Made by a program: the position numbers and the translations under genes
NCBI GenBank assembly: GCA_039030395.1
Contig: JBCCEF010000020.1
Coordinates: forward strand, 17,364 to 81,363
Direction of reading: 5' to 3'
Length of the DNA stretch: 64,000 nt
From: Acidobacteriota bacterium
Lineage (GTDB): Bacteria > Acidobacteriota > Thermoanaerobaculia > Multivoradales > JBCCEF01
The notes under the pieces: model-generated
Told to the model about the DNA's origin: nothing
The model's database searches: none
Seen by the model: only the letters and a program-made list of their open reading frames with translations
Part shown: piece after piece, positions 1 through 64,000 of the stretch
How positions within the stretch are numbered: the first letter of the stretch is position 1
Layout of the letters: every line of letters begins with the position of its first letter

Positions 1-21
1 GACAAGGCGCGCCTGGATCGT

Positions 22-1761
22 TTGGCTGGGCTGTTTGGCGCCTCTTGCAAACTGCTCGAGTCGGTGGAGACAGAGGGTGATTCTGTGAGATCTCCGCCCT
101 TTCGCCGATCCCGATCGGTTGGCTCTCTGAGCCCTGAAGTAGAGCCTCTCGCTGGGCTGTATGCACATTTGACCGGTAGGACGTCCGCTCCGGCGGCCTC
201 CAGCCCGTCGATGAAGCCGGCCGTCTTGGTTGGATTCTTCCAGCACGCGACGCCGTCCTTCCTCCACCGGAGCTATCGAGATCTCGACGACAGCGCTCCC
301 GGCCTCCTGCTGGCGGAGGATGCCGAGGACCTTCGCCAGCAGATCTTGATTCGGTCGGCTGCCCTTTGCTTGAGCGGCTTCAATGAACCCTCCGATGCCG
401 CCATCTACGGCACCCTGCCGTTCGGCCGAGGGAGAGAGGAGGAGCAAGTTCTCGGCGGAAACGCGGAGCCAGCCGAGGTTCGAACTCTACTTGGGGGAGG
501 TGTCAATGTCCTGACCGTTGTCGCTCACGGTGACGGAGTCGACGCTTCACTCGGAGAGAAAAACACTCTCTGCCCCTACCCGCAGCGTCTGCGCGAGCTC
601 GGTGATCGCGAGGAGAGAAACGGCTGCCAGATCGAGAACTATTGTCACCGCTTGGAACTGCCGTACGACGAAGCGATCGGGGGAGAGGCGTTGCTTTCTC
701 CCGGTGACATCTCGGCGAAGGTACTGCTCTGGGCCTCCTGCCTCGGATTCCTTCCGGCGGGAACCGTGGTGGGCGCTGCCCATGGGCTGGGGCGCCGCTT
801 CCTGCAGAGCGACCGCATCGGAGCGGTGGTGACGGCGTGGCGAGTGCAGACCGTCGATCCTGTCTGGCTGGAATCGCTGGCCCGCCGCATCAATTCGGGG
901 GTCCCGGTCGGCCAAGCCTTGGCTCAGGCTCTGCGAGCGCGACCCGATCTCTCGGTCAACGGAGGCTACTGTCTTCTTGGAGATCCCGCTTTGCGAACAG
1001 GACGCCCCGGAGGCCCATCGGGGGCAGAAATCTTCGGTTCACGGCCGAAAATACGGGGAGCTATCGCAGCCGGTACCGGCAAAGATCCGAAGCCCGATGG
1101 CACTCCCTTCCTCATTCTCTGGTCTCAGGGTGACTTGGAGCAAGCCGATACTGCCGTGAGATCGCGCCTGCTCTACGAGATCGGCGAATATCGTCGGGCT
1201 CGGCAAGACGGCGGTGACCCGGAGCGGGGAGGCGACGCGCCGGGACCGCGCCTGCGGCAAGCAGCGATCGATCTTTGGTTCGGCCGAGGCCATCCGCTGG
1301 CCAGCGCCTACTGGCAAGAATTCGCCGCTACGGTTCCACTCGGCAACTTTCGGACCTGCCCGAGTTGCCGTCTTCCGGACAACCGGGTGTTCGCCGCCCG
1401 GGCGCGGTTCTCCGGCCGAGGAATCGCCGATCGGTTGGTGCTGAATTGCGCCGTGTGCGGCATTGTCACCGATGTTCCGGGGGGATTCGCCCTGGCGCTG
1501 CACCGAACAGAGACCGGCCTTCGATGGGTCGGCACCCGGCCGGCAAGGTGCTGGTCCGCTGGCGTTATCCTCAAGGCTCAACGGGTCGATCGCCGCCGCG
1601 CTCTGCCCTGGCCCGCCGACAGCGCGGGTCAACCCGATCGGGAGCTGAATTTGGTGCGCGTCGGGATGCGAGGCATCGTCGACGTGGGGGTATGCATGAT
1701 GGTGGAAAGCGAGGCCCTTTTTGCGTCGACCGTGGTTCGAATCACACCGCCGGACCTATAG
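22..1761 (+). CDS. hypothetical protein; possible clan-CD (caspase/gingipain/CHAT-like) cysteine peptidase with a C-terminal CxxC...CxxC zinc-ribbon-like motif. The frame is open back to position 1, so the 5' end may lie outside the window.
   Basis: This is a long ORF in a coding-like frame. A hydrophobic strand followed by His-Gly (VLTVVAHGDG) sits ~70 aa upstream of a hydrophobic strand followed by Cys (AKVLLWASCLGF), which matches the His/Cys dyad layout of clan CD peptidases. The motif CPSCRLPD...NCAVCGIV occurs near the C-terminus. The gene is convergent with the next gene, and their stop codons abut. Confidence 0.45.
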   Translation: MAGLFGASCKLLESVETEGDSVRSPPFRRSRSVGSLSPEVEPLAGLYAHLTGRTSAPAASSPSMKPAVLVGFFQHATPSFLHRSYRDLDDSAPGLLLAEDAEDLRQQILIRSAALCLSGFNEPSDAAIYGTLPFGRGREEEQVLGGNAEPAEVRTLLGGGVNVLTVVAHGDGVDASLGEKNTLCPYPQRLRELGDREERNGCQIENYCHRLELPYDEAIGGEALLSPGDISAKVLLWASCLGFLPAGTVVGAAHGLGRRFLQSDRIGAVVTAWRVQTVDPVWLESLARRINSGVPVGQALAQALRARPDLSVNGGYCLLGDPALRTGRPGGPSGAEIFGSRPKIRGAIAAGTGKDPKPDGTPFLILWSQGDLEQADTAVRSRLLYEIGEYRRARQDGGDPERGGDAPGPRLRQAAIDLWFGRGHPLASAYWQEFAATVPLGNFRTCPSCRLPDNRVFAARARFSGRGIADRLVLNCAVCGIVTDVPGGFALALHRTETGLRWVGTRPARCWSAGVILKAQRVDRRRALPWPADSAGQPDRELNLVRVGMRGIVDVGVCMMVESEALFASTVVRITPPDL

Positions 1762-3669
1762 AGATAAATCGTTGACGTTGTCGACCCCAAGGACCGCCGC
1801 GCACAACCGCGTCACGCCCAGGGCGAGTCCGACGCAAGGCGGTAGGCCGGCTTCGAGAATGCGAACGAAACTCTCGTCGTTCCGTTCGACCATCGGATGG
1901 CTGCGTGCGTGGTTCGCCAAGTCCTCCCGCACCCGCGAGGCGCTCAGCTCTTCGCGCACGATCTCGCCGCAGGTTTCGCCGTTCACCACCAGCCAGAACA
2001 GACTTGCTTCTTCTCCTGGCTGGGCCGACAGCGGACTCCGGTGCAGTGGGATGTCCGTCAGGACCACCATGCCGTCGAGCTGGCGTACCGCGCGCTTGGT
2101 CAGCGTCATCCTCCCCCGTTCGACCTCATCCGACTCCAGGCCCGCGGCTTCTAGAGCGTCCGCCACAGCTTCTCGGTCTTCCAGGTCGACGCCCAGGGTT
2201 TGATAACAGGCGTCCCGGGCGCTGACCTCGACGGCCTCCGGCAGGTCCGGCAAGAGGTTGCGGATCAGTCGCACGGCGAGGGCCGCCATGTCGTCCATCG
2301 AAGCGAGGGCGGCGTAGGCTTCGAGAAGGGTGAATTCCGGGCTGTGAGCGGCATCTCTTCCCTCGTTCCTGAAGCTCGGCCCGATCTCGAAGCATCGGGG
2401 GATCCCGCTGGCGATGGCCGCCTTCAGTCCCTTCTCGAAGGTCAGCCGGAGGTAGCCCCAGCGTTCGTCGGCCGCGACCCAGGTTCGAAAGGGCCGGGCT
2501 CGGCCACCGAAGAATCCTCGCTCCAGCACCGGGGTGGAGAGTTCGATGAAGCCGGCTTGCCGGAAGCCCGTGCGGAGGGTGGACAGAACCCCTGCCACGC
2601 CGTGGTTCAGGCGGTAGCGGTCGAAAAAGACCGGTGCCTCCTGGGGCGAAAGCTGGCAGGGTATGTGGCATAACATCTTGGTCACGAACACGGTCGGCGT
2701 GCCGGCCCGCGAGCGCTCCAGAGAGCCCTCGGTCACCAGGTAGTCGTGAATCCGAATCCGCTCGGTCCGAGCCTCTCCTGGAAGATTCGCCGGGAGTCCG
2801 ATCTGGAACCGCCGGCCGCCGGCCGCCAGATCGATGAAGGCGACGGTGCGGTGGCGCCGCAGGTGAACGACGCGACCCGCCACCACGGTCGAAGTCGATG
2901 TCGGATCCTCCAGCAGCTTCTCCGCGGCCTCCTCCGAAGGAAGGAGGTGCGGAGTGAAGGTCGCCGCCACCGGCTCGCTGTGGACGTCGGGAGGGAGGGC
3001 CGAGGAAGGTCGGGATGTAGCCCACTGCGGGTTCAGTTCCGGCAGAAACTCATGGACATCGCGGCGGCGGGGCGAGGCCGCCAAAAGCCGAACGGCCCAG
3101 TCGGTCAGGGCCTTTCGTCGATCGGGCGAGCAACCCTTCTGCGCCGCCATGCGGAGCCCGTGGCGGGCGGCGTAGAGCGGCAAGACGTTCGAGGAGGCAC
3201 CGTAGCCGGTGAGCAAGCCGGTCAACAGGTCGAAGGCCGATCGCCGCTTCTTGGGATGGTCGATCCACAGCAACTCCGCGGCCAGAGGGCCGAGGTCACC
3301 CTCCTTGACGCCTTCCCCCGCAGGGCTCAACGGCTTTCCTTCTCGCGCATCGGCGAACAGGCCCGGCAGGTCGGACTTGCCGTACCGGTAGACCGCTGGC
3401 TGTACACGGAGGCGCGACAGCCAAGCGGTCGAGAGTTGGAGAAGCGACCAGCGGTCTCCACCTTCGATCAACTCCTCCGGTAGAGAGAGCAGCAGGGCGG
3501 GCAATCCAGTCGGCCCGAGGGTCAGCCGATGCTCCTCGCCCTGCCGCAGTTCTTCACCCGTCTGGTGGAGGGTGCGCAACTGCCGCGCGAAGCTTCGGCC
3601 GAAGGCGTAGGGATCTTCCCCAGGATGTAAATGATCCATCATTATGTAGAGTAGCGGCAGAGCGTTCAT
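1756..3669 (-). CDS. divergent class IIb aminoacyl-tRNA synthetase paralogue (LysRS/AsnRS/AspRS-like) with a ~250-aa N-terminal extension of unknown fold
   Basis: An OB-fold anticodon-binding-like segment is present (VVAGRVVHLRRHRTVAFIDLAAGGRRFQIGL). Motif 1-like FIELSTPVLE, motif 2-like FEIGPSFRNEGRDAAHSPEFTLLEAYAA and motif 3-like GLPPCVGLALGVTRL are all present. The segment FWLVVNGETCGEIVREELS resembles the LysRS FElfi.g.E..n..sEl segment. The first ~250 residues match nothing I recognise. Confidence 0.8.
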   Translation of the reverse strand: MNALPLLYIMMDHLHPGEDPYAFGRSFARQLRTLHQTGEELRQGEEHRLTLGPTGLPALLLSLPEELIEGGDRWSLLQLSTAWLSRLRVQPAVYRYGKSDLPGLFADAREGKPLSPAGEGVKEGDLGPLAAELLWIDHPKKRRSAFDLLTGLLTGYGASSNVLPLYAARHGLRMAAQKGCSPDRRKALTDWAVRLLAASPRRRDVHEFLPELNPQWATSRPSSALPPDVHSEPVAATFTPHLLPSEEAAEKLLEDPTSTSTVVAGRVVHLRRHRTVAFIDLAAGGRRFQIGLPANLPGEARTERIRIHDYLVTEGSLERSRAGTPTVFVTKMLCHIPCQLSPQEAPVFFDRYRLNHGVAGVLSTLRTGFRQAGFIELSTPVLERGFFGGRARPFRTWVAADERWGYLRLTFEKGLKAAIASGIPRCFEIGPSFRNEGRDAAHSPEFTLLEAYAALASMDDMAALAVRLIRNLLPDLPEAVEVSARDACYQTLGVDLEDREAVADALEAAGLESDEVERGRMTLTKRAVRQLDGMVVLTDIPLHRSPLSAQPGEEASLFWLVVNGETCGEIVREELSASRVREDLANHARSHPMVERNDESFVRILEAGLPPCVGLALGVTRLCAAVLGVDNVNDLSL

Positions 3670-3866
3670 TCTGCCACGGGAGGGCCGGAGGGCTCACCCA
3701 GCCGGGTGTCCACAGCCATTCGGTGCAACCGGCCGACGACGGCAGGGTTCGGTCGCGGGCAGCGGTTGCGTAGACCGTTGGCGTTCAGGTAAATATATGC
3801 GCTGGTGCCCTTGCGTCATCTCACTGCGTCGCCGCGATCCCTTCTCTCTTTTCCCTCAGGAGCCGG

Positions 3867-5180
3867 ATGATTCCTCGACGCCCTTCCGATCTCGACGACC
3901 CCAAGCTCGAGGCCGAGACCGCCCATCCGATCGCGGGCGCGGAGGCCGTCTGGGCCAACGTGCCGGCGCTGCGGCGTGACTTCGGCCACCTTCCCGATGC
4001 GCCGACGACGACAGACGGCTGGCACACCTGGCTGGCCCGGCAGGGCGGACTGATCTCCGCCACCCAGGCGGCGCAGGAAGTGGCCAATACCCGGATCCCG
4101 ATCCGCGACGTGGCGGTGACCGTGTACCGCCTGCCGCGCGGCGGCCGCGCCTTCTCCGTTCCCCTGCGCTCCGTTGCCAGCGACTACGTGGATCCCATCG
4201 AAGGCGGCGGCCTGCTCAGCCTGAAGGCGGTCGGGGTCAAGCCGGGGGTGGTGCCCGAAGCCAACCTATTCAACTACAGCAACGGACTGCAGTGGTTGGA
4301 AGGGGTTCTGCACGAAGTTCTGATCCAGCGGGTGGTCGAGAAGGTGCTGCGGTACGCCGGCAGTTCGGTGAACTGTTTGCCGGTGTACGGAGCCCTCGAT
4401 GGCGGGTTCGCCGTTCGCGACAGCGAGGGCAATACCTGGCCGGCGGGGATTTTGGTTCGGCAGGCCCACCGCCGGCAGGTCAAGGGCTGGGACTTTCCGC
4501 TGCTCGGCAGCCCAGGCCAACAGCTGATGCTCGACACCGAGCTGGAACTCCGGCGCTACGGCATCACCTCGACTTCCGACAAGGGAACCTTCCAGCTCAA
4601 GCGGCACGCGGACGGGAGACTGGAGTTTCTCTGTGCCCACCTCGGGGGATTCGTTCCGGGAGACACTCCCGCGGGGGTTGCCCGCGGCCTGTGGGAGCGG
4701 TTCCGGACCTACGCCGAACCCGGTGAAGATTTCATTCGCTTCAAGGGGGTCGCCGTCCAGTTCACCCGCTTCGAGGAAGGGGTTGAACCACTGCTGCTCG
4801 ACTTCGGTGGCTTCCGCTTCTCCGACCGCTTCACCGGGCCGCTCCTCAGCTTGGTGCTCCAGCAGCCGAGCAACTGGGGCGGCACGATCAATCCGGATAG
4901 CGATGCCTATGTGCAGCCGGATCCGAATCGTGCTCTCGATCCTCGGTACTGGCGGGCGGAACCACTGGAGACGCTTTCGAAGAAGCACCTGGAAGGTGCT
5001 TTGGAGGCCCTGCCGGAGAGGCTGCCGGGGCCACCGGACGATGTGCCCTACTCGCCGGTGGAACATGTGGTCTGCCGCCTGGCCCAGGGATTCACCGGCG
5101 GCACCCTCGCAAGACAGGAAGTGGCCTCCGCCTTGGATCACCTCCTGGCGCTGACCACCGAGAGCCTGGAACGAGGCTAG
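3867..5180 (+). CDS. hypothetical protein (437 aa), member of the RiPP island; function unknown
   Basis: The ORF has coding-like composition and an AGGAG motif 4 nt upstream of the ATG. Its TAG stop overlaps the TAG stop of the convergent dehydratase gene in the palindrome CTAG (5177-5180). There are weak kinase-like hints only (SLKAVGVK, LLLDFGG). Confidence 0.6.
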   Translation: MIPRRPSDLDDPKLEAETAHPIAGAEAVWANVPALRRDFGHLPDAPTTTDGWHTWLARQGGLISATQAAQEVANTRIPIRDVAVTVYRLPRGGRAFSVPLRSVASDYVDPIEGGGLLSLKAVGVKPGVVPEANLFNYSNGLQWLEGVLHEVLIQRVVEKVLRYAGSSVNCLPVYGALDGGFAVRDSEGNTWPAGILVRQAHRRQVKGWDFPLLGSPGQQLMLDTELELRRYGITSTSDKGTFQLKRHADGRLEFLCAHLGGFVPGDTPAGVARGLWERFRTYAEPGEDFIRFKGVAVQFTRFEEGVEPLLLDFGGFRFSDRFTGPLLSLVLQQPSNWGGTINPDSDAYVQPDPNRALDPRYWRAEPLETLSKKHLEGALEALPERLPGPPDDVPYSPVEHVVCRLAQGFTGGTLARQEVASALDHLLALTTESLERG

Positions 5181-7888
5181 GCCCTCAGGCAGGACGAGTC
5201 CAACACCAGTTCCGTCGCCCAGCGTTCCCCCCGGGCGTCCATCGGAAAGGCCTCGGGAGTGGGCAGCATTTCCTCGAACTCCACCGGCCCGCCGGCCCGT
5301 TCGACGATGCCTGCCAGCAGTTCGAGGAAAGTTGGCGACCGCAGGTCGAGAAACTGTGGTTTGAAGGTCTGCTTGTCTCCAAAGATCACCCGCTCGATGA
5401 CGAAGACTCGCGCCGCGACGCCGTGAAGGCGTCGCCAGCGATCGAGGCCGACACGCGCCTGGGCGCCGGGTCGCTGCAGAATGTCGGCAAGCTCCGCCGC
5501 CGGCACCACCCAACGCCGGCGCGCCAGCACCAACCGGTCGAGAACCACCCGGTCGAGGTGCGTGACCTGGCCGTCGGTGCGCCGCGGTTGGGGTGGCGTG
5601 CGACTGCGGATCTCACCGGGCCCGAACTGCGCTAGGAAACCGATCAACGACGGCATGAAGGCGAGGGTGGCGGCGCCGAGATGGAGCGGCAACAGGCGCC
5701 AGCCCGCCGCATCGACTAGGACCGGCAGGGAATCGTCGAAGCGCACCCGCAGGGAGGCGAGTGGAATTCCCCGGTCCACCGCTACCGGCGGCGTTTCTCC
5801 CGGTAGCCATAGGGCACGTTCGGTCGGAACCTCGTGAACGTTGAGCGTGTCACCCTGGCTTGAATAAAGGTCGACGGGCTCCCCTCCCAGTGGATTCTGA
5901 CCCAGCCTCCGCAGGCCGGTCCCCGGGCCCATGCGGAAACCGTTGGCGATGCACCGACGGTCGGCCCGTTCCAGAATTGGCAGAAGGCGGCCGGGATAGC
6001 GGCTGGTGCCCTCGAAGACCCGATGGGCCATCCAGCGCCCGCCTTCGCCGCCGATTGGCTGGGCGAACAGGCATGGGCCGGACAGCGGGGTCACCCAGCC
6101 CGGCAGCTCGTCTAGCAGGGCCTCGAGGCCTCGGCGAGACATCACCGCCTCGCCGGCCGTGCCGGCGTCGCCCAGGCTCATTTCCGGGAGCGCACGCCAC
6201 AGTTTCCGGCGCTGTTTCTGGAGTTTGTCGAGGTCAGCCACAGCCAGTGGGTTGAAGCCGTGTCCATCGCTCGGGTCGGCCCCTTCTCCCAAGGTCCGAC
6301 GCACCGCGGGCCAGAGCGGTAGGGCGTGCTCGAAGAGGTCGAGGGCGGCCACCTCGTCGCGTTCCGGCCATTCGCGGCGGGCGATTTCCCGTAGGGTCAG
6401 CAGAATGTCGTAGCGGGGAGAGAGAAGGTCGAGAACGCGGAACCACGGTTCCACCTGACGCAGCAAGATCGTCGCGTCCTCCGCTCGCCCCAACACTGGC
6501 GTCGGCGCATCGGCGGCGGCGAGAGCGACGTCTTCGTAGGTCTCCGACCGCTTGTAGCGATGTAGTGTTGTCGTCGCCGGATAGCCCGCCGCGCGTCCGG
6601 CGACAAGCCAAGCCTCTTCGACGGCCCGGTCGATCGAGCGGGCGGCATCGACCGGCTCCTCACAGGTGGCGAAGGCCGATTCCGCCGCCAGCCAGGTGGC
6701 GAAGGCGTCTTTCCCCGGATCGCCCTCGACTCCGCCAAGCCAGTGGGCGATGCTCGATTCGAGGCGCGGTCCGGCGCTTGTCCAGGGTGCGGTGAGGACC
6801 AACACGCCCGCTGCAACCAGCCGGTCGAGGAGGCTCCGCGAGCGTTCTCGATCGCCGCCGAACTCTCCGCACAGCTTGTCCTCCAGATCTCCCAGCGTCG
6901 AGGCATCGGCAACTGGCTGACGCAGCCACTCGACGATCGTCGGATCGATGGTCACCGTCGCCGGCAGCCCGCCGATGCGGCGCAGGCGCAAGTTCTGATC
7001 TTCGCTCTTTGGAAGCCAGCGCACCGGTTTAATCAACCGGTGGCGGTCACCCTCCAGGTGGCGAAGGGAATCGTTGAGCTGAACGGGCCTTTGGCGCAGA
7101 ACCTCCGGTGACGCGAGCCACGCCGCCTCGATCTGCTCGACCAGGTAGCGCCGTACCCTCACCAGCGACCGCTCCTCCCACTCCCCCGGACACCCGACCA
7201 GCTGGATTCCCTCCGGAGAGTCCGGCCGAGCGCTGCCTCCGGCAGGCGGCGACCAGCCGGCGCGAGTCCAGCGGGTGAAGGTCGAGAAGGGCGAAAGCTT
7301 GAAGACGCCGCGGCTCCAGTAGCGCACCAGGCTGGCGCGGGCGCGTCGTGCTTTACGGCCGCGGCCCTGCAGCAGGGTCTTTCGCACCGCCGCCAGGCGC
7401 GAAGCCAGCGGTTGCGACGAGAGAGCCAGGGCGCGGCGAAAGGCAGGCTGATCGAGGGTGGAAACGAGAAAGGCGTCCTCGGCGCGCGAGCACTGGCGGT
7501 AGGTGGCATCGAGGTCGGAGTCGACCGCGTGGAGGTGCGTTGCCAGCGAGGCGAGCTGGCTGAGAGCACTGCGCGTCGAATCCGGCAGGACCTCCGACGG
7601 CATCTCCCGCCAGTCGCCGCCCGGGGGGCGACCGTTGAACAGGTCGCGCTTGAGCCGCAGCAAAGGGCTCCGGTGCTCCGGCGGCGCATTGCCCACGGCG
7701 ATGAAGAGTGCTTCGATCAGACCGGCACGCCGGGCATCGAGCTGCCGCACGAGATCTCGCCGCCTAGCCAGCAGCGGCTCGAGCCGTCGGCCGTCGAATG
7801 GGTCGGCGGGCGATGCCGACTGGCCGGCGATGCGTGCCGCCAGCAAAGGCGGCTGCTGAGACTCGTCCGTCGTCTCGATGTCCTTCAC
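5177..7888 (-). CDS. lanthipeptide/thiopeptide-type dehydratase, N-terminal (glutamylation, Lant_dehydr_N-like) protein of a split LanB; it could alternatively be a small-LanB/PEARL-type enzyme
   Basis: The protein is ~904 aa from GTG 7888. LanB N-domain hallmarks are present: LLRLKRDLFNGR, a SPFSTFT segment equivalent to the RxTPFGLF motif, GTSRYPGRLLP equivalent to G.SGRF, and a C-terminal KPQFLDLRSPTFLELL...GERWATELVLD end typical of the N-domain. No FF.RY..P.HLRLR elimination domain is present. The GTG start overlaps the upstream TGA (GTGA). The 185 codons upstream in the ORF-track entry are Arg/Pro-rich and overlap gene 7885-8934 in another frame. Confidence 0.85.
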   Translation of the reverse strand: MKDIETTDESQQPPLLAARIAGQSASPADPFDGRRLEPLLARRRDLVRQLDARRAGLIEALFIAVGNAPPEHRSPLLRLKRDLFNGRPPGGDWREMPSEVLPDSTRSALSQLASLATHLHAVDSDLDATYRQCSRAEDAFLVSTLDQPAFRRALALSSQPLASRLAAVRKTLLQGRGRKARRARASLVRYWSRGVFKLSPFSTFTRWTRAGWSPPAGGSARPDSPEGIQLVGCPGEWEERSLVRVRRYLVEQIEAAWLASPEVLRQRPVQLNDSLRHLEGDRHRLIKPVRWLPKSEDQNLRLRRIGGLPATVTIDPTIVEWLRQPVADASTLGDLEDKLCGEFGGDRERSRSLLDRLVAAGVLVLTAPWTSAGPRLESSIAHWLGGVEGDPGKDAFATWLAAESAFATCEEPVDAARSIDRAVEEAWLVAGRAAGYPATTTLHRYKRSETYEDVALAAADAPTPVLGRAEDATILLRQVEPWFRVLDLLSPRYDILLTLREIARREWPERDEVAALDLFEHALPLWPAVRRTLGEGADPSDGHGFNPLAVADLDKLQKQRRKLWRALPEMSLGDAGTAGEAVMSRRGLEALLDELPGWVTPLSGPCLFAQPIGGEGGRWMAHRVFEGTSRYPGRLLPILERADRRCIANGFRMGPGTGLRRLGQNPLGGEPVDLYSSQGDTLNVHEVPTERALWLPGETPPVAVDRGIPLASLRVRFDDSLPVLVDAAGWRLLPLHLGAATLAFMPSLIGFLAQFGPGEIRSRTPPQPRRTDGQVTHLDRVVLDRLVLARRRWVVPAAELADILQRPGAQARVGLDRWRRLHGVAARVFVIERVIFGDKQTFKPQFLDLRSPTFLELLAGIVERAGGPVEFEEMLPTPEAFPMDARGERWATELVLDSSCLRA

Positions 7889-8934
7889 GGAGGGGTGAGG
7901 TGGATCCTTTGGAAAGGTTCCAGGTTCTCGGCCGCGGCGCGGACGATGAGATGCAGCGCGAAGGCCTGATCGAGCCGTTTGAGGCCGATGAGGTTTGCAA
8001 AGCCGTGCAGAACCTTGATCAAGGGTGGAAAAAACGGCTGGGCGGCGAAGGGATCGAGCTGAATACCCGAGTCGTCGTAGCGGCCGTCGACGTGGCGAGC
8101 GATCCGCAGGAGGGTCGCGCCCCAGGGGGTATCCGGTACCGGCTCCCGCGGTCCCTCCACGGCGATCGATTCGCGCAGAACCTCGACGGCGCCGGCGTTG
8201 CGCGACGCCAACCGTTCGAGGTTCTCGATGTACTCCTGGCCCTGGTCTTCCTCTTTTCCTTCGCGCAGCAGCGGTGAACGGATCAACCAGTCGCGGTGGT
8301 ACGCGGCGTAGGCGGCGGTTTCCTGGGGGGAGAGGCCGAGCGCGTAGGCCGCCTGGATCATCGCCCGCCACATCAAGCGCTGGCGTCGCGGATGATCGAT
8401 CACCGCCCGCTGATCCGCCAGCTCGGAGAGAAACATCGAGCATCCCCGATCGAAGGCGCGCACCATCAGTCCGCGGTAGGCGGGGTCTTCCAGGTACGGT
8501 TCACCGCCGAAGGAGATCTTGGTCAAGCGGTAGTCGGTGAAGTCGAGGGACCGGTCCGGCGCCGGCTCGTCGCCAAAGTCCCTACCGTCGATCGGCGGCG
8601 ACTCCGACCGGGAGGGCCGGCGAGCCTCGTCGTCGGCCGGCGGCAGTCGGCCGAAGAACCCTTCGGTCAACGACAGCATCCGGGAGCGAATAGCGTCGAC
8701 CTCCGATTCTGGAAGGTGGATGCGAATCTTGAGGTGCTCGCCATTGCGGGCATAGCGCATAGCCCACAGTAGCGCCTCGTCGGGTAGAGCCTCGAGTTCG
8801 CTGCGCAGGGGCACCAAAACCTCGAGCGCTGCGGAGTCCAAGACGCTCGCGGCATAGAGATTGGCGGAAAGGTTGGGGTCGGTGGACGCGCCGCCTTCGC
8901 GAGTGCCTCTCGGAGGTTGCGCCGCCTCTACCAC
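7885..8934 (-). CDS. SpaB_C / Lant_dehydr_C-like protein, copy 1 (divergent), translationally coupled to the dehydratase N-domain gene
   Basis: It carries LLWAMRYARNGEHLKIRIHLPE, a divergent version of the W.F.RY.D.g.HLRLR signature of the LanB elimination / thiopeptide-type bacteriocin biosynthesis domain. The start is GTG, preceded by AAGGAGGAGA. There is a 4-nt GTGA overlap with 5177-7888. Confidence 0.7.
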   Translation of the reverse strand: MVEAAQPPRGTREGGASTDPNLSANLYAASVLDSAALEVLVPLRSELEALPDEALLWAMRYARNGEHLKIRIHLPESEVDAIRSRMLSLTEGFFGRLPPADDEARRPSRSESPPIDGRDFGDEPAPDRSLDFTDYRLTKISFGGEPYLEDPAYRGLMVRAFDRGCSMFLSELADQRAVIDHPRRQRLMWRAMIQAAYALGLSPQETAAYAAYHRDWLIRSPLLREGKEEDQGQEYIENLERLASRNAGAVEVLRESIAVEGPREPVPDTPWGATLLRIARHVDGRYDDSGIQLDPFAAQPFFPPLIKVLHGFANLIGLKRLDQAFALHLIVRAAAENLEPFQRIHLTPP

Positions 8935-9155
8935 GGCACTTCTCCTCCTTGGCTTCCCGGCCTACAGGGAGCATTGAAGTCGCCAAAAGAATATTTCTTC
9001 ATCGACTTGCTAGGTTATCAGGAGATTTTTTGATATGGTTGTATGGATAAATACAGAGGTCAGTAGTAAAACAACGCGTGTTCGGCTTCGTAGCCGACCG
9101 GTGTTCGCGAGCCGCGATAGCTGCTCATTCTCGAAATCGACTAAGGAGGTTGTTT
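8935..9155. promoter_or_regulatory. AT-rich divergent intergenic region between the SpaB_C/dehydratase operon (-) and the precursor operon (+); likely divergent promoters/operators
   Basis: This is the most A/T-rich stretch in the left part of the window (..aaaagaatatttcttcatcgacttgctaggttatcaggagattttttgatatggttgtatggataaatacag..). It contains TTGCTA/TTGATA-type hexamers and an imperfect inverted repeat AAGTCG-N-CGACTT. The exact -35/-10 elements could not be fixed by eye. Confidence 0.45.
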
Positions 9156-9308
9156 ATGTCAGATGACGTTAAGAAGGGCCTGGACAAACTGGAGAACGTC
9201 GACATCACCGAGATTTCGGACGAGGATCTCGAAGGAGTGTCCGGTGGCGCCGAGATCGACGAAGGCGACTGCGACTCGTGGTGGTGCTGTTCGAACACCA
9301 ACGCATAA
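9156..9308 (+). CDS. RiPP precursor peptide (50 aa): MSDDVKKGLDKLENVDITEISDEDLEGVSGG / AEIDEGDCDSWWCCSNTNA
   Basis: A perfect AAGGAGG sits 6 nt upstream of ATG 9156. The leader is acidic and ends in the double-Gly-type motif LEGVSGG. The C-terminal 19 aa contain 3 Cys and 3 Ser/Thr. The gene lies directly between dehydratase-family genes. The upstream 26 codons of ORF 9078-9308 lack an RBS and look non-coding. Confidence 0.85.
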   Translation: MSDDVKKGLDKLENVDITEISDEDLEGVSGGAEIDEGDCDSWWCCSNTNA

Positions 9309-9329
9309 GCTGATTGGACAACCCGCAAG

Positions 9330-9372
9330 CGGCCCGCCCGCGTCCTCGACGCTGCGCGGGCCGTTTCCTTTT
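9330..9372 (+). terminator. GC-rich stem-loop plus T-rich tail immediately after the precursor gene (candidate attenuator / partial terminator)
   Basis: cggcccgc (9330-9337) pairs with gcgggccg (9356-9363). An inner stem gcgtc/gacgc is present, and the structure is followed by TTTCCTTTT (9364-9372). It sits between the precursor gene and the next biosynthetic gene. Confidence 0.5.
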
Positions 9373-9432
9373 GCGGCGAATCTCCAACGGGCATCCTCCG
9401 CAGGCGCCAGTCCAAGGAGCCTTCCCTTCCCT

Positions 9433-10491
9433 ATGACCATCCGCAATGGTCTCGCCGCCGGACACTGGACCGGCCATCACCTCCACTACCATGGGGAGCA
9501 GGACCTGCTTCTCGCTTCCCTCCTGATCCCGATCCTCCACCGGTGGTTTGCCGCCGGTTCCCTCGAACGCTTTTTCTTTGTCCGCTATGCCCTCGGCGGA
9601 CCCCACATTCGGCTGCGCTGCCGCTGGCGGGATACGAACGCCGAAGGCCGCTTTCAGGACGAACTCACCCGCGTCGCCACCCGCTTCTTCGAGCGGCACC
9701 CCTCCGCCTCGAGCTGGTCGCCGGACACCATCCGGCAGCGCAACCGAGGCATTCTTGCGCACGATCCCAGTGAAGTGGACGACGTGGTCTATCCGGACCA
9801 CTACGTGCGGCAGGTGATTTTCGAACCGGAGACCGACCGCTACGGTGGCGAGGCGCTCGTCGCCGCCTCGCTGGAGGTCTTTTGCCTCTCGAGTCTAGCC
9901 GTCTGTGACGCCTTGGCCAGTGCGGAGTTCTCCCCGAAGGAATCGAAATACGCCCTCCAAGTACTCGCCGCTCAAGCGGTGGCGAGCGTCGAGGATACGC
10001 TCGACTTCAGCCGCTTGATGGAGAGCCTCGGTGAGCGAGCACGGCGGCGCTTTCCGGCGGCCCTCGACCAGGCGGACGAACGGTTCGCCCAGACGGGCCG
10101 GGCCTTCTCTCGCGGTCTTTACGGTCAGCTCCGTGGCCCAGCTTCCGACGCCGTGGACCGTCTCCAGGCGGGACTCCGGCTGTTGCGCCGGCAGTTGGGC
10201 GAGGTCGGCGATTCGGCATCGACGGTCCTGATGAGCCAGCTCCACATGACGGCGAATCGCCTTGGCCTGTCGAACCTCCGCGAAGTCTATCTGTTGCGGC
10301 TTCTCGAGTGCGCCGCGGGCCAGTGGCTGGAGGAGGATCTTGCCCTGCCGCCGACCTCCGGCCAGCCATCGGCGGGCGCTCCCGATTCGCTGGCTGAACT
10401 CGTCAACGGAGGACTCGACCGCTTCGCCTCGTCCGGTGACTCCAGTACACTTCAGCCGGTGGATTCTCGAGCACAGCGGAGGGGACCATGA
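9433..10491 (+). CDS. SpaB_C / Lant_dehydr_C-like protein, copy 2 (most canonical; likely the glutamate-elimination partner)
   Basis: It carries ERFFFVRYALGGPHIRLRCRW (compare NisB FFLRYTDPKPHIRLRIK) and FEPETDRYGGEAL (compare NisB YDQEVERYGG). The start is taken at ATG 9433; the upstream part of ORF 9163-10491 overlaps the precursor gene and is Arg/Pro-rich. The stop overlaps the next start (ATGA). Confidence 0.8.
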   Translation: MTIRNGLAAGHWTGHHLHYHGEQDLLLASLLIPILHRWFAAGSLERFFFVRYALGGPHIRLRCRWRDTNAEGRFQDELTRVATRFFERHPSASSWSPDTIRQRNRGILAHDPSEVDDVVYPDHYVRQVIFEPETDRYGGEALVAASLEVFCLSSLAVCDALASAEFSPKESKYALQVLAAQAVASVEDTLDFSRLMESLGERARRRFPAALDQADERFAQTGRAFSRGLYGQLRGPASDAVDRLQAGLRLLRRQLGEVGDSASTVLMSQLHMTANRLGLSNLREVYLLRLLECAAGQWLEEDLALPPTSGQPSAGAPDSLAELVNGGLDRFASSGDSSTLQPVDSRAQRRGP

Positions 10492-11723
10492 CAGGGTCGG
10501 TAGAGACCATCTTTACGGCTGAACGGTTGTTTTCTCCTCTCGGGCTCAGCACTTTTGTCGCCCAGTATTGGCAGTCGCAACACCTGCTGCTGCAGCGTGA
10601 TCACTCCTCTCACTACGGCGACCTGTTTCGCCTTCGAGACATCGACCGCTACCTGACGCTGGCGGCGGAAACAGGGCTGGGCAACATCTCCCTCATCCGG
10701 GACGGCAAGGTCACCCGAAAGTTGCGGCCAAGGGGACTCGACGTCCGACAGCTCTACTCCGCTCTAGGCAACGGCTCGACCCTTCTCTTCGAGCAGATCG
10801 ATCACCTCTGGATGCCGGTGCGTGAGCTGGCGGCGGACCTCGCTCGGTCACTCAGTGCGCGAGTGAAGGTCAACGTGTACCTGACGCCCCCGGGCCGCCA
10901 GGGCGCACCGATTCACCCGGACATTCAAGATGTTTTCGTCCTGCAGCTCGAAGGGGCCAAGGAATGGCACTTGTATGGCGAGTCCATGTACGAGCCGGTG
11001 GAGACCACCGAATACCTGACGGAACTCGGCTACAGAAGGCCGGTCATGCCGAAGGAACCCGAGGCCATGCCGCCGGTGACCCTCGAGCCCGGCGATCTGC
11101 TCTATATGCCGAGGGGCCTCCTCCACCGCGCCGTAGCCCCGGCGGATCGCCCGTCGCTCCACCTGACCGTGTGCGCAACGCCGATCTACTGGGTGGATTT
11201 CCTCAAGGTGGCCATTGAGGCTGCTTCGCTGGAGCGTCCGGAACTCGCCGCGGCTCTGCCTCCGGGATTCGAATGGGCCGGCGTCGACGCCACTCTGCAG
11301 GAAGCCTTCGAGAGCGCCGTCGATCTGGTGCGGCGGGGGACTTCCTTCGCTACCGTGGCTCAGGCTTTTGCTCAGCGGACCGAGAAGCTTCCCGGAGATG
11401 GCCATTTCCATACCCTCCTGCACCTCGAAGAGATCACCGCAGAGACCGTCCTTGAAGCTCGGACCGGCTCCCCCTGCGAGATTGTCCACCGGGGCGACAA
11501 GGTCGAACTGCGGTGCGGTTCCATCAAGCTCCAGGGACCCGCCGGTGTGGCACAGGCCTTCGAACGGATACGCGATCGGCCGCGGCTACGGGTGGCGGAG
11601 TTCTCCGAAGACTTGAGTGCAGAGGCGAAGGTTTCCCTCGCCCGGCGCCTGGTGTCCGAGGGACTGCTGCGGGTCGCCGGCCGTGCCGTCGCAACCGCTG
11701 AGGGCGCCGTGAAGACAGGGTAG
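10488..11723 (+). CDS. JmjC / cupin-4 (ribosomal-oxygenase-like) Fe(II)/2-oxoglutarate-dependent oxygenase
   Basis: The segment GAPIHPDIQDVFVLQLEGAKEWHLY contains the HxD facial-triad residues and the DVF.lQ.eG.K.W signature. PGDLLYMPRGLLHRAVA contains the distal His. There is an ATGA overlap with the upstream gene. The last codons and the stop lie inside the transposon's left inverted repeat. Confidence 0.8.
   Translation: MTGSVETIFTAERLFSPLGLSTFVAQYWQSQHLLLQRDHSSHYGDLFRLRDIDRYLTLAAETGLGNISLIRDGKVTRKLRPRGLDVRQLYSALGNGSTLLFEQIDHLWMPVRELAADLARSLSARVKVNVYLTPPGRQGAPIHPDIQDVFVLQLEGAKEWHLYGESMYEPVETTEYLTELGYRRPVMPKEPEAMPPVTLEPGDLLYMPRGLLHRAVAPADRPSLHLTVCATPIYWVDFLKVAIEAASLERPELAAALPPGFEWAGVDATLQEAFESAVDLVRRGTSFATVAQAFAQRTEKLPGDGHFHTLLHLEEITAETVLEARTGSPCEIVHRGDKVELRCGSIKLQGPAGVAQAFERIRDRPRLRVAEFSEDLSAEAKVSLARRLVSEGLLRVAGRAVATAEGAVKTG
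11712..11716. repeat. 5-bp target-site duplication AAGAC (left copy)
   Basis: An identical AAGAC directly abuts the outer end of both terminal inverted repeats (11712-11716 and 18260-18264). Confidence 0.85.
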
Positions 11724-11760
11724 CGGGCAGAAAGCTGCAACCGTATACGGTAGGGCGCTC
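11717..11760. repeat. Tn3-family left terminal inverted repeat (IR-L)
   Basis: The sequence is AGGGTAGCGGGCAGAAAGCTGCAACCGTATACGGTAGGGCGCTC. The reverse complement of 18216-18259 is AGGGTACCGGGCAGAAAGCTATAACCGAATACGGTAGGCCGCTC. Confidence 0.85.
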
Positions 11761-11973
11761 CCCCGAGCGGTCCGGGAAGTTCTTGGAGTCTTTTCGACGC
11801 GCCCAGGGTCCCTTTCTTGCCGGCCCTGGCGGGCTCCTTCTTTGCCGGGCGAAGTTGCTGAATTGGCTCGAATCATGCGACACATCGCGTTGGAGTAGTC
11901 TGATGACATGGGTGGTTAGTGCTATATTTCGCGGGAATTCTCTTGCTTAGGAAATTCGTGCCGGGATTGTCAC

Positions 11974-13572
11974 ATGTCGGTACTCAAGGCCCCGGTAGAC
12001 TGTCGAATGCCGCAAACCTCCAACGCTTCACGAGCCACAGTCGAAACTGCTTCGCCGCGTGGCAGCGCCCTGCTGTCGGTATTGCTTGTCATAAGCCTCG
12101 CGGGGATGGCGCCAGCTCTAGCGCAGGAAGCCGGTTGCCCGACCAACGTACCGGCGACTGTGATTCAGAGCCTCGAGAACGCCGAGATCCGCGCCCAGGC
12201 AGGGCAGGCGCCGAACTGGGCTCAGATAGGCGGTGACTACCAAAGGGCTCTTCGGCTGGTCCAGGCTCAGATTCGAGAGCACGAGAGCAAGCTGCGCCAA
12301 TACGAAGCCGGGATCGCGCAAGGTAACGGTGCGCAGTGGAGGAAGGCCGCCTCCCTGACGCGAGACGGTCTCAAACTCAACCGAGCCGCAGCCCAAGTCC
12401 TCGCCTGTCACGCTCGGCGGTCGCATGGAGGCGCCACAGGCGCCCCCGGCTCGAGGTCATCGCAAGAGACTCTCTTCGGCGAGACCGTCCGTCCGGTTGG
12501 CAGGGAGCCGAGGTCCCGAGGCTGGGGCCCCCGCCGCTCCCAAACCGACGATCTACCGCGGGCGGACCTGGGTGAGGCTTTCGACACAGCCCTGGATGAG
12601 CTGCTAGAGGGCCTCCTGGACTGGGAAAACGACCCAGGAGAAGAGACCGAATCAGGGGCCAACTCCGGTCCCGAAACCGGCTGTAAGGCTCAGGTCACTG
12701 CGCGACTCAAGACTGACAACACGGGACAAGTCTTCCTTGACGTTCGCGCCAGCTCTGATGAACCGAGTGCCAACGTCTCCTTTCAGCTTTCCAACCCAGG
12801 CCTCACAGAGCGGCCCTTCGGAGATCCGGTGTTCTTGGAAACCACCGAAGGGTTCGCCGAGCTGTCCATCCCACTGGCGCACGCCAGGCGCGATGCTGCG
12901 ACCGAGTCCTCCCCATGCAGCAATCTCGAAGAAGCCAGCCGGCAGCTTCGAGAGAACTGGACTCGGCTCTCAACCAAGTACGACGTTCTGGACACCTACC
13001 TGTCAGAGGTCAGCCGCTATCGCGAGGAGTTCTCAGAGACAGAGACATGGGTAGCTGTGGGCTATATCGCTCTCGCGTTTAAGCAGGTTGCCGAGACCCT
13101 GGAGGTGTACCTAATGGGTTCGAGCCTCAGCACCTGCGTCGGCGGCTTGGCGAACGCCACGATCTCCGAGATTGTCTCCCCGGCCTCCTGCCTCGCCGGC
13201 GGGAACTGCCTGTACGACTTCCTAAACAAGCACGCAAGTCTATGGCTGGAGGCAGCCTCCTGCACTGGATCACAGATCGCCGCGACCATCTCCGGCATCA
13301 AGGGTCGACTGGACTTTGTGATCAGCACCGCTGAGAACTACTCGCACCTGCAGGATATCAACGAGTTCAGGGACATCGTCCGCGGGAACATGCTTCGTCT
13401 CGAAGGCGAGCTAAGGAAGGGTGACGCCAAGCTGAAGCAGCTCGCGAACAGTCGCCGCGAGGTTGAAGAGGCGATACAAGCTCTCCACTCTTCGTGCCGA
13501 TCCTCGGCCCTTGAGGGGATCGCAGTGAAAGTCCTTTCCTGTCAAGTCAAGCTTCCGGAACCGCTCGGATAG
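11974..13572 (+). CDS. transposon passenger 1: secreted hypothetical protein (532 aa)
   Basis: The N-terminus is signal-peptide-like (ALLSVLLVISLAGMAPALAQEAG). Coiled-coil-like segments are present. GC content is lower than in the host flanks. No recognisable domain was found. Confidence 0.6.
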   Translation: MSVLKAPVDCRMPQTSNASRATVETASPRGSALLSVLLVISLAGMAPALAQEAGCPTNVPATVIQSLENAEIRAQAGQAPNWAQIGGDYQRALRLVQAQIREHESKLRQYEAGIAQGNGAQWRKAASLTRDGLKLNRAAAQVLACHARRSHGGATGAPGSRSSQETLFGETVRPVGREPRSRGWGPRRSQTDDLPRADLGEAFDTALDELLEGLLDWENDPGEETESGANSGPETGCKAQVTARLKTDNTGQVFLDVRASSDEPSANVSFQLSNPGLTERPFGDPVFLETTEGFAELSIPLAHARRDAATESSPCSNLEEASRQLRENWTRLSTKYDVLDTYLSEVSRYREEFSETETWVAVGYIALAFKQVAETLEVYLMGSSLSTCVGGLANATISEIVSPASCLAGGNCLYDFLNKHASLWLEAASCTGSQIAATISGIKGRLDFVISTAENYSHLQDINEFRDIVRGNMLRLEGELRKGDAKLKQLANSRREVEEAIQALHSSCRSSALEGIAVKVLSCQVKLPEPLG

Positions 13573-13671
13573 GAGGCCATGCGGTTCATCGAGCTTGTCT
13601 TGATGCGTCCCCGGTCTCGCCGCCTACCCGTTCCCATACAGCCAGGTAGAAACAACACTGGAGGAGCGCGC

Positions 13672-15162
13672 ATGTATACCATTACGAGACAATCGAACCT
13701 TCGGCCAGTCCTGGATCTCGCTCTTGCGGCGCTTCTGCTCGCTTTCTCCGCGACGTCGGCGCTCGCGGAGGATCCAATTGAGGCTCGATACCAAGGTGGC
13801 GACTACAGTGGTGCGATCGAGTTTGCCGAGAATCGCCTCAAAGAGGCCCCGGAGGATCTGCGTGCCCGCAAGCTGATGCTCGCTGCGCTGCTCAAGCTTG
13901 GGGATGCTCATTTCGCTCGGACGCTACTGGATGACCTGCCCAACGACCGTGCGCATGAGCGCTTCAAGCAAAGTGCAGAGAGAATCCTTGAGCGGTTTGA
14001 GGCTAGGGAGCTGGACGAGGCCAAGATCATCGCCGCTCTTGCGCACTTCCAGACCGACTCGGCAATAGACGTGATCCGTGAATCCCATTTTACGCAGCTG
14101 GAAAAGAAACTCCTAGAGTCGCAGATTCTGGCCCTTTCTGGGCGCTTTTCCGAGGCGCTTGGGGCCATCTCAGGCGCTGAGGTTTCGAGCTACTCGCAGA
14201 AGAAGCTTCTAGACGACCTCACATCGCGGACTCGGGAGAAGGCCCAGCGTTTTGAAGAGTTGTGGGACAGCGAGATTCGCTTTTTTGTAGATTCGCCAGA
14301 GTCGTCTGCCCACTGGGGCTACTGCACCAAGTCAATACCTAACTACACCCTCGAAGACTTCGTCAGAGTTGTTGACGATGTGGCACAGCTCGCACCCCTA
14401 GACGGCCGAGTGCTAGACCTTATCTTCTTGTCTTCGCTCTTCGTCACGGACGACTACGAGCCTGTGCGGAGACTGGGCGAGGCCATCTTGTCGGCGAAGG
14501 GTAGCCTAGGCTTTTGGGCGCACTCCAGAGACTTCCACTACCGATTGGTCGTTGACAGTCGACAGCGGACAGTGAGCATCCAAGAGCAGCGGCCAATCGA
14601 AACGAGCTTTCGGCAAAATTTGATGGGCACTGGATGCAAGAAATCGAAGCAGTCCTACGGGAATCCATTAAAGCCGTATCGGGTCTCGTTCGATGCAATC
14701 CGAAGTGTGGAGCAGCACAATGGCGGAAACAACAGCTTTGATGACAGTTTCATAGGCTTCAACGGCCAACACGAATCCGGTAACCTCAAGGTTGCCACGC
14801 TCGTCTTCTGGGAGTGGGGCCGAGCCGCGGAAAGTGCGGTCTACCGGAAGCTGGGGCGGTTCTTCGTGGACCTTTTTGGGGTCTCTGCTGCCAAACTGGT
14901 TCCGGAGCGCCAGGACCTGGGCTCTGGTGCCCTAGCGCTAGTGTTCGGAGCTGCCTACGGCCTTCAGGCCCTGAACCAGGGGACCTCCTTCGACATAGCG
15001 GCGTTTCAGCAGGACTTGATGGACGGCGCAAAGCTGCTGGAGGAAGCGAACGCCCAGAACCGGGAGCGGCGGATCGCCTGGATGCAGCACCTCAAGTCTG
15101 AGGAGATTCTCAGCATCGACGAGTCGCGATTCGAGTCCTTAGAAGACCTTCTCGGGAGCTAA
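13672..15162 (+). CDS. transposon passenger 2: secreted hypothetical protein with a TPR-like N-terminal region
   Basis: GGAGGA lies 6 nt upstream of ATG 13672. A signal peptide is present (LALAALLLAFSATSALAEDP). Helical-repeat-like sequence follows (EAPEDLRARKLMLAALLKLGDAHFAR). Confidence 0.6.
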   Translation: MYTITRQSNLRPVLDLALAALLLAFSATSALAEDPIEARYQGGDYSGAIEFAENRLKEAPEDLRARKLMLAALLKLGDAHFARTLLDDLPNDRAHERFKQSAERILERFEARELDEAKIIAALAHFQTDSAIDVIRESHFTQLEKKLLESQILALSGRFSEALGAISGAEVSSYSQKKLLDDLTSRTREKAQRFEELWDSEIRFFVDSPESSAHWGYCTKSIPNYTLEDFVRVVDDVAQLAPLDGRVLDLIFLSSLFVTDDYEPVRRLGEAILSAKGSLGFWAHSRDFHYRLVVDSRQRTVSIQEQRPIETSFRQNLMGTGCKKSKQSYGNPLKPYRVSFDAIRSVEQHNGGNNSFDDSFIGFNGQHESGNLKVATLVFWEWGRAAESAVYRKLGRFFVDLFGVSAAKLVPERQDLGSGALALVFGAAYGLQALNQGTSFDIAAFQQDLMDGAKLLEEANAQNRERRIAWMQHLKSEEILSIDESRFESLEDLLGS

Positions 15163-15433
15163 TACGATTTCGCAGACCGTAGAGAGAGCGAAGTCGAGGC
15201 CGCTCTCCGAGGCTCTGCACCAGTCCAGAGAGTCCGTGACGGGGTATGATTGCGCGGTACGATCGCAAAAGCGAAATCGACACCCCGCAACCGAGATGCC
15301 CAGCGACTCGCCAAGATCCTTCGGGACGGAGGCTACTCCTATGACCAGGCGAAGCATCTGGTCGCCGAGGCGCGACGCCTGGTCGGCCTGAAGCCGCCGC
15401 GTCGACGCAAAGGCAGCGTTGATCGCTTGACCC

Positions 15434-18217
15434 GTGAGGAAGGTTGCCGCGCCAGAAGCCGTTCGAGGTCGACGAAGACCTTCTGGCTCACGTCGCGGAC
15501 CAGCTGAACGTGCACCCGATGCGGCCGACCTGATCGCGCGGTACGCACTGCGACATCCGACGATTTCGGAACATGCCGAGCGGACGAGTCGTTACCTCGG
15601 CCTTCGCCCATTCGAATCCCGAGACCGCCGAGAGCTGCGTCTGTTCATCCGCAAGGAGGTCGAGCACCTCGAGCAGGTCTCTGGACTTCTTGCGGCGGCA
15701 GAAGGACACCTGCGCCGGCAGGGGCTCCTCTTACCGGCGGAATCCACCCTGTGCCGCGTCGTCGGCGAGGAGGGACGGGCCTTCCGCAAGAGTCTTTTCG
15801 AGAAGGTGGAGTCCACGATACCCCAGGCGGTCAAGGACGCCATCGACGGGCTTCTCATCGCGGAGCGGGATGAATCCGAAACCTCCGCGCTTCAGTCGAT
15901 CAAGGAACCACCCGGCTCGGCATCTCCTCGAGCGATCCTGGCAGAGAGGGACAAGCTCGATGCGATCCTCGCAACAGGGGCCATGGACGTCGATCTCTCT
16001 TGGGTTCGCGGCGCACTGCGCAAGTCCCTGTCCCATCGCGTCCGCCAGTCAAGCGCTCATCGCCTCCGCGAGCTCGTGCCCGGGCATCGCTATGCCGCGA
16101 TGCTGTGCTTCCTGCAGGAGGTCCACGGAGACACGATCGATCAGGTCGTTGATCTCCACGCGAAGGTGATGACTCAGACCTACCGTGGTACGAAGAACCG
16201 GCTCGACAAGGAGTACTCCCGGAATCGGAGATCGCTAGTGGCGAAGCTGTCGACGTTGGCGGCGGTGGGAGAGATCCTACTCGATCCCGAGCTACCGGAT
16301 CGGGATCTCCGCGGGGCAGTGTTCTCTCGCGTACTGCGCGAGGTTTTCGAGTCCCAGGTCAAAGAGACGCGCAGATGGCTGAGCGAGAAGAGCGACCTCT
16401 TCCCGAAGGTGGCCGCGCGCTACGCCTACTTCCGGCGGTTCTCGCGCCAGGTGCTCGAGCGCCTTCACCTGGAGCCTGAGGCGACCACGGATGCCAGCGA
16501 AACCCGCCAGTTGGTCGCTTCCGTGGATCTGCTCCGCCGACTCAACGCTGAACGGAAACGCTCGGTGCCGGAAGGAGCGCCGCCAGGCTTCGTCCCGAAG
16601 AGCGTACGCCCATTCCTCGAGGTCGATGGCTCGATCGATCGGGCAGCCTACGAGTGTGCGGTCCTGACCGCGATTCGAGACGAGGTCCGCAGCGGGAACA
16701 TCGCCGTCCGAGGCAGCAAGCGCTTCGGTCGCCTCGAGGATCTCTTCATGCCTCCGAGCGCATGGGAGATCGAGCGGTCCAGCTTATTCGAGAAGGCCGG
16801 CTTGCCTGCGCTCGGTCAGGCCGCAGCCGGGCACGTGTCCGGCCTGGTCGGGCAGTCCTACGATCGATTCCTGGACACGCTCCCTCGCAACGCCTTCGTC
16901 GAGGTCAACGCGGAGGCGGGCTGGAAACTCGGATCCGATCCGGCGGAGCAGATGGATGCCATTGCGGAGGAGAGGCTCGCTCGTTTGAACGGTTTCCTCG
17001 AGGAACACATGCGGCGGATCCGGTTGCCAGACCTGCTCATCGCGGTCGACAATGAGGTCCGTTTCTCGCGGTTCCTCTCGCGAGATCCAAGGCAACGTTC
17101 GCAAGAGAGCGTCTGCCAGGCTGTTGCTGCAGTGATGGCCTACGGCTGCAACCTTGGTCCCGAGACGATGGCCCGGCTCACGCCAGGCGTGAGCTACGCG
17201 CGGATCAAGCGGGTGGCTGACTGGAATCTCCCTGAAGAGGCACTGCGCGCAGCCTTGGCGCAGATCGTAAACGCGATCGGAGGGCTCTCGACGTCGAACG
17301 TTTGGGGCGAAGCCAAGACGGCGTCGAGTGACGGTCAGCGGTTCCTCTTCCCTCGGCGGTCCGCGCGGCGCACCTACAGTCACCGGATGGGGGACTATGC
17401 CCTGGAGTTCTACTCCTTCATCGCCGACCACTACGCCCCCTTCTTCTCCTTTCCGATCGAGTGTTCCGAGAGAGACGCCGCCTACGTCCTCGACGGCCTG
17501 CGCTACTACGAAGCCGATCTCGAGATCGACGAGCACTACGTCGACACCCACGGCCTCACGGAAGCCAACTTTGCCGGATTCGCGATGCTGGGCCTGCGCT
17601 TTGCGTCCCGGATCCGGGGACTGCGACGGCAGAGTCTCTACCACGCAGACAGGCAGCGGGATTACGGGGCACTCGCCGAGATGCTGCGGCCGCGGGACCG
17701 ACTCCTCCGGTTAGACTGGATCGCCGAGCAGTGGGATCGTATGGGGCAGTTCTTCTGCTCGATGGCGACCGGCCACGCGACTGCCTCTGTCTCCATGAAG
17801 CGCATCGTCGGCTTCGGGCCCAGGAACCGTCTCTACCGAGCGATCCGAGAGCTCGGCCGAGCCCTCAAGACAGTCTTCCTCCTCGACTACCTGAGCCAGC
17901 CGGACCTGCGGCGTCGGGTTCGCCGCGGCCTTCTGAAGTCCGAAGAGCTACACGCCTTGGCAAGAAGCGTGTTCTACGGGAAGCTCGGCAAGGCGGATTG
18001 GCGCGACTTCCGGCGGCAGATGTCAACCGCCAGCTGCCTCCTCCTGATTCTTGCTGCGATCATCTACTGGCAGATCCGCGAAATCGAGCGCGTGACCGCG
18101 GAAGCCGCGGACGACGTGCCCACTGACCTCCTCGTGCATGTCAGCCCGATCAGCTGGGAGAACGTCGTCCTCTATGGCGAGTACCGGCTGCGTCCGGAAC
18201 TCGTTGCACTCGGGTGA
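15434..18217 (+). CDS. tnpA: Tn3-family DDE transposase TnpA; the 5' end appears frameshifted/decayed, so this is probably a pseudogene
   Basis: The C-terminal two-thirds is typical Tn3 TnpA (SSDGQRFLFP...YSHRMGDYALEFYSF...EHYVDTHGLTEANFAGFAMLGLRF). The conserved N-terminal segment is split across two frames: VDEDLLAHVADQLNVHP in one frame stops at TGA 15531-15533, and APDAADLIARYALRHPTISEHAERTSRYLGLRPF continues in the long ORF frame. Confidence 0.85.
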   Translation: MRKVAAPEAVRGRRRPSGSRRGPAERAPDAADLIARYALRHPTISEHAERTSRYLGLRPFESRDRRELRLFIRKEVEHLEQVSGLLAAAEGHLRRQGLLLPAESTLCRVVGEEGRAFRKSLFEKVESTIPQAVKDAIDGLLIAERDESETSALQSIKEPPGSASPRAILAERDKLDAILATGAMDVDLSWVRGALRKSLSHRVRQSSAHRLRELVPGHRYAAMLCFLQEVHGDTIDQVVDLHAKVMTQTYRGTKNRLDKEYSRNRRSLVAKLSTLAAVGEILLDPELPDRDLRGAVFSRVLREVFESQVKETRRWLSEKSDLFPKVAARYAYFRRFSRQVLERLHLEPEATTDASETRQLVASVDLLRRLNAERKRSVPEGAPPGFVPKSVRPFLEVDGSIDRAAYECAVLTAIRDEVRSGNIAVRGSKRFGRLEDLFMPPSAWEIERSSLFEKAGLPALGQAAAGHVSGLVGQSYDRFLDTLPRNAFVEVNAEAGWKLGSDPAEQMDAIAEERLARLNGFLEEHMRRIRLPDLLIAVDNEVRFSRFLSRDPRQRSQESVCQAVAAVMAYGCNLGPETMARLTPGVSYARIKRVADWNLPEEALRAALAQIVNAIGGLSTSNVWGEAKTASSDGQRFLFPRRSARRTYSHRMGDYALEFYSFIADHYAPFFSFPIECSERDAAYVLDGLRYYEADLEIDEHYVDTHGLTEANFAGFAMLGLRFASRIRGLRRQSLYHADRQRDYGALAEMLRPRDRLLRLDWIAEQWDRMGQFFCSMATGHATASVSMKRIVGFGPRNRLYRAIRELGRALKTVFLLDYLSQPDLRRRVRRGLLKSEELHALARSVFYGKLGKADWRDFRRQMSTASCLLLILAAIIYWQIREIERVTAEAADDVPTDLLVHVSPISWENVVLYGEYRLRPELVALG

Positions 18218-18259
18218 GCGGCCTACCGTATTCGGTTATAGCTTTCTGCCCGGTACCCT
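18216..18259. repeat. Tn3-family right terminal inverted repeat (IR-R)
   Basis: See IR-L. It begins immediately after the tnpA stop (TGA 18215-18217). Confidence 0.85.
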
Positions 18260-18264
18260 AAGAC
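18260..18264. repeat. 5-bp target-site duplication AAGAC (right copy)
   Basis: It is identical to 11712-11716 and directly abuts IR-R. Confidence 0.85.
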
Positions 18265-18295
18265 CGGCGGCTCGAGCTAACCCGAAGGAATCCGG

Positions 18296-19222
18296 TCAGC
18301 CGGCGGCAACGTCGAGGGCTCGCTTCCAGCCGTAGAGGATGAGCGGGCGCTGGCGATGGATCGGCAGGGCGAGCTGCTTGAGGGTGACGTGGACCACTTC
18401 TCGCAGCAGGGCGGCACCGGTGTAGGGCGAGGTTTCCGAAGGACGATGCTCGCCCGGCGGAATGATCGCCAGCAGGCGCTCCAGGGCCGCCGCCGTCGGG
18501 CCCTCGCTTGAGGACTCGCTCTCCCAGGCGCGAGATAGGAGGTCCAGGTTTGCCGGTCCGAGGACTTCGGCTAGGCGGGCCGCCATGTCGTCTTCGGTCT
18601 GCATCCGGCGGATAATCGACGCGGCATGGTGGCGCCAGTAGACCGAGGGATGGCTCCAGGCCCGTCCGAGTACGGCCTCCAGCCGCGACAGCCAGGCGAC
18701 CGCCGCCGCCATCGCAGATGTACCCTCTCCTAGGGTTCGCAGAACGTCGTCCGCGAGGCGGTCGAAGATCCGCCAGGCTTCGTCCGGCCTCGAGGTCGCC
18801 CGCAGCAGGCGGAGCGGGTAACCGTCCGCTGGCTGCGCACACCACCGAACGGAATCGCGTTCGGCGAAGCCCTCCTCGGCATCGGTCACACAAAGGGATT
18901 TGCCGAGGCATTGGCGGTGCCGAAGGGCCAGTTCGTCCTCGCCGATCTCGCCGCTGGCGGGATGCTCGGACAGGTGGTGACGGATCGCTTCGCCGAGAGC
19001 CCGCCTCACCTCCCCAAGACGCCCCGGAGAGACGGTCAGGAGGAGAAACAGATGGGGGCCTCGGGCATCGAACCGGTCGAACCAGAAGTGGCTGATGGAT
19101 CCGGTCCGGCGCAGGTCGCGGATTGCCGGTACAAGGCCGTTCACCAGCAGAGCCGTCTGCTCCGGCAGGTGCCAGCGATAGACATTCCCGGCGAGGTGGG
19201 GTCCCGCTTCTATGGAGCTCAA
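18296..19222 (-). CDS. SpaB_C / Lant_dehydr_C-like protein, copy 3 (divergent)
   Basis: It carries SISHFWFDRFDARGPHLFLLLTV, a divergent W.F.R[YF]....GPHL.L.L signature located ~45 aa from the N-terminus, as in the other two copies. Before the Tn3 insertion this gene was convergent with the JmjC gene. Confidence 0.6.
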   Translation of the reverse strand: MSSIEAGPHLAGNVYRWHLPEQTALLVNGLVPAIRDLRRTGSISHFWFDRFDARGPHLFLLLTVSPGRLGEVRRALGEAIRHHLSEHPASGEIGEDELALRHRQCLGKSLCVTDAEEGFAERDSVRWCAQPADGYPLRLLRATSRPDEAWRIFDRLADDVLRTLGEGTSAMAAAVAWLSRLEAVLGRAWSHPSVYWRHHAASIIRRMQTEDDMAARLAEVLGPANLDLLSRAWESESSSEGPTAAALERLLAIIPPGEHRPSETSPYTGAALLREVVHVTLKQLALPIHRQRPLILYGWKRALDVAAG

Positions 19223-19238
19223 CGCAGGGAACGTCGGC

Positions 19239-19988
19239 TCAGGGGTAAGGGATCAAGATGTCGTCCAGCTCATAGAGCTGACGAGCCTTGCCGCAGAGAT
19301 ATTCCGCCCGCAGCCCATGCTTGAGGATGTGTTCCAGTGACCGGCGCTCCGGAATCGTCAGGCTCGGCAGAGAAAGCACATAGGAATCCAGCGTGGAGTA
19401 GTAGATGGGCTTGCCGCGACGGTCGATGAGCAACGGATCTCGGCCGGCGGCGAGGGCGCAGATCGTCCGGTAGAAGCTCTTGACGACCTCCCAACGGCGC
19501 TGCGCCCGGGCGATCCGCGCCTCCAGGAAAAAGAACTCCACCCCATGATGGGCCAAGGGCAAAAGGAAGGGGAGAAATCCGACGACCTCGCGCAGGCAGT
19601 CCCGCGCCCTCGAAACATCGTTCCAGGCCGCTTGATGTTGCCCCCTGAGAAACGATTCGTAGGCCGCAGCGGTGAAGTACCAGCGGCCCACTACTCCCGC
19701 CCAGTCGGGTCGCTCCTGCTCGAAAGTAGCCATGCCTTCTCGCGCCCGGGAGAGCGCCTCACCGGCTTCCGCCAGGCGACGGCCGTGCAGCAACTGAACC
19801 GCCTCGTCGACCGCCGCGCGCGCTTTCGCCGCATCGCTCTCGAGGTAGGCCTGAATCCACGAGTCGCCCTCCCGGCCACCCTTCATGACGAGGAATTCCC
19901 ACGGCGGAAAATCTTCCATGGTGAGCTTCCCGGTGTCCGGGGAAGGAGCCCACCGGACCGGTGCGTCGGTACTTGCTGCCACGCCCAT
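19239..19988 (-). CDS. hypothetical protein (249 aa), upstream partner of SpaB_C-like copy 3
   Basis: The ORF is coding-like and lies 16 nt from the downstream gene on the same strand. No recognisable motif was found. Confidence 0.5.
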   Translation of the reverse strand: MGVAASTDAPVRWAPSPDTGKLTMEDFPPWEFLVMKGGREGDSWIQAYLESDAAKARAAVDEAVQLLHGRRLAEAGEALSRAREGMATFEQERPDWAGVVGRWYFTAAAYESFLRGQHQAAWNDVSRARDCLREVVGFLPFLLPLAHHGVEFFFLEARIARAQRRWEVVKSFYRTICALAAGRDPLLIDRRGKPIYYSTLDSYVLSLPSLTIPERRSLEHILKHGLRAEYLCGKARQLYELDDILIPYP

Positions 19989-20155
19989 TTGAGTCGAAGA
20001 TTAGCACGGGCCATCGGTCCGCCACGCACCGACCTTCGGGGAGAAGCGACGCCCAACCCTTGCATAGACGGATCTGCATGGAAGACAATGGAGTGGCTAT
20101 CCGGTGATGCGGTACCCGTTTGTAGGATGAATTTTTCGATTGAAGGAGGTCTGCC

Positions 20156-21886
20156 ATGTCGTACCGGTTCTTCTCTACCTCCGTAGAAAATCTGAGACGC
20201 GAGGGCGAAAGGCGCGCGCGCCTCGCGGCGGTGGCGGCGCCCCTCGCATCGCGCGAACGCACCGGCCGCCCGGTCAGTCCTTTGCGTCGCCGGCTGGGTC
20301 GCGACTTCTTCACCCCCGCCGGCCAGCCGGCGACGGTGCCGTCGCCGCCGTCGGCCGGGGTGATCGCCTACTCGCGCCTTGCTTTCGGCCCGCGGCCCGG
20401 CGAGATCGATGCCTTCAACGCCCTCGCCGGGACCGACCCCGCCCGCCTTCAGGCCTGGGTCGACCAACAGCTCGATCCGGCGAGCCTCGACGACAGCCAC
20501 ATCGACAACCGCATCGCGGCCTCGGGCTTCACCACCCTCGGCAAGACCGTCACCCAGCTTTGGACGGAGCACGCCATCGCCCAGGACATCCCTTGGGACG
20601 AGGTGATCCGGCCGCTGCGCGAAACGGAACTGGTGACCTTCCTGCGTGCCATCTACAGCCGCCGGCAGCTATTCGAGGTGATGGTCGATTTCTGGCACAA
20701 CCACTTCAATGTCTACGCTCATGAATGGCCCTTCGCCCCGATGTGGGTGCACAGCGACCGGGACGCCATCCGCGCCCACGCCTTCGGCAACTTCCGCCAG
20801 ATGATCGAGGCGGTGGCGCGCACTCCGGCGATGCTCCATTACTTGGACAATGCCGAGAACTCCTTCGAGGACGCCAACGAGAACTACGCCCGCGAGCTGC
20901 TGGAGCTGCACGGCCTGGGGGCGGAGCACTACTTCGGCAACATCCCCCAGGGAGCGGTGCCGCGAGACGCACAGAACCGCCCCCGCGGCTTCGTCGAGGA
21001 CGACGTCGTCGCCGCCGCCCGTTGTTTGACCGGCTGGACGGTGAGTGACCGGAGTTGGGACCCGGAGATCGGCAATAGCGGCGAGTTCCTGTACTACGAC
21101 CCCTGGCACGACCACGACCCGAAACACCTTCTCGGGATCGACTTGCCGGGGAATCAGGCGCCGATGAAGGACGGTCACGATCTGTTCGATCTGATCGCCG
21201 GTCATCCGGGCACCGCCCGCCATGTAGCCGGCAAGATCGCTCGGCGGCTGCTCGGGGATGTCCCGCCGGCGTCGGTGGTGGATGCGGCGGCGGCGGTGTT
21301 CGCGGCGCAGATCAGTGCACCGGATCAGCTCGCCCAGGTGATCCGCACCATCGTGCTGTCGCCGGAGTTCCTTCAGACCTGGGGCGACAAGGTCAAGCGC
21401 CCCTTCGAGATCGCCGTCGGCGCTTTCCGGGCGACCACCGGCGACATTCCCTTTCTGCGCGGTGACGACGCCACCAACTGGTTCTACTGGGAGTACTACC
21501 AAACCGGCCAGCCGCTCTTCGGCTGGCATCCGCCGAACGGCTATCCGGACTTCAAGAGCGCCTGGAACACCACCGCTCCGCGGGTGATGAGCTGGCGCCT
21601 CGCCAACATGCTGATCCAGGTCAACGACGGCGAGAATGAATATTTCGAGTTCCTGAGCCAGATGCCTCCGGACGTGCGCTCGGCGGAAGCCATCGTCACC
21701 TTCTGGACGGAGCGCATGCTCGGCCGGCCGACGCCCCCTTCGGAACACACCAAGCTGGTCGAGTTCATGGCCCAGGGCCACAACCCGTCCTTCGACCTCC
21801 CCCTCGACACGGACGAGGGTACTCAGATTCGCCTGCGCGCCCTGATCGCGCTGATCCTGCAATCGCCTTCCTTTCTCTGGCGCTGA
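20156..21886 (+). CDS. DUF1800 family protein
   Basis: It carries FWHNHFNVYA, NENYARELLELHGLG and AMLHYLDN, which are characteristic DUF1800 motifs. A GAAGGAGG RBS is present. Confidence 0.8.
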   Translation: MSYRFFSTSVENLRREGERRARLAAVAAPLASRERTGRPVSPLRRRLGRDFFTPAGQPATVPSPPSAGVIAYSRLAFGPRPGEIDAFNALAGTDPARLQAWVDQQLDPASLDDSHIDNRIAASGFTTLGKTVTQLWTEHAIAQDIPWDEVIRPLRETELVTFLRAIYSRRQLFEVMVDFWHNHFNVYAHEWPFAPMWVHSDRDAIRAHAFGNFRQMIEAVARTPAMLHYLDNAENSFEDANENYARELLELHGLGAEHYFGNIPQGAVPRDAQNRPRGFVEDDVVAAARCLTGWTVSDRSWDPEIGNSGEFLYYDPWHDHDPKHLLGIDLPGNQAPMKDGHDLFDLIAGHPGTARHVAGKIARRLLGDVPPASVVDAAAAVFAAQISAPDQLAQVIRTIVLSPEFLQTWGDKVKRPFEIAVGAFRATTGDIPFLRGDDATNWFYWEYYQTGQPLFGWHPPNGYPDFKSAWNTTAPRVMSWRLANMLIQVNDGENEYFEFLSQMPPDVRSAEAIVTFWTERMLGRPTPPSEHTKLVEFMAQGHNPSFDLPLDTDEGTQIRLRALIALILQSPSFLWR

Positions 21887-21898
21887 GGAGTTTGAATC

Positions 21899-23251
21899 AT
21901 GTGCCATGACATCACGCGGCGCGGCTTTCTGGTGGGATGTTCGGCGGGCATCGCCGGCTTGGCCGGCTCCCGGTTCAATACCGTAGCCTTCGGGGATCCG
22001 GGGCTTAATCAAGAGATTCTGGTGGTCGTCTTCCTGCGCGGCGGGGTGGACGGCTTATCCCTGGTACCGCCCATCAGCGGTGCCGATCGAGGCCACTACC
22101 AGGCCGCCCGGCCGGGACTGCAGATCCCCACCACCGGCCCCGGCGCGGCGCTCGATCTCAACGGACAGTTCGGCCTCCACCCGGCCGCCGCTCCCCTCTT
22201 CGATCTCTACCAGGACAACCGCCTGGCAATCGTGCAGGCGATCGGCATGGCGGACGTGGTCAACAAATCCCACTTCGACGCCATGCAGTTCGTCGAGTTG
22301 GGTACCCCGGGATCCACCACCATCTCCACCGGTTGGCTGACCCGCCATCTCACGTCCGCCGGCAACCTGCCGGCGGACCCGGTGATGCCGTCGCTGGCGA
22401 TCGGCGATCTCCAGCCGGCTTCGCTCCTCGCCAGCCTCGACACGGTGAACGTCGCCAACCCGGACAACTTCAACGTAGACAACGGCCCCTGGCAGTGGCG
22501 CAATGCTCAGCGTACCGCCCTGCGGGCGATCTACCAGGAAGGGGGCACCTGGCTTCACGACGCCGGTCTCCAAGCGCTGGACGCGGTGGACATCATCAGC
22601 CTCAACGCCGGCGACGAGTACACCCCGGCAAACGGTGCCGTTTATCCGGACGGCGATTTCGGTGACCAGCTACGGGTGCTGGCGCAGATGGTCAAACTGG
22701 ACCTTGGCCTGCAGGTGGCCACCGTCGACTTCGGCGGATGGGATACGCACGATGGCCAGGGTGAGGGCTCGACCGGCTATCTGGCGGATCTCTTCACCGT
22801 CCTGTCGAGCGGTCTAGCGGCTTTCTACACGGATTTGGACGGCGCCGGCGCCGATCACTACACCCAGCGATTGACCGTGGTGGTGCAGAGTGAGTTCGGT
22901 CGCGAGCTGCTGGAGAACGCCGACGACGGCACCGAACACGGCTACGGTAATTTGATGCTGGTGTTGGGCGGCAACGTCAACGGCGGTCTGCACGGCAACT
23001 GGCCGGGCCTGGCGCCGGGCCAGCTAGTGGACGGTACGGATCTCGCCGTCACAACCGACTACCGCAGGGTGCTGTCGGAAATTCTCATCCGCCGCATGTG
23101 CAATCCGAGCATCGGCCAGATCTTCCCCGGCTACTCCGGCTACTCGCCCCTCGGCGTAGTGCAGGGACCGGATCTGCAGGTGGGAGAGACGATCTTCGAA
23201 GACGGTTTCGAGTCCGGCACCACCGCCGCCTGGTCCGCCAGCACCGGTTAG
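21899..23251 (+). CDS. DUF1501 family protein (sulfatase-like fold) with a Tat-type signal
   Basis: The N-terminus is TRRGFLVGCSAGIAGLAGS. It also carries VVVFLRGGVDGLS and DFGGWDTHDGQG. It is the usual partner of DUF1800. Confidence 0.8.
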   Translation: MCHDITRRGFLVGCSAGIAGLAGSRFNTVAFGDPGLNQEILVVVFLRGGVDGLSLVPPISGADRGHYQAARPGLQIPTTGPGAALDLNGQFGLHPAAAPLFDLYQDNRLAIVQAIGMADVVNKSHFDAMQFVELGTPGSTTISTGWLTRHLTSAGNLPADPVMPSLAIGDLQPASLLASLDTVNVANPDNFNVDNGPWQWRNAQRTALRAIYQEGGTWLHDAGLQALDAVDIISLNAGDEYTPANGAVYPDGDFGDQLRVLAQMVKLDLGLQVATVDFGGWDTHDGQGEGSTGYLADLFTVLSSGLAAFYTDLDGAGADHYTQRLTVVVQSEFGRELLENADDGTEHGYGNLMLVLGGNVNGGLHGNWPGLAPGQLVDGTDLAVTTDYRRVLSEILIRRMCNPSIGQIFPGYSGYSPLGVVQGPDLQVGETIFEDGFESGTTAAWSASTG

Positions 23252-23278
23252 CGATTCCTGTGACAGAGTGCCTCCGAG

Positions 23279-24805
23279 ATGACCCTTCGGAGGCACTCTG
23301 TCCTGAGCTCCCGGCGTGCCGGCATTCTGCTCCACCCCACGTCTCTGCCCGGTCCCTTCGGCATCGGCGATCTCGGTCCCAGCGCGCTGAGGTTTCTCTT
23401 TTGGCTCCGAGACGCTGGCCAGAGCGTGTGGCAGTTGCTCCCCCTCGGCCCCACAGGCCTTGGCAATTCCCCCTACGGCGCCCTCTCAGGCCTCGCCGGG
23501 AATCCGCTCTTGATCTCCCCGGACTGGCTCGAGTGGAATGATCTGCTGGAGCCTGAGGAAGTTACGGCGTGTCACTTCCACGGGGCGGTGGATTACGCCA
23601 GGGCGGGCGCCCTCAAGGACCGACTCCTGCGGCAGGCCCACGGCCGTTGGCTGAAGCTGGACCGGCAAGATTCCCGCCGGCTCCGGGTGGAGCGAGCGAT
23701 GGAAGAGCAGGGGCCGTGGCTGGAAGAATGGTGTCTGTTCGCGGCCCTGAAAGACAGCCTGGGCGGCCGGTCCTGGCTCGAATGGGACGGCGCTCTTCGA
23801 GATCGGGATCCCACAGCCCTCGCCGATGCCCGGCAGCGTCTTGCCGAGGAGATTTCATTCCACCGCACCTGCCAAGGTTTCTTCGCTCTGCAGTGGAACC
23901 GCCTACGCCGAGTAGCCAAAAGCCTCGGCATCACTCTGTTCGGCGACCTGCCGATCTACCCGGCCCTCGACAGCGTGGAGGTCTGGGCGAACCCACGGTT
24001 GTTCGACCTCGACGAGAAGGGCCGTCCCAGGGCCATCTCCGGCGTCCCGCCGGACGACTTTTCAGATGACGGTCAGCTCTGGGGTAGTCCGATCTACCGC
24101 TGGGAGCGACTGGCCGAGGAAGGCTATCGCTGGTGGACCGAGCGGGTCGAAGGCGCCCTACGGCGCGTCGACCTCCTGCGCCTCGACCATTTTCGCGGCT
24201 TCGAGGCCTACTGGGCGGTGCCAGCGGATGCCGACAGCGCGGCGGAGGGGGAATGGCGGCCGGGACCTGGGCGGGCATTGTTCGAGGCGCTGGCCGCCGA
24301 TCTCGGACACCTGCCCTTGGTCGCCGAGGATCTCGGGGTGATCACGCCGGAGGTCGAAGAACTCCGCGATAGCCTCGGCCTACCCGGTATGCGCGTACTC
24401 CAGTTCGCCTTCGACGAGCCTGAAAGCGTACACCTACCCCACGCCGCGCCGAAACGGTCCGTCGCCTACACGGGAACCCACGACAACGACACGTCGGAGG
24501 GATGGTTCGCCTCCCTGCCGGCGGAGCGACAACGAACCGTGCAGACCTACCTCCGGACCGAAGGCGGTGAGCCGATCGCCTGGGCGATGCTGCGGGCGAT
24601 CTACGCCTCTCCCGCCCGCCTCGCCATCGCTCCATTCCAGGACCTTCTAGAACTGGGCTCCGAGGCTCGAATCAACACTCCAGGCAAAGGTTCAGGAAAC
24701 TGGAGCTGGCGCCTCGCCGGACTCTATCCCTGGCGCGAAGCATCCGGGCCGCGGCTGCGGGCACTGACGGAAAGTGCTGGCCGTCTTGCGGCATTCGGCG
24801 GCTAA
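23279..24805 (+). CDS. malQ: 4-alpha-glucanotransferase (amylomaltase)
   Basis: It carries RRAGILLHPTSLPGPFGIGDLG, LRLDHFRGF, VAEDLGVITPEV and TGTHDNDT. Confidence 0.9.
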   Translation: MTLRRHSVLSSRRAGILLHPTSLPGPFGIGDLGPSALRFLFWLRDAGQSVWQLLPLGPTGLGNSPYGALSGLAGNPLLISPDWLEWNDLLEPEEVTACHFHGAVDYARAGALKDRLLRQAHGRWLKLDRQDSRRLRVERAMEEQGPWLEEWCLFAALKDSLGGRSWLEWDGALRDRDPTALADARQRLAEEISFHRTCQGFFALQWNRLRRVAKSLGITLFGDLPIYPALDSVEVWANPRLFDLDEKGRPRAISGVPPDDFSDDGQLWGSPIYRWERLAEEGYRWWTERVEGALRRVDLLRLDHFRGFEAYWAVPADADSAAEGEWRPGPGRALFEALAADLGHLPLVAEDLGVITPEVEELRDSLGLPGMRVLQFAFDEPESVHLPHAAPKRSVAYTGTHDNDTSEGWFASLPAERQRTVQTYLRTEGGEPIAWAMLRAIYASPARLAIAPFQDLLELGSEARINTPGKGSGNWSWRLAGLYPWREASGPRLRALTESAGRLAAFGG

Positions 24806-26961
24806 CCGCGCTGGAGCGCCGGCAGGTAGGCGTCGCGGGCGTAGTCGCTGACCATGCGGCCGCTCGAGAAACGCGGCGTAACGGTGGCGATGGAGCTGCG
24901 CACCCGCTCCGACCAGCGCTCCGAGGGGCCGTCTGCCGGCCGGTCATAGTACTCCTCGGCCACTTGTTCGAGGGTGTCGTAGAGGGACTCCGCGTCCAGG
25001 CGGTCGAGGTCTTCCTCGCTGCCGGAGCGCGGCTCGGCGCTGCCGATCGCCCAGCCGTTGGTGCCGTCGAAGCCCTCCGGCCACCAGCCGTCGAGGATCG
25101 ACAGGTTCGGCACGCCGTTCATCGCTGCCTTCTGGCCGCTGGTGCCGCTCGCCTCCATCGGGCGGCGCGGGGTGTTGAGCCACACATCCACGCCCTGCAC
25201 CATCATCTGGCCGATGCGCATGTCGTAGTCCTCCATGAAGAAGACTCGACCCTGGAAGTCCGGTGATTGGCTCAGCTCGAAGATCTGCCGAATCAAGTCC
25301 TGCCCCGGAATATCTGCCGGATGGGCCTTGCCGGCAAACAGCAGCATGGTGGGCTGCTCGCGGTGCCACAGGATTTGCTTCAGCCGGTCGAGGTCGCGAA
25401 ACACCAGCCGCGCTCGCTTGTAGGTGGCGAAACGCCGCGCGAAGCCGATCAGCAGGGCCGTCGGATCGAGCAGTTCCGAGACCGCTTCCAACTCTTGCGG
25501 CGAGCGCCCGTGGCGGGCGAACTGGTCGCGCCAGCGGGAGCGGGAAAAGCGCACCAGGCGCTCCTTTTGGGCCTGCCGGGCACTCCACAGCTCGCGGTCC
25601 GTCAGTTCCCGTAGCCGGGCGCTGGCGCCTTGCGGATCGATCAACAAATCCTCTCGCCATTCGGAGCCCAGGCGCCGTTCGAAAAGCGTCTTCATCTCGC
25701 GGCCGATCCAGGTGGAGGCGTGGACGCCGTTGGTGATCGGCTGGATATGCACCTCTTCGCCGTCCGGCACCCGGGTGAGATGGCGCCACATGTCATTGGT
25801 CACCTCGGCGTTGAGGCGGCTGACGGCGTTCGAAAAGGCGCTCGAGCGCAGTCCGAGGGCGGTCAAATTGAAGGCATCGTCGCCGGCTCGGCCGCTCGCG
25901 CCGAGGTCGAGAAGATCTTCGGTGCTCATCCCGAAGGTACCGGAGAACGGCACCAGGTAGCGCTGCGCCAGGTGGCGGTCGAAGGTTTCGTTGCCCGCCG
26001 GCACCGGCGTGTGGGTGGTAAACACCGTCTGCGCGGCGATCTGCCGCAGGGCATCGGAGAGGTTGCCCACCCCGGACTTCTCCACCTGGCGCAATCGCTC
26101 GAGTTGCAGCAGAGCGCAGTGTCCTTCGTTGATATGCCATATCGTCGCCTCGATGCCGAGGGCGGCCAGCGCCCGGGCGCCGCCGATGCCGAGGATCACC
26201 TCCTGCGCCAGGCGCATCTCGCGGCCGCGCACGTAGAGATTGTTGGTGATCGGCCGGAGGGCGGAAGGGTTGTCCGGCACGTCCGTATCGAGCAGGACCA
26301 AGGGCACCCGGCCGACCTGCGCCACCCACACCTGCACCGTCACTTCACGGTCCGCCAGGGGCACCTTGACCTGCACTTCCCGGCGAGTTTGGCCGATCGC
26401 CGGCCGCAGCGGCAGGCGGGTGAAGTCGTACTCCGGGTAGAAGTGCTGCTGGCGACCCTCCGGATCGATCGTCTGGCGGAAATAACCGCAGCGGTAGAGC
26501 AAACCCACCGCCACCAGCGGCAGGCCGAGATCGCTGGCGCTCTTGGTGTGGTCGCCGGACAGCACCCCCAAGCCGCCGGAATAGATCGCCAGGCTCTGGT
26601 GCAGGCCGTACTCCATCGAGAAATAGGCCACCGTCCGTCCCTCCGGCGCCCCACCCTGGCGCTCGAACCAGGTGTTCCCTTCGCGGTAGCGATCAAAGGC
26701 CTCTAGGGTGTCTCGGAAGTCGCTCATGAAGGAGTCGCTGTCGAGCAGCGCTTGCCAGTCCGAGGGCTTGACGTTGATCAGCATCTGCACCGGATTGCGG
26801 TACTGCTCCCAGGCCCAGCGATCGATGCGGGAGAACAAATTGTCCGCCTCCGGGCTCCAGGTCCACCACAGGTTGTAGGCCAGGTCGTAGAGCCTCGCCA
26901 CCTCGTCCGGCAATTCGATATCGGCGGTGGGCAGAGTGGGGATGGCGAGGTTCTTCGGCAT
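24802..26961 (-). CDS. glgP: alpha-glucan phosphorylase (GT35, TIGR02094-like)
   Basis: It carries LAYNLWWTWSPEA, GGLGVLSGDHTKSASDLGLPLVAVGLLY and EASGTSGQKAAMNG. Confidence 0.9.
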   Translation of the reverse strand: MPKNLAIPTLPTADIELPDEVARLYDLAYNLWWTWSPEADNLFSRIDRWAWEQYRNPVQMLINVKPSDWQALLDSDSFMSDFRDTLEAFDRYREGNTWFERQGGAPEGRTVAYFSMEYGLHQSLAIYSGGLGVLSGDHTKSASDLGLPLVAVGLLYRCGYFRQTIDPEGRQQHFYPEYDFTRLPLRPAIGQTRREVQVKVPLADREVTVQVWVAQVGRVPLVLLDTDVPDNPSALRPITNNLYVRGREMRLAQEVILGIGGARALAALGIEATIWHINEGHCALLQLERLRQVEKSGVGNLSDALRQIAAQTVFTTHTPVPAGNETFDRHLAQRYLVPFSGTFGMSTEDLLDLGASGRAGDDAFNLTALGLRSSAFSNAVSRLNAEVTNDMWRHLTRVPDGEEVHIQPITNGVHASTWIGREMKTLFERRLGSEWREDLLIDPQGASARLRELTDRELWSARQAQKERLVRFSRSRWRDQFARHGRSPQELEAVSELLDPTALLIGFARRFATYKRARLVFRDLDRLKQILWHREQPTMLLFAGKAHPADIPGQDLIRQIFELSQSPDFQGRVFFMEDYDMRIGQMMVQGVDVWLNTPRRPMEASGTSGQKAAMNGVPNLSILDGWWPEGFDGTNGWAIGSAEPRSGSEEDLDRLDAESLYDTLEQVAEEYYDRPADGPSERWSERVRSSIATVTPRFSSGRMVSDYARDAYLPALQRG

Positions 26962-27282
26962 GGCGGTACGGCTCCCGGAGTTGGATCTTCGGCTGGCGAA
27001 AAGGAACAGGAATCTGCAGACAGGTCGGCGAGAGCATATCGCTCAGCGCCACGATCCGCTACCGAAGAACACCCGCCGAAGGCCACCCGCCACCGCTCGG
27101 CGAAGACCGGCGAATGGGAGGTGAGGCCGCCCGGCTTGGGAGCCATTGAGCCGCAAATTCTTTACCTTTCACTCAAGCCTCACCGCGAGTAAACCTTTTC
27201 GCTGCGCTCTTCGTATCTTATGTACGTACTCATCTGCCGGCCGGAAAAGATGAAATCGGTATTCCGGCCCGGAATGGACATC

Positions 27283-27311
27283 GGTCGCCCCGAGCGGGCC
27301 TCGGGGCGACC
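27283..27311 (+). promoter_or_regulatory. perfect 12-bp GC-rich hairpin in the 5' leader of the large secreted protease gene
   Basis: ggtcgccccgag (27283-27294), loop cgggc, then ctcggggcgacc (27300-27311). It ends ~13 nt upstream of the AAAAAGGAG RBS. There is no T-tract. Confidence 0.4.
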
Positions 27312-27335
27312 ACCGAAAGCAAAAAGGAGATCTTC

Positions 27336-30300
27336 ATGAGTTTCCGCTCCTCGTTTTCTCCTCAATCCCCCTTTCTCCATCGAACTTATCCCGTACTGCT
27401 GATCCTCCTCTTGCTCAGCGGTGGCGCGGCCAATGCCGCCGTACCTTCTCCGCCGGGGGCGGAGTCGGATCTGGCGGCCCGTGCCACCGGTGAGCAACTT
27501 GGTCACCGGTTGGCGGTACCGATGCGGTCGACCCAGATCCCAGACGGTCCCCAGGCTGACGCGTGGAAGCGATTCGAGGAAGCCGTCGGCCTAAGCCGCG
27601 AGAGTGCCGAGCGTGCATTCTTCGACGAACGGACCGGCCGGCCGGAGATCGTCGAGCTGTCGGTGCCTTGGATCCCCGGCGCCGGCAATGACCTGGTGGC
27701 CGGTGCGCAGGTCGAGGGCCACGACACCCTCGCGACGCTGGAAGCCCTCGGCCGATCCTGGATCGACTCCTATTCCGACTTGGCGGGAATCACCTCAACG
27801 GAACTGGTGCTGGACGAAGCGGCGTCCCAGGGCGTCGGTCCCTTCACGGACTCCCAGGGCACGACCCGTCATCGCCTCTGGCACTTGGCCTTTGATTGGG
27901 CACCCCACGGCCTGCCGGTAGAAGGCGCGCGGGTGATCTTCCGCGTCAACCACGGCAATCTGGTGCACTGGGAGATGAAGAACATCACCAGCGCCCTCGA
28001 TGTCCCGCGAGCCGATATCCCGGCGCTGCTGGTCTCCTCGGCGGACACCCGCAAGGCCCTTCACAGCTACCTGGGAGGAGACCGCAAGGCCGATCTCGAA
28101 CTCCAGCCAGGAGATCTCAAGCTGATCGCCACCTCGCCGCAGAACAAGGTCGGTGCAGGAGCCCCGGTGTACGAGGGGACCTTCGGCCGTGGCATCGAAT
28201 ATCGGCTGGTCCGCGAACACTCCTTCAAGGTGCCTGGAGACAGCGAAGTTTGGGAGGGCTTGGTGGATGCCCGCACCGGTCAGGTGATCTCCTTCCGCGG
28301 CACCGCCGTCCACAACGTGGCCAAGGGCAAGGTGCGGCCCAACGGCAGCCTGACGACGGAAACCTCGATGGACTTTCCGCTGGTCGACTACCGCCGAAGC
28401 CCGGTTCTCTTCGCGGACGAGGACGGGCAGTTCACGTCCTCCGTTGCCAATCGCTCCTTCATGCAGGGCAAGGAGATCGAGATGGACGACGTCTGCGGCC
28501 CGATCGATTTCAGCACCCCGGTGGGTGATCTCGACTTCGGCGGCGCCGCCAACCCGTTCAGCAACGACTGCAACAGCACCGCCGGACCGACCGACGGCAA
28601 CACTTCGGCGAGCCGGACGAGCTACTTTTGGGCCAACGACATTCTCAAGCGGATCAAGGACTTCATCCCCGGATTCACCTGGCAGGCAGGGAGCGCCACC
28701 GGTCCCTTGACGATCGAAGTGAACCGCGACGAGGGCGTGTGCCTCGGCCAGTACTTCGAGGCGCCGGATCACAAGATCGAGATGAGCCGGGACGTTCCGC
28801 GCTGCAACAACGCCGGCGAGAACGTCACCCACATCTTGCACGAGGTGGGACACGCCATCGATTTCACGGACGGTTCTCACCCGGGGACCGACGGCGGCTC
28901 CGGTGAAGGCTACGCGGATATCGTGGCCTTCCTGCACACGGAGGACGCCTGCAACGGCCGCGGTGCCGCCTTCGCCGACGGCTGCGGCGCCTTCATGAAC
29001 TACACCTGCAGCGCCGGTTGCGACGGTTTCCGGGAGGCCGACTGGCAGCTTCACCAGCCGCCGGTGCCGCACACCCCCGAGACCAACCTGGCCTGTCAGA
29101 ACTGGGGTGGCGGCTGGATCGGCCCTTGCGGCAAGCTGCCGCACTGCGAGATGCCGCCGGCGGTGGAGTCGGTGTGGGACTTGATCCAGGAGTTCATCCT
29201 GGCCGGAGATCCTCAGTCGGTCGCTTTCGACCGGCTGGAAGACCTCTTCTACTCCACCCGCCCGACGGCGGGTTCGATGTTCACCTGTAGCTTCGCCCAG
29301 ACGACCCGCGAGGGCGGCGCCATCGCCGGTTCGCTCTACCACAGCTTCCGGGCCTACGACGACTGCGACGGTGATCCGTCGAACGGCACGCCCAATGCCG
29401 AGGCCATCTTCACGGCTCTGTCGCGGCACGAGATCGCCGTTGGAACGGCGAGCGATCCGGCCAATCAGGACAACGACTGCTCGGCCTCGGTCACGGTCAC
29501 CGAGCCGGCGTCCGGCGATCATTGGACGATCGGCAACGGCCGCTTCATTCGCTGGACGACGGACGGCGTGGCGGGCAATGTGCGCATCGCCCTGTCGCGC
29601 AACGGCGGCGCCTTCCAGACGCTGTTTGCCAACACCCCCAACGACGGGGTCCAGAGTTGGCTGGTCACCGGTCCCGTCGCCGATACGGCGGTGGTCCGGG
29701 TTTCGAGCGTGGCGGACCCGGGGGTGTTCGACGACAGCGAAGCCTTCTCGATCACCGTGGCGGGCTTTGTCATCGACTCGACCGGCGACGCCGGTGACGC
29801 CAATTTGAAGGACAACGCTTGTGCTACGGCGGGTTCCGTTTGCACCCTGCGCGCCGCCATCGAGCAGGCCAACGCCTCCATCGGACAGCAGCGCCTGACC
29901 TTCGCCCTGCCCGGCGGCAACACCTTCCAGCCGGCCTCACCGCTGCCGACCGTCACCGATCCGATCCATATCGACGGCAACACCCAGACCCCGCAAGGGG
30001 TGGTCGAGATCGACGGCAGCAGCGCCGGAGCGTCCGTTGACGGACTGCTGGTGACGGCCGGCGGCTCGGAGATCGGCGGCTTGGTGATCAACCGCTTCGA
30101 CGGCAACGGCATCCACCTGAGCGGGGGTAGCGGCAACATCATCGAGCGCAACCGCATCGGCACCGATCAAAGCGGACTGCTGGATCGGGGCAACACCCTG
30201 GCCGGAGTGCAGGTCAGCAACTCCGCGGACAACATCATCGGCGCCCTGCGGCCGGGCGGCGGCAACGTGCTGTCGGGCAACCGCTTCGGCCTGCGGCTGA

Positions 30301-30980
30301 CCGGCTCCGGCTCCTCCGGCAACCTCATCTTCGGCAACACCATCGGCTTGTCCGTATACAACCAGGGACCCCTCGGAAACGATCGGCACGGCATTGTGAT
30401 CGTCAACGGAGCGAGCCGAAACGTGATCAACGACGGCGTGCCCCGCGGGGTGATCATTCGCGACATGACGGCGAACTTCATCGCCCACAACGGCCGCGAC
30501 GGCATCTCCGTTCTTGGCGGTACCCGCAACGACATCTACGCCAACCGGATTTTCGACAACGGCGGTCTCGGCATCGACCTGTCGAACGACGGCGTGACCC
30601 CAAACGACGCCGGCGACGGCGACAGCGGGCCGAACAACCTGCAGAACTTCCCGGTAATCCTGAATGTCGATGTACAGGCCACCAAGACGGTGATCACGGG
30701 AACGCTGGATCTCGGCTTTGGCTTCGATCAGTCCTTCCTGATCGACGTCTACGCCAACACCGCCTGCGATCCGTCGGGCCATGGCGAGGGGGAGCGGCAC
30801 TACAAGCCCTTCACCTTGACCACCCAGCCTAATGGCGACTGGACCGTCGAGGTGCTGACCCTCTTCCAACCCGGTGAGGCGGTCACCGCCACCGCGACCC
30901 GGTTGGAGTCCACGTCGGAATTCTCGGCCTGCTTCACGGTGCCCACGCCGCCGACGCAGCCGGGGCCCGCGGACTCCTAG
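27336..30980 (+). CDS. large secreted protein: thermolysin/fungalysin-like gluzincin metalloprotease region plus C-terminal right-handed parallel beta-helix repeats
   Basis: A signal peptide is present (LLILLLLSGGAANA). The HExxH motif HILHEVGHAIDF is followed ~20 aa later by GSGEGYADIVAF, which would supply the Glu third zinc ligand. The CTLRAAIEQANA motif and repeated GN..G/NRIG.D segments are typical of PbH1 beta-helix proteins. Confidence 0.75.
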   Translation: MSFRSSFSPQSPFLHRTYPVLLILLLLSGGAANAAVPSPPGAESDLAARATGEQLGHRLAVPMRSTQIPDGPQADAWKRFEEAVGLSRESAERAFFDERTGRPEIVELSVPWIPGAGNDLVAGAQVEGHDTLATLEALGRSWIDSYSDLAGITSTELVLDEAASQGVGPFTDSQGTTRHRLWHLAFDWAPHGLPVEGARVIFRVNHGNLVHWEMKNITSALDVPRADIPALLVSSADTRKALHSYLGGDRKADLELQPGDLKLIATSPQNKVGAGAPVYEGTFGRGIEYRLVREHSFKVPGDSEVWEGLVDARTGQVISFRGTAVHNVAKGKVRPNGSLTTETSMDFPLVDYRRSPVLFADEDGQFTSSVANRSFMQGKEIEMDDVCGPIDFSTPVGDLDFGGAANPFSNDCNSTAGPTDGNTSASRTSYFWANDILKRIKDFIPGFTWQAGSATGPLTIEVNRDEGVCLGQYFEAPDHKIEMSRDVPRCNNAGENVTHILHEVGHAIDFTDGSHPGTDGGSGEGYADIVAFLHTEDACNGRGAAFADGCGAFMNYTCSAGCDGFREADWQLHQPPVPHTPETNLACQNWGGGWIGPCGKLPHCEMPPAVESVWDLIQEFILAGDPQSVAFDRLEDLFYSTRPTAGSMFTCSFAQTTREGGAIAGSLYHSFRAYDDCDGDPSNGTPNAEAIFTALSRHEIAVGTASDPANQDNDCSASVTVTEPASGDHWTIGNGRFIRWTTDGVAGNVRIALSRNGGAFQTLFANTPNDGVQSWLVTGPVADTAVVRVSSVADPGVFDDSEAFSITVAGFVIDSTGDAGDANLKDNACATAGSVCTLRAAIEQANASIGQQRLTFALPGGNTFQPASPLPTVTDPIHIDGNTQTPQGVVEIDGSSAGASVDGLLVTAGGSEIGGLVINRFDGNGIHLSGGSGNIIERNRIGTDQSGLLDRGNTLAGVQVSNSADNIIGALRPGGGNVLSGNRFGLRLTGSGSSGNLIFGNTIGLSVYNQGPLGNDRHGIVIVNGASRNVINDGVPRGVIIRDMTANFIAHNGRDGISVLGGTRNDIYANRIFDNGGLGIDLSNDGVTPNDAGDGDSGPNNLQNFPVILNVDVQATKTVITGTLDLGFGFDQSFLIDVYANTACDPSGHGEGERHYKPFTLTTQPNGDWTVEVLTLFQPGEAVTATATRLESTSEFSACFTVPTPPTQPGPADS

Positions 30981-30997
30981 TCCTGTCGAGGAGTTCC

Positions 30998-31038
30998 CTT
31001 CCCGAATCCGAGGCCCGAATGGCTTCGGGTTCGGGAAG
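30998..31038 (+). terminator. long (17-bp, one G-U) hairpin directly after the protease gene; candidate intrinsic terminator without a U-tract
   Basis: cttcccgaa-t-ccgaggcc-cgaat-ggcttcgg-g-ttcgggaag. Confidence 0.45.
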
Positions 31039-31229
31039 CTTCGTGACAAGGATGACCAAATGTTTCTCTCGTCGAAGAACCAGAAGGTTCCGGGCTTCTA
31101 GCTCTGTCGTTGACCAGCTGTCATACGCCGCGCTACATTGCCTGCATTACTACGTAGTTGACAGTTCTCCTGACTCTCGATCGGCGCTGTTTCTCGACTT
31201 TTCGCGCCGCCGACGGGGAGGCCTTTCGC

Positions 31230-31712
31230 CTAGTGCTGGACCTGCCCTGAGGGGTATTGAGGATCTCGATCCGCCAGCCACAGAACCAAACGATCGAAGG
31301 AATCCGGCCATCCCCGGTGAGCGTCGCGCGAGGCGGAATCGCCGAAGTGGCTGTGTCTGAGCACCACCCGCGTACCGTCGCCCTCCCGTTCGAAGGTGAG
31401 TTCGACCATCGTCTCCCCCCGCTGGAGAGGACCCTCGACCCACTCCCAGCTATAGGACAAGCGGGTCGGCGGTGAGACCTCCCGGAAGCGACCGACGTGC
31501 GCGTAGCGCGAGCCGTCCGGCGCCCTCAGGGCCACCCGGTAGCTCTCCCCCACCCTCGCCGGGAAGGTCAGTTCTTCGATCACAAAACCGTTCGGCCCCC
31601 ACCATTGCTGGAGCAGGGCCGGGTCCGTAAAGGCCTCGAACACGCGTTCGATCGGTGCCGCGAACCAGCGATCGAGTTCGAGGGCGAGGCCGGGCGGGCG
31701 GAGAGCGGTCAA
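31230..31712 (-). CDS. SRPBCC superfamily protein, AHSA1 (Aha1-like) domain
   Basis: It carries VFEAFTDPALLQQWWGPNGF and YSWEW, which are typical AHSA1 family motifs. It overlaps the upstream ArsR gene by 4 nt. Confidence 0.8.
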   Translation of the reverse strand: MTALRPPGLALELDRWFAAPIERVFEAFTDPALLQQWWGPNGFVIEELTFPARVGESYRVALRAPDGSRYAHVGRFREVSPPTRLSYSWEWVEGPLQRGETMVELTFEREGDGTRVVLRHSHFGDSASRDAHRGWPDSFDRLVLWLADRDPQYPSGQVQH

Positions 31713-32056
31713 TTCTCCGTTCCTCCGCGCCTCTCCCGATCGAGCAGCGCTTCCAGGGCGTCCAGTTGCTCAGACCACAGATGGCGCATCTCTTCCAGCC
31801 AGCCGAGCCCCTCCCATAGCGGACGCGGAGTGAGCCGGTTGCGGCGGTGGCGGCCGTCGCGGGTGCGCTCCACCAGCCCGGCACGCTCCAACACCGTCAG
31901 ATGCTTGGTCATGGTCGACGGAGCGAGGGAAAAAGGCAGCGAGAGCTGGCCCACTGTTGCCTCTCCTTTCGCCAGTTCGCGAAGTATTCCCCGACGTGTC
32001 GGATCCGAAAGGGCTTGGAATAGCGAGTCCAAATGCTGTGAATGAGAGGTTTGCAT
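31709..32056 (-). CDS. ArsR/SmtB family transcriptional regulator
   Basis: It carries LFQALSDPTRRGILRELAKGEATVGQL...STMTKHLTVLERAGLV, a winged HTH. The start is taken at ATG 32056 rather than the longer ORF-track start. Confidence 0.85.
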   Translation of the reverse strand: MQTSHSQHLDSLFQALSDPTRRGILRELAKGEATVGQLSLPFSLAPSTMTKHLTVLERAGLVERTRDGRHRRNRLTPRPLWEGLGWLEEMRHLWSEQLDALEALLDRERRGGTEN

Positions 32057-32252
32057 GTCCACCAGCGTAGCATGACGGGCGCGCTGAGACACAAATAGCG
32101 GGAGTCGTCTAGAAAAATTTGATTCGCCTATTGGCGAAACCATTGAACTCTCTGTGCGTACAAATTGGCATGACCGGGAGTCCGCACCGAAGTCCATGCG
32201 CCGGCTTCGGTGCCCTCCGAGAAACCTTCAACCCTTCGCGAAAGGATGAGTC

Positions 32253-33638
32253 ATGCATCGCAAAAACAGTCTGGGAACAGTGCTTCTGGTGATCGCAGCG
32301 TGGACCTGGTCCACCGGCCTGTTGGGGATCGAGAGTGAGCGGATCCCGACGACCCCAAGCTCTCAGCCTTTTTTCGCCGCGCCGGTCGATTTGGGCGCCT
32401 ACGGGTTCACCGAAGAAGAGTTCATCGTTCGTGGTTCCACCAATGTCTACGAATACGGCCCACTGGGTAAGGTGCGGGTGCAGACCGCCGACGTTCCCTA
32501 CGAGAGCCGCATCCTGGTGAGGCGGCCGAGGCGCGGGCACTTCAACGGCGTCGTGCTGTTGGAATTGTTGAATCCGACGGCCGGCCACGACATCGACTTC
32601 GAGTGGCACTACAACCGGGAGATGCTCCTGCGTCAGGGGTATGCGTGGGTCGGCGCCACCATCAAAGACGTCGCCATCGACTATCTCCGCAACTGGGATC
32701 CGGATCGCTACTCGACCCTCCACATGGTGGACAACGGCCTTGCCTACGGATTCACTACCCAGCTCGGCGCCCTCCTGCGCGACCTCGGCAATCCTGACAA
32801 TCCCCTGGCCCGCTATCCGGTGGAAGTGTTGATCGGCACCGGTTACTCCCAAACCGCCGATTACCTGACCACCTTTGCCAACGAGTTCCACGAAACGTCT
32901 CTCCTACCGGACGGTCGGCACACCTTCGACGGCTATCTCAACGCCGGCGGCAATGGCGCCGCCCGGGGAATCAACAGTTCGGATCCCATTCGCTACTTCG
33001 ACGAGCGCCGCTATCGCCGGGTGGATGCGCCGCTGATCCAGGTGCAATCGGAGAGCGAGGTGGCGATCTTCTTCTATTCGAGCGTCAACACCCGGCAGCC
33101 GGATTCGGAGACCTTCCGGCTGTACGAAATCGCCGGCGGTTCCCACGCCGACGGCGAGGGCCTGAGGCGCACCGGCGAGGTGGTCTCACGGGACATCGGT
33201 GGACCGGTGCTACCGCCGTGCGGTGAACCCCTGAGCCCACTGTCCATCGGGCCGGTGCATCGCGCGAGCCTGACCAACCTGGTGCGCTGGATCCGCTACG
33301 GCGTCGCGCCGCCGCCGGGCCGCTGGCTCGAGACCGACGCCGCCGGCAACGTGATCCGCGATGAGAACGGCAATGTACGTGGCGGCCTTCGGGTGCCGAC
33401 CCTCGAGGTGCCCCTGGGGACCTACGAACCGGGCAACCTGGGGCCGCTACCGTGTCCGGTGGCTGGTGCGCACTTCCGGTTCGATGAGGAGACTCTGGAT
33501 GAGCTCTACCCCACCCACCGGAGCTACGTCCGGCAGGTCACCCGCTCCGCCTTCCGCTCCGCTCTGCGCGGCGATCTGCGCTGGGACGACGCCCTACGCT
33601 ACGCCCTCGAAGCCGCCCGCTCGGATGTCGGTCGCTAG
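32253..33638 (+). CDS. secreted hypothetical protein (possible alpha/beta-hydrolase-like)
   Basis: An N-terminal signal-like segment is present (LGTVLLVIAAWTWSTGLLG). Composition is coding-like throughout. The family was not recognised with confidence. Confidence 0.6.
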   Translation: MHRKNSLGTVLLVIAAWTWSTGLLGIESERIPTTPSSQPFFAAPVDLGAYGFTEEEFIVRGSTNVYEYGPLGKVRVQTADVPYESRILVRRPRRGHFNGVVLLELLNPTAGHDIDFEWHYNREMLLRQGYAWVGATIKDVAIDYLRNWDPDRYSTLHMVDNGLAYGFTTQLGALLRDLGNPDNPLARYPVEVLIGTGYSQTADYLTTFANEFHETSLLPDGRHTFDGYLNAGGNGAARGINSSDPIRYFDERRYRRVDAPLIQVQSESEVAIFFYSSVNTRQPDSETFRLYEIAGGSHADGEGLRRTGEVVSRDIGGPVLPPCGEPLSPLSIGPVHRASLTNLVRWIRYGVAPPPGRWLETDAAGNVIRDENGNVRGGLRVPTLEVPLGTYEPGNLGPLPCPVAGAHFRFDEETLDELYPTHRSYVRQVTRSAFRSALRGDLRWDDALRYALEAARSDVGR

Positions 33639-34081
33639 GCCGTCCGCCTAGGCCAGCGGCGAGTCCACCGGCGCTCTGCGAGTTCGCCCACGGCAGCGCT
33701 TGCCCTCGAGGCAGGCGCGCCGGTACGAGCCGCCCAGATCAGCCACGGGCGGCCGTTTTGGGTTCTCCGAAAGGCTAGTTCAATCCGAGCCGGCGGAGGT
33801 AGGCCTCCTCGGTGTCGTCTGAGACTGTCGAAGGCGACGACGAGACAGTCGTCCACGAACGGCAGCCACCCACAGCAGCCTCCGACGAGGAGTAGCGTGC
33901 ACGCTGCAATCGAAACGCCGGAGCGGGCGGTTGGGAGGTCGGTCGCCATCATGCGGGGCCTTTCTGCTTGGACAATCACCAGATTCGGCCTCAACTCGAT
34001 GGTTGGTTGGGCGTGCTCGTCAGTGAACGTCCAAGTTCCCCATTCGAGCACGATTTCTCCAGACCGTTCAGAGAAAGGCAT
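33635..34081 (-). CDS. hypothetical small protein (uncertain)
   Basis: The ORF sits in a locally lower-GC patch and has one hydrophobic segment (VSIAACTLLLVGGCCGWLPFV). The C-terminal third is Arg/Ala-rich and may be non-coding. Confidence 0.3.
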   Translation of the reverse strand: MPFSERSGEIVLEWGTWTFTDEHAQPTIELRPNLVIVQAERPRMMATDLPTARSGVSIAACTLLLVGGCCGWLPFVDDCLVVAFDSLRRHRGGLPPPARIELAFRRTQNGRPWLIWAARTGAPASRASAAVGELAERRWTRRWPRRTA

Positions 34082-34173
34082 TCTCGCAGATGGCCTGCAG
34101 GGTGGGTGCGCCATCGGCCAGGATCATGCTGGGTCCATGGTCCCAGCAACCTTCGAAGATCCGGCGGAACCGC

Positions 34174-34827
34174 CTAGCCCGCGACGGGATCGGCGAGGCC
34201 GAACTCGGCCAGCCGGGTGCGCGATGCCCAGCGGTCGACGCGCCAGCGCTTCGGCCGTCGGTTGCTGACGTTGCCTCCGTGGACCACCTGCAGAAGGTGC
34301 GGTCCCCGGATCCAATGGATTCCGGGCAGGCGCGCCAGATGCTTGTGGTCGACGGCGTAGGGGTTGGCGCCCCGGCGGAATGCCGCCAGAGGCGCCGGTT
34401 CTCGGCGCCGGTAGTGTTGGAGGTGACCGCTGGCGAGGTCGAGGCGCAGGGAGCGGCCGGTGATGCTGGCGGGAGCGGCCGCCGGCGCGCGATGTACCGC
34501 GTCGAACCAGTCCGGGTGGACGGCATCGTCGGAGTCCAGACGGGTGACGGTCTGCTCCACGCTTCCGGTCCAGCCACCGCGCCAGTCGTCCTGCTCCACC
34601 ACCTCCGCCCAGGGAAGATCGGACACCCGCTCCGCCACGGCTCCGGCGACTTCGCGGCCGCACAGTAGCTTGACGGGAATTCCGAGCCTCGCCACGGACG
34701 GTACGAAGAACCGACGGAACAGCCCGTGGCGCTCCGCCAGCCAGTCCGGATCGCGAAAGGCCGAGGCCGTGTTTCCCTCCGGCCGGGGCACGGCGAAGCG
34801 GGTGACGATGACGTGACTCACGGCCAC
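34174..34827 (-). CDS. putative glycosyltransferase (rhamnosyl-transferase-like, PF11316-type)
   Basis: The N-terminus is HVIVTRFAVPRP... and the motif RLDSDDAVHPDWF occurs in the middle, resembling the putative rhamnosyl transferase family. Recognition is from memory only. Confidence 0.5.
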   Translation of the reverse strand: MAVSHVIVTRFAVPRPEGNTASAFRDPDWLAERHGLFRRFFVPSVARLGIPVKLLCGREVAGAVAERVSDLPWAEVVEQDDWRGGWTGSVEQTVTRLDSDDAVHPDWFDAVHRAPAAAPASITGRSLRLDLASGHLQHYRRREPAPLAAFRRGANPYAVDHKHLARLPGIHWIRGPHLLQVVHGGNVSNRRPKRWRVDRWASRTRLAEFGLADPVAG

Positions 34828-34976
34828 ACCCGCCGGCCGCGGGGCGCATTGCCAAGGCGCTCCGAGGGACTTTCGAGAAGCGACAGGCCGGTCAACGGAG
34901 GGCGCCGGCGGTAGCCATGGAGGTGCGCCGTGGAGTCATGAGAGTCCCGAGGCTGGGAGAGGTCCGGGCGTTGGAA

Positions 34977-35051
34977 TGGAGGCGACGGTCGGAATCGAAC
35001 CGACGAATGAGGGTTTTGCAGACCCTTGCCTTACCACTTGGCTACGTCGCC
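34977..35051 (-). tRNA. tRNA-Cys (GCA), CCA encoded
   Basis: The reverse complement is ggcgacg-ta-gcc-aagtggtaa-ggc-a-agggt-ctGCAaa-accct-cattc-gtcgg-ttcgatt-ccgac-cgtcgcc-t-cca. This is a full cloverleaf. Confidence 0.95.
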
Positions 35052-35167
35052 CCGGGGTGCTGCGCTGCCGAAAACGGCCTCGGAAGCCCTGAGAACGCGA
35101 AGGCCGCTCACGTGAGCGGCCTTCCCGGCTGGGAGAACCCCTCACGGGGCTTCAGTCAGCATTCTAT

Positions 35168-35242
35168 TGGAGCGGGAAACGGGATTCGAACCCGCGACCC
35201 CAACCTTGGCAAGGTTGTGCTCTACCACTGAGCTATTCCCGC
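35168..35242 (-). tRNA. tRNA-Gly (GCC), CCA encoded
   Basis: The reverse complement is gcgggaa-ta-gctc-agtggta-gagc-a-caacc-ttGCCaa-ggttg-gggtc-gcggg-ttcgaat-cccgt-ttcccgc-t-cca. Confidence 0.95.
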
Positions 35243-35313
35243 TCGGGGTGCAAAGGATAGCTAGGCCCTTGGCCACTGTCAAGGGCACTTCCCGGGTCTG
35301 TCTTTCGCCCCTC

Positions 35314-35724
35314 TCAGTGCCTCTCGTCCAGCTCGAAAGCACCACGAATCAGGTGGATACGCCAAACCGCGGATCCGCCTTCGAGCACTCGGTCCAAAGC
35401 CAGCACGTCGAATCGGCACGGGCCCTCCCAAGGGTGCCGACGCAGCCACCGTTCGGCCTCGCGCACGAGCTTTCGCCGCTTGGTCAGGGTGACCGCCGCG
35501 GCAGCGGTGCCGAAGCTCGGGCCGGACCGTGCCTTGATCTCCACGAAACACAGCACTCCGGCCTCTACCGCCACCAGATCGACCTCCCCGGAGCGGGAGG
35601 CTACGTTGCTGCGGAGGATGCGAAACCCGTTCCGCACCAGCCACCGCCGAGCCTCCCGCTCCGCCAATCTGCCGCGGGAGGCGGTGTCGAGGAGTCCACG
35701 AAACCGCTCCAGTCGAATCGCCAT
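35314..35724 (-). CDS. YraN family endonuclease (UPF0102)
   Basis: It carries GRLAEREARRWLVRNGFRILRSN..SRSGEVDLVAVEAGVLCFVEIKARS. Confidence 0.85.
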   Translation of the reverse strand: MAIRLERFRGLLDTASRGRLAEREARRWLVRNGFRILRSNVASRSGEVDLVAVEAGVLCFVEIKARSGPSFGTAAAAVTLTKRRKLVREAERWLRRHPWEGPCRFDVLALDRVLEGGSAVWRIHLIRGAFELDERH

Positions 35725-35970
35725 CGATCCTCCTTTCCCCTCTGAGAACGCAAGAAGCGCCGACCGCCGCTCGCAGGACCGGCGCGGCGAAGGCGATCGG
35801 GCATCGACTCATGCACCTGATACGATCCCGAGGCAAGCAAAGACTTCATAGGATGTGCAACTCACGATGCTCGCACTTCATGGCAGCGTGTTGTCCCCAG
35901 GAGCCCCGCTTCTGCTGAGCGGCTCAGGGCGCTATGGCTCGAGGCGCTACATAGGCCTCGGCGGTGCGCG

Positions 35971-36567
35971 ATGAGCAGCGCGTCGACCGGCATAACGGCT
36001 CTGCTTCATGCCTGCGACGGCGCCGCTGGCCGCGAGGCCTTCGACCGGTTGATGCCCGCGGTGCTGACAGAGCTCCGGCAGATCGCACGGCGTCAGCTCT
36101 GCGGAGAACGCAGAGGAATCTCCCTATCGCCCACCGCTCTGGTCAGCGAGCTGTATCTGCGTTGGTGCCGCCAGACGGCGCCTCGCTGGCGGGATCGTGG
36201 TCAGTTCTTCGCCGTCGCGGCGGCTCAGATCCGTCGTATCCTGGTCGATCATGCGCGCTGGAAACGGGCCGCAAAGCGTGGCCCGGAAGGATCACGGGGC
36301 CCGTTTCCAGAAGAGGCGAAAGGTCCAGCCCTTCGCCCGGCGCAGGACGGATTGGCCGACTCTCTCGACCTCCAACGCGCCCTCGCCAAGCTCGAAGGCC
36401 TCGATCCGGAGCTCCGGCGCCTAGTCGATCTGCGCTTCTTCCTCGGCTTCTCGGCGGCGGAAACGGCGAAGGCGATGGCAATTTCGGAGCGAACCGTAAT
36501 GCGTCGCTGGGCGTGGGCGAGGGCGTGGCTGGTCCGGGAGCTGGGCCGCCCGTCGCCGCCGTCATGA
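35971..36567 (+). CDS. ECF-type RNA polymerase sigma factor (TIGR02999 / Sigma70_ECF family)
   Basis: It carries ITALLHA..., LSPTALVSELYLRW...WRDRGQFFAVAAAQIRRILVDHARWKRAAKRG, and a C-terminal HTH with SERTVMRRWAWARAWL. Confidence 0.9.
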   Translation: MSSASTGITALLHACDGAAGREAFDRLMPAVLTELRQIARRQLCGERRGISLSPTALVSELYLRWCRQTAPRWRDRGQFFAVAAAQIRRILVDHARWKRAAKRGPEGSRGPFPEEAKGPALRPAQDGLADSLDLQRALAKLEGLDPELRRLVDLRFFLGFSAAETAKAMAISERTVMRRWAWARAWLVRELGRPSPPS

Positions 36568-39185
36568 CGGCGACAACGTGGCGCCGCGCGCGGCGGATCT
36601 TCGAGGCTTCCCTGGATCGGCCCACCGCCGTGCGGTCCCGCTTCGTGGAACAGGCGGCCGGAGGCGACCGCGCTCTCCATGCCGATGTCCGCGAGCTGTT
36701 GAGAGCCCATCGCGCGGCGGAGGGTCGGTTGCCTGAGCCATGGCCCTCCCGCGGCTCGCCGGAGGCTCCTCCCCTCGCCGCCGGCGATCGGGTCGGCGCC
36801 TATTCGGTGGTGCGCGAACTCGGCCGGGGCGGAATGGGCTGGGTGTTCCTGGCGGAACGCGCCGATCAGGCCTTTCAGAAACTCGTCGCCATCAAGCTGG
36901 TGAGCCCGGGAGCGATCCTCCCCGAAGTGTTCGACCACCTGCTCGAAGAGCGCCACATCCTGGCGCAGCTCGAACATCCGAATGTAGCCCGTCTGCTCGA
37001 CGGAGGCAGCACCGAAAACGGCCTCCCCTACCTGGTGATGGAGTATGTGGCGGGTATCCCGATCGACCGCTTTTGCCGCGACTGGAACCTGCCGATCGAG
37101 GCTCGTATTGGGCTATTTCGGCAGGTTTGCGAAGCGGTCCACTTTGCCCACCAGAACCTGATCATCCACCGCGATATCAAGCCCGGCAACATCCTGGTGA
37201 CCAGCACCGGCACGGCCAAGCTGCTCGACTTTGGCCTCGCCCGCTGGACCCGCCGACAGCCGATCGAAGCGCCGCGCCGCGCCCTGCGTCCCCTGACGCC
37301 GGAGTACGCCAGCCCGGAGCAGCTTCGCGGCGAGCCATTGAGTACCGCCACGGACATCTTTTCCCTCGGCGTGTTGCTCTACGAACTTTTGACCGACCGC
37401 CGCCTGTTCCGCGGCGAGAGCAGTTCCCATGGCCTGGTGAAGTACCTCTCCAGAGGGACTCCGATCCAGCCCAGCGTCGCCTTGGACCCGCCCTCGCCCG
37501 CCGCCGGATCCAGGGACGGGCCGCAAGGCCTATCGAACCGTCTTCTCAGCCGGCGCCTGGCCGGGGACCTCGATCACATTGTCCTGTGCGCTCTCCAAGA
37601 GAAGCCGGCGGAGCGCTACCCTTCGGTTCAGCGCCTGTCGGACGATCTCCAGCGCCATCTCGACCACCTCCCGGTGTCGGCCCGCGGCCACACTGCCGTC
37701 TACCGCAGCGTGAAGTTCATTCGGCGGCACAAGGCTCTCGTTGCCATCGTCGGAATCGCCGTCCTGGTGTTGTCCTTCTCCACCGGTCTCTTGGCGGTGC
37801 AGCAACGGCGGCTGGTGGCGGAACGCGACGTTTCACAGGCCGCTCTGACGCGGGCGGAAACGGTCGAACGATTCACCGTTGAGCTGTTTACCGAGGCCGA
37901 TCCTGCGATGGCCGGGTCGAGCTATTTCCGCCTGCGCGAAGGAATGCTCGATGCGGGAGTCCGGCGGATCCGTTCGGAACTCGCCTCGCAGCCGGAGGTG
38001 CGGGCGTCCTTGATGACCCAGATCGGAGCGGCCTACGGACGGATGGGCCTGTTCGACAAAGCCCTGCCCCTGCTGCGGGACGCCCATGCGCTGAGGATCG
38101 CGGTGTTGCCGGAGGGACATCCGGACCTCGCCGAGAGTCAGCTTGAACTCGGTAGCCTGTGGGCGGACCAAAGCCGCTTCGCCAAAGCCGATCTGATGTT
38201 GCGCCGTGCTCTGAAATGGACCGTTCGCGCCTCCGGCCCAGAGTCTCCTGAGGTTGCCGACTGCCTCCACGAACTGGCCCAATTGACCCGCGATCGCGGC
38301 GACCGGGCGGCTGCCGAGCCGATGCTCCGCAGGGCTCTTGAGCTACGCCGGCGGTGGCTCGGCGATGATCATCCCAAGGTGGCGGAGAGCCTGCGGGGCT
38401 TGGGCGACTGGGCGTGGGACGAAAGCGACGGATCCGCCGCCGAGGGCTACTGGAAGGAAGCCCTGGAGATCAACCGCAAGAGCCTTGGACCCCATCATCC
38501 GAGTGTCGCCGCCGGTCTCGCTGACCTCGCCTATGCGGCCTCGCTACGCGGTGATCAGGAAGAATCCGAGGTGCTCTTTCTCGAGGGCCTGGAGCTGGGG
38601 CGAGAGGTCTTCGGAGAGAACCACTCCCAGCTCGCGCGCATCCTCTACGGTCTCGCATGGATCGATCAACACCGCGGCCATCTCGCAACCGCCGAAGAGC
38701 GCTATCGCCAGGTCCTCGCCATGAATCGCAGTCTGTTCGACGGGGATCATGTCCACATCGCCGGCAGCCTCAATGCCCTGGCCCGGGTGCACCAAGCGCA
38801 GGGGCGTTTCGCACTGGCGGAGTCGATGTTTCAGGAAGCTCTGGCGATGAATCAGCGCCTGGTCGGTGACGATCATGGGCACATCGCGATCACCCTTCTC
38901 TTTCTCGCCGAGCTGTACTCCGCCCAGGGCGAGTGGCAGAAAGCCGAGCCCTTGCTCCAGCGAGCCCTGCCGATGGCTCGGCGGGCTTTCGTCGAGGACC
39001 ACCGCATGGTGGCTCGGTTGGAGTACCGGCTGGCGGAAGTGTGGGTCGAATCCGGCAGAGTCGCCGACGCCGAACTCCTTGCGCGCCGGGCCATCGCCTC
39101 TTTGGAAAAGGCTTTCCCGCCACAAGCCCCGAGCCTCCTCGAAGCCCGCCGGATCCTCGAGCGCTGCATCCAGGCGTCCGCCTGA
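36564..39185 (+). CDS. Ser/Thr protein kinase with one TM segment and C-terminal TPR repeats
   Basis: The ATG overlaps the sigma-factor stop (ATGA). Kinase motifs present are GRGGMGWVFLA, VAIK, HRDIKPGNILV, DFGLA and YASPEQ. A TM segment follows (ALVAIVGIAVLVLSFSTGLLAV). It is followed by many TPR-like repeats (LA.LY..QG....AE.L..RAL). Confidence 0.9.
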   Translation: MTATTWRRARRIFEASLDRPTAVRSRFVEQAAGGDRALHADVRELLRAHRAAEGRLPEPWPSRGSPEAPPLAAGDRVGAYSVVRELGRGGMGWVFLAERADQAFQKLVAIKLVSPGAILPEVFDHLLEERHILAQLEHPNVARLLDGGSTENGLPYLVMEYVAGIPIDRFCRDWNLPIEARIGLFRQVCEAVHFAHQNLIIHRDIKPGNILVTSTGTAKLLDFGLARWTRRQPIEAPRRALRPLTPEYASPEQLRGEPLSTATDIFSLGVLLYELLTDRRLFRGESSSHGLVKYLSRGTPIQPSVALDPPSPAAGSRDGPQGLSNRLLSRRLAGDLDHIVLCALQEKPAERYPSVQRLSDDLQRHLDHLPVSARGHTAVYRSVKFIRRHKALVAIVGIAVLVLSFSTGLLAVQQRRLVAERDVSQAALTRAETVERFTVELFTEADPAMAGSSYFRLREGMLDAGVRRIRSELASQPEVRASLMTQIGAAYGRMGLFDKALPLLRDAHALRIAVLPEGHPDLAESQLELGSLWADQSRFAKADLMLRRALKWTVRASGPESPEVADCLHELAQLTRDRGDRAAAEPMLRRALELRRRWLGDDHPKVAESLRGLGDWAWDESDGSAAEGYWKEALEINRKSLGPHHPSVAAGLADLAYAASLRGDQEESEVLFLEGLELGREVFGENHSQLARILYGLAWIDQHRGHLATAEERYRQVLAMNRSLFDGDHVHIAGSLNALARVHQAQGRFALAESMFQEALAMNQRLVGDDHGHIAITLLFLAELYSAQGEWQKAEPLLQRALPMARRAFVEDHRMVARLEYRLAEVWVESGRVADAELLARRAIASLEKAFPPQAPSLLEARRILERCIQASA

Positions 39186-39387
39186 CTGCCTTCAGACGGT
39201 TTGAGTCGCCTGCAAGGGCCCTTCCGAAAGGCCGGGCAGTGACCCCTGTCATAGCTCGCCGAGTTCTCGCGCTCTTACCGGTGACGACTCGACGGCTTCG
39301 CGGTGTTTCGTCGGTCCACCGACGGAGTTCCGGCCGGGCCGTCAGGAGAGCTCTCGCAACGAGACCGACGCGACTGGAGAGATTGTG

Positions 39388-39702
39388 ATGAAAAGGACCG
39401 TAGCGCTGGTATTCGCCATCCTGATGTGCTTCGCCTTCACCGGCATCGCCTCCGCGGAACCCGCCGACGACGCTGTGGATCACAAGACCGAGACCTTTAT
39501 CGAAGAGCTCAATCTGAACCCCGACGGCGCCGGCGAGCGGGCGCGGGAAAAGTCGAAGGAGCATCAGAGCTTCGTTTGCCTGTGCGCGGTGAGCTGCTGG
39601 CCGGAACCGCACATCTGGTGCCGCTTTGAGTGGTGTGTCGGCGGTGGTGGTTGCTGTTCCCAGTGCTACTGGGAAAACTGCATCAACAACTGCAGCAGTT
39701 AG
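39388..39702 (+). CDS. secreted Cys/Trp-rich small protein (signal peptide + acidic pro-region + 10-Cys C-terminal module)
   Basis: The sequence is MKRTVALVFAILMCFAFTGIASA / EPADD...KEHQS / FVCLCAVSCWPEPHIWCRFEWCVGGGGCCSQCYWENCINNCSS. A GGAGAG motif lies upstream. A GTG at 39385 is an alternative start. Confidence 0.7.
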   Translation: MKRTVALVFAILMCFAFTGIASAEPADDAVDHKTETFIEELNLNPDGAGERAREKSKEHQSFVCLCAVSCWPEPHIWCRFEWCVGGGGCCSQCYWENCINNCSS

Positions 39703-39711
39703 TGCTCCCCT

Positions 39712-39737
39712 GGGCACGCCCTTTTCGGGGCGTGCCC
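39712..39737. terminator. perfect 10-bp GC hairpin between convergent genes (candidate bidirectional terminator)
   Basis: gggcacgccc-ttttcg-gggcgtgccc. It lies 10 nt after the Cys-rich peptide stop and 20 nt after the stop of the convergent lipoprotein gene. Confidence 0.55.
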
Positions 39738-39756
39738 GCCTGGCTGTCTTCAGATC

Positions 39757-40344
39757 CTACAGAGTGACCTGCACCGAGCCGCCCAGCCAGGAAATTCCGC
39801 CGAGAGTTCCCGCCGGCGAGAAGGTTTGATTGCGGGAAAAGGCGAAACCGCCGCTGCCGCTGGCCTTGGCCTGGAAGGTCAGGCGCACCAGCGCGCCGGT
39901 TCCGGACACGCCGGATACACCGCCGAGGCGGGTGAAGCCGACCACGACCTGGCCGGCGGACACCTCGTTGACCTGGAGGGTGGTGGGAGTTCCGCCGCTT
40001 TGGCTGAGAAAGGGCTGTTCCGACGAGTTGACGAGGTCGAACAGTTGCGAGGGAAACTGCAGATCGAAGGCGACACCGTAAAGATCCGTCACGCCGGTGG
40101 CGGTGACGTCCAAGGTCAGGGTCGTCGCGTTCTGCCCCACCTGAACCATGGAGATGGTCACGCCGCCGCCGGTGGCCGGAGTGAAGACGATGCCCTGCGG
40201 CGGCGGTGGCGGCGGCGCCGTCGGACCTCCTCCTCCGCCGCCGCCGCCGCAGCCCGGTAGGAGCAGCAAAAGCACGACGAGAAGAAACGATCCGAGAGCC
40301 GGCTCGGGGCGGGCGACGAACGGCGTCCAGCGGGAGACGCTCAT
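39757..40344 (-). CDS. lipoprotein with a poly-Gly/Pro linker and a cohesin-like domain
   Basis: A lipobox is present (LLLLPGC), followed by GGGGGGGGPTAPPPPPPQ. The segment DLYGVAFDLQFP...ALVRLTFQA resembles cohesin-type beta-sandwich domains. There is an ATGA overlap with def. Confidence 0.65.
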   Translation of the reverse strand: MSVSRWTPFVARPEPALGSFLLVVLLLLLPGCGGGGGGGGPTAPPPPPPQGIVFTPATGGGVTISMVQVGQNATTLTLDVTATGVTDLYGVAFDLQFPSQLFDLVNSSEQPFLSQSGGTPTTLQVNEVSAGQVVVGFTRLGGVSGVSGTGALVRLTFQAKASGSGGFAFSRNQTFSPAGTLGGISWLGGSVQVTL

Positions 40345-40868
40345 GCGGTGACTTTATCCTGTTCGAGGCTGCGCAGCAGTTTCTTGAGCTGGCGGCGCAT
40401 GCGTTCACGGCGCAGCCCCCGCAGATGATCGACGAACAAGATGCCGTCGAGATGATCCACCTCGTGGCTGATCGCCCGGGCCGTCCACTCTTCCGCTTCC
40501 ATGGTGTGGGCATTGCCCTGGAGATCCTGGTAGTCGACCTGGATCACCGCCGGCCGGCGGACTTTGTCCGTCAACTCCGGAATCGAGAGACAGCCTTCGA
40601 GTTCCGATGTCTCACCGCGCGGGTTGCTGATCCGCGGATTGACCAGGATCTTGAGCTGGTCCGGCTCTTCGCCGACGGAAACGTCCACCACCGCCAACCG
40701 CTTCGCAATCCCCACCTGGGGCGCCGCAAGGCCGATCCCAGGCGCTGCGTACATGGTTTCCACCATGTCTTCGGCCAACCGCTCCAGCTCTCCGTCGAAG
40801 ATCGTCACCTCCTCGCAGGTCTGGCGCAGGATGGGATCGGGGATGCTGCGAATGGGTCGTCGAGCCAT
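40341..40868 (-). CDS. def: peptide deformylase
   Basis: It carries GIGLAAPQVG, EGCLSIPE and HEVDHLDG. Confidence 0.95.
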   Translation of the reverse strand: MARRPIRSIPDPILRQTCEEVTIFDGELERLAEDMVETMYAAPGIGLAAPQVGIAKRLAVVDVSVGEEPDQLKILVNPRISNPRGETSELEGCLSIPELTDKVRRPAVIQVDYQDLQGNAHTMEAEEWTARAISHEVDHLDGILFVDHLRGLRRERMRRQLKKLLRSLEQDKVTA

Positions 40869-40923
40869 GGTGCGGTGCTCACCGAAAGGTGTGGCGTGGG
40901 CAATGCAAACGTAGGGCGATGCT

Positions 40924-41799
40924 CTACCCGCTCTGCTCCATCGAGTCTACCAATTTCTGGAGTTGCCGGTCATGATCCTGGGCGCGCAGCAGGGCGATCA
41001 GTCCCCGCGGATCGGAGTTGCCCCGCATCGCCCGCTCCAGGCCCTCGCGGTCCAAGCGAACGACCACCGCCTTCTCCTTGACGATCAGATCGCAGGGCCA
41101 GGGCTCCTGCTCCAGGAGCGCCCTCTCGCCGATGAGGTCCTGCGAGCTGAAGGAGCGCAGCGCAGCTCGCGATCCCCGGTAGGTCGCCTCGACAACACCG
41201 CTCACCACCCAGTAGAGCTCGGCCTGGTTCTGCCCCGCCCGCACCAGCGGCCGGCCGGTGGAAATGCGCAGGATCTCGCAGGCCGCGAACAGGCGCTCCA
41301 GTTCCTCGCCGCTCAACCGCATGATCAGGTCGCTGGTCATGATCTTCTTCCACAGGCGGGGGAGCTGCAGAATCCAGGTTTCGGCGGTGGTCGCCGGCAT
41401 GCGTCCCTCGCGCAAACCCTTAGCCACCGCCAACCGTTTGTGATCCAGCTTGCGCGCCAGTCGGTAGAGTTCGATCTTGCGAGCGAGATTCTGGTCCAGC
41501 GGTGCACTTTTGAGGGCGCGGGAGAGCACCGCCAAGCCCTTGTCGTATTGCCCTTCCTGGGCGTATTCGTCAGCCACCAGGGAGTACGACGCCACGGCGA
41601 GATCCAACTTTCGGAGGGCGGCCAGAACCTCTGCCAGCTTGAGATGGGCATGGAGATCGTGCGGGTGAGAGCGAACCCTGGCCTGTAGGCGATCCTCCGC
41701 CTCTTCGTACCGCTCGAGAACGATCAGATCGTCGACGGTGAGAGATTCGGCCGGCCCATCTTTCGAGCCTCCTCCCTTGAACAGCCCCTTGAAGACCAC
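40924..41799 (-). CDS. TPR-like / cyclic-nucleotide-binding domain protein
   Basis: The N-terminal part is helical-repeat-like (LKLAEVLAALRKLDLAVASYSLVADEYAQEGQYDKGLAVLSRALK). The C-terminal part has a cNMP-binding-like fold (LVRAGQNQAELYWVVSGVVEA...DLIGERALL). Confidence 0.7.
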   Translation of the reverse strand: MVFKGLFKGGGSKDGPAESLTVDDLIVLERYEEAEDRLQARVRSHPHDLHAHLKLAEVLAALRKLDLAVASYSLVADEYAQEGQYDKGLAVLSRALKSAPLDQNLARKIELYRLARKLDHKRLAVAKGLREGRMPATTAETWILQLPRLWKKIMTSDLIMRLSGEELERLFAACEILRISTGRPLVRAGQNQAELYWVVSGVVEATYRGSRAALRSFSSQDLIGERALLEQEPWPCDLIVKEKAVVVRLDREGLERAMRGNSDPRGLIALLRAQDHDRQLQKLVDSMEQSG

Positions 41800-42070
41800 A
41801 GAAAAACTCCCACAGATCCTTCAACCCCAGTTGCCTCGGCGATCCTCCCCCACCGAAGCGCGCTCTATGGCCCCGCAACAGAGGACGGGACCGCTCTCGG
41901 AAGGGGACGAATCCACCTCGGGAGAAGGGGCAGTATAGCGCGTGGACAGGGCTTTTCGGGTATCGAAAGGAGGTGGCCCGGATCTTGAAGTGAAGAAGTA
42001 GCGCCCGCCGGTCCGCAGCAAACGCCGAACCGATTGCGGGTAGGATTCAATCAGACAGGAGGACCGCTCC

Positions 42071-44509
42071 ATGAACAGCAAATACCGCCTCATCGCCCTT
42101 CTCGTCGCCTTCGCCCTGCCGGCCGTGGGTGTCGCTCAGGACAACGGTGGCTGGACGACCGAAGAGAATCGAGACTCCGCCTACTCTACCGGTGACGATC
42201 TGGCCGACATCCCCGGCTACGACGGTACCTACAGCTACCTGCGGACTCTCGATGGATCGGCGACCCTGATTCCCGAGGAAGAAGAGGAGCGTTCTCAGGC
42301 GGAGATCAACCAGCCGGTACTGCGCGGAGACCGCCTATGGACCTCTCCCCGCTCGCGAGCTGAAGTCCTCCTGTCGGACGGCAATCTGCTGCGTCTGGAC
42401 GGCGACACGGAGGCCGTCTTCGACCGTCTCGCCTACTCGCCGGACACCGAAGATCGGGTCACCGAAGTCACCTTGCGCTTCGGCAATCTACAGTGGGTGG
42501 TGGTCGATGGTTCGATCGGCGATCACCTGCCGCGCCTGTTCACTCCCAACGCGGAAGTTCTGCTCAACGACTTCGGCTCCTACCGGGTGACCACCGAGGG
42601 CGGCGACTGGACCTCCGTGGTGGTGCGCGAGGGCGAGGCGGAAATCGTGACCGAGCGTGGCCGAATTCTGGTGCGCGACGGAGAAGAGGCCCTGGTGGAG
42701 GGCGCTGCCCGGCCGGACGCCCGCATCCGCACCGCCAGCGCCTACGACTCTCTCGAACGCTGGGGTGAGCATCTCGATACGGCCGAGGGCAGCGAGTACG
42801 TGGACGAGTCCTTGCGCTATGCCGCTGCGCCGCTCGACGACCATGGCGACTGGATCGAAGCCGACGGCCAACGGGCCTGGCGTCCGCGGGTGGGCAGCGA
42901 CTGGCGTCCGTACTGGCAGGGACGATGGCAGTCCACCCGCCTCGGCTTGACCTGGATCTCCTATGAACGCTGGGGCTGGGTGCCGTATCACTACGGCTCC
43001 TGGAGCCGGCACCACCACTATGGCTGGATCTGGTATCCGGGCTATCGCTTCGCTCCGGCTTGGGTGTACTGGCACTTCGGCGACCGCCACACGGCCTGGG
43101 TGCCGGTGGGCTACTACACCCGCCACTATCGCGGCCACCGGGCCTTCCGCCACGGCATCTACGGCTGGGCCGGCGGTGATTGGCACTACTACCGGGACTG
43201 GATCTTCTGCACCAACTCTTACTTCGGGTCGCGCTACCAGCGGCGCCATCACTACGACGGCTACGACTTTCAGCGGCACGTCGGCCACCGCGACATCCCG
43301 CGCGGCATCGTCACCACGGACACCCGCCACCTGCACCGCAAGCGGCTGCGGGATCCCGGCGCGGCGATCCGGGTGTTGCGCGACGGACCCAGGCGCAACG
43401 GCCGCGGGATCAACGTCAACGCGCAGTTGCCGGACATCACGCCCTTCGTGGCGCGGCGGGACGAGCTACCCGACGACGTGAAACAGCGCATCGTCGTGGA
43501 CGAGCGCCGCGGCCGCCGGCTGGCCGGCACGCCCCTCGCCCCCGGCTTGGCGGACACCGGCCCGCGGCTGGCGGACCATCCCGGCCGCCGCGCCGTCAAG
43601 CCCGGCGGACCGCGCACCGGCCTACCGCGCACCGGCGGCGCGCAACCGGACTCTCCGCGCGCCGTCTCGGTGGGGGTGACGGATCATCCAACGTCGGCCC
43701 GCGGTGTCAAGCCGCGGGTGACGAGGCCGGGGGCCGAGGGACCTCGCACCGTCAAGCCACGGACTGTCCGGCCGCCGGCCGAGCCTCGCGCCGACGGACC
43801 TTCCGTCCAGCGACCGAGGACGGTCAAGCCCCGCGCCGCCACCCCGCGCACCGGCACCGTCGACCGGCCGAGGACCGTCAAGCCCCGCGCTGCGACGCCG
43901 CGGGTCCAGAGCCCCCGGGCGGATCGGCCGCGCGCGACCAAACCGCGTGTCAGCACGCCCCGAACGGGTGCGCCGCGGGCGGCCACACCCCGCTCGGTCA
44001 ACCCTCGACCGCGAACGCAGAAGCCGCAGGTCCGGCAGCCGAGAGCGGCCACACCGTCGCCGGTGAAACCGCGCGCCGCCCAACCTCGCGCGGAGCGTCC
44101 CAAGGTGACCCCACGGTCGGCGTCGCGCACCCAGCCGGACCGTCCGCGGGCCAGCGCTCCGGTCAAAAAGGCGCCAACGTACCGGGCTCCTGCGGCGCCG
44201 CGCGTGCAGCCGCGCAAGCCGCAGGCTCGGTCGGCTCCCCGCACCTCGCCGCCGGTGAAGCGTTCGGCTCCGCGGGCTAGCGCGCCGCGGGCTAGCGCGC
44301 CCCGGACGAGTACTCCCCGAGCTAGCGCTCCGCGCAGTGCGCCGCGCAGCGCGCCCCGGGCTAGCACGCCCCGAGGCCAAGCACCTCGCGCTTCGGCCCC
44401 GCGGGGCGGAGGCGGCTCGAAGGCTCGTGCGTCGAGCGGCTCGTCTTCCAAGAAGGTACCGGCGCGGTCCGGCTCGAAGAGCCGGCCGCGCAGCAAGCCG
44501 CGCAACTGA
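42071..44509 (+). CDS. secreted FecR-like domain protein with a Trp/Tyr-rich central module and a ~330-aa basic Pro/Arg/Ala repeat tail
   Basis: A signal peptide is present (LIALLVAFALPAVGVAQD). A FecR-like segment follows (LRGDRLWTSPRSRAEVLLSDGNLLRLDGDTEAVF). The W/Y-rich block is YGWIWYPGYRFAPAWVYWHF. The tail is made of K/R-P-R-x-x-x-P-R units. Confidence 0.75.
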   Translation: MNSKYRLIALLVAFALPAVGVAQDNGGWTTEENRDSAYSTGDDLADIPGYDGTYSYLRTLDGSATLIPEEEEERSQAEINQPVLRGDRLWTSPRSRAEVLLSDGNLLRLDGDTEAVFDRLAYSPDTEDRVTEVTLRFGNLQWVVVDGSIGDHLPRLFTPNAEVLLNDFGSYRVTTEGGDWTSVVVREGEAEIVTERGRILVRDGEEALVEGAARPDARIRTASAYDSLERWGEHLDTAEGSEYVDESLRYAAAPLDDHGDWIEADGQRAWRPRVGSDWRPYWQGRWQSTRLGLTWISYERWGWVPYHYGSWSRHHHYGWIWYPGYRFAPAWVYWHFGDRHTAWVPVGYYTRHYRGHRAFRHGIYGWAGGDWHYYRDWIFCTNSYFGSRYQRRHHYDGYDFQRHVGHRDIPRGIVTTDTRHLHRKRLRDPGAAIRVLRDGPRRNGRGINVNAQLPDITPFVARRDELPDDVKQRIVVDERRGRRLAGTPLAPGLADTGPRLADHPGRRAVKPGGPRTGLPRTGGAQPDSPRAVSVGVTDHPTSARGVKPRVTRPGAEGPRTVKPRTVRPPAEPRADGPSVQRPRTVKPRAATPRTGTVDRPRTVKPRAATPRVQSPRADRPRATKPRVSTPRTGAPRAATPRSVNPRPRTQKPQVRQPRAATPSPVKPRAAQPRAERPKVTPRSASRTQPDRPRASAPVKKAPTYRAPAAPRVQPRKPQARSAPRTSPPVKRSAPRASAPRASAPRTSTPRASAPRSAPRSAPRASTPRGQAPRASAPRGGGGSKARASSGSSSKKVPARSGSKSRPRSKPRN
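43510..44509 (+). repeat. in-frame degenerate tandem repeats encoding (P-R-x-x-x-[KA]-P-R)n
   Basis: The peptide RPRTVKPRAATPR is encoded twice within ~50 nt (about 43810 and 43861). The run APRASAPRASAPRTSTPRASAPRSAPRSAPRASTPRGQAPRASAPR is encoded at about 44270-44410. Confidence 0.7.
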
Positions 44510-44612
44510 GCCATCGGACAATCCGCTGGGTCCTATCGCGACGGAAATGCACGGTGCGATAGGACCGGCCACTCCCTAAGCACGTGCGGGTCGAGCTACA
44601 ATCCGCAGCGGC

Positions 44613-44876
44613 ATGAATTCCAATGCGTTTTACCTCGTCTTCTTCATGATCTACTGCGCCGAGGCCGGGATCTTCCTGCTCTTGGCGCCCTGGAACGCCG
44701 TGTGGGACCGCACCGTGGTGCAGCTCGCCTACCCCACCCTGCAAGATCTCTTTCTGGCGCCGACCTTTCGCGGCGCCGTCAGCGGATTCGGAGCGATTCA
44801 TCTCGTGTGGGTGGCCCACGACCTCGCTCGCCTTTTCGACCGCCGCCGCCGGATGCGGGCGATGCGCGAGTCTTGA
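44613..44876 (+). CDS. small membrane protein (87 aa)
   Basis: Two hydrophobic segments are present (FYLVFFMIYCAEAGIFLLLAPW and GAVSGFGAIHLVWVAHDL). The stop overlaps the probable TTG start of the next gene. Confidence 0.5.
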   Translation: MNSNAFYLVFFMIYCAEAGIFLLLAPWNAVWDRTVVQLAYPTLQDLFLAPTFRGAVSGFGAIHLVWVAHDLARLFDRRRRMRAMRES

Positions 44877-45484
44877 CCCCCCGCCTGCTGGCCATCAGCG
44901 ATCGCCGAAGGCTGGATGGGCGATCTTGGCAGGACTGGATCGCTGATCTCGCAAGGTCCGGTGTCGAGGGTCTCCAGATTCGGGAGAAGGATCTCGACGA
45001 CCGAGGGATCCTGGCGTTGGCCGAAAGCGCCCGCCGCAGCAACCTCGGACTGTGGATCAACGGGCGGGCGGACATCGCCTGGATCGCCGCGGCGGAGGGA
45101 GTGCACCTGCCGGTTCGTGGCGTATCGGCGGCGGCCCTCCGAGAGCGCTTCGGAGAGGGCCTCTCCCTCGGTTGCTCGACCCACGACCTGCGGGAGGTCG
45201 AGGCCGCCCGCGATGCGGGCGCCGACTTCGTCACCTTCGGACCGGTTTTCTCCACTCCCGGCAAGGGTGAGTCCACGGGCCTCGACGGCCTGGCGGCCGC
45301 CGTCGAATTGGGCCTACCGGTCCTTGCCCTCGGCGGCGTGATGCCAGAAAGGCTGGACGAGGTCCGAGCGACCGGGGCGCACGGAGTGGCCGGCATCCGG
45401 GTATTCCATGATCGAGCAGCCTTGAGCCGGCTGGTAGAGGCCTGGAAGAGGCTGGCATCGGATGGATCAGACCGACCAGCCTAG
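44873..45484 (+). CDS. thiE: thiamine-phosphate synthase family protein
   Basis: It carries LQIREKDL, WINGRADIAWIAAAEGVHLP, LGCSTHDLREVEAA...GADFVTFGPVFSTPGK and LPVLALGG. The start is uncertain (TTG 44873 in a TTGA overlap); the longer ORF-track N-terminus is Arg/Pro-rich. Confidence 0.7.
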   Translation: MTPRLLAISDRRRLDGRSWQDWIADLARSGVEGLQIREKDLDDRGILALAESARRSNLGLWINGRADIAWIAAAEGVHLPVRGVSAAALRERFGEGLSLGCSTHDLREVEAARDAGADFVTFGPVFSTPGKGESTGLDGLAAAVELGLPVLALGGVMPERLDEVRATGAHGVAGIRVFHDRAALSRLVEAWKRLASDGSDRPA

Positions 45485-45585
45485 CGTCGTCCCCTGCGAC
45501 CGAGGCCCCTAACTAGGAACGGCAACAGGGCGGCTGAAACCATCGGCCGAAGGCCCTTCTCAGCAACCTGCTAGCATCCCCGGCC

Positions 45586-46071
45586 ATGGAAGGACTGCGC
45601 CGCAAAATCCCGTTCTTGGCCATCACCCTGTTGGTTGTCGCCCTCGATCGCTGGACCAAGAAGTGGATCGAAGGTGATTTCACCCTCGGCGAATCCCGCG
45701 AGGTGATCGCCGGCTTCTTCGACCTGGTCTACCGCAAGAACACCGGCGCCGCCTTCGGCCTCTTTGCGCGTCCCGAAGCCGGCGAAACGTCGTGGTTGTT
45801 GATCGCGATCGGAATGCTGGCGCTGGTCGCCGTGGCCGTCTACTTTGTGGTGGCCTCGCCTGAGGCGACGGCTCTCCTCACGGCCCTCGCGCTGGTCCTG
45901 GGTGGTGCCATCGGCAACCTGATCGACCGCCTGGCGCAGGGAGCCGTGACGGATTTCCTGGAGTTCTACGTCGGCACCTACTATTGGCCGGCTTTCAATG
46001 TGGCGGACAGCGCGATCACCGTCGGCATTGTGCTGTTGGCAATCGATTCCTTCCGTTCTCGTGACCAGTAA
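45586..46071 (+). CDS. lspA: lipoprotein signal peptidase II
   Basis: It carries DRWTKKW, FFDLVYRKNTGAAFG, GGAIGNLIDRL..GAVTDFL and WPAFNVADSAI. Confidence 0.95.
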   Translation: MEGLRRKIPFLAITLLVVALDRWTKKWIEGDFTLGESREVIAGFFDLVYRKNTGAAFGLFARPEAGETSWLLIAIGMLALVAVAVYFVVASPEATALLTALALVLGGAIGNLIDRLAQGAVTDFLEFYVGTYYWPAFNVADSAITVGIVLLAIDSFRSRDQ

Positions 46072-47026
46072 CGAGCGGCGCTGGAGGGTGCCGGAAGGCG
46101 CCGCCGGCGATCGCCTGGACCGCCACGCGGCGGCCGAACTCGACGAAAGCCGCAACCGCGTCCAGCGCTGGATCTCCGAAGGGCGCCTGACCCTCGACGC
46201 CCGAACGGTCCGACCCTCTCATCCTCTGCAGGGCGGCGAGGTGCTGCACCTGACCAGGCCGCAGCCGGTGGATTCGCGGGTGCGGCCGGAAGCCGGCGAT
46301 CTCGCCCTGCTGTTCGAAGACGAGCACCTGGTGGTGCTCGACAAACCCGCCGGCCAAATCGTGCATCCGGGAGCCGGTCATGCCTCCGGCACCCTCGCCA
46401 ACCTGCTGCTCGATCGGTATCCGGAGATGGCCGGGGTCGGCGGCGAGGGCCGGCCCGGCATCGTGCATCGGCTGGATCGCGACACCAGCGGCGTGATGGT
46501 GGTGGCCAAGACCCAGGCGGCCTATCGCGGGCTGACGGACGATTTCGCTGGCCGACGGGTGGACAAGCACTACTTGGCGGTGGTCTACGGCGATCCCGGG
46601 CCAAAAGGCGAGATCTCCGCCCCGATCCGCCGGCACCGGACAAGGCGCAAGGAGATGGCCGTCGGCCCGGGCGGCCGGCCGGCCCGCACCCTCTACCGCA
46701 CCTTGTCGACGGCGGAAGGGGTGTCGCTGCTCAAGATTCGGTTGGAAACCGGCCGCACCCACCAGATTCGCGTGCACTTCAAGTACGCGGGCCATCCGCT
46801 GGTCGGCGACCCGGTCTACGGGGAGAACCGCTGGCGCGGTCTCAGCCGCCCCCGACGGCGCCACCTCGCCACCTTCCCGCGACCGGCACTCCACGCCCGA
46901 ACCCTCGCCTTTTCGCACCCGGTCACGGACGCTCGGCAGGTGTACACGGCTCCCCTACCGGACGACTTCATCAAGCTATGGGAAGGCTGGACCGGCGGCC
47001 CAATGCCGGACGATGCTGCGAGCTAG
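46061..47026 (+). CDS. rluD: RluA-family 23S rRNA pseudouridine synthase (RluD-like)
   Basis: An S4-like N-terminus is present (RLDRHAAAEL..SRNRVQRWISEGRLTLD). It also carries HRLDRDTSGVMVVAK and TGRTHQIRVH. A GTG start at 46061 overlaps the end of lspA. Confidence 0.9.
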   Translation: MTSNERRWRVPEGAAGDRLDRHAAAELDESRNRVQRWISEGRLTLDARTVRPSHPLQGGEVLHLTRPQPVDSRVRPEAGDLALLFEDEHLVVLDKPAGQIVHPGAGHASGTLANLLLDRYPEMAGVGGEGRPGIVHRLDRDTSGVMVVAKTQAAYRGLTDDFAGRRVDKHYLAVVYGDPGPKGEISAPIRRHRTRRKEMAVGPGGRPARTLYRTLSTAEGVSLLKIRLETGRTHQIRVHFKYAGHPLVGDPVYGENRWRGLSRPRRRHLATFPRPALHARTLAFSHPVTDARQVYTAPLPDDFIKLWEGWTGGPMPDDAAS

Positions 47027-47040
47027 GACGCAGGCTCGTT

Positions 47041-48156
47041 CTACGTCAGTAGCTCGGGCAAGGACTGAAACGGACGGCCTTGAGATTCCGCCACCGGCAG
47101 GCAGGTGATGTGGCCGCGGAAGGTGTTCACCCCTTCGGCGAGTCCCGGATCGCTCTCGATGGAGGCTTCGACGCCGCGCGTCGCGAGGGCGCGGGCATAG
47201 GGCAAGGTGGCGTTGTTCAGCGCGATGGTGGAGGTGCGGGGCACCGCGCCGGGCATGTTGGCGACGCAGTAGTGCACCACGCCATCGACTTCGAACACCG
47301 GATCCGAGTGGGTGGTCGGATGGGTGGTTTCAAAGCATCCGCCCTGGTCGACGGCGACGTCCACCACCACGGATCCTCTCTTCATCAGCGAGAGCATCTG
47401 GCGGGTCACCAGCTTGGGGGCCGCCCGGCCGGGGATCAGTACCGCGCCGATCAGGAGATCCGCCCGGCCGAGGGCGGACATCAGATTATGCGGGTTGCTC
47501 GCCAGGGTGGTGACGTCGCCGCGGAAGATGTTGTCGAGGAAGCGGGCTCGGTCGAGGCTGGCTTCGAGCACCGTCACCCGCGCGCCCAGGCCCAAGGCCA
47601 TCTTGGCGGCATTCAGACCGACGATGCCGCCGCCGATGATCACCACGTCACCGGGCGGCACGCCGGGCACACCGGGCAGCAGGGTGCCGCGGCCGCCGTA
47701 AGGCTTCTGCAGAAAGCTCGCCCCGGCCAGAACGGACATGCGGCCGGCGACCTCGGACATCGGGGTCAAGAGCGGCAGGCCGCCGCTGCGGTCGGTAATG
47801 GTCTCGTAAGCGATGCCCGTAACCCTGCCCTCGAGAAGGGCATCGGTCAGTTCCGGCAGCGGCGCGAGGTGGAGGTAGGTGAAGAGGATCTGCTCCCGCT
47901 GCATGCGATCGTACTCTTCGGCTACCGGCTCCTTGACTTTGATGATCATCTCCGACCGGGACCACACCTCTTCCGCCGAAGCCACCATCGTGCCGCCGGC
48001 TTCGATGTACTCCTGGTCCTCGAAGCCGCTGCCGTTCCCGGCTCCCACCTGCACCATCACGTCGTGGCCGTCCTCGACCAGCGCGTGAACTCCCGCCGGA
48101 ATCATTCCGACGCGGTACTCGTGATCCTTGATCTCTGTCGGTATCCCGATCTTCAA
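47041..48156 (-). CDS. ald: alanine dehydrogenase
   Basis: It begins [23 protein letters not shown] and carries [22 protein letters not shown] (Rossmann fold). The start is TTG, in a TTGA overlap with the bactofilin stop. Confidence 0.95.
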
Positions 48157-48647
48157 GACGCTCTCCCTTTCGCCGTGGACTCCCCCGCCGCGGCGCCGGC
48201 CTGAGTCCCCATCTCCACACTTCCTTTGAAGAAGGCACCCTCCGAAATGATCACCCGCGGCGCCGCCAGGTCGCCTTCGACCTTGCCGGAGGCGAGGACC
48301 TCCACCCGTTCGAGGCCGGACACGTTGCCTTTGACCTGGCCGGCCACCTGCACCGAACGGGCCGAGACGTTGCCTTGCACTTGACCGCTGGCGCCGACCA
48401 GCACTTCCGCGTCGACTTGGATTTCTCCCTTCAGGGTGCCTTCCACCTGCACCCGAGTGCCGCCCCCGATCTCGCCGGAGATCCGGGTTCCCGGCGCGAT
48501 CAGGGTGATTGCCGAAGGGCTGTGGGCGGCCGGGCCGGTCGCTGTCCGCCGGCTAGCGGACGAATTCTCGGTTGAGCGGCTGGCCGGCTTCGCCGGAGGC
48601 GTGGTCTCTCTAGGGGATGGATCCTGGTCGCGGCGGAAGATCGACAT
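48153..48647 (-). CDS. bactofilin family cytoskeletal protein
   Basis: A repetitive beta-helix segment is present ([56 protein letters not shown]...GKVEGDL), with a disordered N-terminus. Confidence 0.85.
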
Positions 48648-48811
48648 CGAAAGGCCCTTTCACCTCAGGCCACAGGCAGCATCTAGAAGAGGCCTGCGGG
48701 CGGAGGTTTCCGTTGACTGGAGTCTGTTGATTCGGGGAGTCCGTAAGCTCGGCCTAATGGTTCCGGGACGGCAAAGGGTAAGCCCTGTTCTGCGTCGTCT
48801 CGATCGGTTGC

Positions 48812-48887
48812 TGGAGCGGGCAACGGGACTCGAACCCGCGACATCAAGCTTGGGAAGCTTGCACTCTACCAACTGAGTTATGCCCGC
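48812..48887 (-). tRNA. tRNA-Gly (CCC), CCA encoded
   Basis: The reverse complement is gcgggca-ta-actc-agttggta-gagt-g-caagc-ttCCCaa-gcttg-atgtc-gcggg-ttcgagt-cccgt-tgcccgc-t-cca. Confidence 0.95.
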
Positions 48888-49013
48888 ATGGAAACCGTTC
48901 AGCTCGAGCAATCTAGCGGATGCCGAGGCGGATGGTCAAGGAGCCAAAAGGTCGCGAATTGCATCTCATCGCCGCGCCGGCCCCGGCCCGCGGGCTGCTA
49001 TACTGATGGCGTC

Positions 49014-49343
49014 ATGGATGCCTCCGGAAAGACCCCAGCGAAAAACCACAGCGCCAAGGATCACGGCGGCGAATCGGCCACCCCCGAAGCCTCGGAGGAG
49101 CCGCTCTACTTCTTTCCGGACCGCGAGGTGATGGAAGAGGAGTTGCGGGCGATCCTGGAGGAGGGGCCGGAGGATCAGCGTGCCTGGGCCATTTCCCACC
49201 TTCTGCGCTACGCCCAGTGGGACGACATCTGGACGTATGTCACCCGCGACGAGGTGCGCGAGATTTTCGCTACCCTCGACCTGCCGGAAAGCCTCAGCCA
49301 GGCCTGGGGTCGGATGCTCAAGATCGAAGCGCCGGTCGGATAG
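49014..49343 (+). CDS. small acidic hypothetical protein (109 aa)
   Basis: The ORF is coding-like from ATG 49014 (…EEPLYFFPDREVMEEELRAILEEGPEDQRAWAISHLLRYAQWDDIW…). The upstream part of the ORF-track entry overlaps the tRNA. Confidence 0.5.
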   Translation: MDASGKTPAKNHSAKDHGGESATPEASEEPLYFFPDREVMEEELRAILEEGPEDQRAWAISHLLRYAQWDDIWTYVTRDEVREIFATLDLPESLSQAWGRMLKIEAPVG

Positions 49344-49464
49344 CGGACCGGCATTCCCCGGCCGGAAGGGGCCGCCACTCCGCCCACCTTGATGGTCGAC
49401 TTCGTTGGATAGGTGCGGTGGTGAGGTCGTGTGCCATCAACCCCAGCGGACGGAGCGCTCCTCT

Positions 49465-52400
49465 TCAAAGTACGCCCAATGATTCGCCGACCTGCGCTCC
49501 TGCCTTCGTCTCCGGATTCCCTGAGCGCCGACCGCCGAGGGCTCTGCGCAGATCTTCGAAGATCATTTGAGACAACGGCAGCACCACCAGGGTGATGGCG
49601 GTGGCTGCGAGGATGCCATAGGCGATGGAAACCGCCGCCGGGATGAGGTACTGGGCGTGCTCCGACGTTTCTAAGATGAGCGGCGCCAGGCCGGCGAAGG
49701 TGGTAACGGACGTCAGGCAGATCGCCCGCAAGCGATCGCTTCCAGCGCTCAGCCAGGCATCGAGGTCCTTCTGGCCCGCCCTGCGTTTCGCGTTGAAGGT
49801 GGCAACGAGCAGCAGGCTGTCGTTGACCACGATGCCGGAAAGCGCCAGCAGTCCGAAGAACGAGAGAATGCTCATCGGCAAGCCGTGCAACCAATGGCCG
49901 AAGATGGCGCCCAGGACCCCGAAGGGGATGACCGCCATGATCAGGATGGGTTGGGAATACGATCGAAGGGGGATCGCGATCAGGGCGAAGATGGCCGCCA
50001 AGGCCAGCAGCAGCGTCCAGGCGATGGAAGCACTGGTTTCGGCGATCTCCGCCAACTCCCCGCGCTGCTCGATGGTGAGGCCCGGGAAACGACGCCGCAG
50101 GTCGGGCAGCAACGCCTCCTCAAGGGAAACCATGGCCGCCTCCGGTGACGTGCGGTCTCGGTCGACGAAGGCGTCCAGAATGCCGACCCGCTGGCCGTCG
50201 ACTCGAGTGATCTCGGGCGGCGCCGGTCGGTGGTGGGCATCCGCCACCAGAGAGAGTGGCACGGCCTCACCGGAAGGCAATCGAATGCGGCTCTGGGTGA
50301 GGTCCTGTGCATCCCGACGGTCCGTCGCCGGGTAGCGCACGCGGACGCGGACTTCTTCGTTGCCGCGCTGGAAACGCTGCACTTCGTAGCCGAGGAAGGC
50401 GCGCTGCAGTTGGTCCGAGAGCTCCGCGGTGCGGAGCCCGAGGGCTCGCCCTTGTGGGGTGAGCTCGAGGCTCAGCTCGGAGCGTCCAGGGGCCAGGTTG
50501 TCCCGCAGATCCTGCACGCCGGGCGTGGCCTGCAGATGGTCGACGATCGCCAGGTGTGCCGCGCGTAGGGACGCCTCGTCCGGCGCGCTGATTTCCAGGC
50601 TGATCGGAGGAAACGCGTCGAAGGCCGCGGAAAAGATGATGGTCTTGGCGCCTTCGAGGGCACCGGTCTCGGTACGCCAAGCGTCGGCGACTTCCTTCGG
50701 CGTGACGCCGAGCTTTCCTGCCGAGAGCTCCACCAGAACTTCTCCACTACGGTCGCCGGTCATATGGGTCTGCACAGCCGCCAGCAGGTTCTCGACACCG
50801 CCCTCGCGACCCAAGCGCTGCGCCACACGCTCGAGCGAGCGCTCAAGGTGTGTGAGGTTCCTTGCGGTGAGCCCATGACCGGCGGTCTCCTCCATGGTGA
50901 GGGTTGCGGTGACCAACTCACCGGGGATGTCCGGAAAGAAGGTCGACCGCACGAATCCCGCCGCCACCAAGCCTAGGGATCCGGCGGTGACGAGCAGGAT
51001 GATCAGGAGGCTGAGGTATCGCCGCCGCAAGGCCCGGGAGAGCAAGGCCCGATACCCGTCGCCAAGGCGGTCGAAGAAGCGGCTGACCGCGCGCTGCAAT
51101 GCGGCGAACAAGCGCCCGGGGGCAGAACGCGGCGGGTCACCCAGCCGCAGATGCGCCAGATGGGCCGGCAGGACGAACTTCGATTCTACGACCGAAAAGA
51201 GCAAGCATCCCGCCGTCACCAGAGCGAACTGGGTGAAGACGAGGCCGAAGTCGCCCTTCACCAGACCGAGCACCGAGAAGGCTGCAACGGTCGTCAGCAC
51301 GCCGAAAATGGTGGGTACCGCCACTTTGTGGACACCACGCACGGCGCTCGCCAGAGAGTTGCCCTCTCGTAGCTTGTAGGTGTGGATGCTCTCGCCCACC
51401 ACCACAGCGTCGTCCACCACGATTCCGAGGGCGACGATCATGCCGAAGGTGGTGAGGTCGTTCAGGGAAAGGCCGAAGCCGCGCATCACCAGGAAAGCTC
51501 CGCCGAACGCCACCGGCAGCCCCATGGCTACCCAGAACGCGATGCGCCGATCGAGCGTCAGCGCGAGCACCGCAAAGACCAGCGCCATGCCGACGAGGGC
51601 ATTGCCTCGAAGCAGGCCAATGCGGGAAGAAATCTGCTCGCTGCGGTCATGCCAGGTGTCGAGGTCGACACCTCGTGGCAGGCGGCCGCTCTCATACCAG
51701 CGCTCGATCACCTCGTGGACGGCTTGGCTCACACGGTCGGTGCTGGTGGCCGCATCCTTGAAGACCTGCAGGCCGATCGAAGGCTGGCCGTCAAAGCGCA
51801 TGAAACGCCTCGGCGCATCCCCGTAGGAGGCGCTCACCGTCGCGATGTCGCCGACGGTCAAGAGGCTGCCGTCGGCATGCGTGCGGACCATCAATCGGGC
51901 CACCTCGCCGGCCCAGTTGGCACGGCGCGCCGCGCGCAGACTGAGGTCACCCTCAGGGCTCCTCAGCCTACCGCTCAGGTCGATGAGTGACTCCCGGTCG
52001 ATGGCTGTCGCCATGTCCTCGAGAGTCAGGCCGTACTCGGCGAGGGAATCATCGTCGACCTCCACGTGCACTTCCGGAGAGAGGTTGCCGACGCGATCCA
52101 CCCGGTCGATGTCGGGATGGGCCAGAAGGTCCCGCCACAGATCATGGGCGATGCGCTCGAGCACCCCATGGTCGACCTCGCCGGAGACCTGTGCCCGAAT
52201 CACCCGGTCGTCGGTCCGCTGCTTCTCGAGGATCGGCCGCTCGGCGCGGAGCGGCAAGTTCGGTACGGCGTCGACCCGGGCCTTGACGTCGGCGAGTAGG
52301 AGGTCGAGATCCACACCCGAAGCCTTCTCGATGGTCATCGTGACGCCGTCGGCCCGGGCCACGGAAGAGATTCTCTGGATACCCGGTGTGCCACGCAGGC

Positions 52401-52719
52401 TCCGCTCCAACGGCAAGACCACACCCTCCTCGGAGACCTCCGGGGCGCCACTCGGAAAGCCCACCTCGATGGTGATCAGGTGGGGGGGAAACCCGGGGAA
52501 GGACTCTCGCGGAAGACCCTGGGCGCTGGCGAAGCCCAGCGCGATCACGAGGGCCATGAGCAGGTTTGCGGCCACCGGATTGCCCGTGAACCAGGCGATG
52601 GCACCTCGCGGTCCCACGGTTTTGGACCGGTCTTCTGAGGACATCGCTGACGCGGCCTTCTGCGTCGCGGAATCTTCTGTGGTGGAACGCCCTTCGTGGG
52701 CGCCGTCACGGTGCGACAT
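49465..52719 (-). CDS. RND efflux transporter, inner-membrane permease (AcrB/CzcA superfamily)
   Basis: The protein is ~1080 aa with the 12-TM RND architecture. The N-terminus is AIAWFTGNPVAANLLMALVIALG. Large periplasmic loops are present, and the two halves are duplicated. An alternative start lies near 52644. Confidence 0.9.
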   Translation of the reverse strand: MSHRDGAHEGRSTTEDSATQKAASAMSSEDRSKTVGPRGAIAWFTGNPVAANLLMALVIALGFASAQGLPRESFPGFPPHLITIEVGFPSGAPEVSEEGVVLPLERSLRGTPGIQRISSVARADGVTMTIEKASGVDLDLLLADVKARVDAVPNLPLRAERPILEKQRTDDRVIRAQVSGEVDHGVLERIAHDLWRDLLAHPDIDRVDRVGNLSPEVHVEVDDDSLAEYGLTLEDMATAIDRESLIDLSGRLRSPEGDLSLRAARRANWAGEVARLMVRTHADGSLLTVGDIATVSASYGDAPRRFMRFDGQPSIGLQVFKDAATSTDRVSQAVHEVIERWYESGRLPRGVDLDTWHDRSEQISSRIGLLRGNALVGMALVFAVLALTLDRRIAFWVAMGLPVAFGGAFLVMRGFGLSLNDLTTFGMIVALGIVVDDAVVVGESIHTYKLREGNSLASAVRGVHKVAVPTIFGVLTTVAAFSVLGLVKGDFGLVFTQFALVTAGCLLFSVVESKFVLPAHLAHLRLGDPPRSAPGRLFAALQRAVSRFFDRLGDGYRALLSRALRRRYLSLLIILLVTAGSLGLVAAGFVRSTFFPDIPGELVTATLTMEETAGHGLTARNLTHLERSLERVAQRLGREGGVENLLAAVQTHMTGDRSGEVLVELSAGKLGVTPKEVADAWRTETGALEGAKTIIFSAAFDAFPPISLEISAPDEASLRAAHLAIVDHLQATPGVQDLRDNLAPGRSELSLELTPQGRALGLRTAELSDQLQRAFLGYEVQRFQRGNEEVRVRVRYPATDRRDAQDLTQSRIRLPSGEAVPLSLVADAHHRPAPPEITRVDGQRVGILDAFVDRDRTSPEAAMVSLEEALLPDLRRRFPGLTIEQRGELAEIAETSASIAWTLLLALAAIFALIAIPLRSYSQPILIMAVIPFGVLGAIFGHWLHGLPMSILSFFGLLALSGIVVNDSLLLVATFNAKRRAGQKDLDAWLSAGSDRLRAICLTSVTTFAGLAPLILETSEHAQYLIPAAVSIAYGILAATAITLVVLPLSQMIFEDLRRALGGRRSGNPETKAGAQVGESLGVL

Positions 52720-53881
52720 TGGCGATCTCTTTCGTCACCGGCAGACCCGGCAGGTAGGACGCCATCGGGTGGGCAACCACGTCGAGGGTGTCTTTTTCCA
52801 TCGCCTCGGGCGCCGGCACCAGGATGCGCCCATCCGCTGCCGGTTGGGGATCGACCGCCGCCTTGGCCAGTAGCCCTGCGGTATCCACGAACCAGAGTTC
52901 GTTTTGGTCGGTGACCACATGGGCAGGCAGGTCGAGAACCCCGGGAAGCTCTCGCCCCAGAAGGAAGGCCCGCACGAACGTGCCCGGGTAGAGGGGAGGA
53001 TCCTGCTCGAGCGGATTGGAAACCGTGACCACGAGGGCCCGCTGGCGGGTTTCGGTGACCACGTGGCGCTCGATGCGACTCACCTGACCCCGCCAACGGC
53101 TCGGCTGTCGTCCGCCCGTTGTGAGGTCCACGGGCCAACGCTGCCCGATCAGCTCCGCCGCCGGCGGCAGGAGTGCCCAGTCGGCGGGCGTGAGAGGCAA
53201 ACGCAATTCTGCGCTATCCGAGCTGTCGAGCTCGATCAGTTCGGTCCCCGGCTGTACGTAGCTGCCCAACGGCGCCAATCGGCGCACCACCGCGGCGTCG
53301 AACGGGGCTCGGATCGCGGTGCGGGAGAGATTCCGTTCCGCTTCGAGCAATGCCGCCTCGGCGGCCTGCACTGCGAGCTCGGCCGAGCGTTTCTGGGGTA
53401 CCCGCAGCAGAAAGCGCGAGGGGTCTCCAGGCGCTTCGATACGCCGCCAGTCGGCTACCGCCTGGCGCGCCCGGAGATCCTCTTCCTCTACCAGCAGCCT
53501 TGCCTCTTCGAGGTCAGCCCGCGCGCTGGCCACCGCCTCGAGGTAGCGGGACTCATCGAGGGTCATCAACACATCGCCTTTGCCGACGCGGCGGCCTGAA
53601 TGCGCCCGCTCGGAGACCGAGACCAGGGTCCCCGCCACCTCGGCTGAGACCACCGTGCGGAAGCGAGCGTGGACCTCACCGCGGGCGTGGATCTCGGGAC
53701 GGGCCGAGGAACGGCGTGCGGGGAGCACGGTCACCGTCGGGGAGGAAAGAACCGGTGCGGCCGCGGAATCGGCGGCCGGACTGAGGGTCTCGCCGATGGC
53801 GGGGCGAGTCGCCACCAGCCGGAGCAGGATGACGACGGCGATGATCGCAAGGAGGACCAGGAGAACCATTGTCTTCCTCAT
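52706..53881 (-). CDS. RND efflux periplasmic adaptor (membrane fusion protein, HlyD/AcrA family)
   Basis: An N-terminal TM segment is followed by a coiled-coil hairpin (LEAVASARADLEEARLLVEEEDLRARQAVADW) and beta-barrel segments. It overlaps both neighbouring genes. Confidence 0.85.
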   Translation of the reverse strand: MRKTMVLLVLLAIIAVVILLRLVATRPAIGETLSPAADSAAAPVLSSPTVTVLPARRSSARPEIHARGEVHARFRTVVSAEVAGTLVSVSERAHSGRRVGKGDVLMTLDESRYLEAVASARADLEEARLLVEEEDLRARQAVADWRRIEAPGDPSRFLLRVPQKRSAELAVQAAEAALLEAERNLSRTAIRAPFDAAVVRRLAPLGSYVQPGTELIELDSSDSAELRLPLTPADWALLPPAAELIGQRWPVDLTTGGRQPSRWRGQVSRIERHVVTETRQRALVVTVSNPLEQDPPLYPGTFVRAFLLGRELPGVLDLPAHVVTDQNELWFVDTAGLLAKAAVDPQPAADGRILVPAPEAMEKDTLDVVAHPMASYLPGLPVTKEIANVAP

Positions 53882-55230
53882 TCGACGGCCTCCAGGCCGA
53901 GGGCCAGCCCGAGCTCGATGCGGTTGCGGAGCAGGTCGAAGCGAGCCTCGAGCAGTCGCAGCTCCGAATCAAAGGCCGTGCGTTGGGCGGCCAACAGGTC
54001 GAGGATGTCGGCGAGTCCGCGGACGAACTGGCCTTCGAAGCTGCTGCGACTCCGCTCGGCGTGCTCCATAGCGGTTTCGAGGTGGGGGATCCGGTGGGTG
54101 AGGGCGTACTCGGTGCCGAGGGCCTCCTCCACCTCCACCACCGCGGCCAGCAGGACGCCGCGATAGGCGATGACCGCCGCCTGCGCCCGCAACTGGGCCG
54201 CTTGGAACTCGGCGTTGAGAGCCCGCCGGTCGAGCAGGGGTGCCAGCAGGTTGCCGAGCACGGACCACACCGGATCGGATTTGAGGACATCGCCAGGCCG
54301 CGGAGCGCTCAGGTCGAGGCCGGCACCGAGGCGAAAGCTCGGCAGCAGGGTCTTTCGCGCCACCTGCACCGCCACGCCCTCTGCCTCCAGTCGGGCGAGG
54401 GCAGCGGCGACATCCGGGCGGGTCGACAAGACTTCGGCAGGCATGGGAGCCGGTGGCCGACCCACCTCGGGCAGCCGCTGCGGTAGCTGCCCAGGCTCCA
54501 GGCCGAGATCGCCGAGCAGCAGACTGAGGTCTCGATCTGCACTTCGAACGGCTTCCTCCAGCCGTTCGATCTCGGCCTCGGAAGCCGCCAGCTCGGATCG
54601 GGAGGCGTCCCAGTCCGTGACCGCGCCGAGACCGGAGCGGTAGCGCTCCCGCACCGCCTCGAGGGTGGATTCGAGCGAGGCGGCGCGGCGCCGCTCGACC
54701 TCGAGCTGACGGCTGCGCAGCACCCTCGAGAGGCCCGCTTGCAGGGTGCGCGCGGCCAGCGAATTGCGCGCTGATCGCAGATCCTCTTCGAGAGCTCGGT
54801 GCCGCATCTCGGCTTCGCTCACCTGGTTCGCCAGGCGGCCCCAGACGTCGACCTCCCAGCTCAGGGTGACGCCGAGGGCCGTGCTGGACGAAGCGGAGCG
54901 GGCGACGGCGCTGTTGCCTCGCGACTGAGACAAGGCGGTCTCGATCTCGGGAAGTCGACGGGACCGTGTCACGTCGAGGAGCACGCCGGACTCCCGCAGC
55001 CGAAGGCTGGTCTCGGTCAGGTCGGGGTTTCCTGCCAGGGCGCGCTGCACGAGAGCGCCGAGACGCGGAGCCTCCACCAGCCCTGCCAGGGAAGAGATCG
55101 TCTCGCCGGTTTCGGGAGGCTCGCGAGTCCAGGTATCTCGCAATTCCGATTCTGCGTCCAACGGCCGAAGCTCGACGGTGGAAACGCACCCCATGGTGAG
55201 CAGGGGCACGAAGAGGAGCCGCCACATCAA
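53878..55230 (-). CDS. outer-membrane efflux protein (TolC/OMF family)
   Basis: Two repeats of the OEP pattern are present (NPDL..., LDVTRSRRLPEI, LSWEVDVWGRL). There is a 4-nt overlap with the MFP gene. Confidence 0.85.
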   Translation of the reverse strand: MMWRLLFVPLLTMGCVSTVELRPLDAESELRDTWTREPPETGETISSLAGLVEAPRLGALVQRALAGNPDLTETSLRLRESGVLLDVTRSRRLPEIETALSQSRGNSAVARSASSSTALGVTLSWEVDVWGRLANQVSEAEMRHRALEEDLRSARNSLAARTLQAGLSRVLRSRQLEVERRRAASLESTLEAVRERYRSGLGAVTDWDASRSELAASEAEIERLEEAVRSADRDLSLLLGDLGLEPGQLPQRLPEVGRPPAPMPAEVLSTRPDVAAALARLEAEGVAVQVARKTLLPSFRLGAGLDLSAPRPGDVLKSDPVWSVLGNLLAPLLDRRALNAEFQAAQLRAQAAVIAYRGVLLAAVVEVEEALGTEYALTHRIPHLETAMEHAERSRSSFEGQFVRGLADILDLLAAQRTAFDSELRLLEARFDLLRNRIELGLALGLEAVE

Positions 55231-56102
55231 AACGACAACTTCAGTTGGAACTTGCCTCCCGCCGCGGGTTCCAAGTCGTGGGTGCTGAGCAGAATGCCCT
55301 CACTGTCGTGGATCTTCAACTCCCCTTCGAGGCCATAGGTCGGTCCGATCTCAAGAGATAAGCGGTCCCGGATTCGGACCTCGTAGGTCAGTCCGACGTC
55401 GAACTGAATGAACTCGGAATACCCCGCGGAAACCACTGGGCTGTCATCTGCTAAGCGCGTTACGAAGGTCGTGGCGCCCACCCCGAGACCGAGAGAGGAA
55501 CGAGGCGAGAAACGGTAGCGCAGACTGGTTTCAGGAATGCCCAGGCTGGCGGTGAAGCCTTTCTCTGCCTGGCCCCGGTAGGTGAGGCCGATGGCGGGAA
55601 AGGCCTCGAACTCCACATCGACCGCCGAATGCCAGGAATAGCCGACGCCGAACAGAAAACTCCACTCCGAGGAACGGTTCCAGATCACCGCCGCAAGGGC
55701 GTCGGCGAAATGGGAGTCGGTCGACTCCTCCTCGAAGCCGAGACCGGCACCTACGGACGTCAGCAAGAAAAACCGGTCGTTGATCGGTCGAGTGGAGGTG
55801 TGCCGCAAACTGACTCTTTTCATCTGCTCCCAGGGCACCGGAGCGCCGTTCGCGAAACTGAGGTCTTCCGCCTCGCTCCAGGTGAAGTCGTGGACCGAGG
55901 CCGAGAGGGTGAAGTCGAAGAAGCCTAGGGAAACCTCGGCGGACTGAAGATCCACAGTGGCGAGGCTGTCGGTGAATTCGAGGTCGGCAAACGAGGTCAG
56001 GTTGAGATCAAAAGAGGCGCTGGGCTTGTCGGCGTGCACCGAGCCGGCGCAGAGGATGGACATGGCGAAGACGACAGGGGTGAGGTGTTTAATGTTTTTC
56101 AT
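55227..56102 (-). CDS. putative outer-membrane beta-barrel protein, first gene of the efflux operon
   Basis: A signal peptide is present (MKNIKHLTPVVFAMSILCAGSVHA). The sequence has alternating amphipathic strands and a C-terminal ...FQLKLSF ending in Phe, which is an OMP beta-signal. Confidence 0.55.
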   Translation of the reverse strand: MKNIKHLTPVVFAMSILCAGSVHADKPSASFDLNLTSFADLEFTDSLATVDLQSAEVSLGFFDFTLSASVHDFTWSEAEDLSFANGAPVPWEQMKRVSLRHTSTRPINDRFFLLTSVGAGLGFEEESTDSHFADALAAVIWNRSSEWSFLFGVGYSWHSAVDVEFEAFPAIGLTYRGQAEKGFTASLGIPETSLRYRFSPRSSLGLGVGATTFVTRLADDSPVVSAGYSEFIQFDVGLTYEVRIRDRLSLEIGPTYGLEGELKIHDSEGILLSTHDLEPAAGGKFQLKLSF

Positions 56103-56207
56103 GCCGACAGGCTAGGGGCGGAACCTTGCTTCCACCTTGTGGCGATGTTGCGATTTGGCAAGAAAGGTCTAGAAATCGCGCGCCGAGGGTCGACCGTCGG
56201 CCACGAC

Positions 56208-57542
56208 TCAGGCTGGGAAGCGGACTTCCACGCGTGTACCGCCCGCATCCGGGCGCAAAACGCGCACTTCGCCGCCGTGGGCGGAGACCGCTGACTTCAC
56301 GTAGGAGAGTCCCAAACCGTGGCCCGACCTCTGGCGAGAGGAATCGGCGCGGAAGAAGCGTTCGAAAATGCGAGGGATGTCCGCTTCGGAAATGCCGGGC
56401 CCCGAGTCCTCCACGAACAAGACCACGGCTTTGGCGTTGTGCTCCGAGCCGAGGCGAATGGAACCGCCGTGGGGCGTGAACTTCACGGCGTTGTCGAGTA
56501 GGTTGGCCAGCGTTCGCTGCAGCATGGTGCGCTCCGCCTCGATCCACGGGGTTTCGGTGGCGGTGAGTTGGAGAGAGAGATCCTTGGCCTCCGCCGCCTC
56601 GGAGTACAGCTCCATGATCTCGCGCATCAGCGCTCGCGGATCCACAGGCTCCCTGACCAACTGATCGGTGCCGGAGTCGAGCCGGACGATTTCGAGCATG
56701 GTCTCTACGACGGCCTCGAGCCGGGTTGTTTCTTGGATCGCCCGCTCCGCCAGGCCGTGGAGGACCTCCGGCGAAGGCTCGCCGCGCAGTGCGACTTCGG
56801 CGGCTCCGCGAATCCGAGTCAGCGGGCTACGCAGGTCGTGGGCCACGTTCACCGTCACGAACTTGAGGTCGGTGATCAGCACATCGATCTTGTCGAGCAT
56901 CCGGTTGATGGTGCCGGTGAGCTCCTGGACCTCCACCACGTGCTGGCGTTCCGGTACGCGCGCCTTGAGGGAACCGTCCAGGATCTCCTCGGCGGTGCGG
57001 GTGACCTGTTTGACGCCAGCCATTGCGCTTCGCACCATCCACCAACTGAGACCGGCGGCGACAACGGCCAGCGACAGGAGCCCCCAGCGCCAATGGTGGG
57101 CGAGCTGCTCGAAGAGGTCGCTGTTCTCATCGAGCAACACACCAGCTTGGATTAGCGCACCGTCCTCGAATCGGCGGCTGACGACACGCAGGGTGGTGCC
57201 CGGGGCGATCTCGATGGTGTCGACCCGTCGTTGGCCCGGCACCAGGGCCCACCCCAAGGCTTCGGCGCGCGCCAGATCGCGGCCTTCCTGGACCACGAGG
57301 GTGCCCTGGGGTGCGAAGAGACGAAAGTAGAATTTGTCGGCGCTAAAATCGCCGCTGCCGTAGGTCTCGAGCGCCTGTTGATAGGTGGCGTCTGCCTCCA
57401 CCATCTGCTCCATAATCTGCTGAATTCCCTGCTCGAGACTTCTCCGCATCGCGAGACCCATGACGTGAAAGACGAGCACGTGGAGAGCCACGGTGAGTCC
57501 GATGTACGCGATGACGAGACGTCCTTGGAGGGTGCGGATCAT
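56208..57542 (-). CDS. sensor histidine kinase (HAMP-HisKA-HATPase_c)
   Basis: It carries FVTVNVAHDLRSPLT (H-box), LLDNAVKFTP (N-box), DSGPGI and GHGLGLSYV (G-boxes). Two TM segments flank a periplasmic domain. Confidence 0.9.
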   Translation of the reverse strand: MIRTLQGRLVIAYIGLTVALHVLVFHVMGLAMRRSLEQGIQQIMEQMVEADATYQQALETYGSGDFSADKFYFRLFAPQGTLVVQEGRDLARAEALGWALVPGQRRVDTIEIAPGTTLRVVSRRFEDGALIQAGVLLDENSDLFEQLAHHWRWGLLSLAVVAAGLSWWMVRSAMAGVKQVTRTAEEILDGSLKARVPERQHVVEVQELTGTINRMLDKIDVLITDLKFVTVNVAHDLRSPLTRIRGAAEVALRGEPSPEVLHGLAERAIQETTRLEAVVETMLEIVRLDSGTDQLVREPVDPRALMREIMELYSEAAEAKDLSLQLTATETPWIEAERTMLQRTLANLLDNAVKFTPHGGSIRLGSEHNAKAVVLFVEDSGPGISEADIPRIFERFFRADSSRQRSGHGLGLSYVKSAVSAHGGEVRVLRPDAGGTRVEVRFPA

Positions 57543-58268
57543 TTAGCTCGACGCTTCATGATCGGGCCCTGGACCGTCCCCGGCCTCGAATCGATAGCCC
57601 AAGCCGCGCACGGTGCGGATCAGCTCCCGGGGGGTATGGACCGCCAACTTCGAGCGCAGCCTCGAGATCTTCGCTTCCACCACATTGGTCTGAGGATCGA
57701 AGTCATAGCCCCAAACGTGGTCGAGGATCATCGTCTTGGACACGACCCGGCCTCGGTTTCGCATCAGGTAGCCGATCAGCCTGAATTCTGCTGGCTGCAG
57801 GTCGACCTGTTCGCTACCCACGAAGAGCAGGTGTCGTTCTTTGTCCAACGTCACCTCGCCCACGTGAAGCAGCGGGGATGTGTCGAGACGGTTCGACCGC
57901 CGGACCAGCGCCTCGATGCGGGCGATCAGCTCAGCGAAGGCAAAGGGCTTGGTCAGGTAGTCGTCGCCACCGGCCCGGAGGCCTCGCACGCGGTCGTCCA
58001 ACTCGCCCTTGGCGCTGAGCACCAGGACCGGGGTCTCGATGTTCTCCCGACGCAGCCGCTGCACTACCGACAGGCCATCCGTGCTCGGCAGCATGATGTC
58101 CATGACAATCAAGTCGAAGGTGGCATCCCGAGCCGCCCAATACCCGAGATCACCATCCGTGGCGGTATCGACCGTGAAGCCTTCCTGCTGTAGACCCCGA
58201 CTGATGAACTCCCGAGTCGCTTCGTCGTCTTCAACCACCAGCACGCGCAGCACAGGCACTCTCCTCAT
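57543..58268 (-). CDS. OmpR-family response regulator
   Basis: It carries VLVVEDD, DLIVMDIMLP and a winged-helix output domain (EFRLIGYLMRNRGRVVSKTMILDHVWGYDFDPQTNVVEAKISRLRSKL). The start is taken at ATG 58268. Confidence 0.9.
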   Translation of the reverse strand: MRRVPVLRVLVVEDDEATREFISRGLQQEGFTVDTATDGDLGYWAARDATFDLIVMDIMLPSTDGLSVVQRLRRENIETPVLVLSAKGELDDRVRGLRAGGDDYLTKPFAFAELIARIEALVRRSNRLDTSPLLHVGEVTLDKERHLLFVGSEQVDLQPAEFRLIGYLMRNRGRVVSKTMILDHVWGYDFDPQTNVVEAKISRLRSKLAVHTPRELIRTVRGLGYRFEAGDGPGPDHEASS

Positions 58269-58407
58269 TGGGTCTCGGGGGGACGGGCTGCGGTCGGGAG
58301 TCACGGCCTCAGCCTTCACGGCCTCAGCCGCAGCAGCTAGGAGCAGTGTAAGTCCATTACTTTGCCCTTACCTTGTTGGAAGGTTACCAATTGGCAAGCT
58401 GGGCCGG

Positions 58408-59181
58408 TCATAGGTTGGTGGTTCTTCGCTGCGGCGGGCCCGCGGATGTGTCGTCTTCGGATCTGTCTGCCTGCGCTGACGATTCGGTACTGGCTCGGCT
58501 CGGGACCGACAGGGACACCAAGCGCCCGATCAGAACCGCTAGGAATAGCTGGCCGACCACCGCCTCGACCACCACCAGCATCTGCGCGAACTCACTCTCG
58601 GGTGTGATGTCGCCATACCCGAGGGTGGTCAGCGTGACGAAGCTGAAGTACATCGCGTGGTGAAGATCCTCGCCGAACCCTTCTGGGCCAAGGCCCCGGA
58701 AGGAGCCCGGCGCCAGTGCCTCGACGAAGCCGTAGATCAGCGCAAAGATAAAGCCCACCACAAGGTAGACGGCGACCGCACCTCGCAGCCGATGTGCGTT
58801 GACATCTCCTGGCCGGAAGACCTCGCGCAAGAGCTGCCAGCAGACAAAAGCCATGAAGAGGATCGAGACCGCCAGGTTGGCGAGGTCCAAGGCCTTGGCG
58901 CCCGGAAGATCTTCGAGCCATGAAAGGGCGATCGAGAGGCAGGCCAGGGCGATCGCGAAACGCCGCCAGCCAACCGACAAGCCGCCGATCAACGCGCCGG
59001 CCATGAACACCAGCGAGAAAGCGAAGGAAATGAAAGCACCGGTTCTGCCCGACAGTTCGACAACGGGAAGGATGACGAACGCCAGCAAGCACAAGGCAAC
59101 GAGGAATACCGTCAGGCTGGCGTCCTGATAGGTCTCCAGGCGCCGCTCGAAGCGATGAATCAGCGATTGGTCGGGTTTCAT
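58408..59181 (-). CDS. potassium channel family protein (pore-loop cation channel)
   Basis: The selectivity filter TLTTLGYGDITP is preceded and followed by TM helices. Confidence 0.85.
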   Translation of the reverse strand: MKPDQSLIHRFERRLETYQDASLTVFLVALCLLAFVILPVVELSGRTGAFISFAFSLVFMAGALIGGLSVGWRRFAIALACLSIALSWLEDLPGAKALDLANLAVSILFMAFVCWQLLREVFRPGDVNAHRLRGAVAVYLVVGFIFALIYGFVEALAPGSFRGLGPEGFGEDLHHAMYFSFVTLTTLGYGDITPESEFAQMLVVVEAVVGQLFLAVLIGRLVSLSVPSRASTESSAQADRSEDDTSAGPPQRRTTNL

Positions 59182-59232
59182 GGATCCCCCTTGGCTCAAG
59201 CGAAGTCGAACCGCGCCCAACCCCCCGAGACG

Positions 59233-60258
59233 CTAGTCCCCCATCAGCAGGTCGCCCAGCGGGCCGAGGGCCGAACCCTCGCCTTTGCCCCGCTTGCCGA
59301 GGCCCGGTGCGGCGGAGAGAACTCGCCCGGCCAGGCGGCTGAAGGGCAGCGACTGGAGCCAGACGTTGCCGGGGCCGGTGAGAGTGGCGTAGAACAAGCC
59401 TTCCCCGCCGAAAATCGCCGTCTTGATTCCCCTCACCATCTGGATGTCGTAGTTGACGGTCTGTTCGAAGGCCACCAGGCAGCCCGTGTCCACCCGCAGC
59501 GTCTCGCCGGCGGCGAGCTGCCGACCGAGGATCGCGCCGCCGGCGTGAACGAAGGCCAGGCCCTGGCCTTCCAGCTTCTGGAGAATGAAGCCTTCGCCAC
59601 CGAACAGGCCAGCGCCGAGCTTGCGGTTGAGCGCGATACCGACGGAGATACCCTTGGCGGCGCACAGGAAGGCATCCTTCTGGCAGAGGATGGTGCCGCC
59701 GTGCTGGCGCAGGTCGAGGGGTACGATGCTGCCCGGATAGGGTGAGGCGAAGGCGACCTTCTTGCGCCCCTGCTGGACGTTGGCGAACACCGTCATGAAC
59801 AGGGACTCACCGGTCAACACCCGCTTGCCGGCCCCCATCAGCTTGCCCATCAGGCCGCCGCTGTCGCTCGCTGCGGAGCCGTCACCAAAGATGGTTTCCA
59901 TCTCGATGCCGGCGTCCATGTACATGAAGGCGCCGGCTTCGGCGATGCACGCTTCCTGCGGGTCGAGGGTGATCTCGACGTACTGCATCTCCTCGCCCAT
60001 GATCTCGTAGTCGATCTCGTGGGCGCCCCCGGCGGCGGCCGGCGGCGGGGCGGGCGGCGTGACGGCCGTCGGCGCGCCGCCAAAGGCGGTGGCGAACTCT
60101 GGCCGTGTATCGATCCCTACCCAGTTCGCCATCCCCTGGGTGAAGACGTGGGCGGAACGATCGAAATGGCCCTGCCGGATGCCTTCAATGACCTGCTCCG
60201 CACTCATCGGACCTTGCTGTTGTCCCGCTACCGACACGTACCAAACCGCTTCGCTCAT
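59233..60258 (-). CDS. GYF_2 (DUF4339) domain fused to an AIM24/TIGR00266 (DUF124) family domain
   Basis: The N-terminus is [27 protein letters not shown]...ANWVGI. A Pro/Ala linker follows. The remainder is [25 protein letters not shown]...[13 protein letters not shown], which is typical of AIM24. Confidence 0.75.
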
Positions 60259-60334
60259 CGCATGCTCCTCGTTGATTGGATTCTGTGGATTCGGATGACT
60301 GAAAGATTCGCCGACCGCTCTCTGGAGGGGTCCT

Positions 60335-61231
60335 CTACCGCTCTACGAAGCGCACCTCGAAAAGCTTCGGCCAGTGTTTGCCGGTGAGGAAGAAGCGGTC
60401 CGAACCGGGCCGGTGGGCGATGCCGTTGAGCACTTCGGCGTGCGCCCGTTCGGAGGCGGAGAGCAGGCCCGCGGCGTCGATCACCCGCCGGACGCGACCG
60501 CTCGCCGGATCGATCGCCACCAGAATCTCCCTGCCGTAGACGTTGGCGTAGACCTCGCCCTCCACGCACTCCAGCTCGTTCAGGTTGCCGACGGGCGCGC
60601 CGTGAAGGGTGACCGCCACGGTGCCGAGGAGATCGAAGGTCGCCGGATCGCGAAAGCTCAACAGATCGGAACCGTCGCTCATCACCAGACGCTCACCGTC
60701 GAAACACAGGCCCCAACCTTCGCCGCGATAGCGCAGCGGCTCCAGCGCCTCGAAGTTGCCCGCATCGTAGACCAGGGCCAGGCCGGCCTGCCAGGTGAGC
60801 TGGATCAACCGCTCCCCCACCCTCGTCACACCCTCGGCGAAGAGGTCCGGGTCCACCACCACCTCTCGGCGAATCTCGCCGGTTTCGAGGTCTACGCGGC
60901 GCAGGCGCGATTTGCCGTATTGGCCTGTCGACTCGAGGAGGGCACCGTCGTGCCATTCGAGGCCTTGGGTGTAGGCCGTCGGATCGTGCGGAAAGGCGCG
61001 CAGCACTTCGACGGTGTACTCCTTGACCGCCGGACGGCCCATCGCAGGTTCGGCACCGGCGGATTCCCCGGCGGAGAGAGCCGGCACCGAGGAACCTACC
61101 GGGCCTGAGGTCGAGGGACCGCCGGCCACCTCACCGCAGGCCGCCAACGCCAACATCAAGAGGCCCGCGGCGAGGTGTCCAGGGAGTGGACTAGGTCGCA
61201 CGACCCTTCGAACCGCCGGCAAGCCGGGCAA
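60335..61231 (-). CDS. glutaminyl-peptide cyclotransferase (beta-propeller, plant/bacterial type), lipoprotein
   Basis: A lipobox is present (LLMLALAAC). It carries [27 protein letters not shown] and [13 protein letters not shown]. The start is uncertain because it overlaps the end of the OPT gene. Confidence 0.8.
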
Positions 61232-63128
61232 AAAAGAGGATCAGGCCGATGAACAGGACCCCGGCGAGCCATGGCGCGGCGGCGCCGGCCCACTCGGTGC
61301 CAACGCTCCACACGGGCTGCTGGCGGGCCACCGCCCAGCCGGCCATGGCGGCCATCCCAACTCCCATCAAGCCTTCGCCACCGACCAGGCCGGAGCCGAA
61401 GAGAATGCCGCCCTGGCGGTCCTCTTCGGAGGCTCCACGGCGTTCCGTGATGTAGCGCAGGAGGCCACCGAGGAACACCGGCACCATGGTCGCGACCGGC
61501 AAATAAACGCCCACGGCGAAGGGCAAACTTGGGATCTTCAGCATCTCCGCCGCCAGGGCGATCAGTACGCCGATGCCGACCAGCCCCCAGGGTAGATTCT
61601 GCTCGAGTACCCCGTCGATCACCAGCTTCATCAGGGTCGCCTGGGGCGCCGCCAGTTCCTCGGTGCCAAAGCCGAAGGCGTTGCCGAGCATCATCACCGT
61701 CAGGCAGACGAAAAAGGCCGAGGTGAGCACGCCCAGCAGCTCGCCGCTCTGCTGCACCCGCGGTGTGGCCCCGAGAATGAAACCGGTCTTCAGGTCCTGC
61801 GAGGTATCGCCGGCGATGGAGGCGGCGATGGCCACCACCGCGCCGACGGTAAGGGCCGCCATCTTGCCGGCATCGTCGGTCCATCCGAGCAGCAGGAAGA
61901 TGCTGGCAGTGCCCAGGAGGGTCGCGATGGTCATGCCGCTGGTCGGATTGGAGGTCACCCCCACGAGGCCGACGATGCGCGACGATACGGTAACGAAGAA
62001 GAAGGCGAAGATCACCACCAGCAGGGCCGCCACGGCGCGCGGCCCGAGGCCGTCGATGGCGCCGAAGGCCTGCGGCACGAAGGTCAGCATCAAGGCGATG
62101 GCGCCGAGGCCGATGCCGACAGTGCGGAGCGACAGGTCGCGGGCCGTCCGGGGGATGGCGACGGCTCCGTCGCCGCCGGCATCAAGGCGCTTCCGGAGCT
62201 GCTTGGCGCCCACCTTGAAGCTCTCGATCATGGTGGGGATGCTGCGGATCAGGGTGATGATGCCCGCCGTCGCCACCGCTCCGGCGCCGATGTAGCGCAC
62301 GTAGCGGGTCCAGATTTGACCCGGAGACATTTCGGCGATGGTCTTGACGGTCTCCGGATAGAGCGGCAGGGCCCGCCCTTCGCCCCAGTAGGCGATGGCC
62401 GGGATGATCACCAGCCAGGCGAGGAGGCCGCCACCGACCATCACCGCCGCCACCCGCACGCCGAGGATGTAGCCCACCCCGAGCAGCGCCGCCGAGATCT
62501 CGGTACCGATCTGGCCTTTCTTCAAGAACGGGATGTGCACTTCGACGTCGTCCGGCACGATCTTCATCCAACCGGTCACCGCCTTGAACAGGGCACCGAC
62601 GCCCAGGCCGAGGAAGACGTTCCTGGCCTTCGCACCGCCCCGCTCCGTCGCCATCAGCACCTCGGCGCAGGCGGTCCCTTCCGGATAGGGCAGCTTGCCG
62701 TGCTCGCGCTCGATCAGGAAGGCCCGCAGGGGAATCATGAACAGCACGCCGATCAAGCCGCCGGCGAGGCCGAGCAGGGTCATCTGGAGGAGGGTGGGAT
62801 CGAGCCCCCAGAGAAATAGAGCGGGCAGGGTGAAGATCACCCCGCTGGCCACCGAGCTCGACGCCGAGCCAACGGTCTGCGACAGGTTGGCCTCCAGCAA
62901 GCTGGTGCGCACGCCGGCGGTGGCGAGAGCCCGAAAGGCCGCCACGGTCACCACCGCCACGGGAATCGAGGTGGAGATGGTCAAGCCCACTTTGAGGCCG
63001 AGGTAGGCGTTGGCGGCGCCGAACAGCACGCCGAAGAGAATGCCCGCGCCGATCGCCTTGAAGGTCAGCTCGGCGGGGCTCTCGGTCGCCGGAATGTAGG
63101 GCTTGAAGTTCTTCCGATCGTCGCTCAC
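61191..63128 (-). CDS. OPT-family oligopeptide transporter
   Basis: The N-terminus is FKPYIPATESPAELTFKAIGAGILFGVLFGAANAYLGLKVGLTISTSIP. The protein is a ~645-aa polytopic membrane protein. Confidence 0.9.
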   Translation of the reverse strand: MSDDRKNFKPYIPATESPAELTFKAIGAGILFGVLFGAANAYLGLKVGLTISTSIPVAVVTVAAFRALATAGVRTSLLEANLSQTVGSASSSVASGVIFTLPALFLWGLDPTLLQMTLLGLAGGLIGVLFMIPLRAFLIEREHGKLPYPEGTACAEVLMATERGGAKARNVFLGLGVGALFKAVTGWMKIVPDDVEVHIPFLKKGQIGTEISAALLGVGYILGVRVAAVMVGGGLLAWLVIIPAIAYWGEGRALPLYPETVKTIAEMSPGQIWTRYVRYIGAGAVATAGIITLIRSIPTMIESFKVGAKQLRKRLDAGGDGAVAIPRTARDLSLRTVGIGLGAIALMLTFVPQAFGAIDGLGPRAVAALLVVIFAFFFVTVSSRIVGLVGVTSNPTSGMTIATLLGTASIFLLLGWTDDAGKMAALTVGAVVAIAASIAGDTSQDLKTGFILGATPRVQQSGELLGVLTSAFFVCLTVMMLGNAFGFGTEELAAPQATLMKLVIDGVLEQNLPWGLVGIGVLIALAAEMLKIPSLPFAVGVYLPVATMVPVFLGGLLRYITERRGASEEDRQGGILFGSGLVGGEGLMGVGMAAMAGWAVARQQPVWSVGTEWAGAAAPWLAGVLFIGLILFFARLAGGSKGRAT

Positions 63129-63134
63129 GGCGGG

Positions 63135-64000
63135 CTACTCCCCAGCCTCGGACTCACCGTCATCGGTGTCGTCGGCTCCATCGCTCTCGTCGGCCATCTG
63201 CGGCCACTCAATGTCGTGCGCCGGCGGCTCTCCGCCGGGTCCCTTGAGGTAATGATCGAACCAGCGCATCATGCGGCGGTTGTAGTCCATGCGCGCCGCC
63301 GCCTTGCGGTTGCCGTGGCCCTCGCCGGGGTACCAGATCAGCCGCACCGGCGTTTTGCCCACCAGCTTCAGGTAGCGGTACAGGATGAGGGACTGGCTGG
63401 GGTGAACCCGCGGATCCTCCTCGCCGTGCAGGATGAGAATCGGCGTACGCGCCTGCTCGACGTAGGTGACGGGGCTGCGTTCCATCATGAAGTCCCACTT
63501 CTCCCACGGCCAGCGCCGGGCGTGCACCAAGTACTCCTCATTGGGAATGTCGGTGGTTCCGGACTTGGCGATCTTGGCGCTGATGCCGACGAACATCACG
63601 CTGGCGGCAAAGCGTTCGGTGAAGTAGGTGGCACCCCAGGCGGAGGCGTAGCCGCCGTAGGAGCCGCCGGTGATTCCGACCTTGTCCTGATCCACCAAGC
63701 CGATCTCGATCAGGTGGTCGACGGCGTCGATCAGGTCCTCGAACTCCGCCCCCGCCGGATCCGCCTGGCTGACCTTCGAGAACTCCACGCCGCGGCCGGT
63801 GCTGCCCCGGTAGTTGGTGTAGAAGACGGCGTAACCCTGGGCGGCGGCGAGCTGCCCCGGCGCGTTGTAGCTGGTGAGCCAGCCGTTCCGGTGGTGCGAC
63901 TCGGGACCGCCGTGAACGGTCAGGATGAGCGGATAGCGGGTTCCCTCCTGTTCGTCGAGAGGGCGGATCAAAAGGCCTTCGATCTTCATTCCGTCGCGCG
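63135..64000 (-). CDS. S9 family serine peptidase (prolyl oligopeptidase/dipeptidyl aminopeptidase type), C-terminal catalytic domain only; the gene continues past the window edge
   Basis: It carries GGSYGGYAS (nucleophile elbow) and ILHGEEDPRV...GEGH (Asp/His of the triad). The reading frame is open to position 64000. Confidence 0.85.
   Translation of the reverse strand, partial: RDGMKIEGLLIRPLDEQEGTRYPLILTVHGGPESHHRNGWLTSYNAPGQLAAAQGYAVFYTNYRGSTGRGVEFSKVSQADPAGAEFEDLIDAVDHLIEIGLVDQDKVGITGGSYGGYASAWGATYFTERFAASVMFVGISAKIAKSGTTDIPNEEYLVHARRWPWEKWDFMMERSPVTYVEQARTPILILHGEEDPRVHPSQSLILYRYLKLVGKTPVRLIWYPGEGHGNRKAAARMDYNRRMMRWFDHYLKGPGGEPPAHDIEWPQMADESDGADDTDDGESEAGE

Follow-up and report, generated by a model that had tools for sequence, protein, structure and literature searches.

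The 64-kb stretch of Acidobacteriota DNA analysed here (the window), which has a chromosomal genomic context, carries a RiPP cluster interrupted by an element with the ends of a Tn3-family transposon. An earlier note on this DNA regarded the element as intact-ended and its insertion as clean and probably recent, implying an autonomous transposon. The question is whether the element can still move and, if not, what it has lost. The evidence suggests that it is very probably a defective Tn3 transposon of the TnpI type, inserted in a JmjC gene, internally deleted and now non-autonomous.

Insertion site and ends of the element

The element spans positions 11717-18259 (6,543 bp) and has the layout left inverted repeat (IRL), two cargo genes, candidate resolution site, tnpI, tnpA and right inverted repeat (IRR). 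The 38-bp IRL (AGGGTAGCGGGCAGAAAGCTGCAACCGTATACGGTAGG, 11717-11754, plus strand) and the 38-bp IRR (18222-18259, minus strand) are identical at 33 of 38 positions, and their similarity runs on inwards to 11767 and 18209, respectively, giving arms of 51 nt that are 88% complementary (45/51). The stop codon of tnpA (18215-18217) falls just within this inward extension of IRR. Over the first 44 nt (11717-11760 and 18216-18259) there are five mismatches. Direct reading and alignment thus bear out the 39/44 repeats with AAGAC on both sides that the earlier note had described. The two AAGAC copies were read at 11712-11716 and 18260-18264, and since they are preceded by different bases (G at one, T at the other), the target-site duplication is exactly 5 bp. 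A 37-nt pattern of the inverted repeat with up to three mismatches had a single match in the 64 kb and none in 100 shuffled sequences, and exact occurrences of its 12-mer core in the window are confined to the two ends of the element. The possibility that the repeats are a common genomic repeat, which the earlier note had named as a danger to its reading, was rejected on these grounds. A scan of the element for promoters and terminators gave counts not above those of shuffled sequences.

The insertion point lies within the last four codons of a gene encoding a 411-aa JmjC-domain oxygenase (10488-11723, plus strand; Pfam JmjC_2 at 2.5e-22). The open reading frame now ends ...AVKTG-TAG, with the last codons ACA GGG TAG, including the stop, coming from the transposon end. 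Its displaced original 3' end, C GGC GGC TCG AGC TAA, is read directly at 18265-18280 (plus strand). Excision of 11717-18264 joins ...GTGAAGAC onto CGGCGGCTCGAGCTAA and gives AAG ACC GGC GGC TCG AGC TAA (...KTGGSS*), with the TAA at 18278-18280, that is, 15 nt from the stop of the convergent gene (18296-18298, TCA on the plus strand). The restored ...AVKTGGSS-TAA terminus and this distance agree with the earlier reconstruction, as does the claim that only the last residues of the oxygenase were altered: three residues (GSS) are lost from a C-terminal tail that is variable among JmjC homologues, and the oxygenase is essentially intact, with three non-conserved residues missing.

The convergent gene encodes a 308-aa SpaB_C/Lant_dehydr_C-like protein (18296-19222, minus strand; Pfam Lant_dehydr_C at 6.5e-8). 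A distant related cluster (L002) contains homologues of the 308-aa and 226-aa genes of the right flank at 44% and 39% identity, and its 316-aa counterpart of the former is convergent to the JmjC operon. The two flanks thus adjoin each other in this relative, as would be expected from the earlier placing of the element between two convergent gene sets, and the RiPP cluster has therefore been split by the element.

The exact 27-mer of the empty site was absent from JGI metagenome contigs, and a 30-nt degenerate pattern of the inverted repeat had no matches in either GTDB genome contigs or JGI metagenome contigs. No near-identical DNA was found on plasmids. No JmjC homologue exceeded 54% identity, and the 90% cluster of the window protein has a single member. 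The exact cargo and TnpA proteins were found only on one contig of the Logan collection, which covers this same locus. Neither an empty site, a second copy nor a close relative of the host locus was found in these searches, so that the reconstruction of insertion and excision is based on one sequence.

Relatives and family affiliation

The assignment to the Tn3 family, made earlier from the ~38-bp inverted repeats and the 5-bp duplication, is supported by protein profiles, ends and relatives. The TnpA proteins of the closest relatives (L004, L005/L006, L007, L018 and L019) are 56-68% identical to that of the window, and all six of the close relatives with a visible upstream region (L004-L007, L018 and L019) have a complete tnpI, encoding 228-244 aa, directly before tnpA. 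In these elements both tnpI and tnpA are complete, unlike in the window copy. Some Tn3-family members, such as IS1071, have no resolvase, and the loss of a resolvase therefore does not decide membership in the family.

The relatives and the window element share motifs upstream of tnpI, inverted repeats of the form AGGGT...TACGGTAG and 5-bp duplications (atatc and taggc in relatives). L004, L005 and L019 have both the AGGGT tip and the inner TACGGTAG box; the right end ...ACCCT was found in 11 further loci, and a 3.9-kb relative present in two copies has differing 5-bp duplications beside its AGGGT-tipped repeats. Since the terminal A is paired with a terminal T at the opposite end, it belongs to the inverted repeat. 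Box A of the repeat is 5'-GGGGT in Tn4430 and most Tn3-family members (PMC9579193); the tip AGGGT matches it at four of five positions and is constant in all clade ends seen. Judged by these ends, AGGGT is best regarded as a clade-specific variant.

Among 72,556 plasmids the best TnpA match was from Tunicatimonas (41.5% identity), and classical elements gave ~29-31%. The Tunicatimonas relative has no adjacent tyrosine recombinase, and no TnpI match was found upstream of tnpA in the more distant genome relatives (46-59%), so within the clade only the closer members have the TnpI module. Clade members were found in Gemmatimonadales, Planctomycetota, Verrucomicrobiales and Rhodothermales, all uncultured.

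The tnpI remnant and the truncated tnpA

In the place of the complete tnpI of the relatives, upstream of and colinear with tnpA, the window element has only a remnant with the first 60-66 codons of the tyrosine recombinase gene, ending ...DRLTREE (15262-15441, plus strand). It was found by tblastn with the TnpI proteins of four relatives, to which it is 69-81% identical (E 1e-19 to 1e-22). The same queries revealed no further portion of tnpI elsewhere in the window, and all of the catalytic residues of TnpI lie in the deleted part. The junction of the deletion (15438-15441, plus strand) is marked by a GGAA common to both sides and joins tnpI codon ~66 out of frame to tnpA codon ~48. In comparison with the relatives, ~650-700 bp are missing; the same landmarks are 648-703 nt apart in L004-L007.

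The remaining tnpA is truncated at its 5' end (15438-18217, plus strand) and is divided between two frames: codons ~48-71 are read at 15438-15509, and a second frame, at 15518-18217, carries everything from codon ~75. Aligned at the nucleotide level with L018 and L019, it has one gap of 1 nt, a net 1-nt deletion within 15505-15517 (plus strand) compared with full-length relatives. This deletion adjoins a short C run. The longest open reading frame of tnpA starts with GTG at 15434 and encodes 927 aa, the first ~28 of which are out of frame. A peptide encoded in frame 1 upstream of tnpA was considered as the true N-terminus of TnpA and rejected, since it matches TnpI. No second tnpA or tnpI was found in the 64-kb window.

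The implied reading of the earlier note, a Tn3-family transposon that is intact and autonomous and was active recently, has some evidence in its favour: the 5-bp duplication is perfect, the inverted repeats are good, and the 927-aa product matches the NCBIfam Tn3 transposase profile (NF033527, transpos_Tn3) with 648 bits, above the cut-off of 500 bits. The match to Pfam DDE_Tnp_Tn3 (PF01526) covers the full 389-position profile (7e-106) and is accompanied by a partial DUF4158 match. Every family-invariant residue of the family alignment is kept, including the conserved catalytic-core motifs; SSDGQRF, HYVDTHG and LLKSEELHALAR are retained. Against this, the NF033527 match covers only positions 69-953 of 954, with positions 1-68 absent, and Tn4430 TnpA (PDB 7QD4/7QD8) is matched (E 1e-101) only at chain residues 93-965. 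In the relatives TnpA has 973-1000 aa, and tblastn found nothing in the window that corresponds to residues 1 to ~47 of these proteins; the frameshift parts codons 48-71 from the rest, and of the resolvase gene only 60-66 codons are left. An intact transposon is therefore most improbable. The description of the element as intact-ended and clean holds for its ends and junctions, whereas the deletion of ~0.65-0.7 kb and the frameshift in its interior had been missed, so that "clean" fits the junctions only.

The lost part of TnpA can be placed by means of a full-length relative (P0124), whose alignment with Tn4430 TnpA starts at residue 36 and sets QLAFVR opposite QLVLIR. DBD1 is the key determinant of inverted-repeat specificity (PMC9579193), and the QLxxLR motif is essential for the transposition of Tn1721 (PMC11417375). 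The lost segment includes the N-terminal part of DBD1, with the QLxxLR-type clamp-binding motif. By analogy with TnpA of Tn4430 and Tn1721, which are distant (~30% identity), transposition activity has probably been lost, and an N-terminally truncated product from GTG 15434 may conceivably still be made.

The deletion, the frameshift or the junctions themselves might also be artefacts, namely a chimeric join at a repeat or errors of assembly and sequencing. Ends of transposons of this clade do break assemblies, the contigs of L004, L007 and L019 stopping at the tip of the inverted repeat, and the position of the 1-nt deletion beside a C run would suit such an error. The Logan contig, assembled from SRR22824298 (34.6 kb), is 100% identical to window positions 5434-20701, covering both junctions, and agrees with the window contig base for base over 15.3 kb, internal deletion included. 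The source contig has 99,081 nt and the Logan contig 34,623 nt, so these are two different assemblies; the junctions thus do not differ between assemblies, a discrepancy that the earlier note had foreseen as fatal to its claim. The two may have been built from the same reads, in which case a population mix of deleted and undeleted copies is possible. A chimera would not create identical 5-bp sequences on both sides, nor restore an open reading frame in frame across the flanks, the inverted repeat is single-copy in the window, and a loss of ~0.7 kb with a 4-nt microhomology is an atypical assembler error. An artefact is thus very unlikely.

Candidate resolution site and cargo genes

Blocks conserved upstream of tnpI in four elements define a candidate resolution site (IRS/res) at 15166-15278 on the plus strand. 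It consists of an inverted pair, ATTTCGC (15167-15173) and GCGAAGT (15188-15194), a conserved TGCGCGGTA box at ~15251-15259 and a third motif, GCGAAAT, at 15271-15277; the motifs have identical 83-bp spacing in L004. Like the 116-bp IRS of Tn4430 (PMC2847244), the region combines an inverted core pair with additional recombinase-type motifs, here over ~113 bp. This conservation and analogy suggest that 15166-15278 may act as the resolution site.

Between IRL and the candidate resolution site, as in L004, lie the cargo genes. ORF1 (11974-13572, plus strand) encodes an orphan protein of 532 aa that is rich in Cys in its C-terminal half and has a predicted signal peptide. It had no match in Pfam, NCBIfam or PHROG, and a search among 5.8 billion proteins found no homologue but itself. 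Its GC content by codon position (0.64/0.50/0.71) is coding-like and below that of host genes. ORF2 (13579-15162, plus strand) belongs to an unnamed TPR family. Its product of 527 aa, which shortens to 496 aa if translation starts at the ATG at 13672, the start called on the Logan contig, has a signal peptide, TPR in its N-terminal region and, towards the C-terminus, a domain of ~350 aa without assigned function. Apart from weak TPR similarity (Pfam TPR_19), searches of Pfam, NCBIfam and PHROGs gave nothing for it. It has 66 distant homologue clusters (23-30% identity, E down to 1e-28), and TPR are present in 11 of 27 family members. An alignment-based AF2 model reached a pLDDT of 76.7, the single-sequence model (pLDDT 42) being useless; Foldseek comparison of the model with the PDB gave only generic TPR matches (E >= 0.005), and a profile search of PDB sequences gave the same. 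The cargo of the relatives is unrelated: L004 carries TetR, DUF2147 and DUF418 genes, and L005/L006 carry none. Both cargo genes of the window are candidates for new secreted functions.

Comparison with known transposons

The order of resolution site, tnpI and tnpA, colinear and with tnpA ending at the right inverted repeat, is the same as in Tn4430 of Bacillus thuringiensis (PMC7157771), and both elements have ~38-bp inverted repeats and 5-bp duplications. The TnpA of the clade, as represented by a full-length relative, is homologous to Tn4430 TnpA along its whole length, distantly and at the profile level only. The two differ in the tip of the repeat (GGGGT in Tn4430) and in their hosts, Bacillus and high-GC uncultured phyla, respectively. 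Tn4430 has no cargo; the window copy has two cargo genes, no functional tnpI and a tnpA without its 5' end. In Tn5401 and TnBth4, compared here by organisation alone, tnpI likewise precedes tnpA in the same orientation and the resolution site is upstream of tnpI (PMC7157771), but in these Bacillus elements the resolution site is adjoined by a ParE/ParD toxin-antitoxin pair, where the window element has two secreted-protein genes as cargo. A survey of 190 elements in 2020 knew TnpI from three Bacillus elements only, Tn4430, Tn5401 and TnBth4 (PMC7157771).

Non-autonomous derivatives of the Tn3 family are also comparable with the window copy. TIMEs are Tn3-derived inverted-repeat miniature elements of a few hundred bp without genes; like tnpA-defective copies, they keep the family inverted repeats and 5-bp duplications and need a helper transposase for movement. 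The window element, with its 6.5 kb, cargo, candidate resolution site and most of tnpA, is more like a freshly disabled full transposon.

Origin of the defective copy

The following course of events is proposed for a defective TnpI-type transposon. An element of an uncharacterised Tn3 clade, the close members of which would resolve cointegrates by the tyrosine recombinase TnpI, as Tn4430 does, was probably transposed by TnpA into the JmjC gene at its last codons, duplicating the target AAGAC. A single deletion of ~650-700 bp would then have fused tnpI codon ~66 to tnpA codon ~48, and the 1-nt deletion would have shifted the frame of tnpA further; we infer that this decay came after the insertion. 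No damage is apparent in the ends, the candidate resolution site or the two genes for secreted cargo proteins, and renewed movement would be possible only with a compatible TnpA in trans, plus TnpI for resolution. The insertion is plausibly recent, as the perfect duplication, the 2.7 kb of tnpA free of stops and the retention of family-invariant residues would suggest.

Alternatively, the element might have been defective already on arrival: a full-length TnpA from a related copy elsewhere in the cell would have acted on the intact inverted repeats of a tnpI/tnpA-deleted derivative and moved it to this site, and the cointegrate would have been resolved either by host recombination or by TnpI supplied in trans. 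Such an arrival would account for intact inverted repeats, duplication and candidate resolution site in an element whose enzymes are defective. Related elements are multicopy per replicon (L005/L006) and assemblies break at their ends, which makes helper copies plausible. However, the window holds no second tnpA, and no other copy of the inverted repeat or the cargo was found in the collections searched; the body of tnpA shows no further decay, which fits a very recent lesion in situ equally well. Tn3-family transposases are also usually held to act preferentially in cis, which counts against such an arrival. This alternative is unlikely, although it deserves more weight than an intact element or an artefact, and loss of function after insertion remains the preferred explanation.

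Implications for the host and for the Tn3 family

For the host genome, the value of these results lies mainly in annotation. The RiPP cluster is best read as one unit minus 6.5 kb of foreign DNA, the 927-aa "transposase" should be labelled as a truncated pseudogene, and, where no helper is present, the element is best regarded as immobile.

For the family, the relatives extend the TnpI-type organisation, which has been studied almost exclusively in elements of Bacillus thuringiensis, to a divergent TnpA clade of uncultured high-GC bacteria. It is possible, as a tentative and somewhat doubtful extension, that these elements form an undescribed TnpI-using Tn3 subgroup with distinctive AGGGT ends and a resolution site of four motifs, spread through uncultured phyla of soil and water (Gemmatimonadales, Planctomycetota, Verrucomicrobiales, Rhodothermales and Bipolaricaulia). 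In the same reading, an undescribed transposon-borne extracellular function would reside in the two secreted cargo proteins. By its distinct end sequence and conserved candidate resolution site, this clade adds usefully, though only incrementally, to the diversity of the Tn3 family.

Termini and insertion site

A repeat search found a sole long inverted pair in the window, with arms of 51 nt (11717-11767 and 18209-18259) that are 88% complementary; the runner-up pairs (20-40 nt, 70-80% matches) are at the chance level typical for GC-rich DNA. Alignment of the arms side by side gives five mismatches in the first 44 nt, which reproduces the 39/44 identity reported in the earlier note. The target-site duplication AAGAC described there was read before the left arm (11712-11716) and after the right arm (18260-18264), and is exactly 5 bp long, since the bases flanking the two pentamers differ. 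Two other readings, a common genomic repeat and an assembly chimera, were considered. A 37-nt inverted repeat (IR) pattern with up to three mismatches matched only its own site in the window and nothing in 100 shuffles, and the exact 12-nt IR core occurs at the two element ends and nowhere else in the window; thus, the IR is not a dispersed genomic repeat. As for a chimera, a Logan contig of 34.6 kb (SRR22824298) is 100% identical to window positions 5434-20701, and, the window's own contig being 99 kb, both junctions and the interior read the same in two assemblies.

The JmjC oxygenase ORF (10488-11723, plus strand) ends ...AVKTG-TAG, its last two codons and stop lying within the element. Excision of 11717-18264 gives AAG ACC GGC GGC TCG AGC TAA (...KTGGSS*), and direct reading confirmed that the restored TAA (18278-18280) is 15 nt away from the stop of the convergent gene (18296-18298), as had been proposed. 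In JmjC homologues, 5-15 variable residues follow a conserved (R/S)EGLLR motif before the protein ends; the loss of GSS is probably harmless, judging from these sequences. With only 15 nt between the stop codons of the convergent operons (18278-18298), the uninterrupted site had no space for terminators, and transcription from each operon would have run into the other; with the transposon in place they are 6.5 kb apart.

The split of one RiPP island by the transposon, also claimed in the earlier note, is supported by the gene order of related clusters. The right-flank genes (a SpaB_C-like protein of 308 aa and a protein of 226 aa) show 44% and 39% identity to two genes of L002 (GCA_966190215.1), a locus with relatives of the host cluster, where they face the homologous operon (SpaB_C gene followed by JmjC) in convergent orientation, with one extra gene and no transposon between the two gene sets. 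The left-flank genes are also common to L002 and to a second such locus, L003. The surroundings in the window are chromosomal and include tRNAs, glycogen genes, a DUF1800/DUF1501 pair, and genes for a kinase and an aminoacyl-tRNA synthetase.

The SpaB_C and JmjC genes are immediately preceded by a precursor-like gene (9156-9308, plus strand) for a 50-aa peptide, MSDDVKKGLDKLENVDITEISDEDLEGVSGGAEIDEGDCDSWWCCSNTNA, which has a GG motif, an acidic leader and a core rich in Cys and Trp, and shares 59% identity with a 56-aa gene in the equivalent position of L003. In L003, two JmjC paralogues (6268-7518, minus strand, and 8990-10240, plus strand; 53% and 32% identity to the JmjC of the window) flank the precursor and SpaB_C genes, and the cluster runs on into sugar-modification genes.

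A search for the empty site and for further copies gave no match: the best JmjC homologue has 54% identity, the cluster of the window protein has one member, and the exact empty-site 27-mer is absent from JGI metagenome contigs. The IR pattern is absent from GTDB genome contigs and JGI metagenome contigs, the exact cargo and TnpA proteins were found only in one Logan contig, and no near-identical DNA was found on plasmids.

Transposase relatives

By its transposase, its inverted repeats and its 5-bp duplication, the element belongs to the Tn3 family. The tnpA ORF (15434-18217) encodes a Tn3-family transposase matching Pfam DDE_Tnp_Tn3 (7e-106) and NCBIfam transpos_Tn3 (648 bits, cut-off 500), and the TnpA of Tn4430 is the only related solved structure (E 1e-101). 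Twenty homologues, all metagenomic, show 45-68% identity, the full-length members being 973-1000 aa long. At four of their loci (L004, L005, L006 and L007) tnpA is preceded on its own strand, at a distance of 7-13 nt, by a Phage_integrase gene (228-244 aa), tnpI; in the two closest relatives (L018 and L019) the 3' part of tnpI is visible directly before tnpA.

L005 (7084-11009) and L006 (6571-10496) are two copies, in opposite orientation, of a minimal 3.9-kb element consisting of IRL, a short conserved region, tnpI, tnpA and IRR; both are on the 53.9-kb contig ERZ25070591, which also has T4SS and MobA genes, and the 5-bp duplications around them are not the same (atatc versus taggc). At 7.5 kb, the L004 element is longer: four unrelated cargo genes separate its IRL from the conserved region. 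The window element follows the same plan of IRL, cargo, conserved region, tnpI, tnpA and IRR. A second, different Tn3-family tnpA (933 aa; L004 477-3278, minus strand) abuts the left end of the L004 element (IRL at 3468), suggesting nested or adjacent Tn3-family insertions.

The IRs of the window element and its relatives start with AGGGT and all contain an inner TACGGTAG box, and the right end ...ACCCT was found again in eleven more distant loci of named MAGs. For the Tn3 family, a GGGGT 'box A' is reported to be highly conserved (PMC9579193), and this tip departs from it. AGGGT is present at every end of the clade that was seen (window 11717-11721 and 18255-18259; right ends of L005-L015, L017 and L019). 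The metagenome contigs of L004, L007 and L019 end at the IR tip or 1-2 nt from it; these elements are evidently repeated in their own samples, and the assemblies break there. L016 (9001-10090) retains only the 3' third of a tnpA, the closest to that of the window (76% aa identity), and an IR without the tip (...GGTAC|TAAAG), and is another fossil of the same lineage; it comes from a MAG of run SRR22808116, a number close to that of the window's sample.

Damaged interior

The description of a clean, intact-ended transposon holds for the ends, but not for the interior, which carries a deletion and a frameshift. The main correction to the earlier note is thus that intactness is limited to the ends; its observation is confirmed and its interpretation partly supported. 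The NCBIfam match of TnpA spans only profile positions 69-953, and that of Tn4430 TnpA only chain residues 93-965. When the N-termini of the relatives were placed on the window by tblastn, residues 48-71 (GRLPRQKP...VAQQL) mapped to 15438-15509 in one frame and residues from 75 onward to a different frame from 15518, while residues 1-47 had no counterpart in the window. A peptide upstream in a third frame (15262-15441, ...RNRDAQRLAKILRDGGYSYDQAKHLVAEARRLVGLKPPRRRKGSVDRLTREE) is ruled out as the TnpA N-terminus, because it matches the start of the relatives' TnpI (first 60-66 residues, 69-81% identity, E 1e-19 to 1e-22); the rest of TnpI was not found in the 64-kb window. Since the tnpI and tnpA landmarks of the relatives are 648-703 nt apart, a single deletion of about this length joined tnpI codon ~66 to tnpA codon ~48, with GGAA at the junction (15438-15441) common to both sides. 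Nucleotide alignment with L018 and L019 places a further 1-nt gap in tnpA at about 15505-15517. An upstream GTG thus accounts for the 927-aa ORF, an artefact that opens with ~28 out-of-frame residues.

As every catalytic residue of the recombinase comes after position 66, no resolvase can be made. The transposase is also affected. A full-length relative, P0124, can be aligned to Tn4430 TnpA from residue 36, with RLGFAYQLAFVRLTG opposite RLGFALQLVLIRYPG of Tn4430; this segment belongs to DBD1, a key determinant of IR specificity in a cryo-EM study, which contacts IR positions 21-36 (PMC9579193). QLVLIR of Tn4430 (residues 55-60) represents the QLxxLR clamp-binding motif, mutation of which abolished or strongly reduced transposition of Tn1721 (PMC11417375). 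The DBD1 segment with this motif is absent from the window TnpA. Given the loss of this segment and of the catalytic part of tnpI, the element is probably unable, by itself, either to transpose or to resolve.

Little else has decayed: all residues invariant among eleven aligned full-length relatives are kept in the 899 codons of tnpA that are left, and no stop codon interrupts them, so the inactivating events are young compared with the divergence of the clade. The element is a single copy with a duplication, not a donor replicon between two copies, so the cointegrate was resolved; this weighs slightly in favour of TnpI having been functional when the element inserted, and hence of decay in situ. 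A helper may instead have mobilised a copy that was already defective.

Candidate resolution site and cargo genes

About 110 bp upstream of tnpI are conserved in the window, L004, L005 and L007, while the surrounding DNA is unalignable. In the window, ATTTCGC (15167-15173) and GCGAAGT (15188-15194) form an inverted pair with a 14-bp spacing; this region also holds a conserved TGCGCGGTA box and, 83 bp on from GCGAAGT, a third copy of the motif, GCGAAAT (15271-15277). All three motifs recur in L004, where the 83-bp spacing is identical, and the 7-mer occurs only 15 times in the whole window on both strands. In the 116-bp IRS of Tn4430, an IR1-IR2 core is accompanied by DR1 and DR2 (PMC2847244; PMC7157771). 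The candidate site (~113 bp) is built in a similar way, with an inverted core and, towards tnpI, further recombinase-type motifs, and by this analogy may act as a resolution site.

Two genes on the same strand fill the space between IRL and this site. ORF1 (11974-13572, plus strand) encodes a 532-aa protein whose N-terminus resembles a signal peptide and whose C-terminal half is rich in Cys; it had no match in Pfam, NCBIfam or PHROGs and no detectable homologue among 5.8 billion proteins. ORF2 (13579 or 13672 to 15162, plus strand) carries a signal peptide, and an exhaustive search found full-length relatives in 66 clusters at 23-30% identity. They form an unnamed family whose members are ~500-600 aa long and combine a signal peptide and N-terminal TPR repeats with a ~350-aa C-terminal domain. 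The structure model from the family alignment is reasonably confident (pLDDT 76.7), and predicts a beta-sheet at the core of the C-terminal domain; when PDB was searched by structure and by sequence, only generic TPR proteins were returned, with no fold match for the C-terminal part. Codon-position GC of both ORFs is of the coding type, with GC3 of 0.68-0.71 versus 0.76-0.78 in the flanking host genes, consistent with a foreign origin.

Place among known elements

The element has the organisation of Tn4430 and Tn5401. A 2020 survey of 190 family members listed TnpI only in Tn4430, Tn5401 and TnBth4, all from Bacillus (PMC7157771), and a search of available literature from 2020 onward gave no further TnpI-type Tn3-family elements. 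Against 72,556 sequenced plasmids, the best identity of the window TnpA is 41.5%, with classical elements at about 29-31%, and the MAGs of its relatives belong to Gemmatimonadales, Planctomycetota, Verrucomicrobiales, Rhodothermales and Bipolaricaulia. Elements of this type, and the mechanism they use, are well known, and the copy in the window is a disabled one. In view of the Bacillus-only record, the low plasmid identity and the origin in MAGs of uncultured phyla, the TnpA clade, with its AGGGT tip and candidate resolution site, is probably undescribed.
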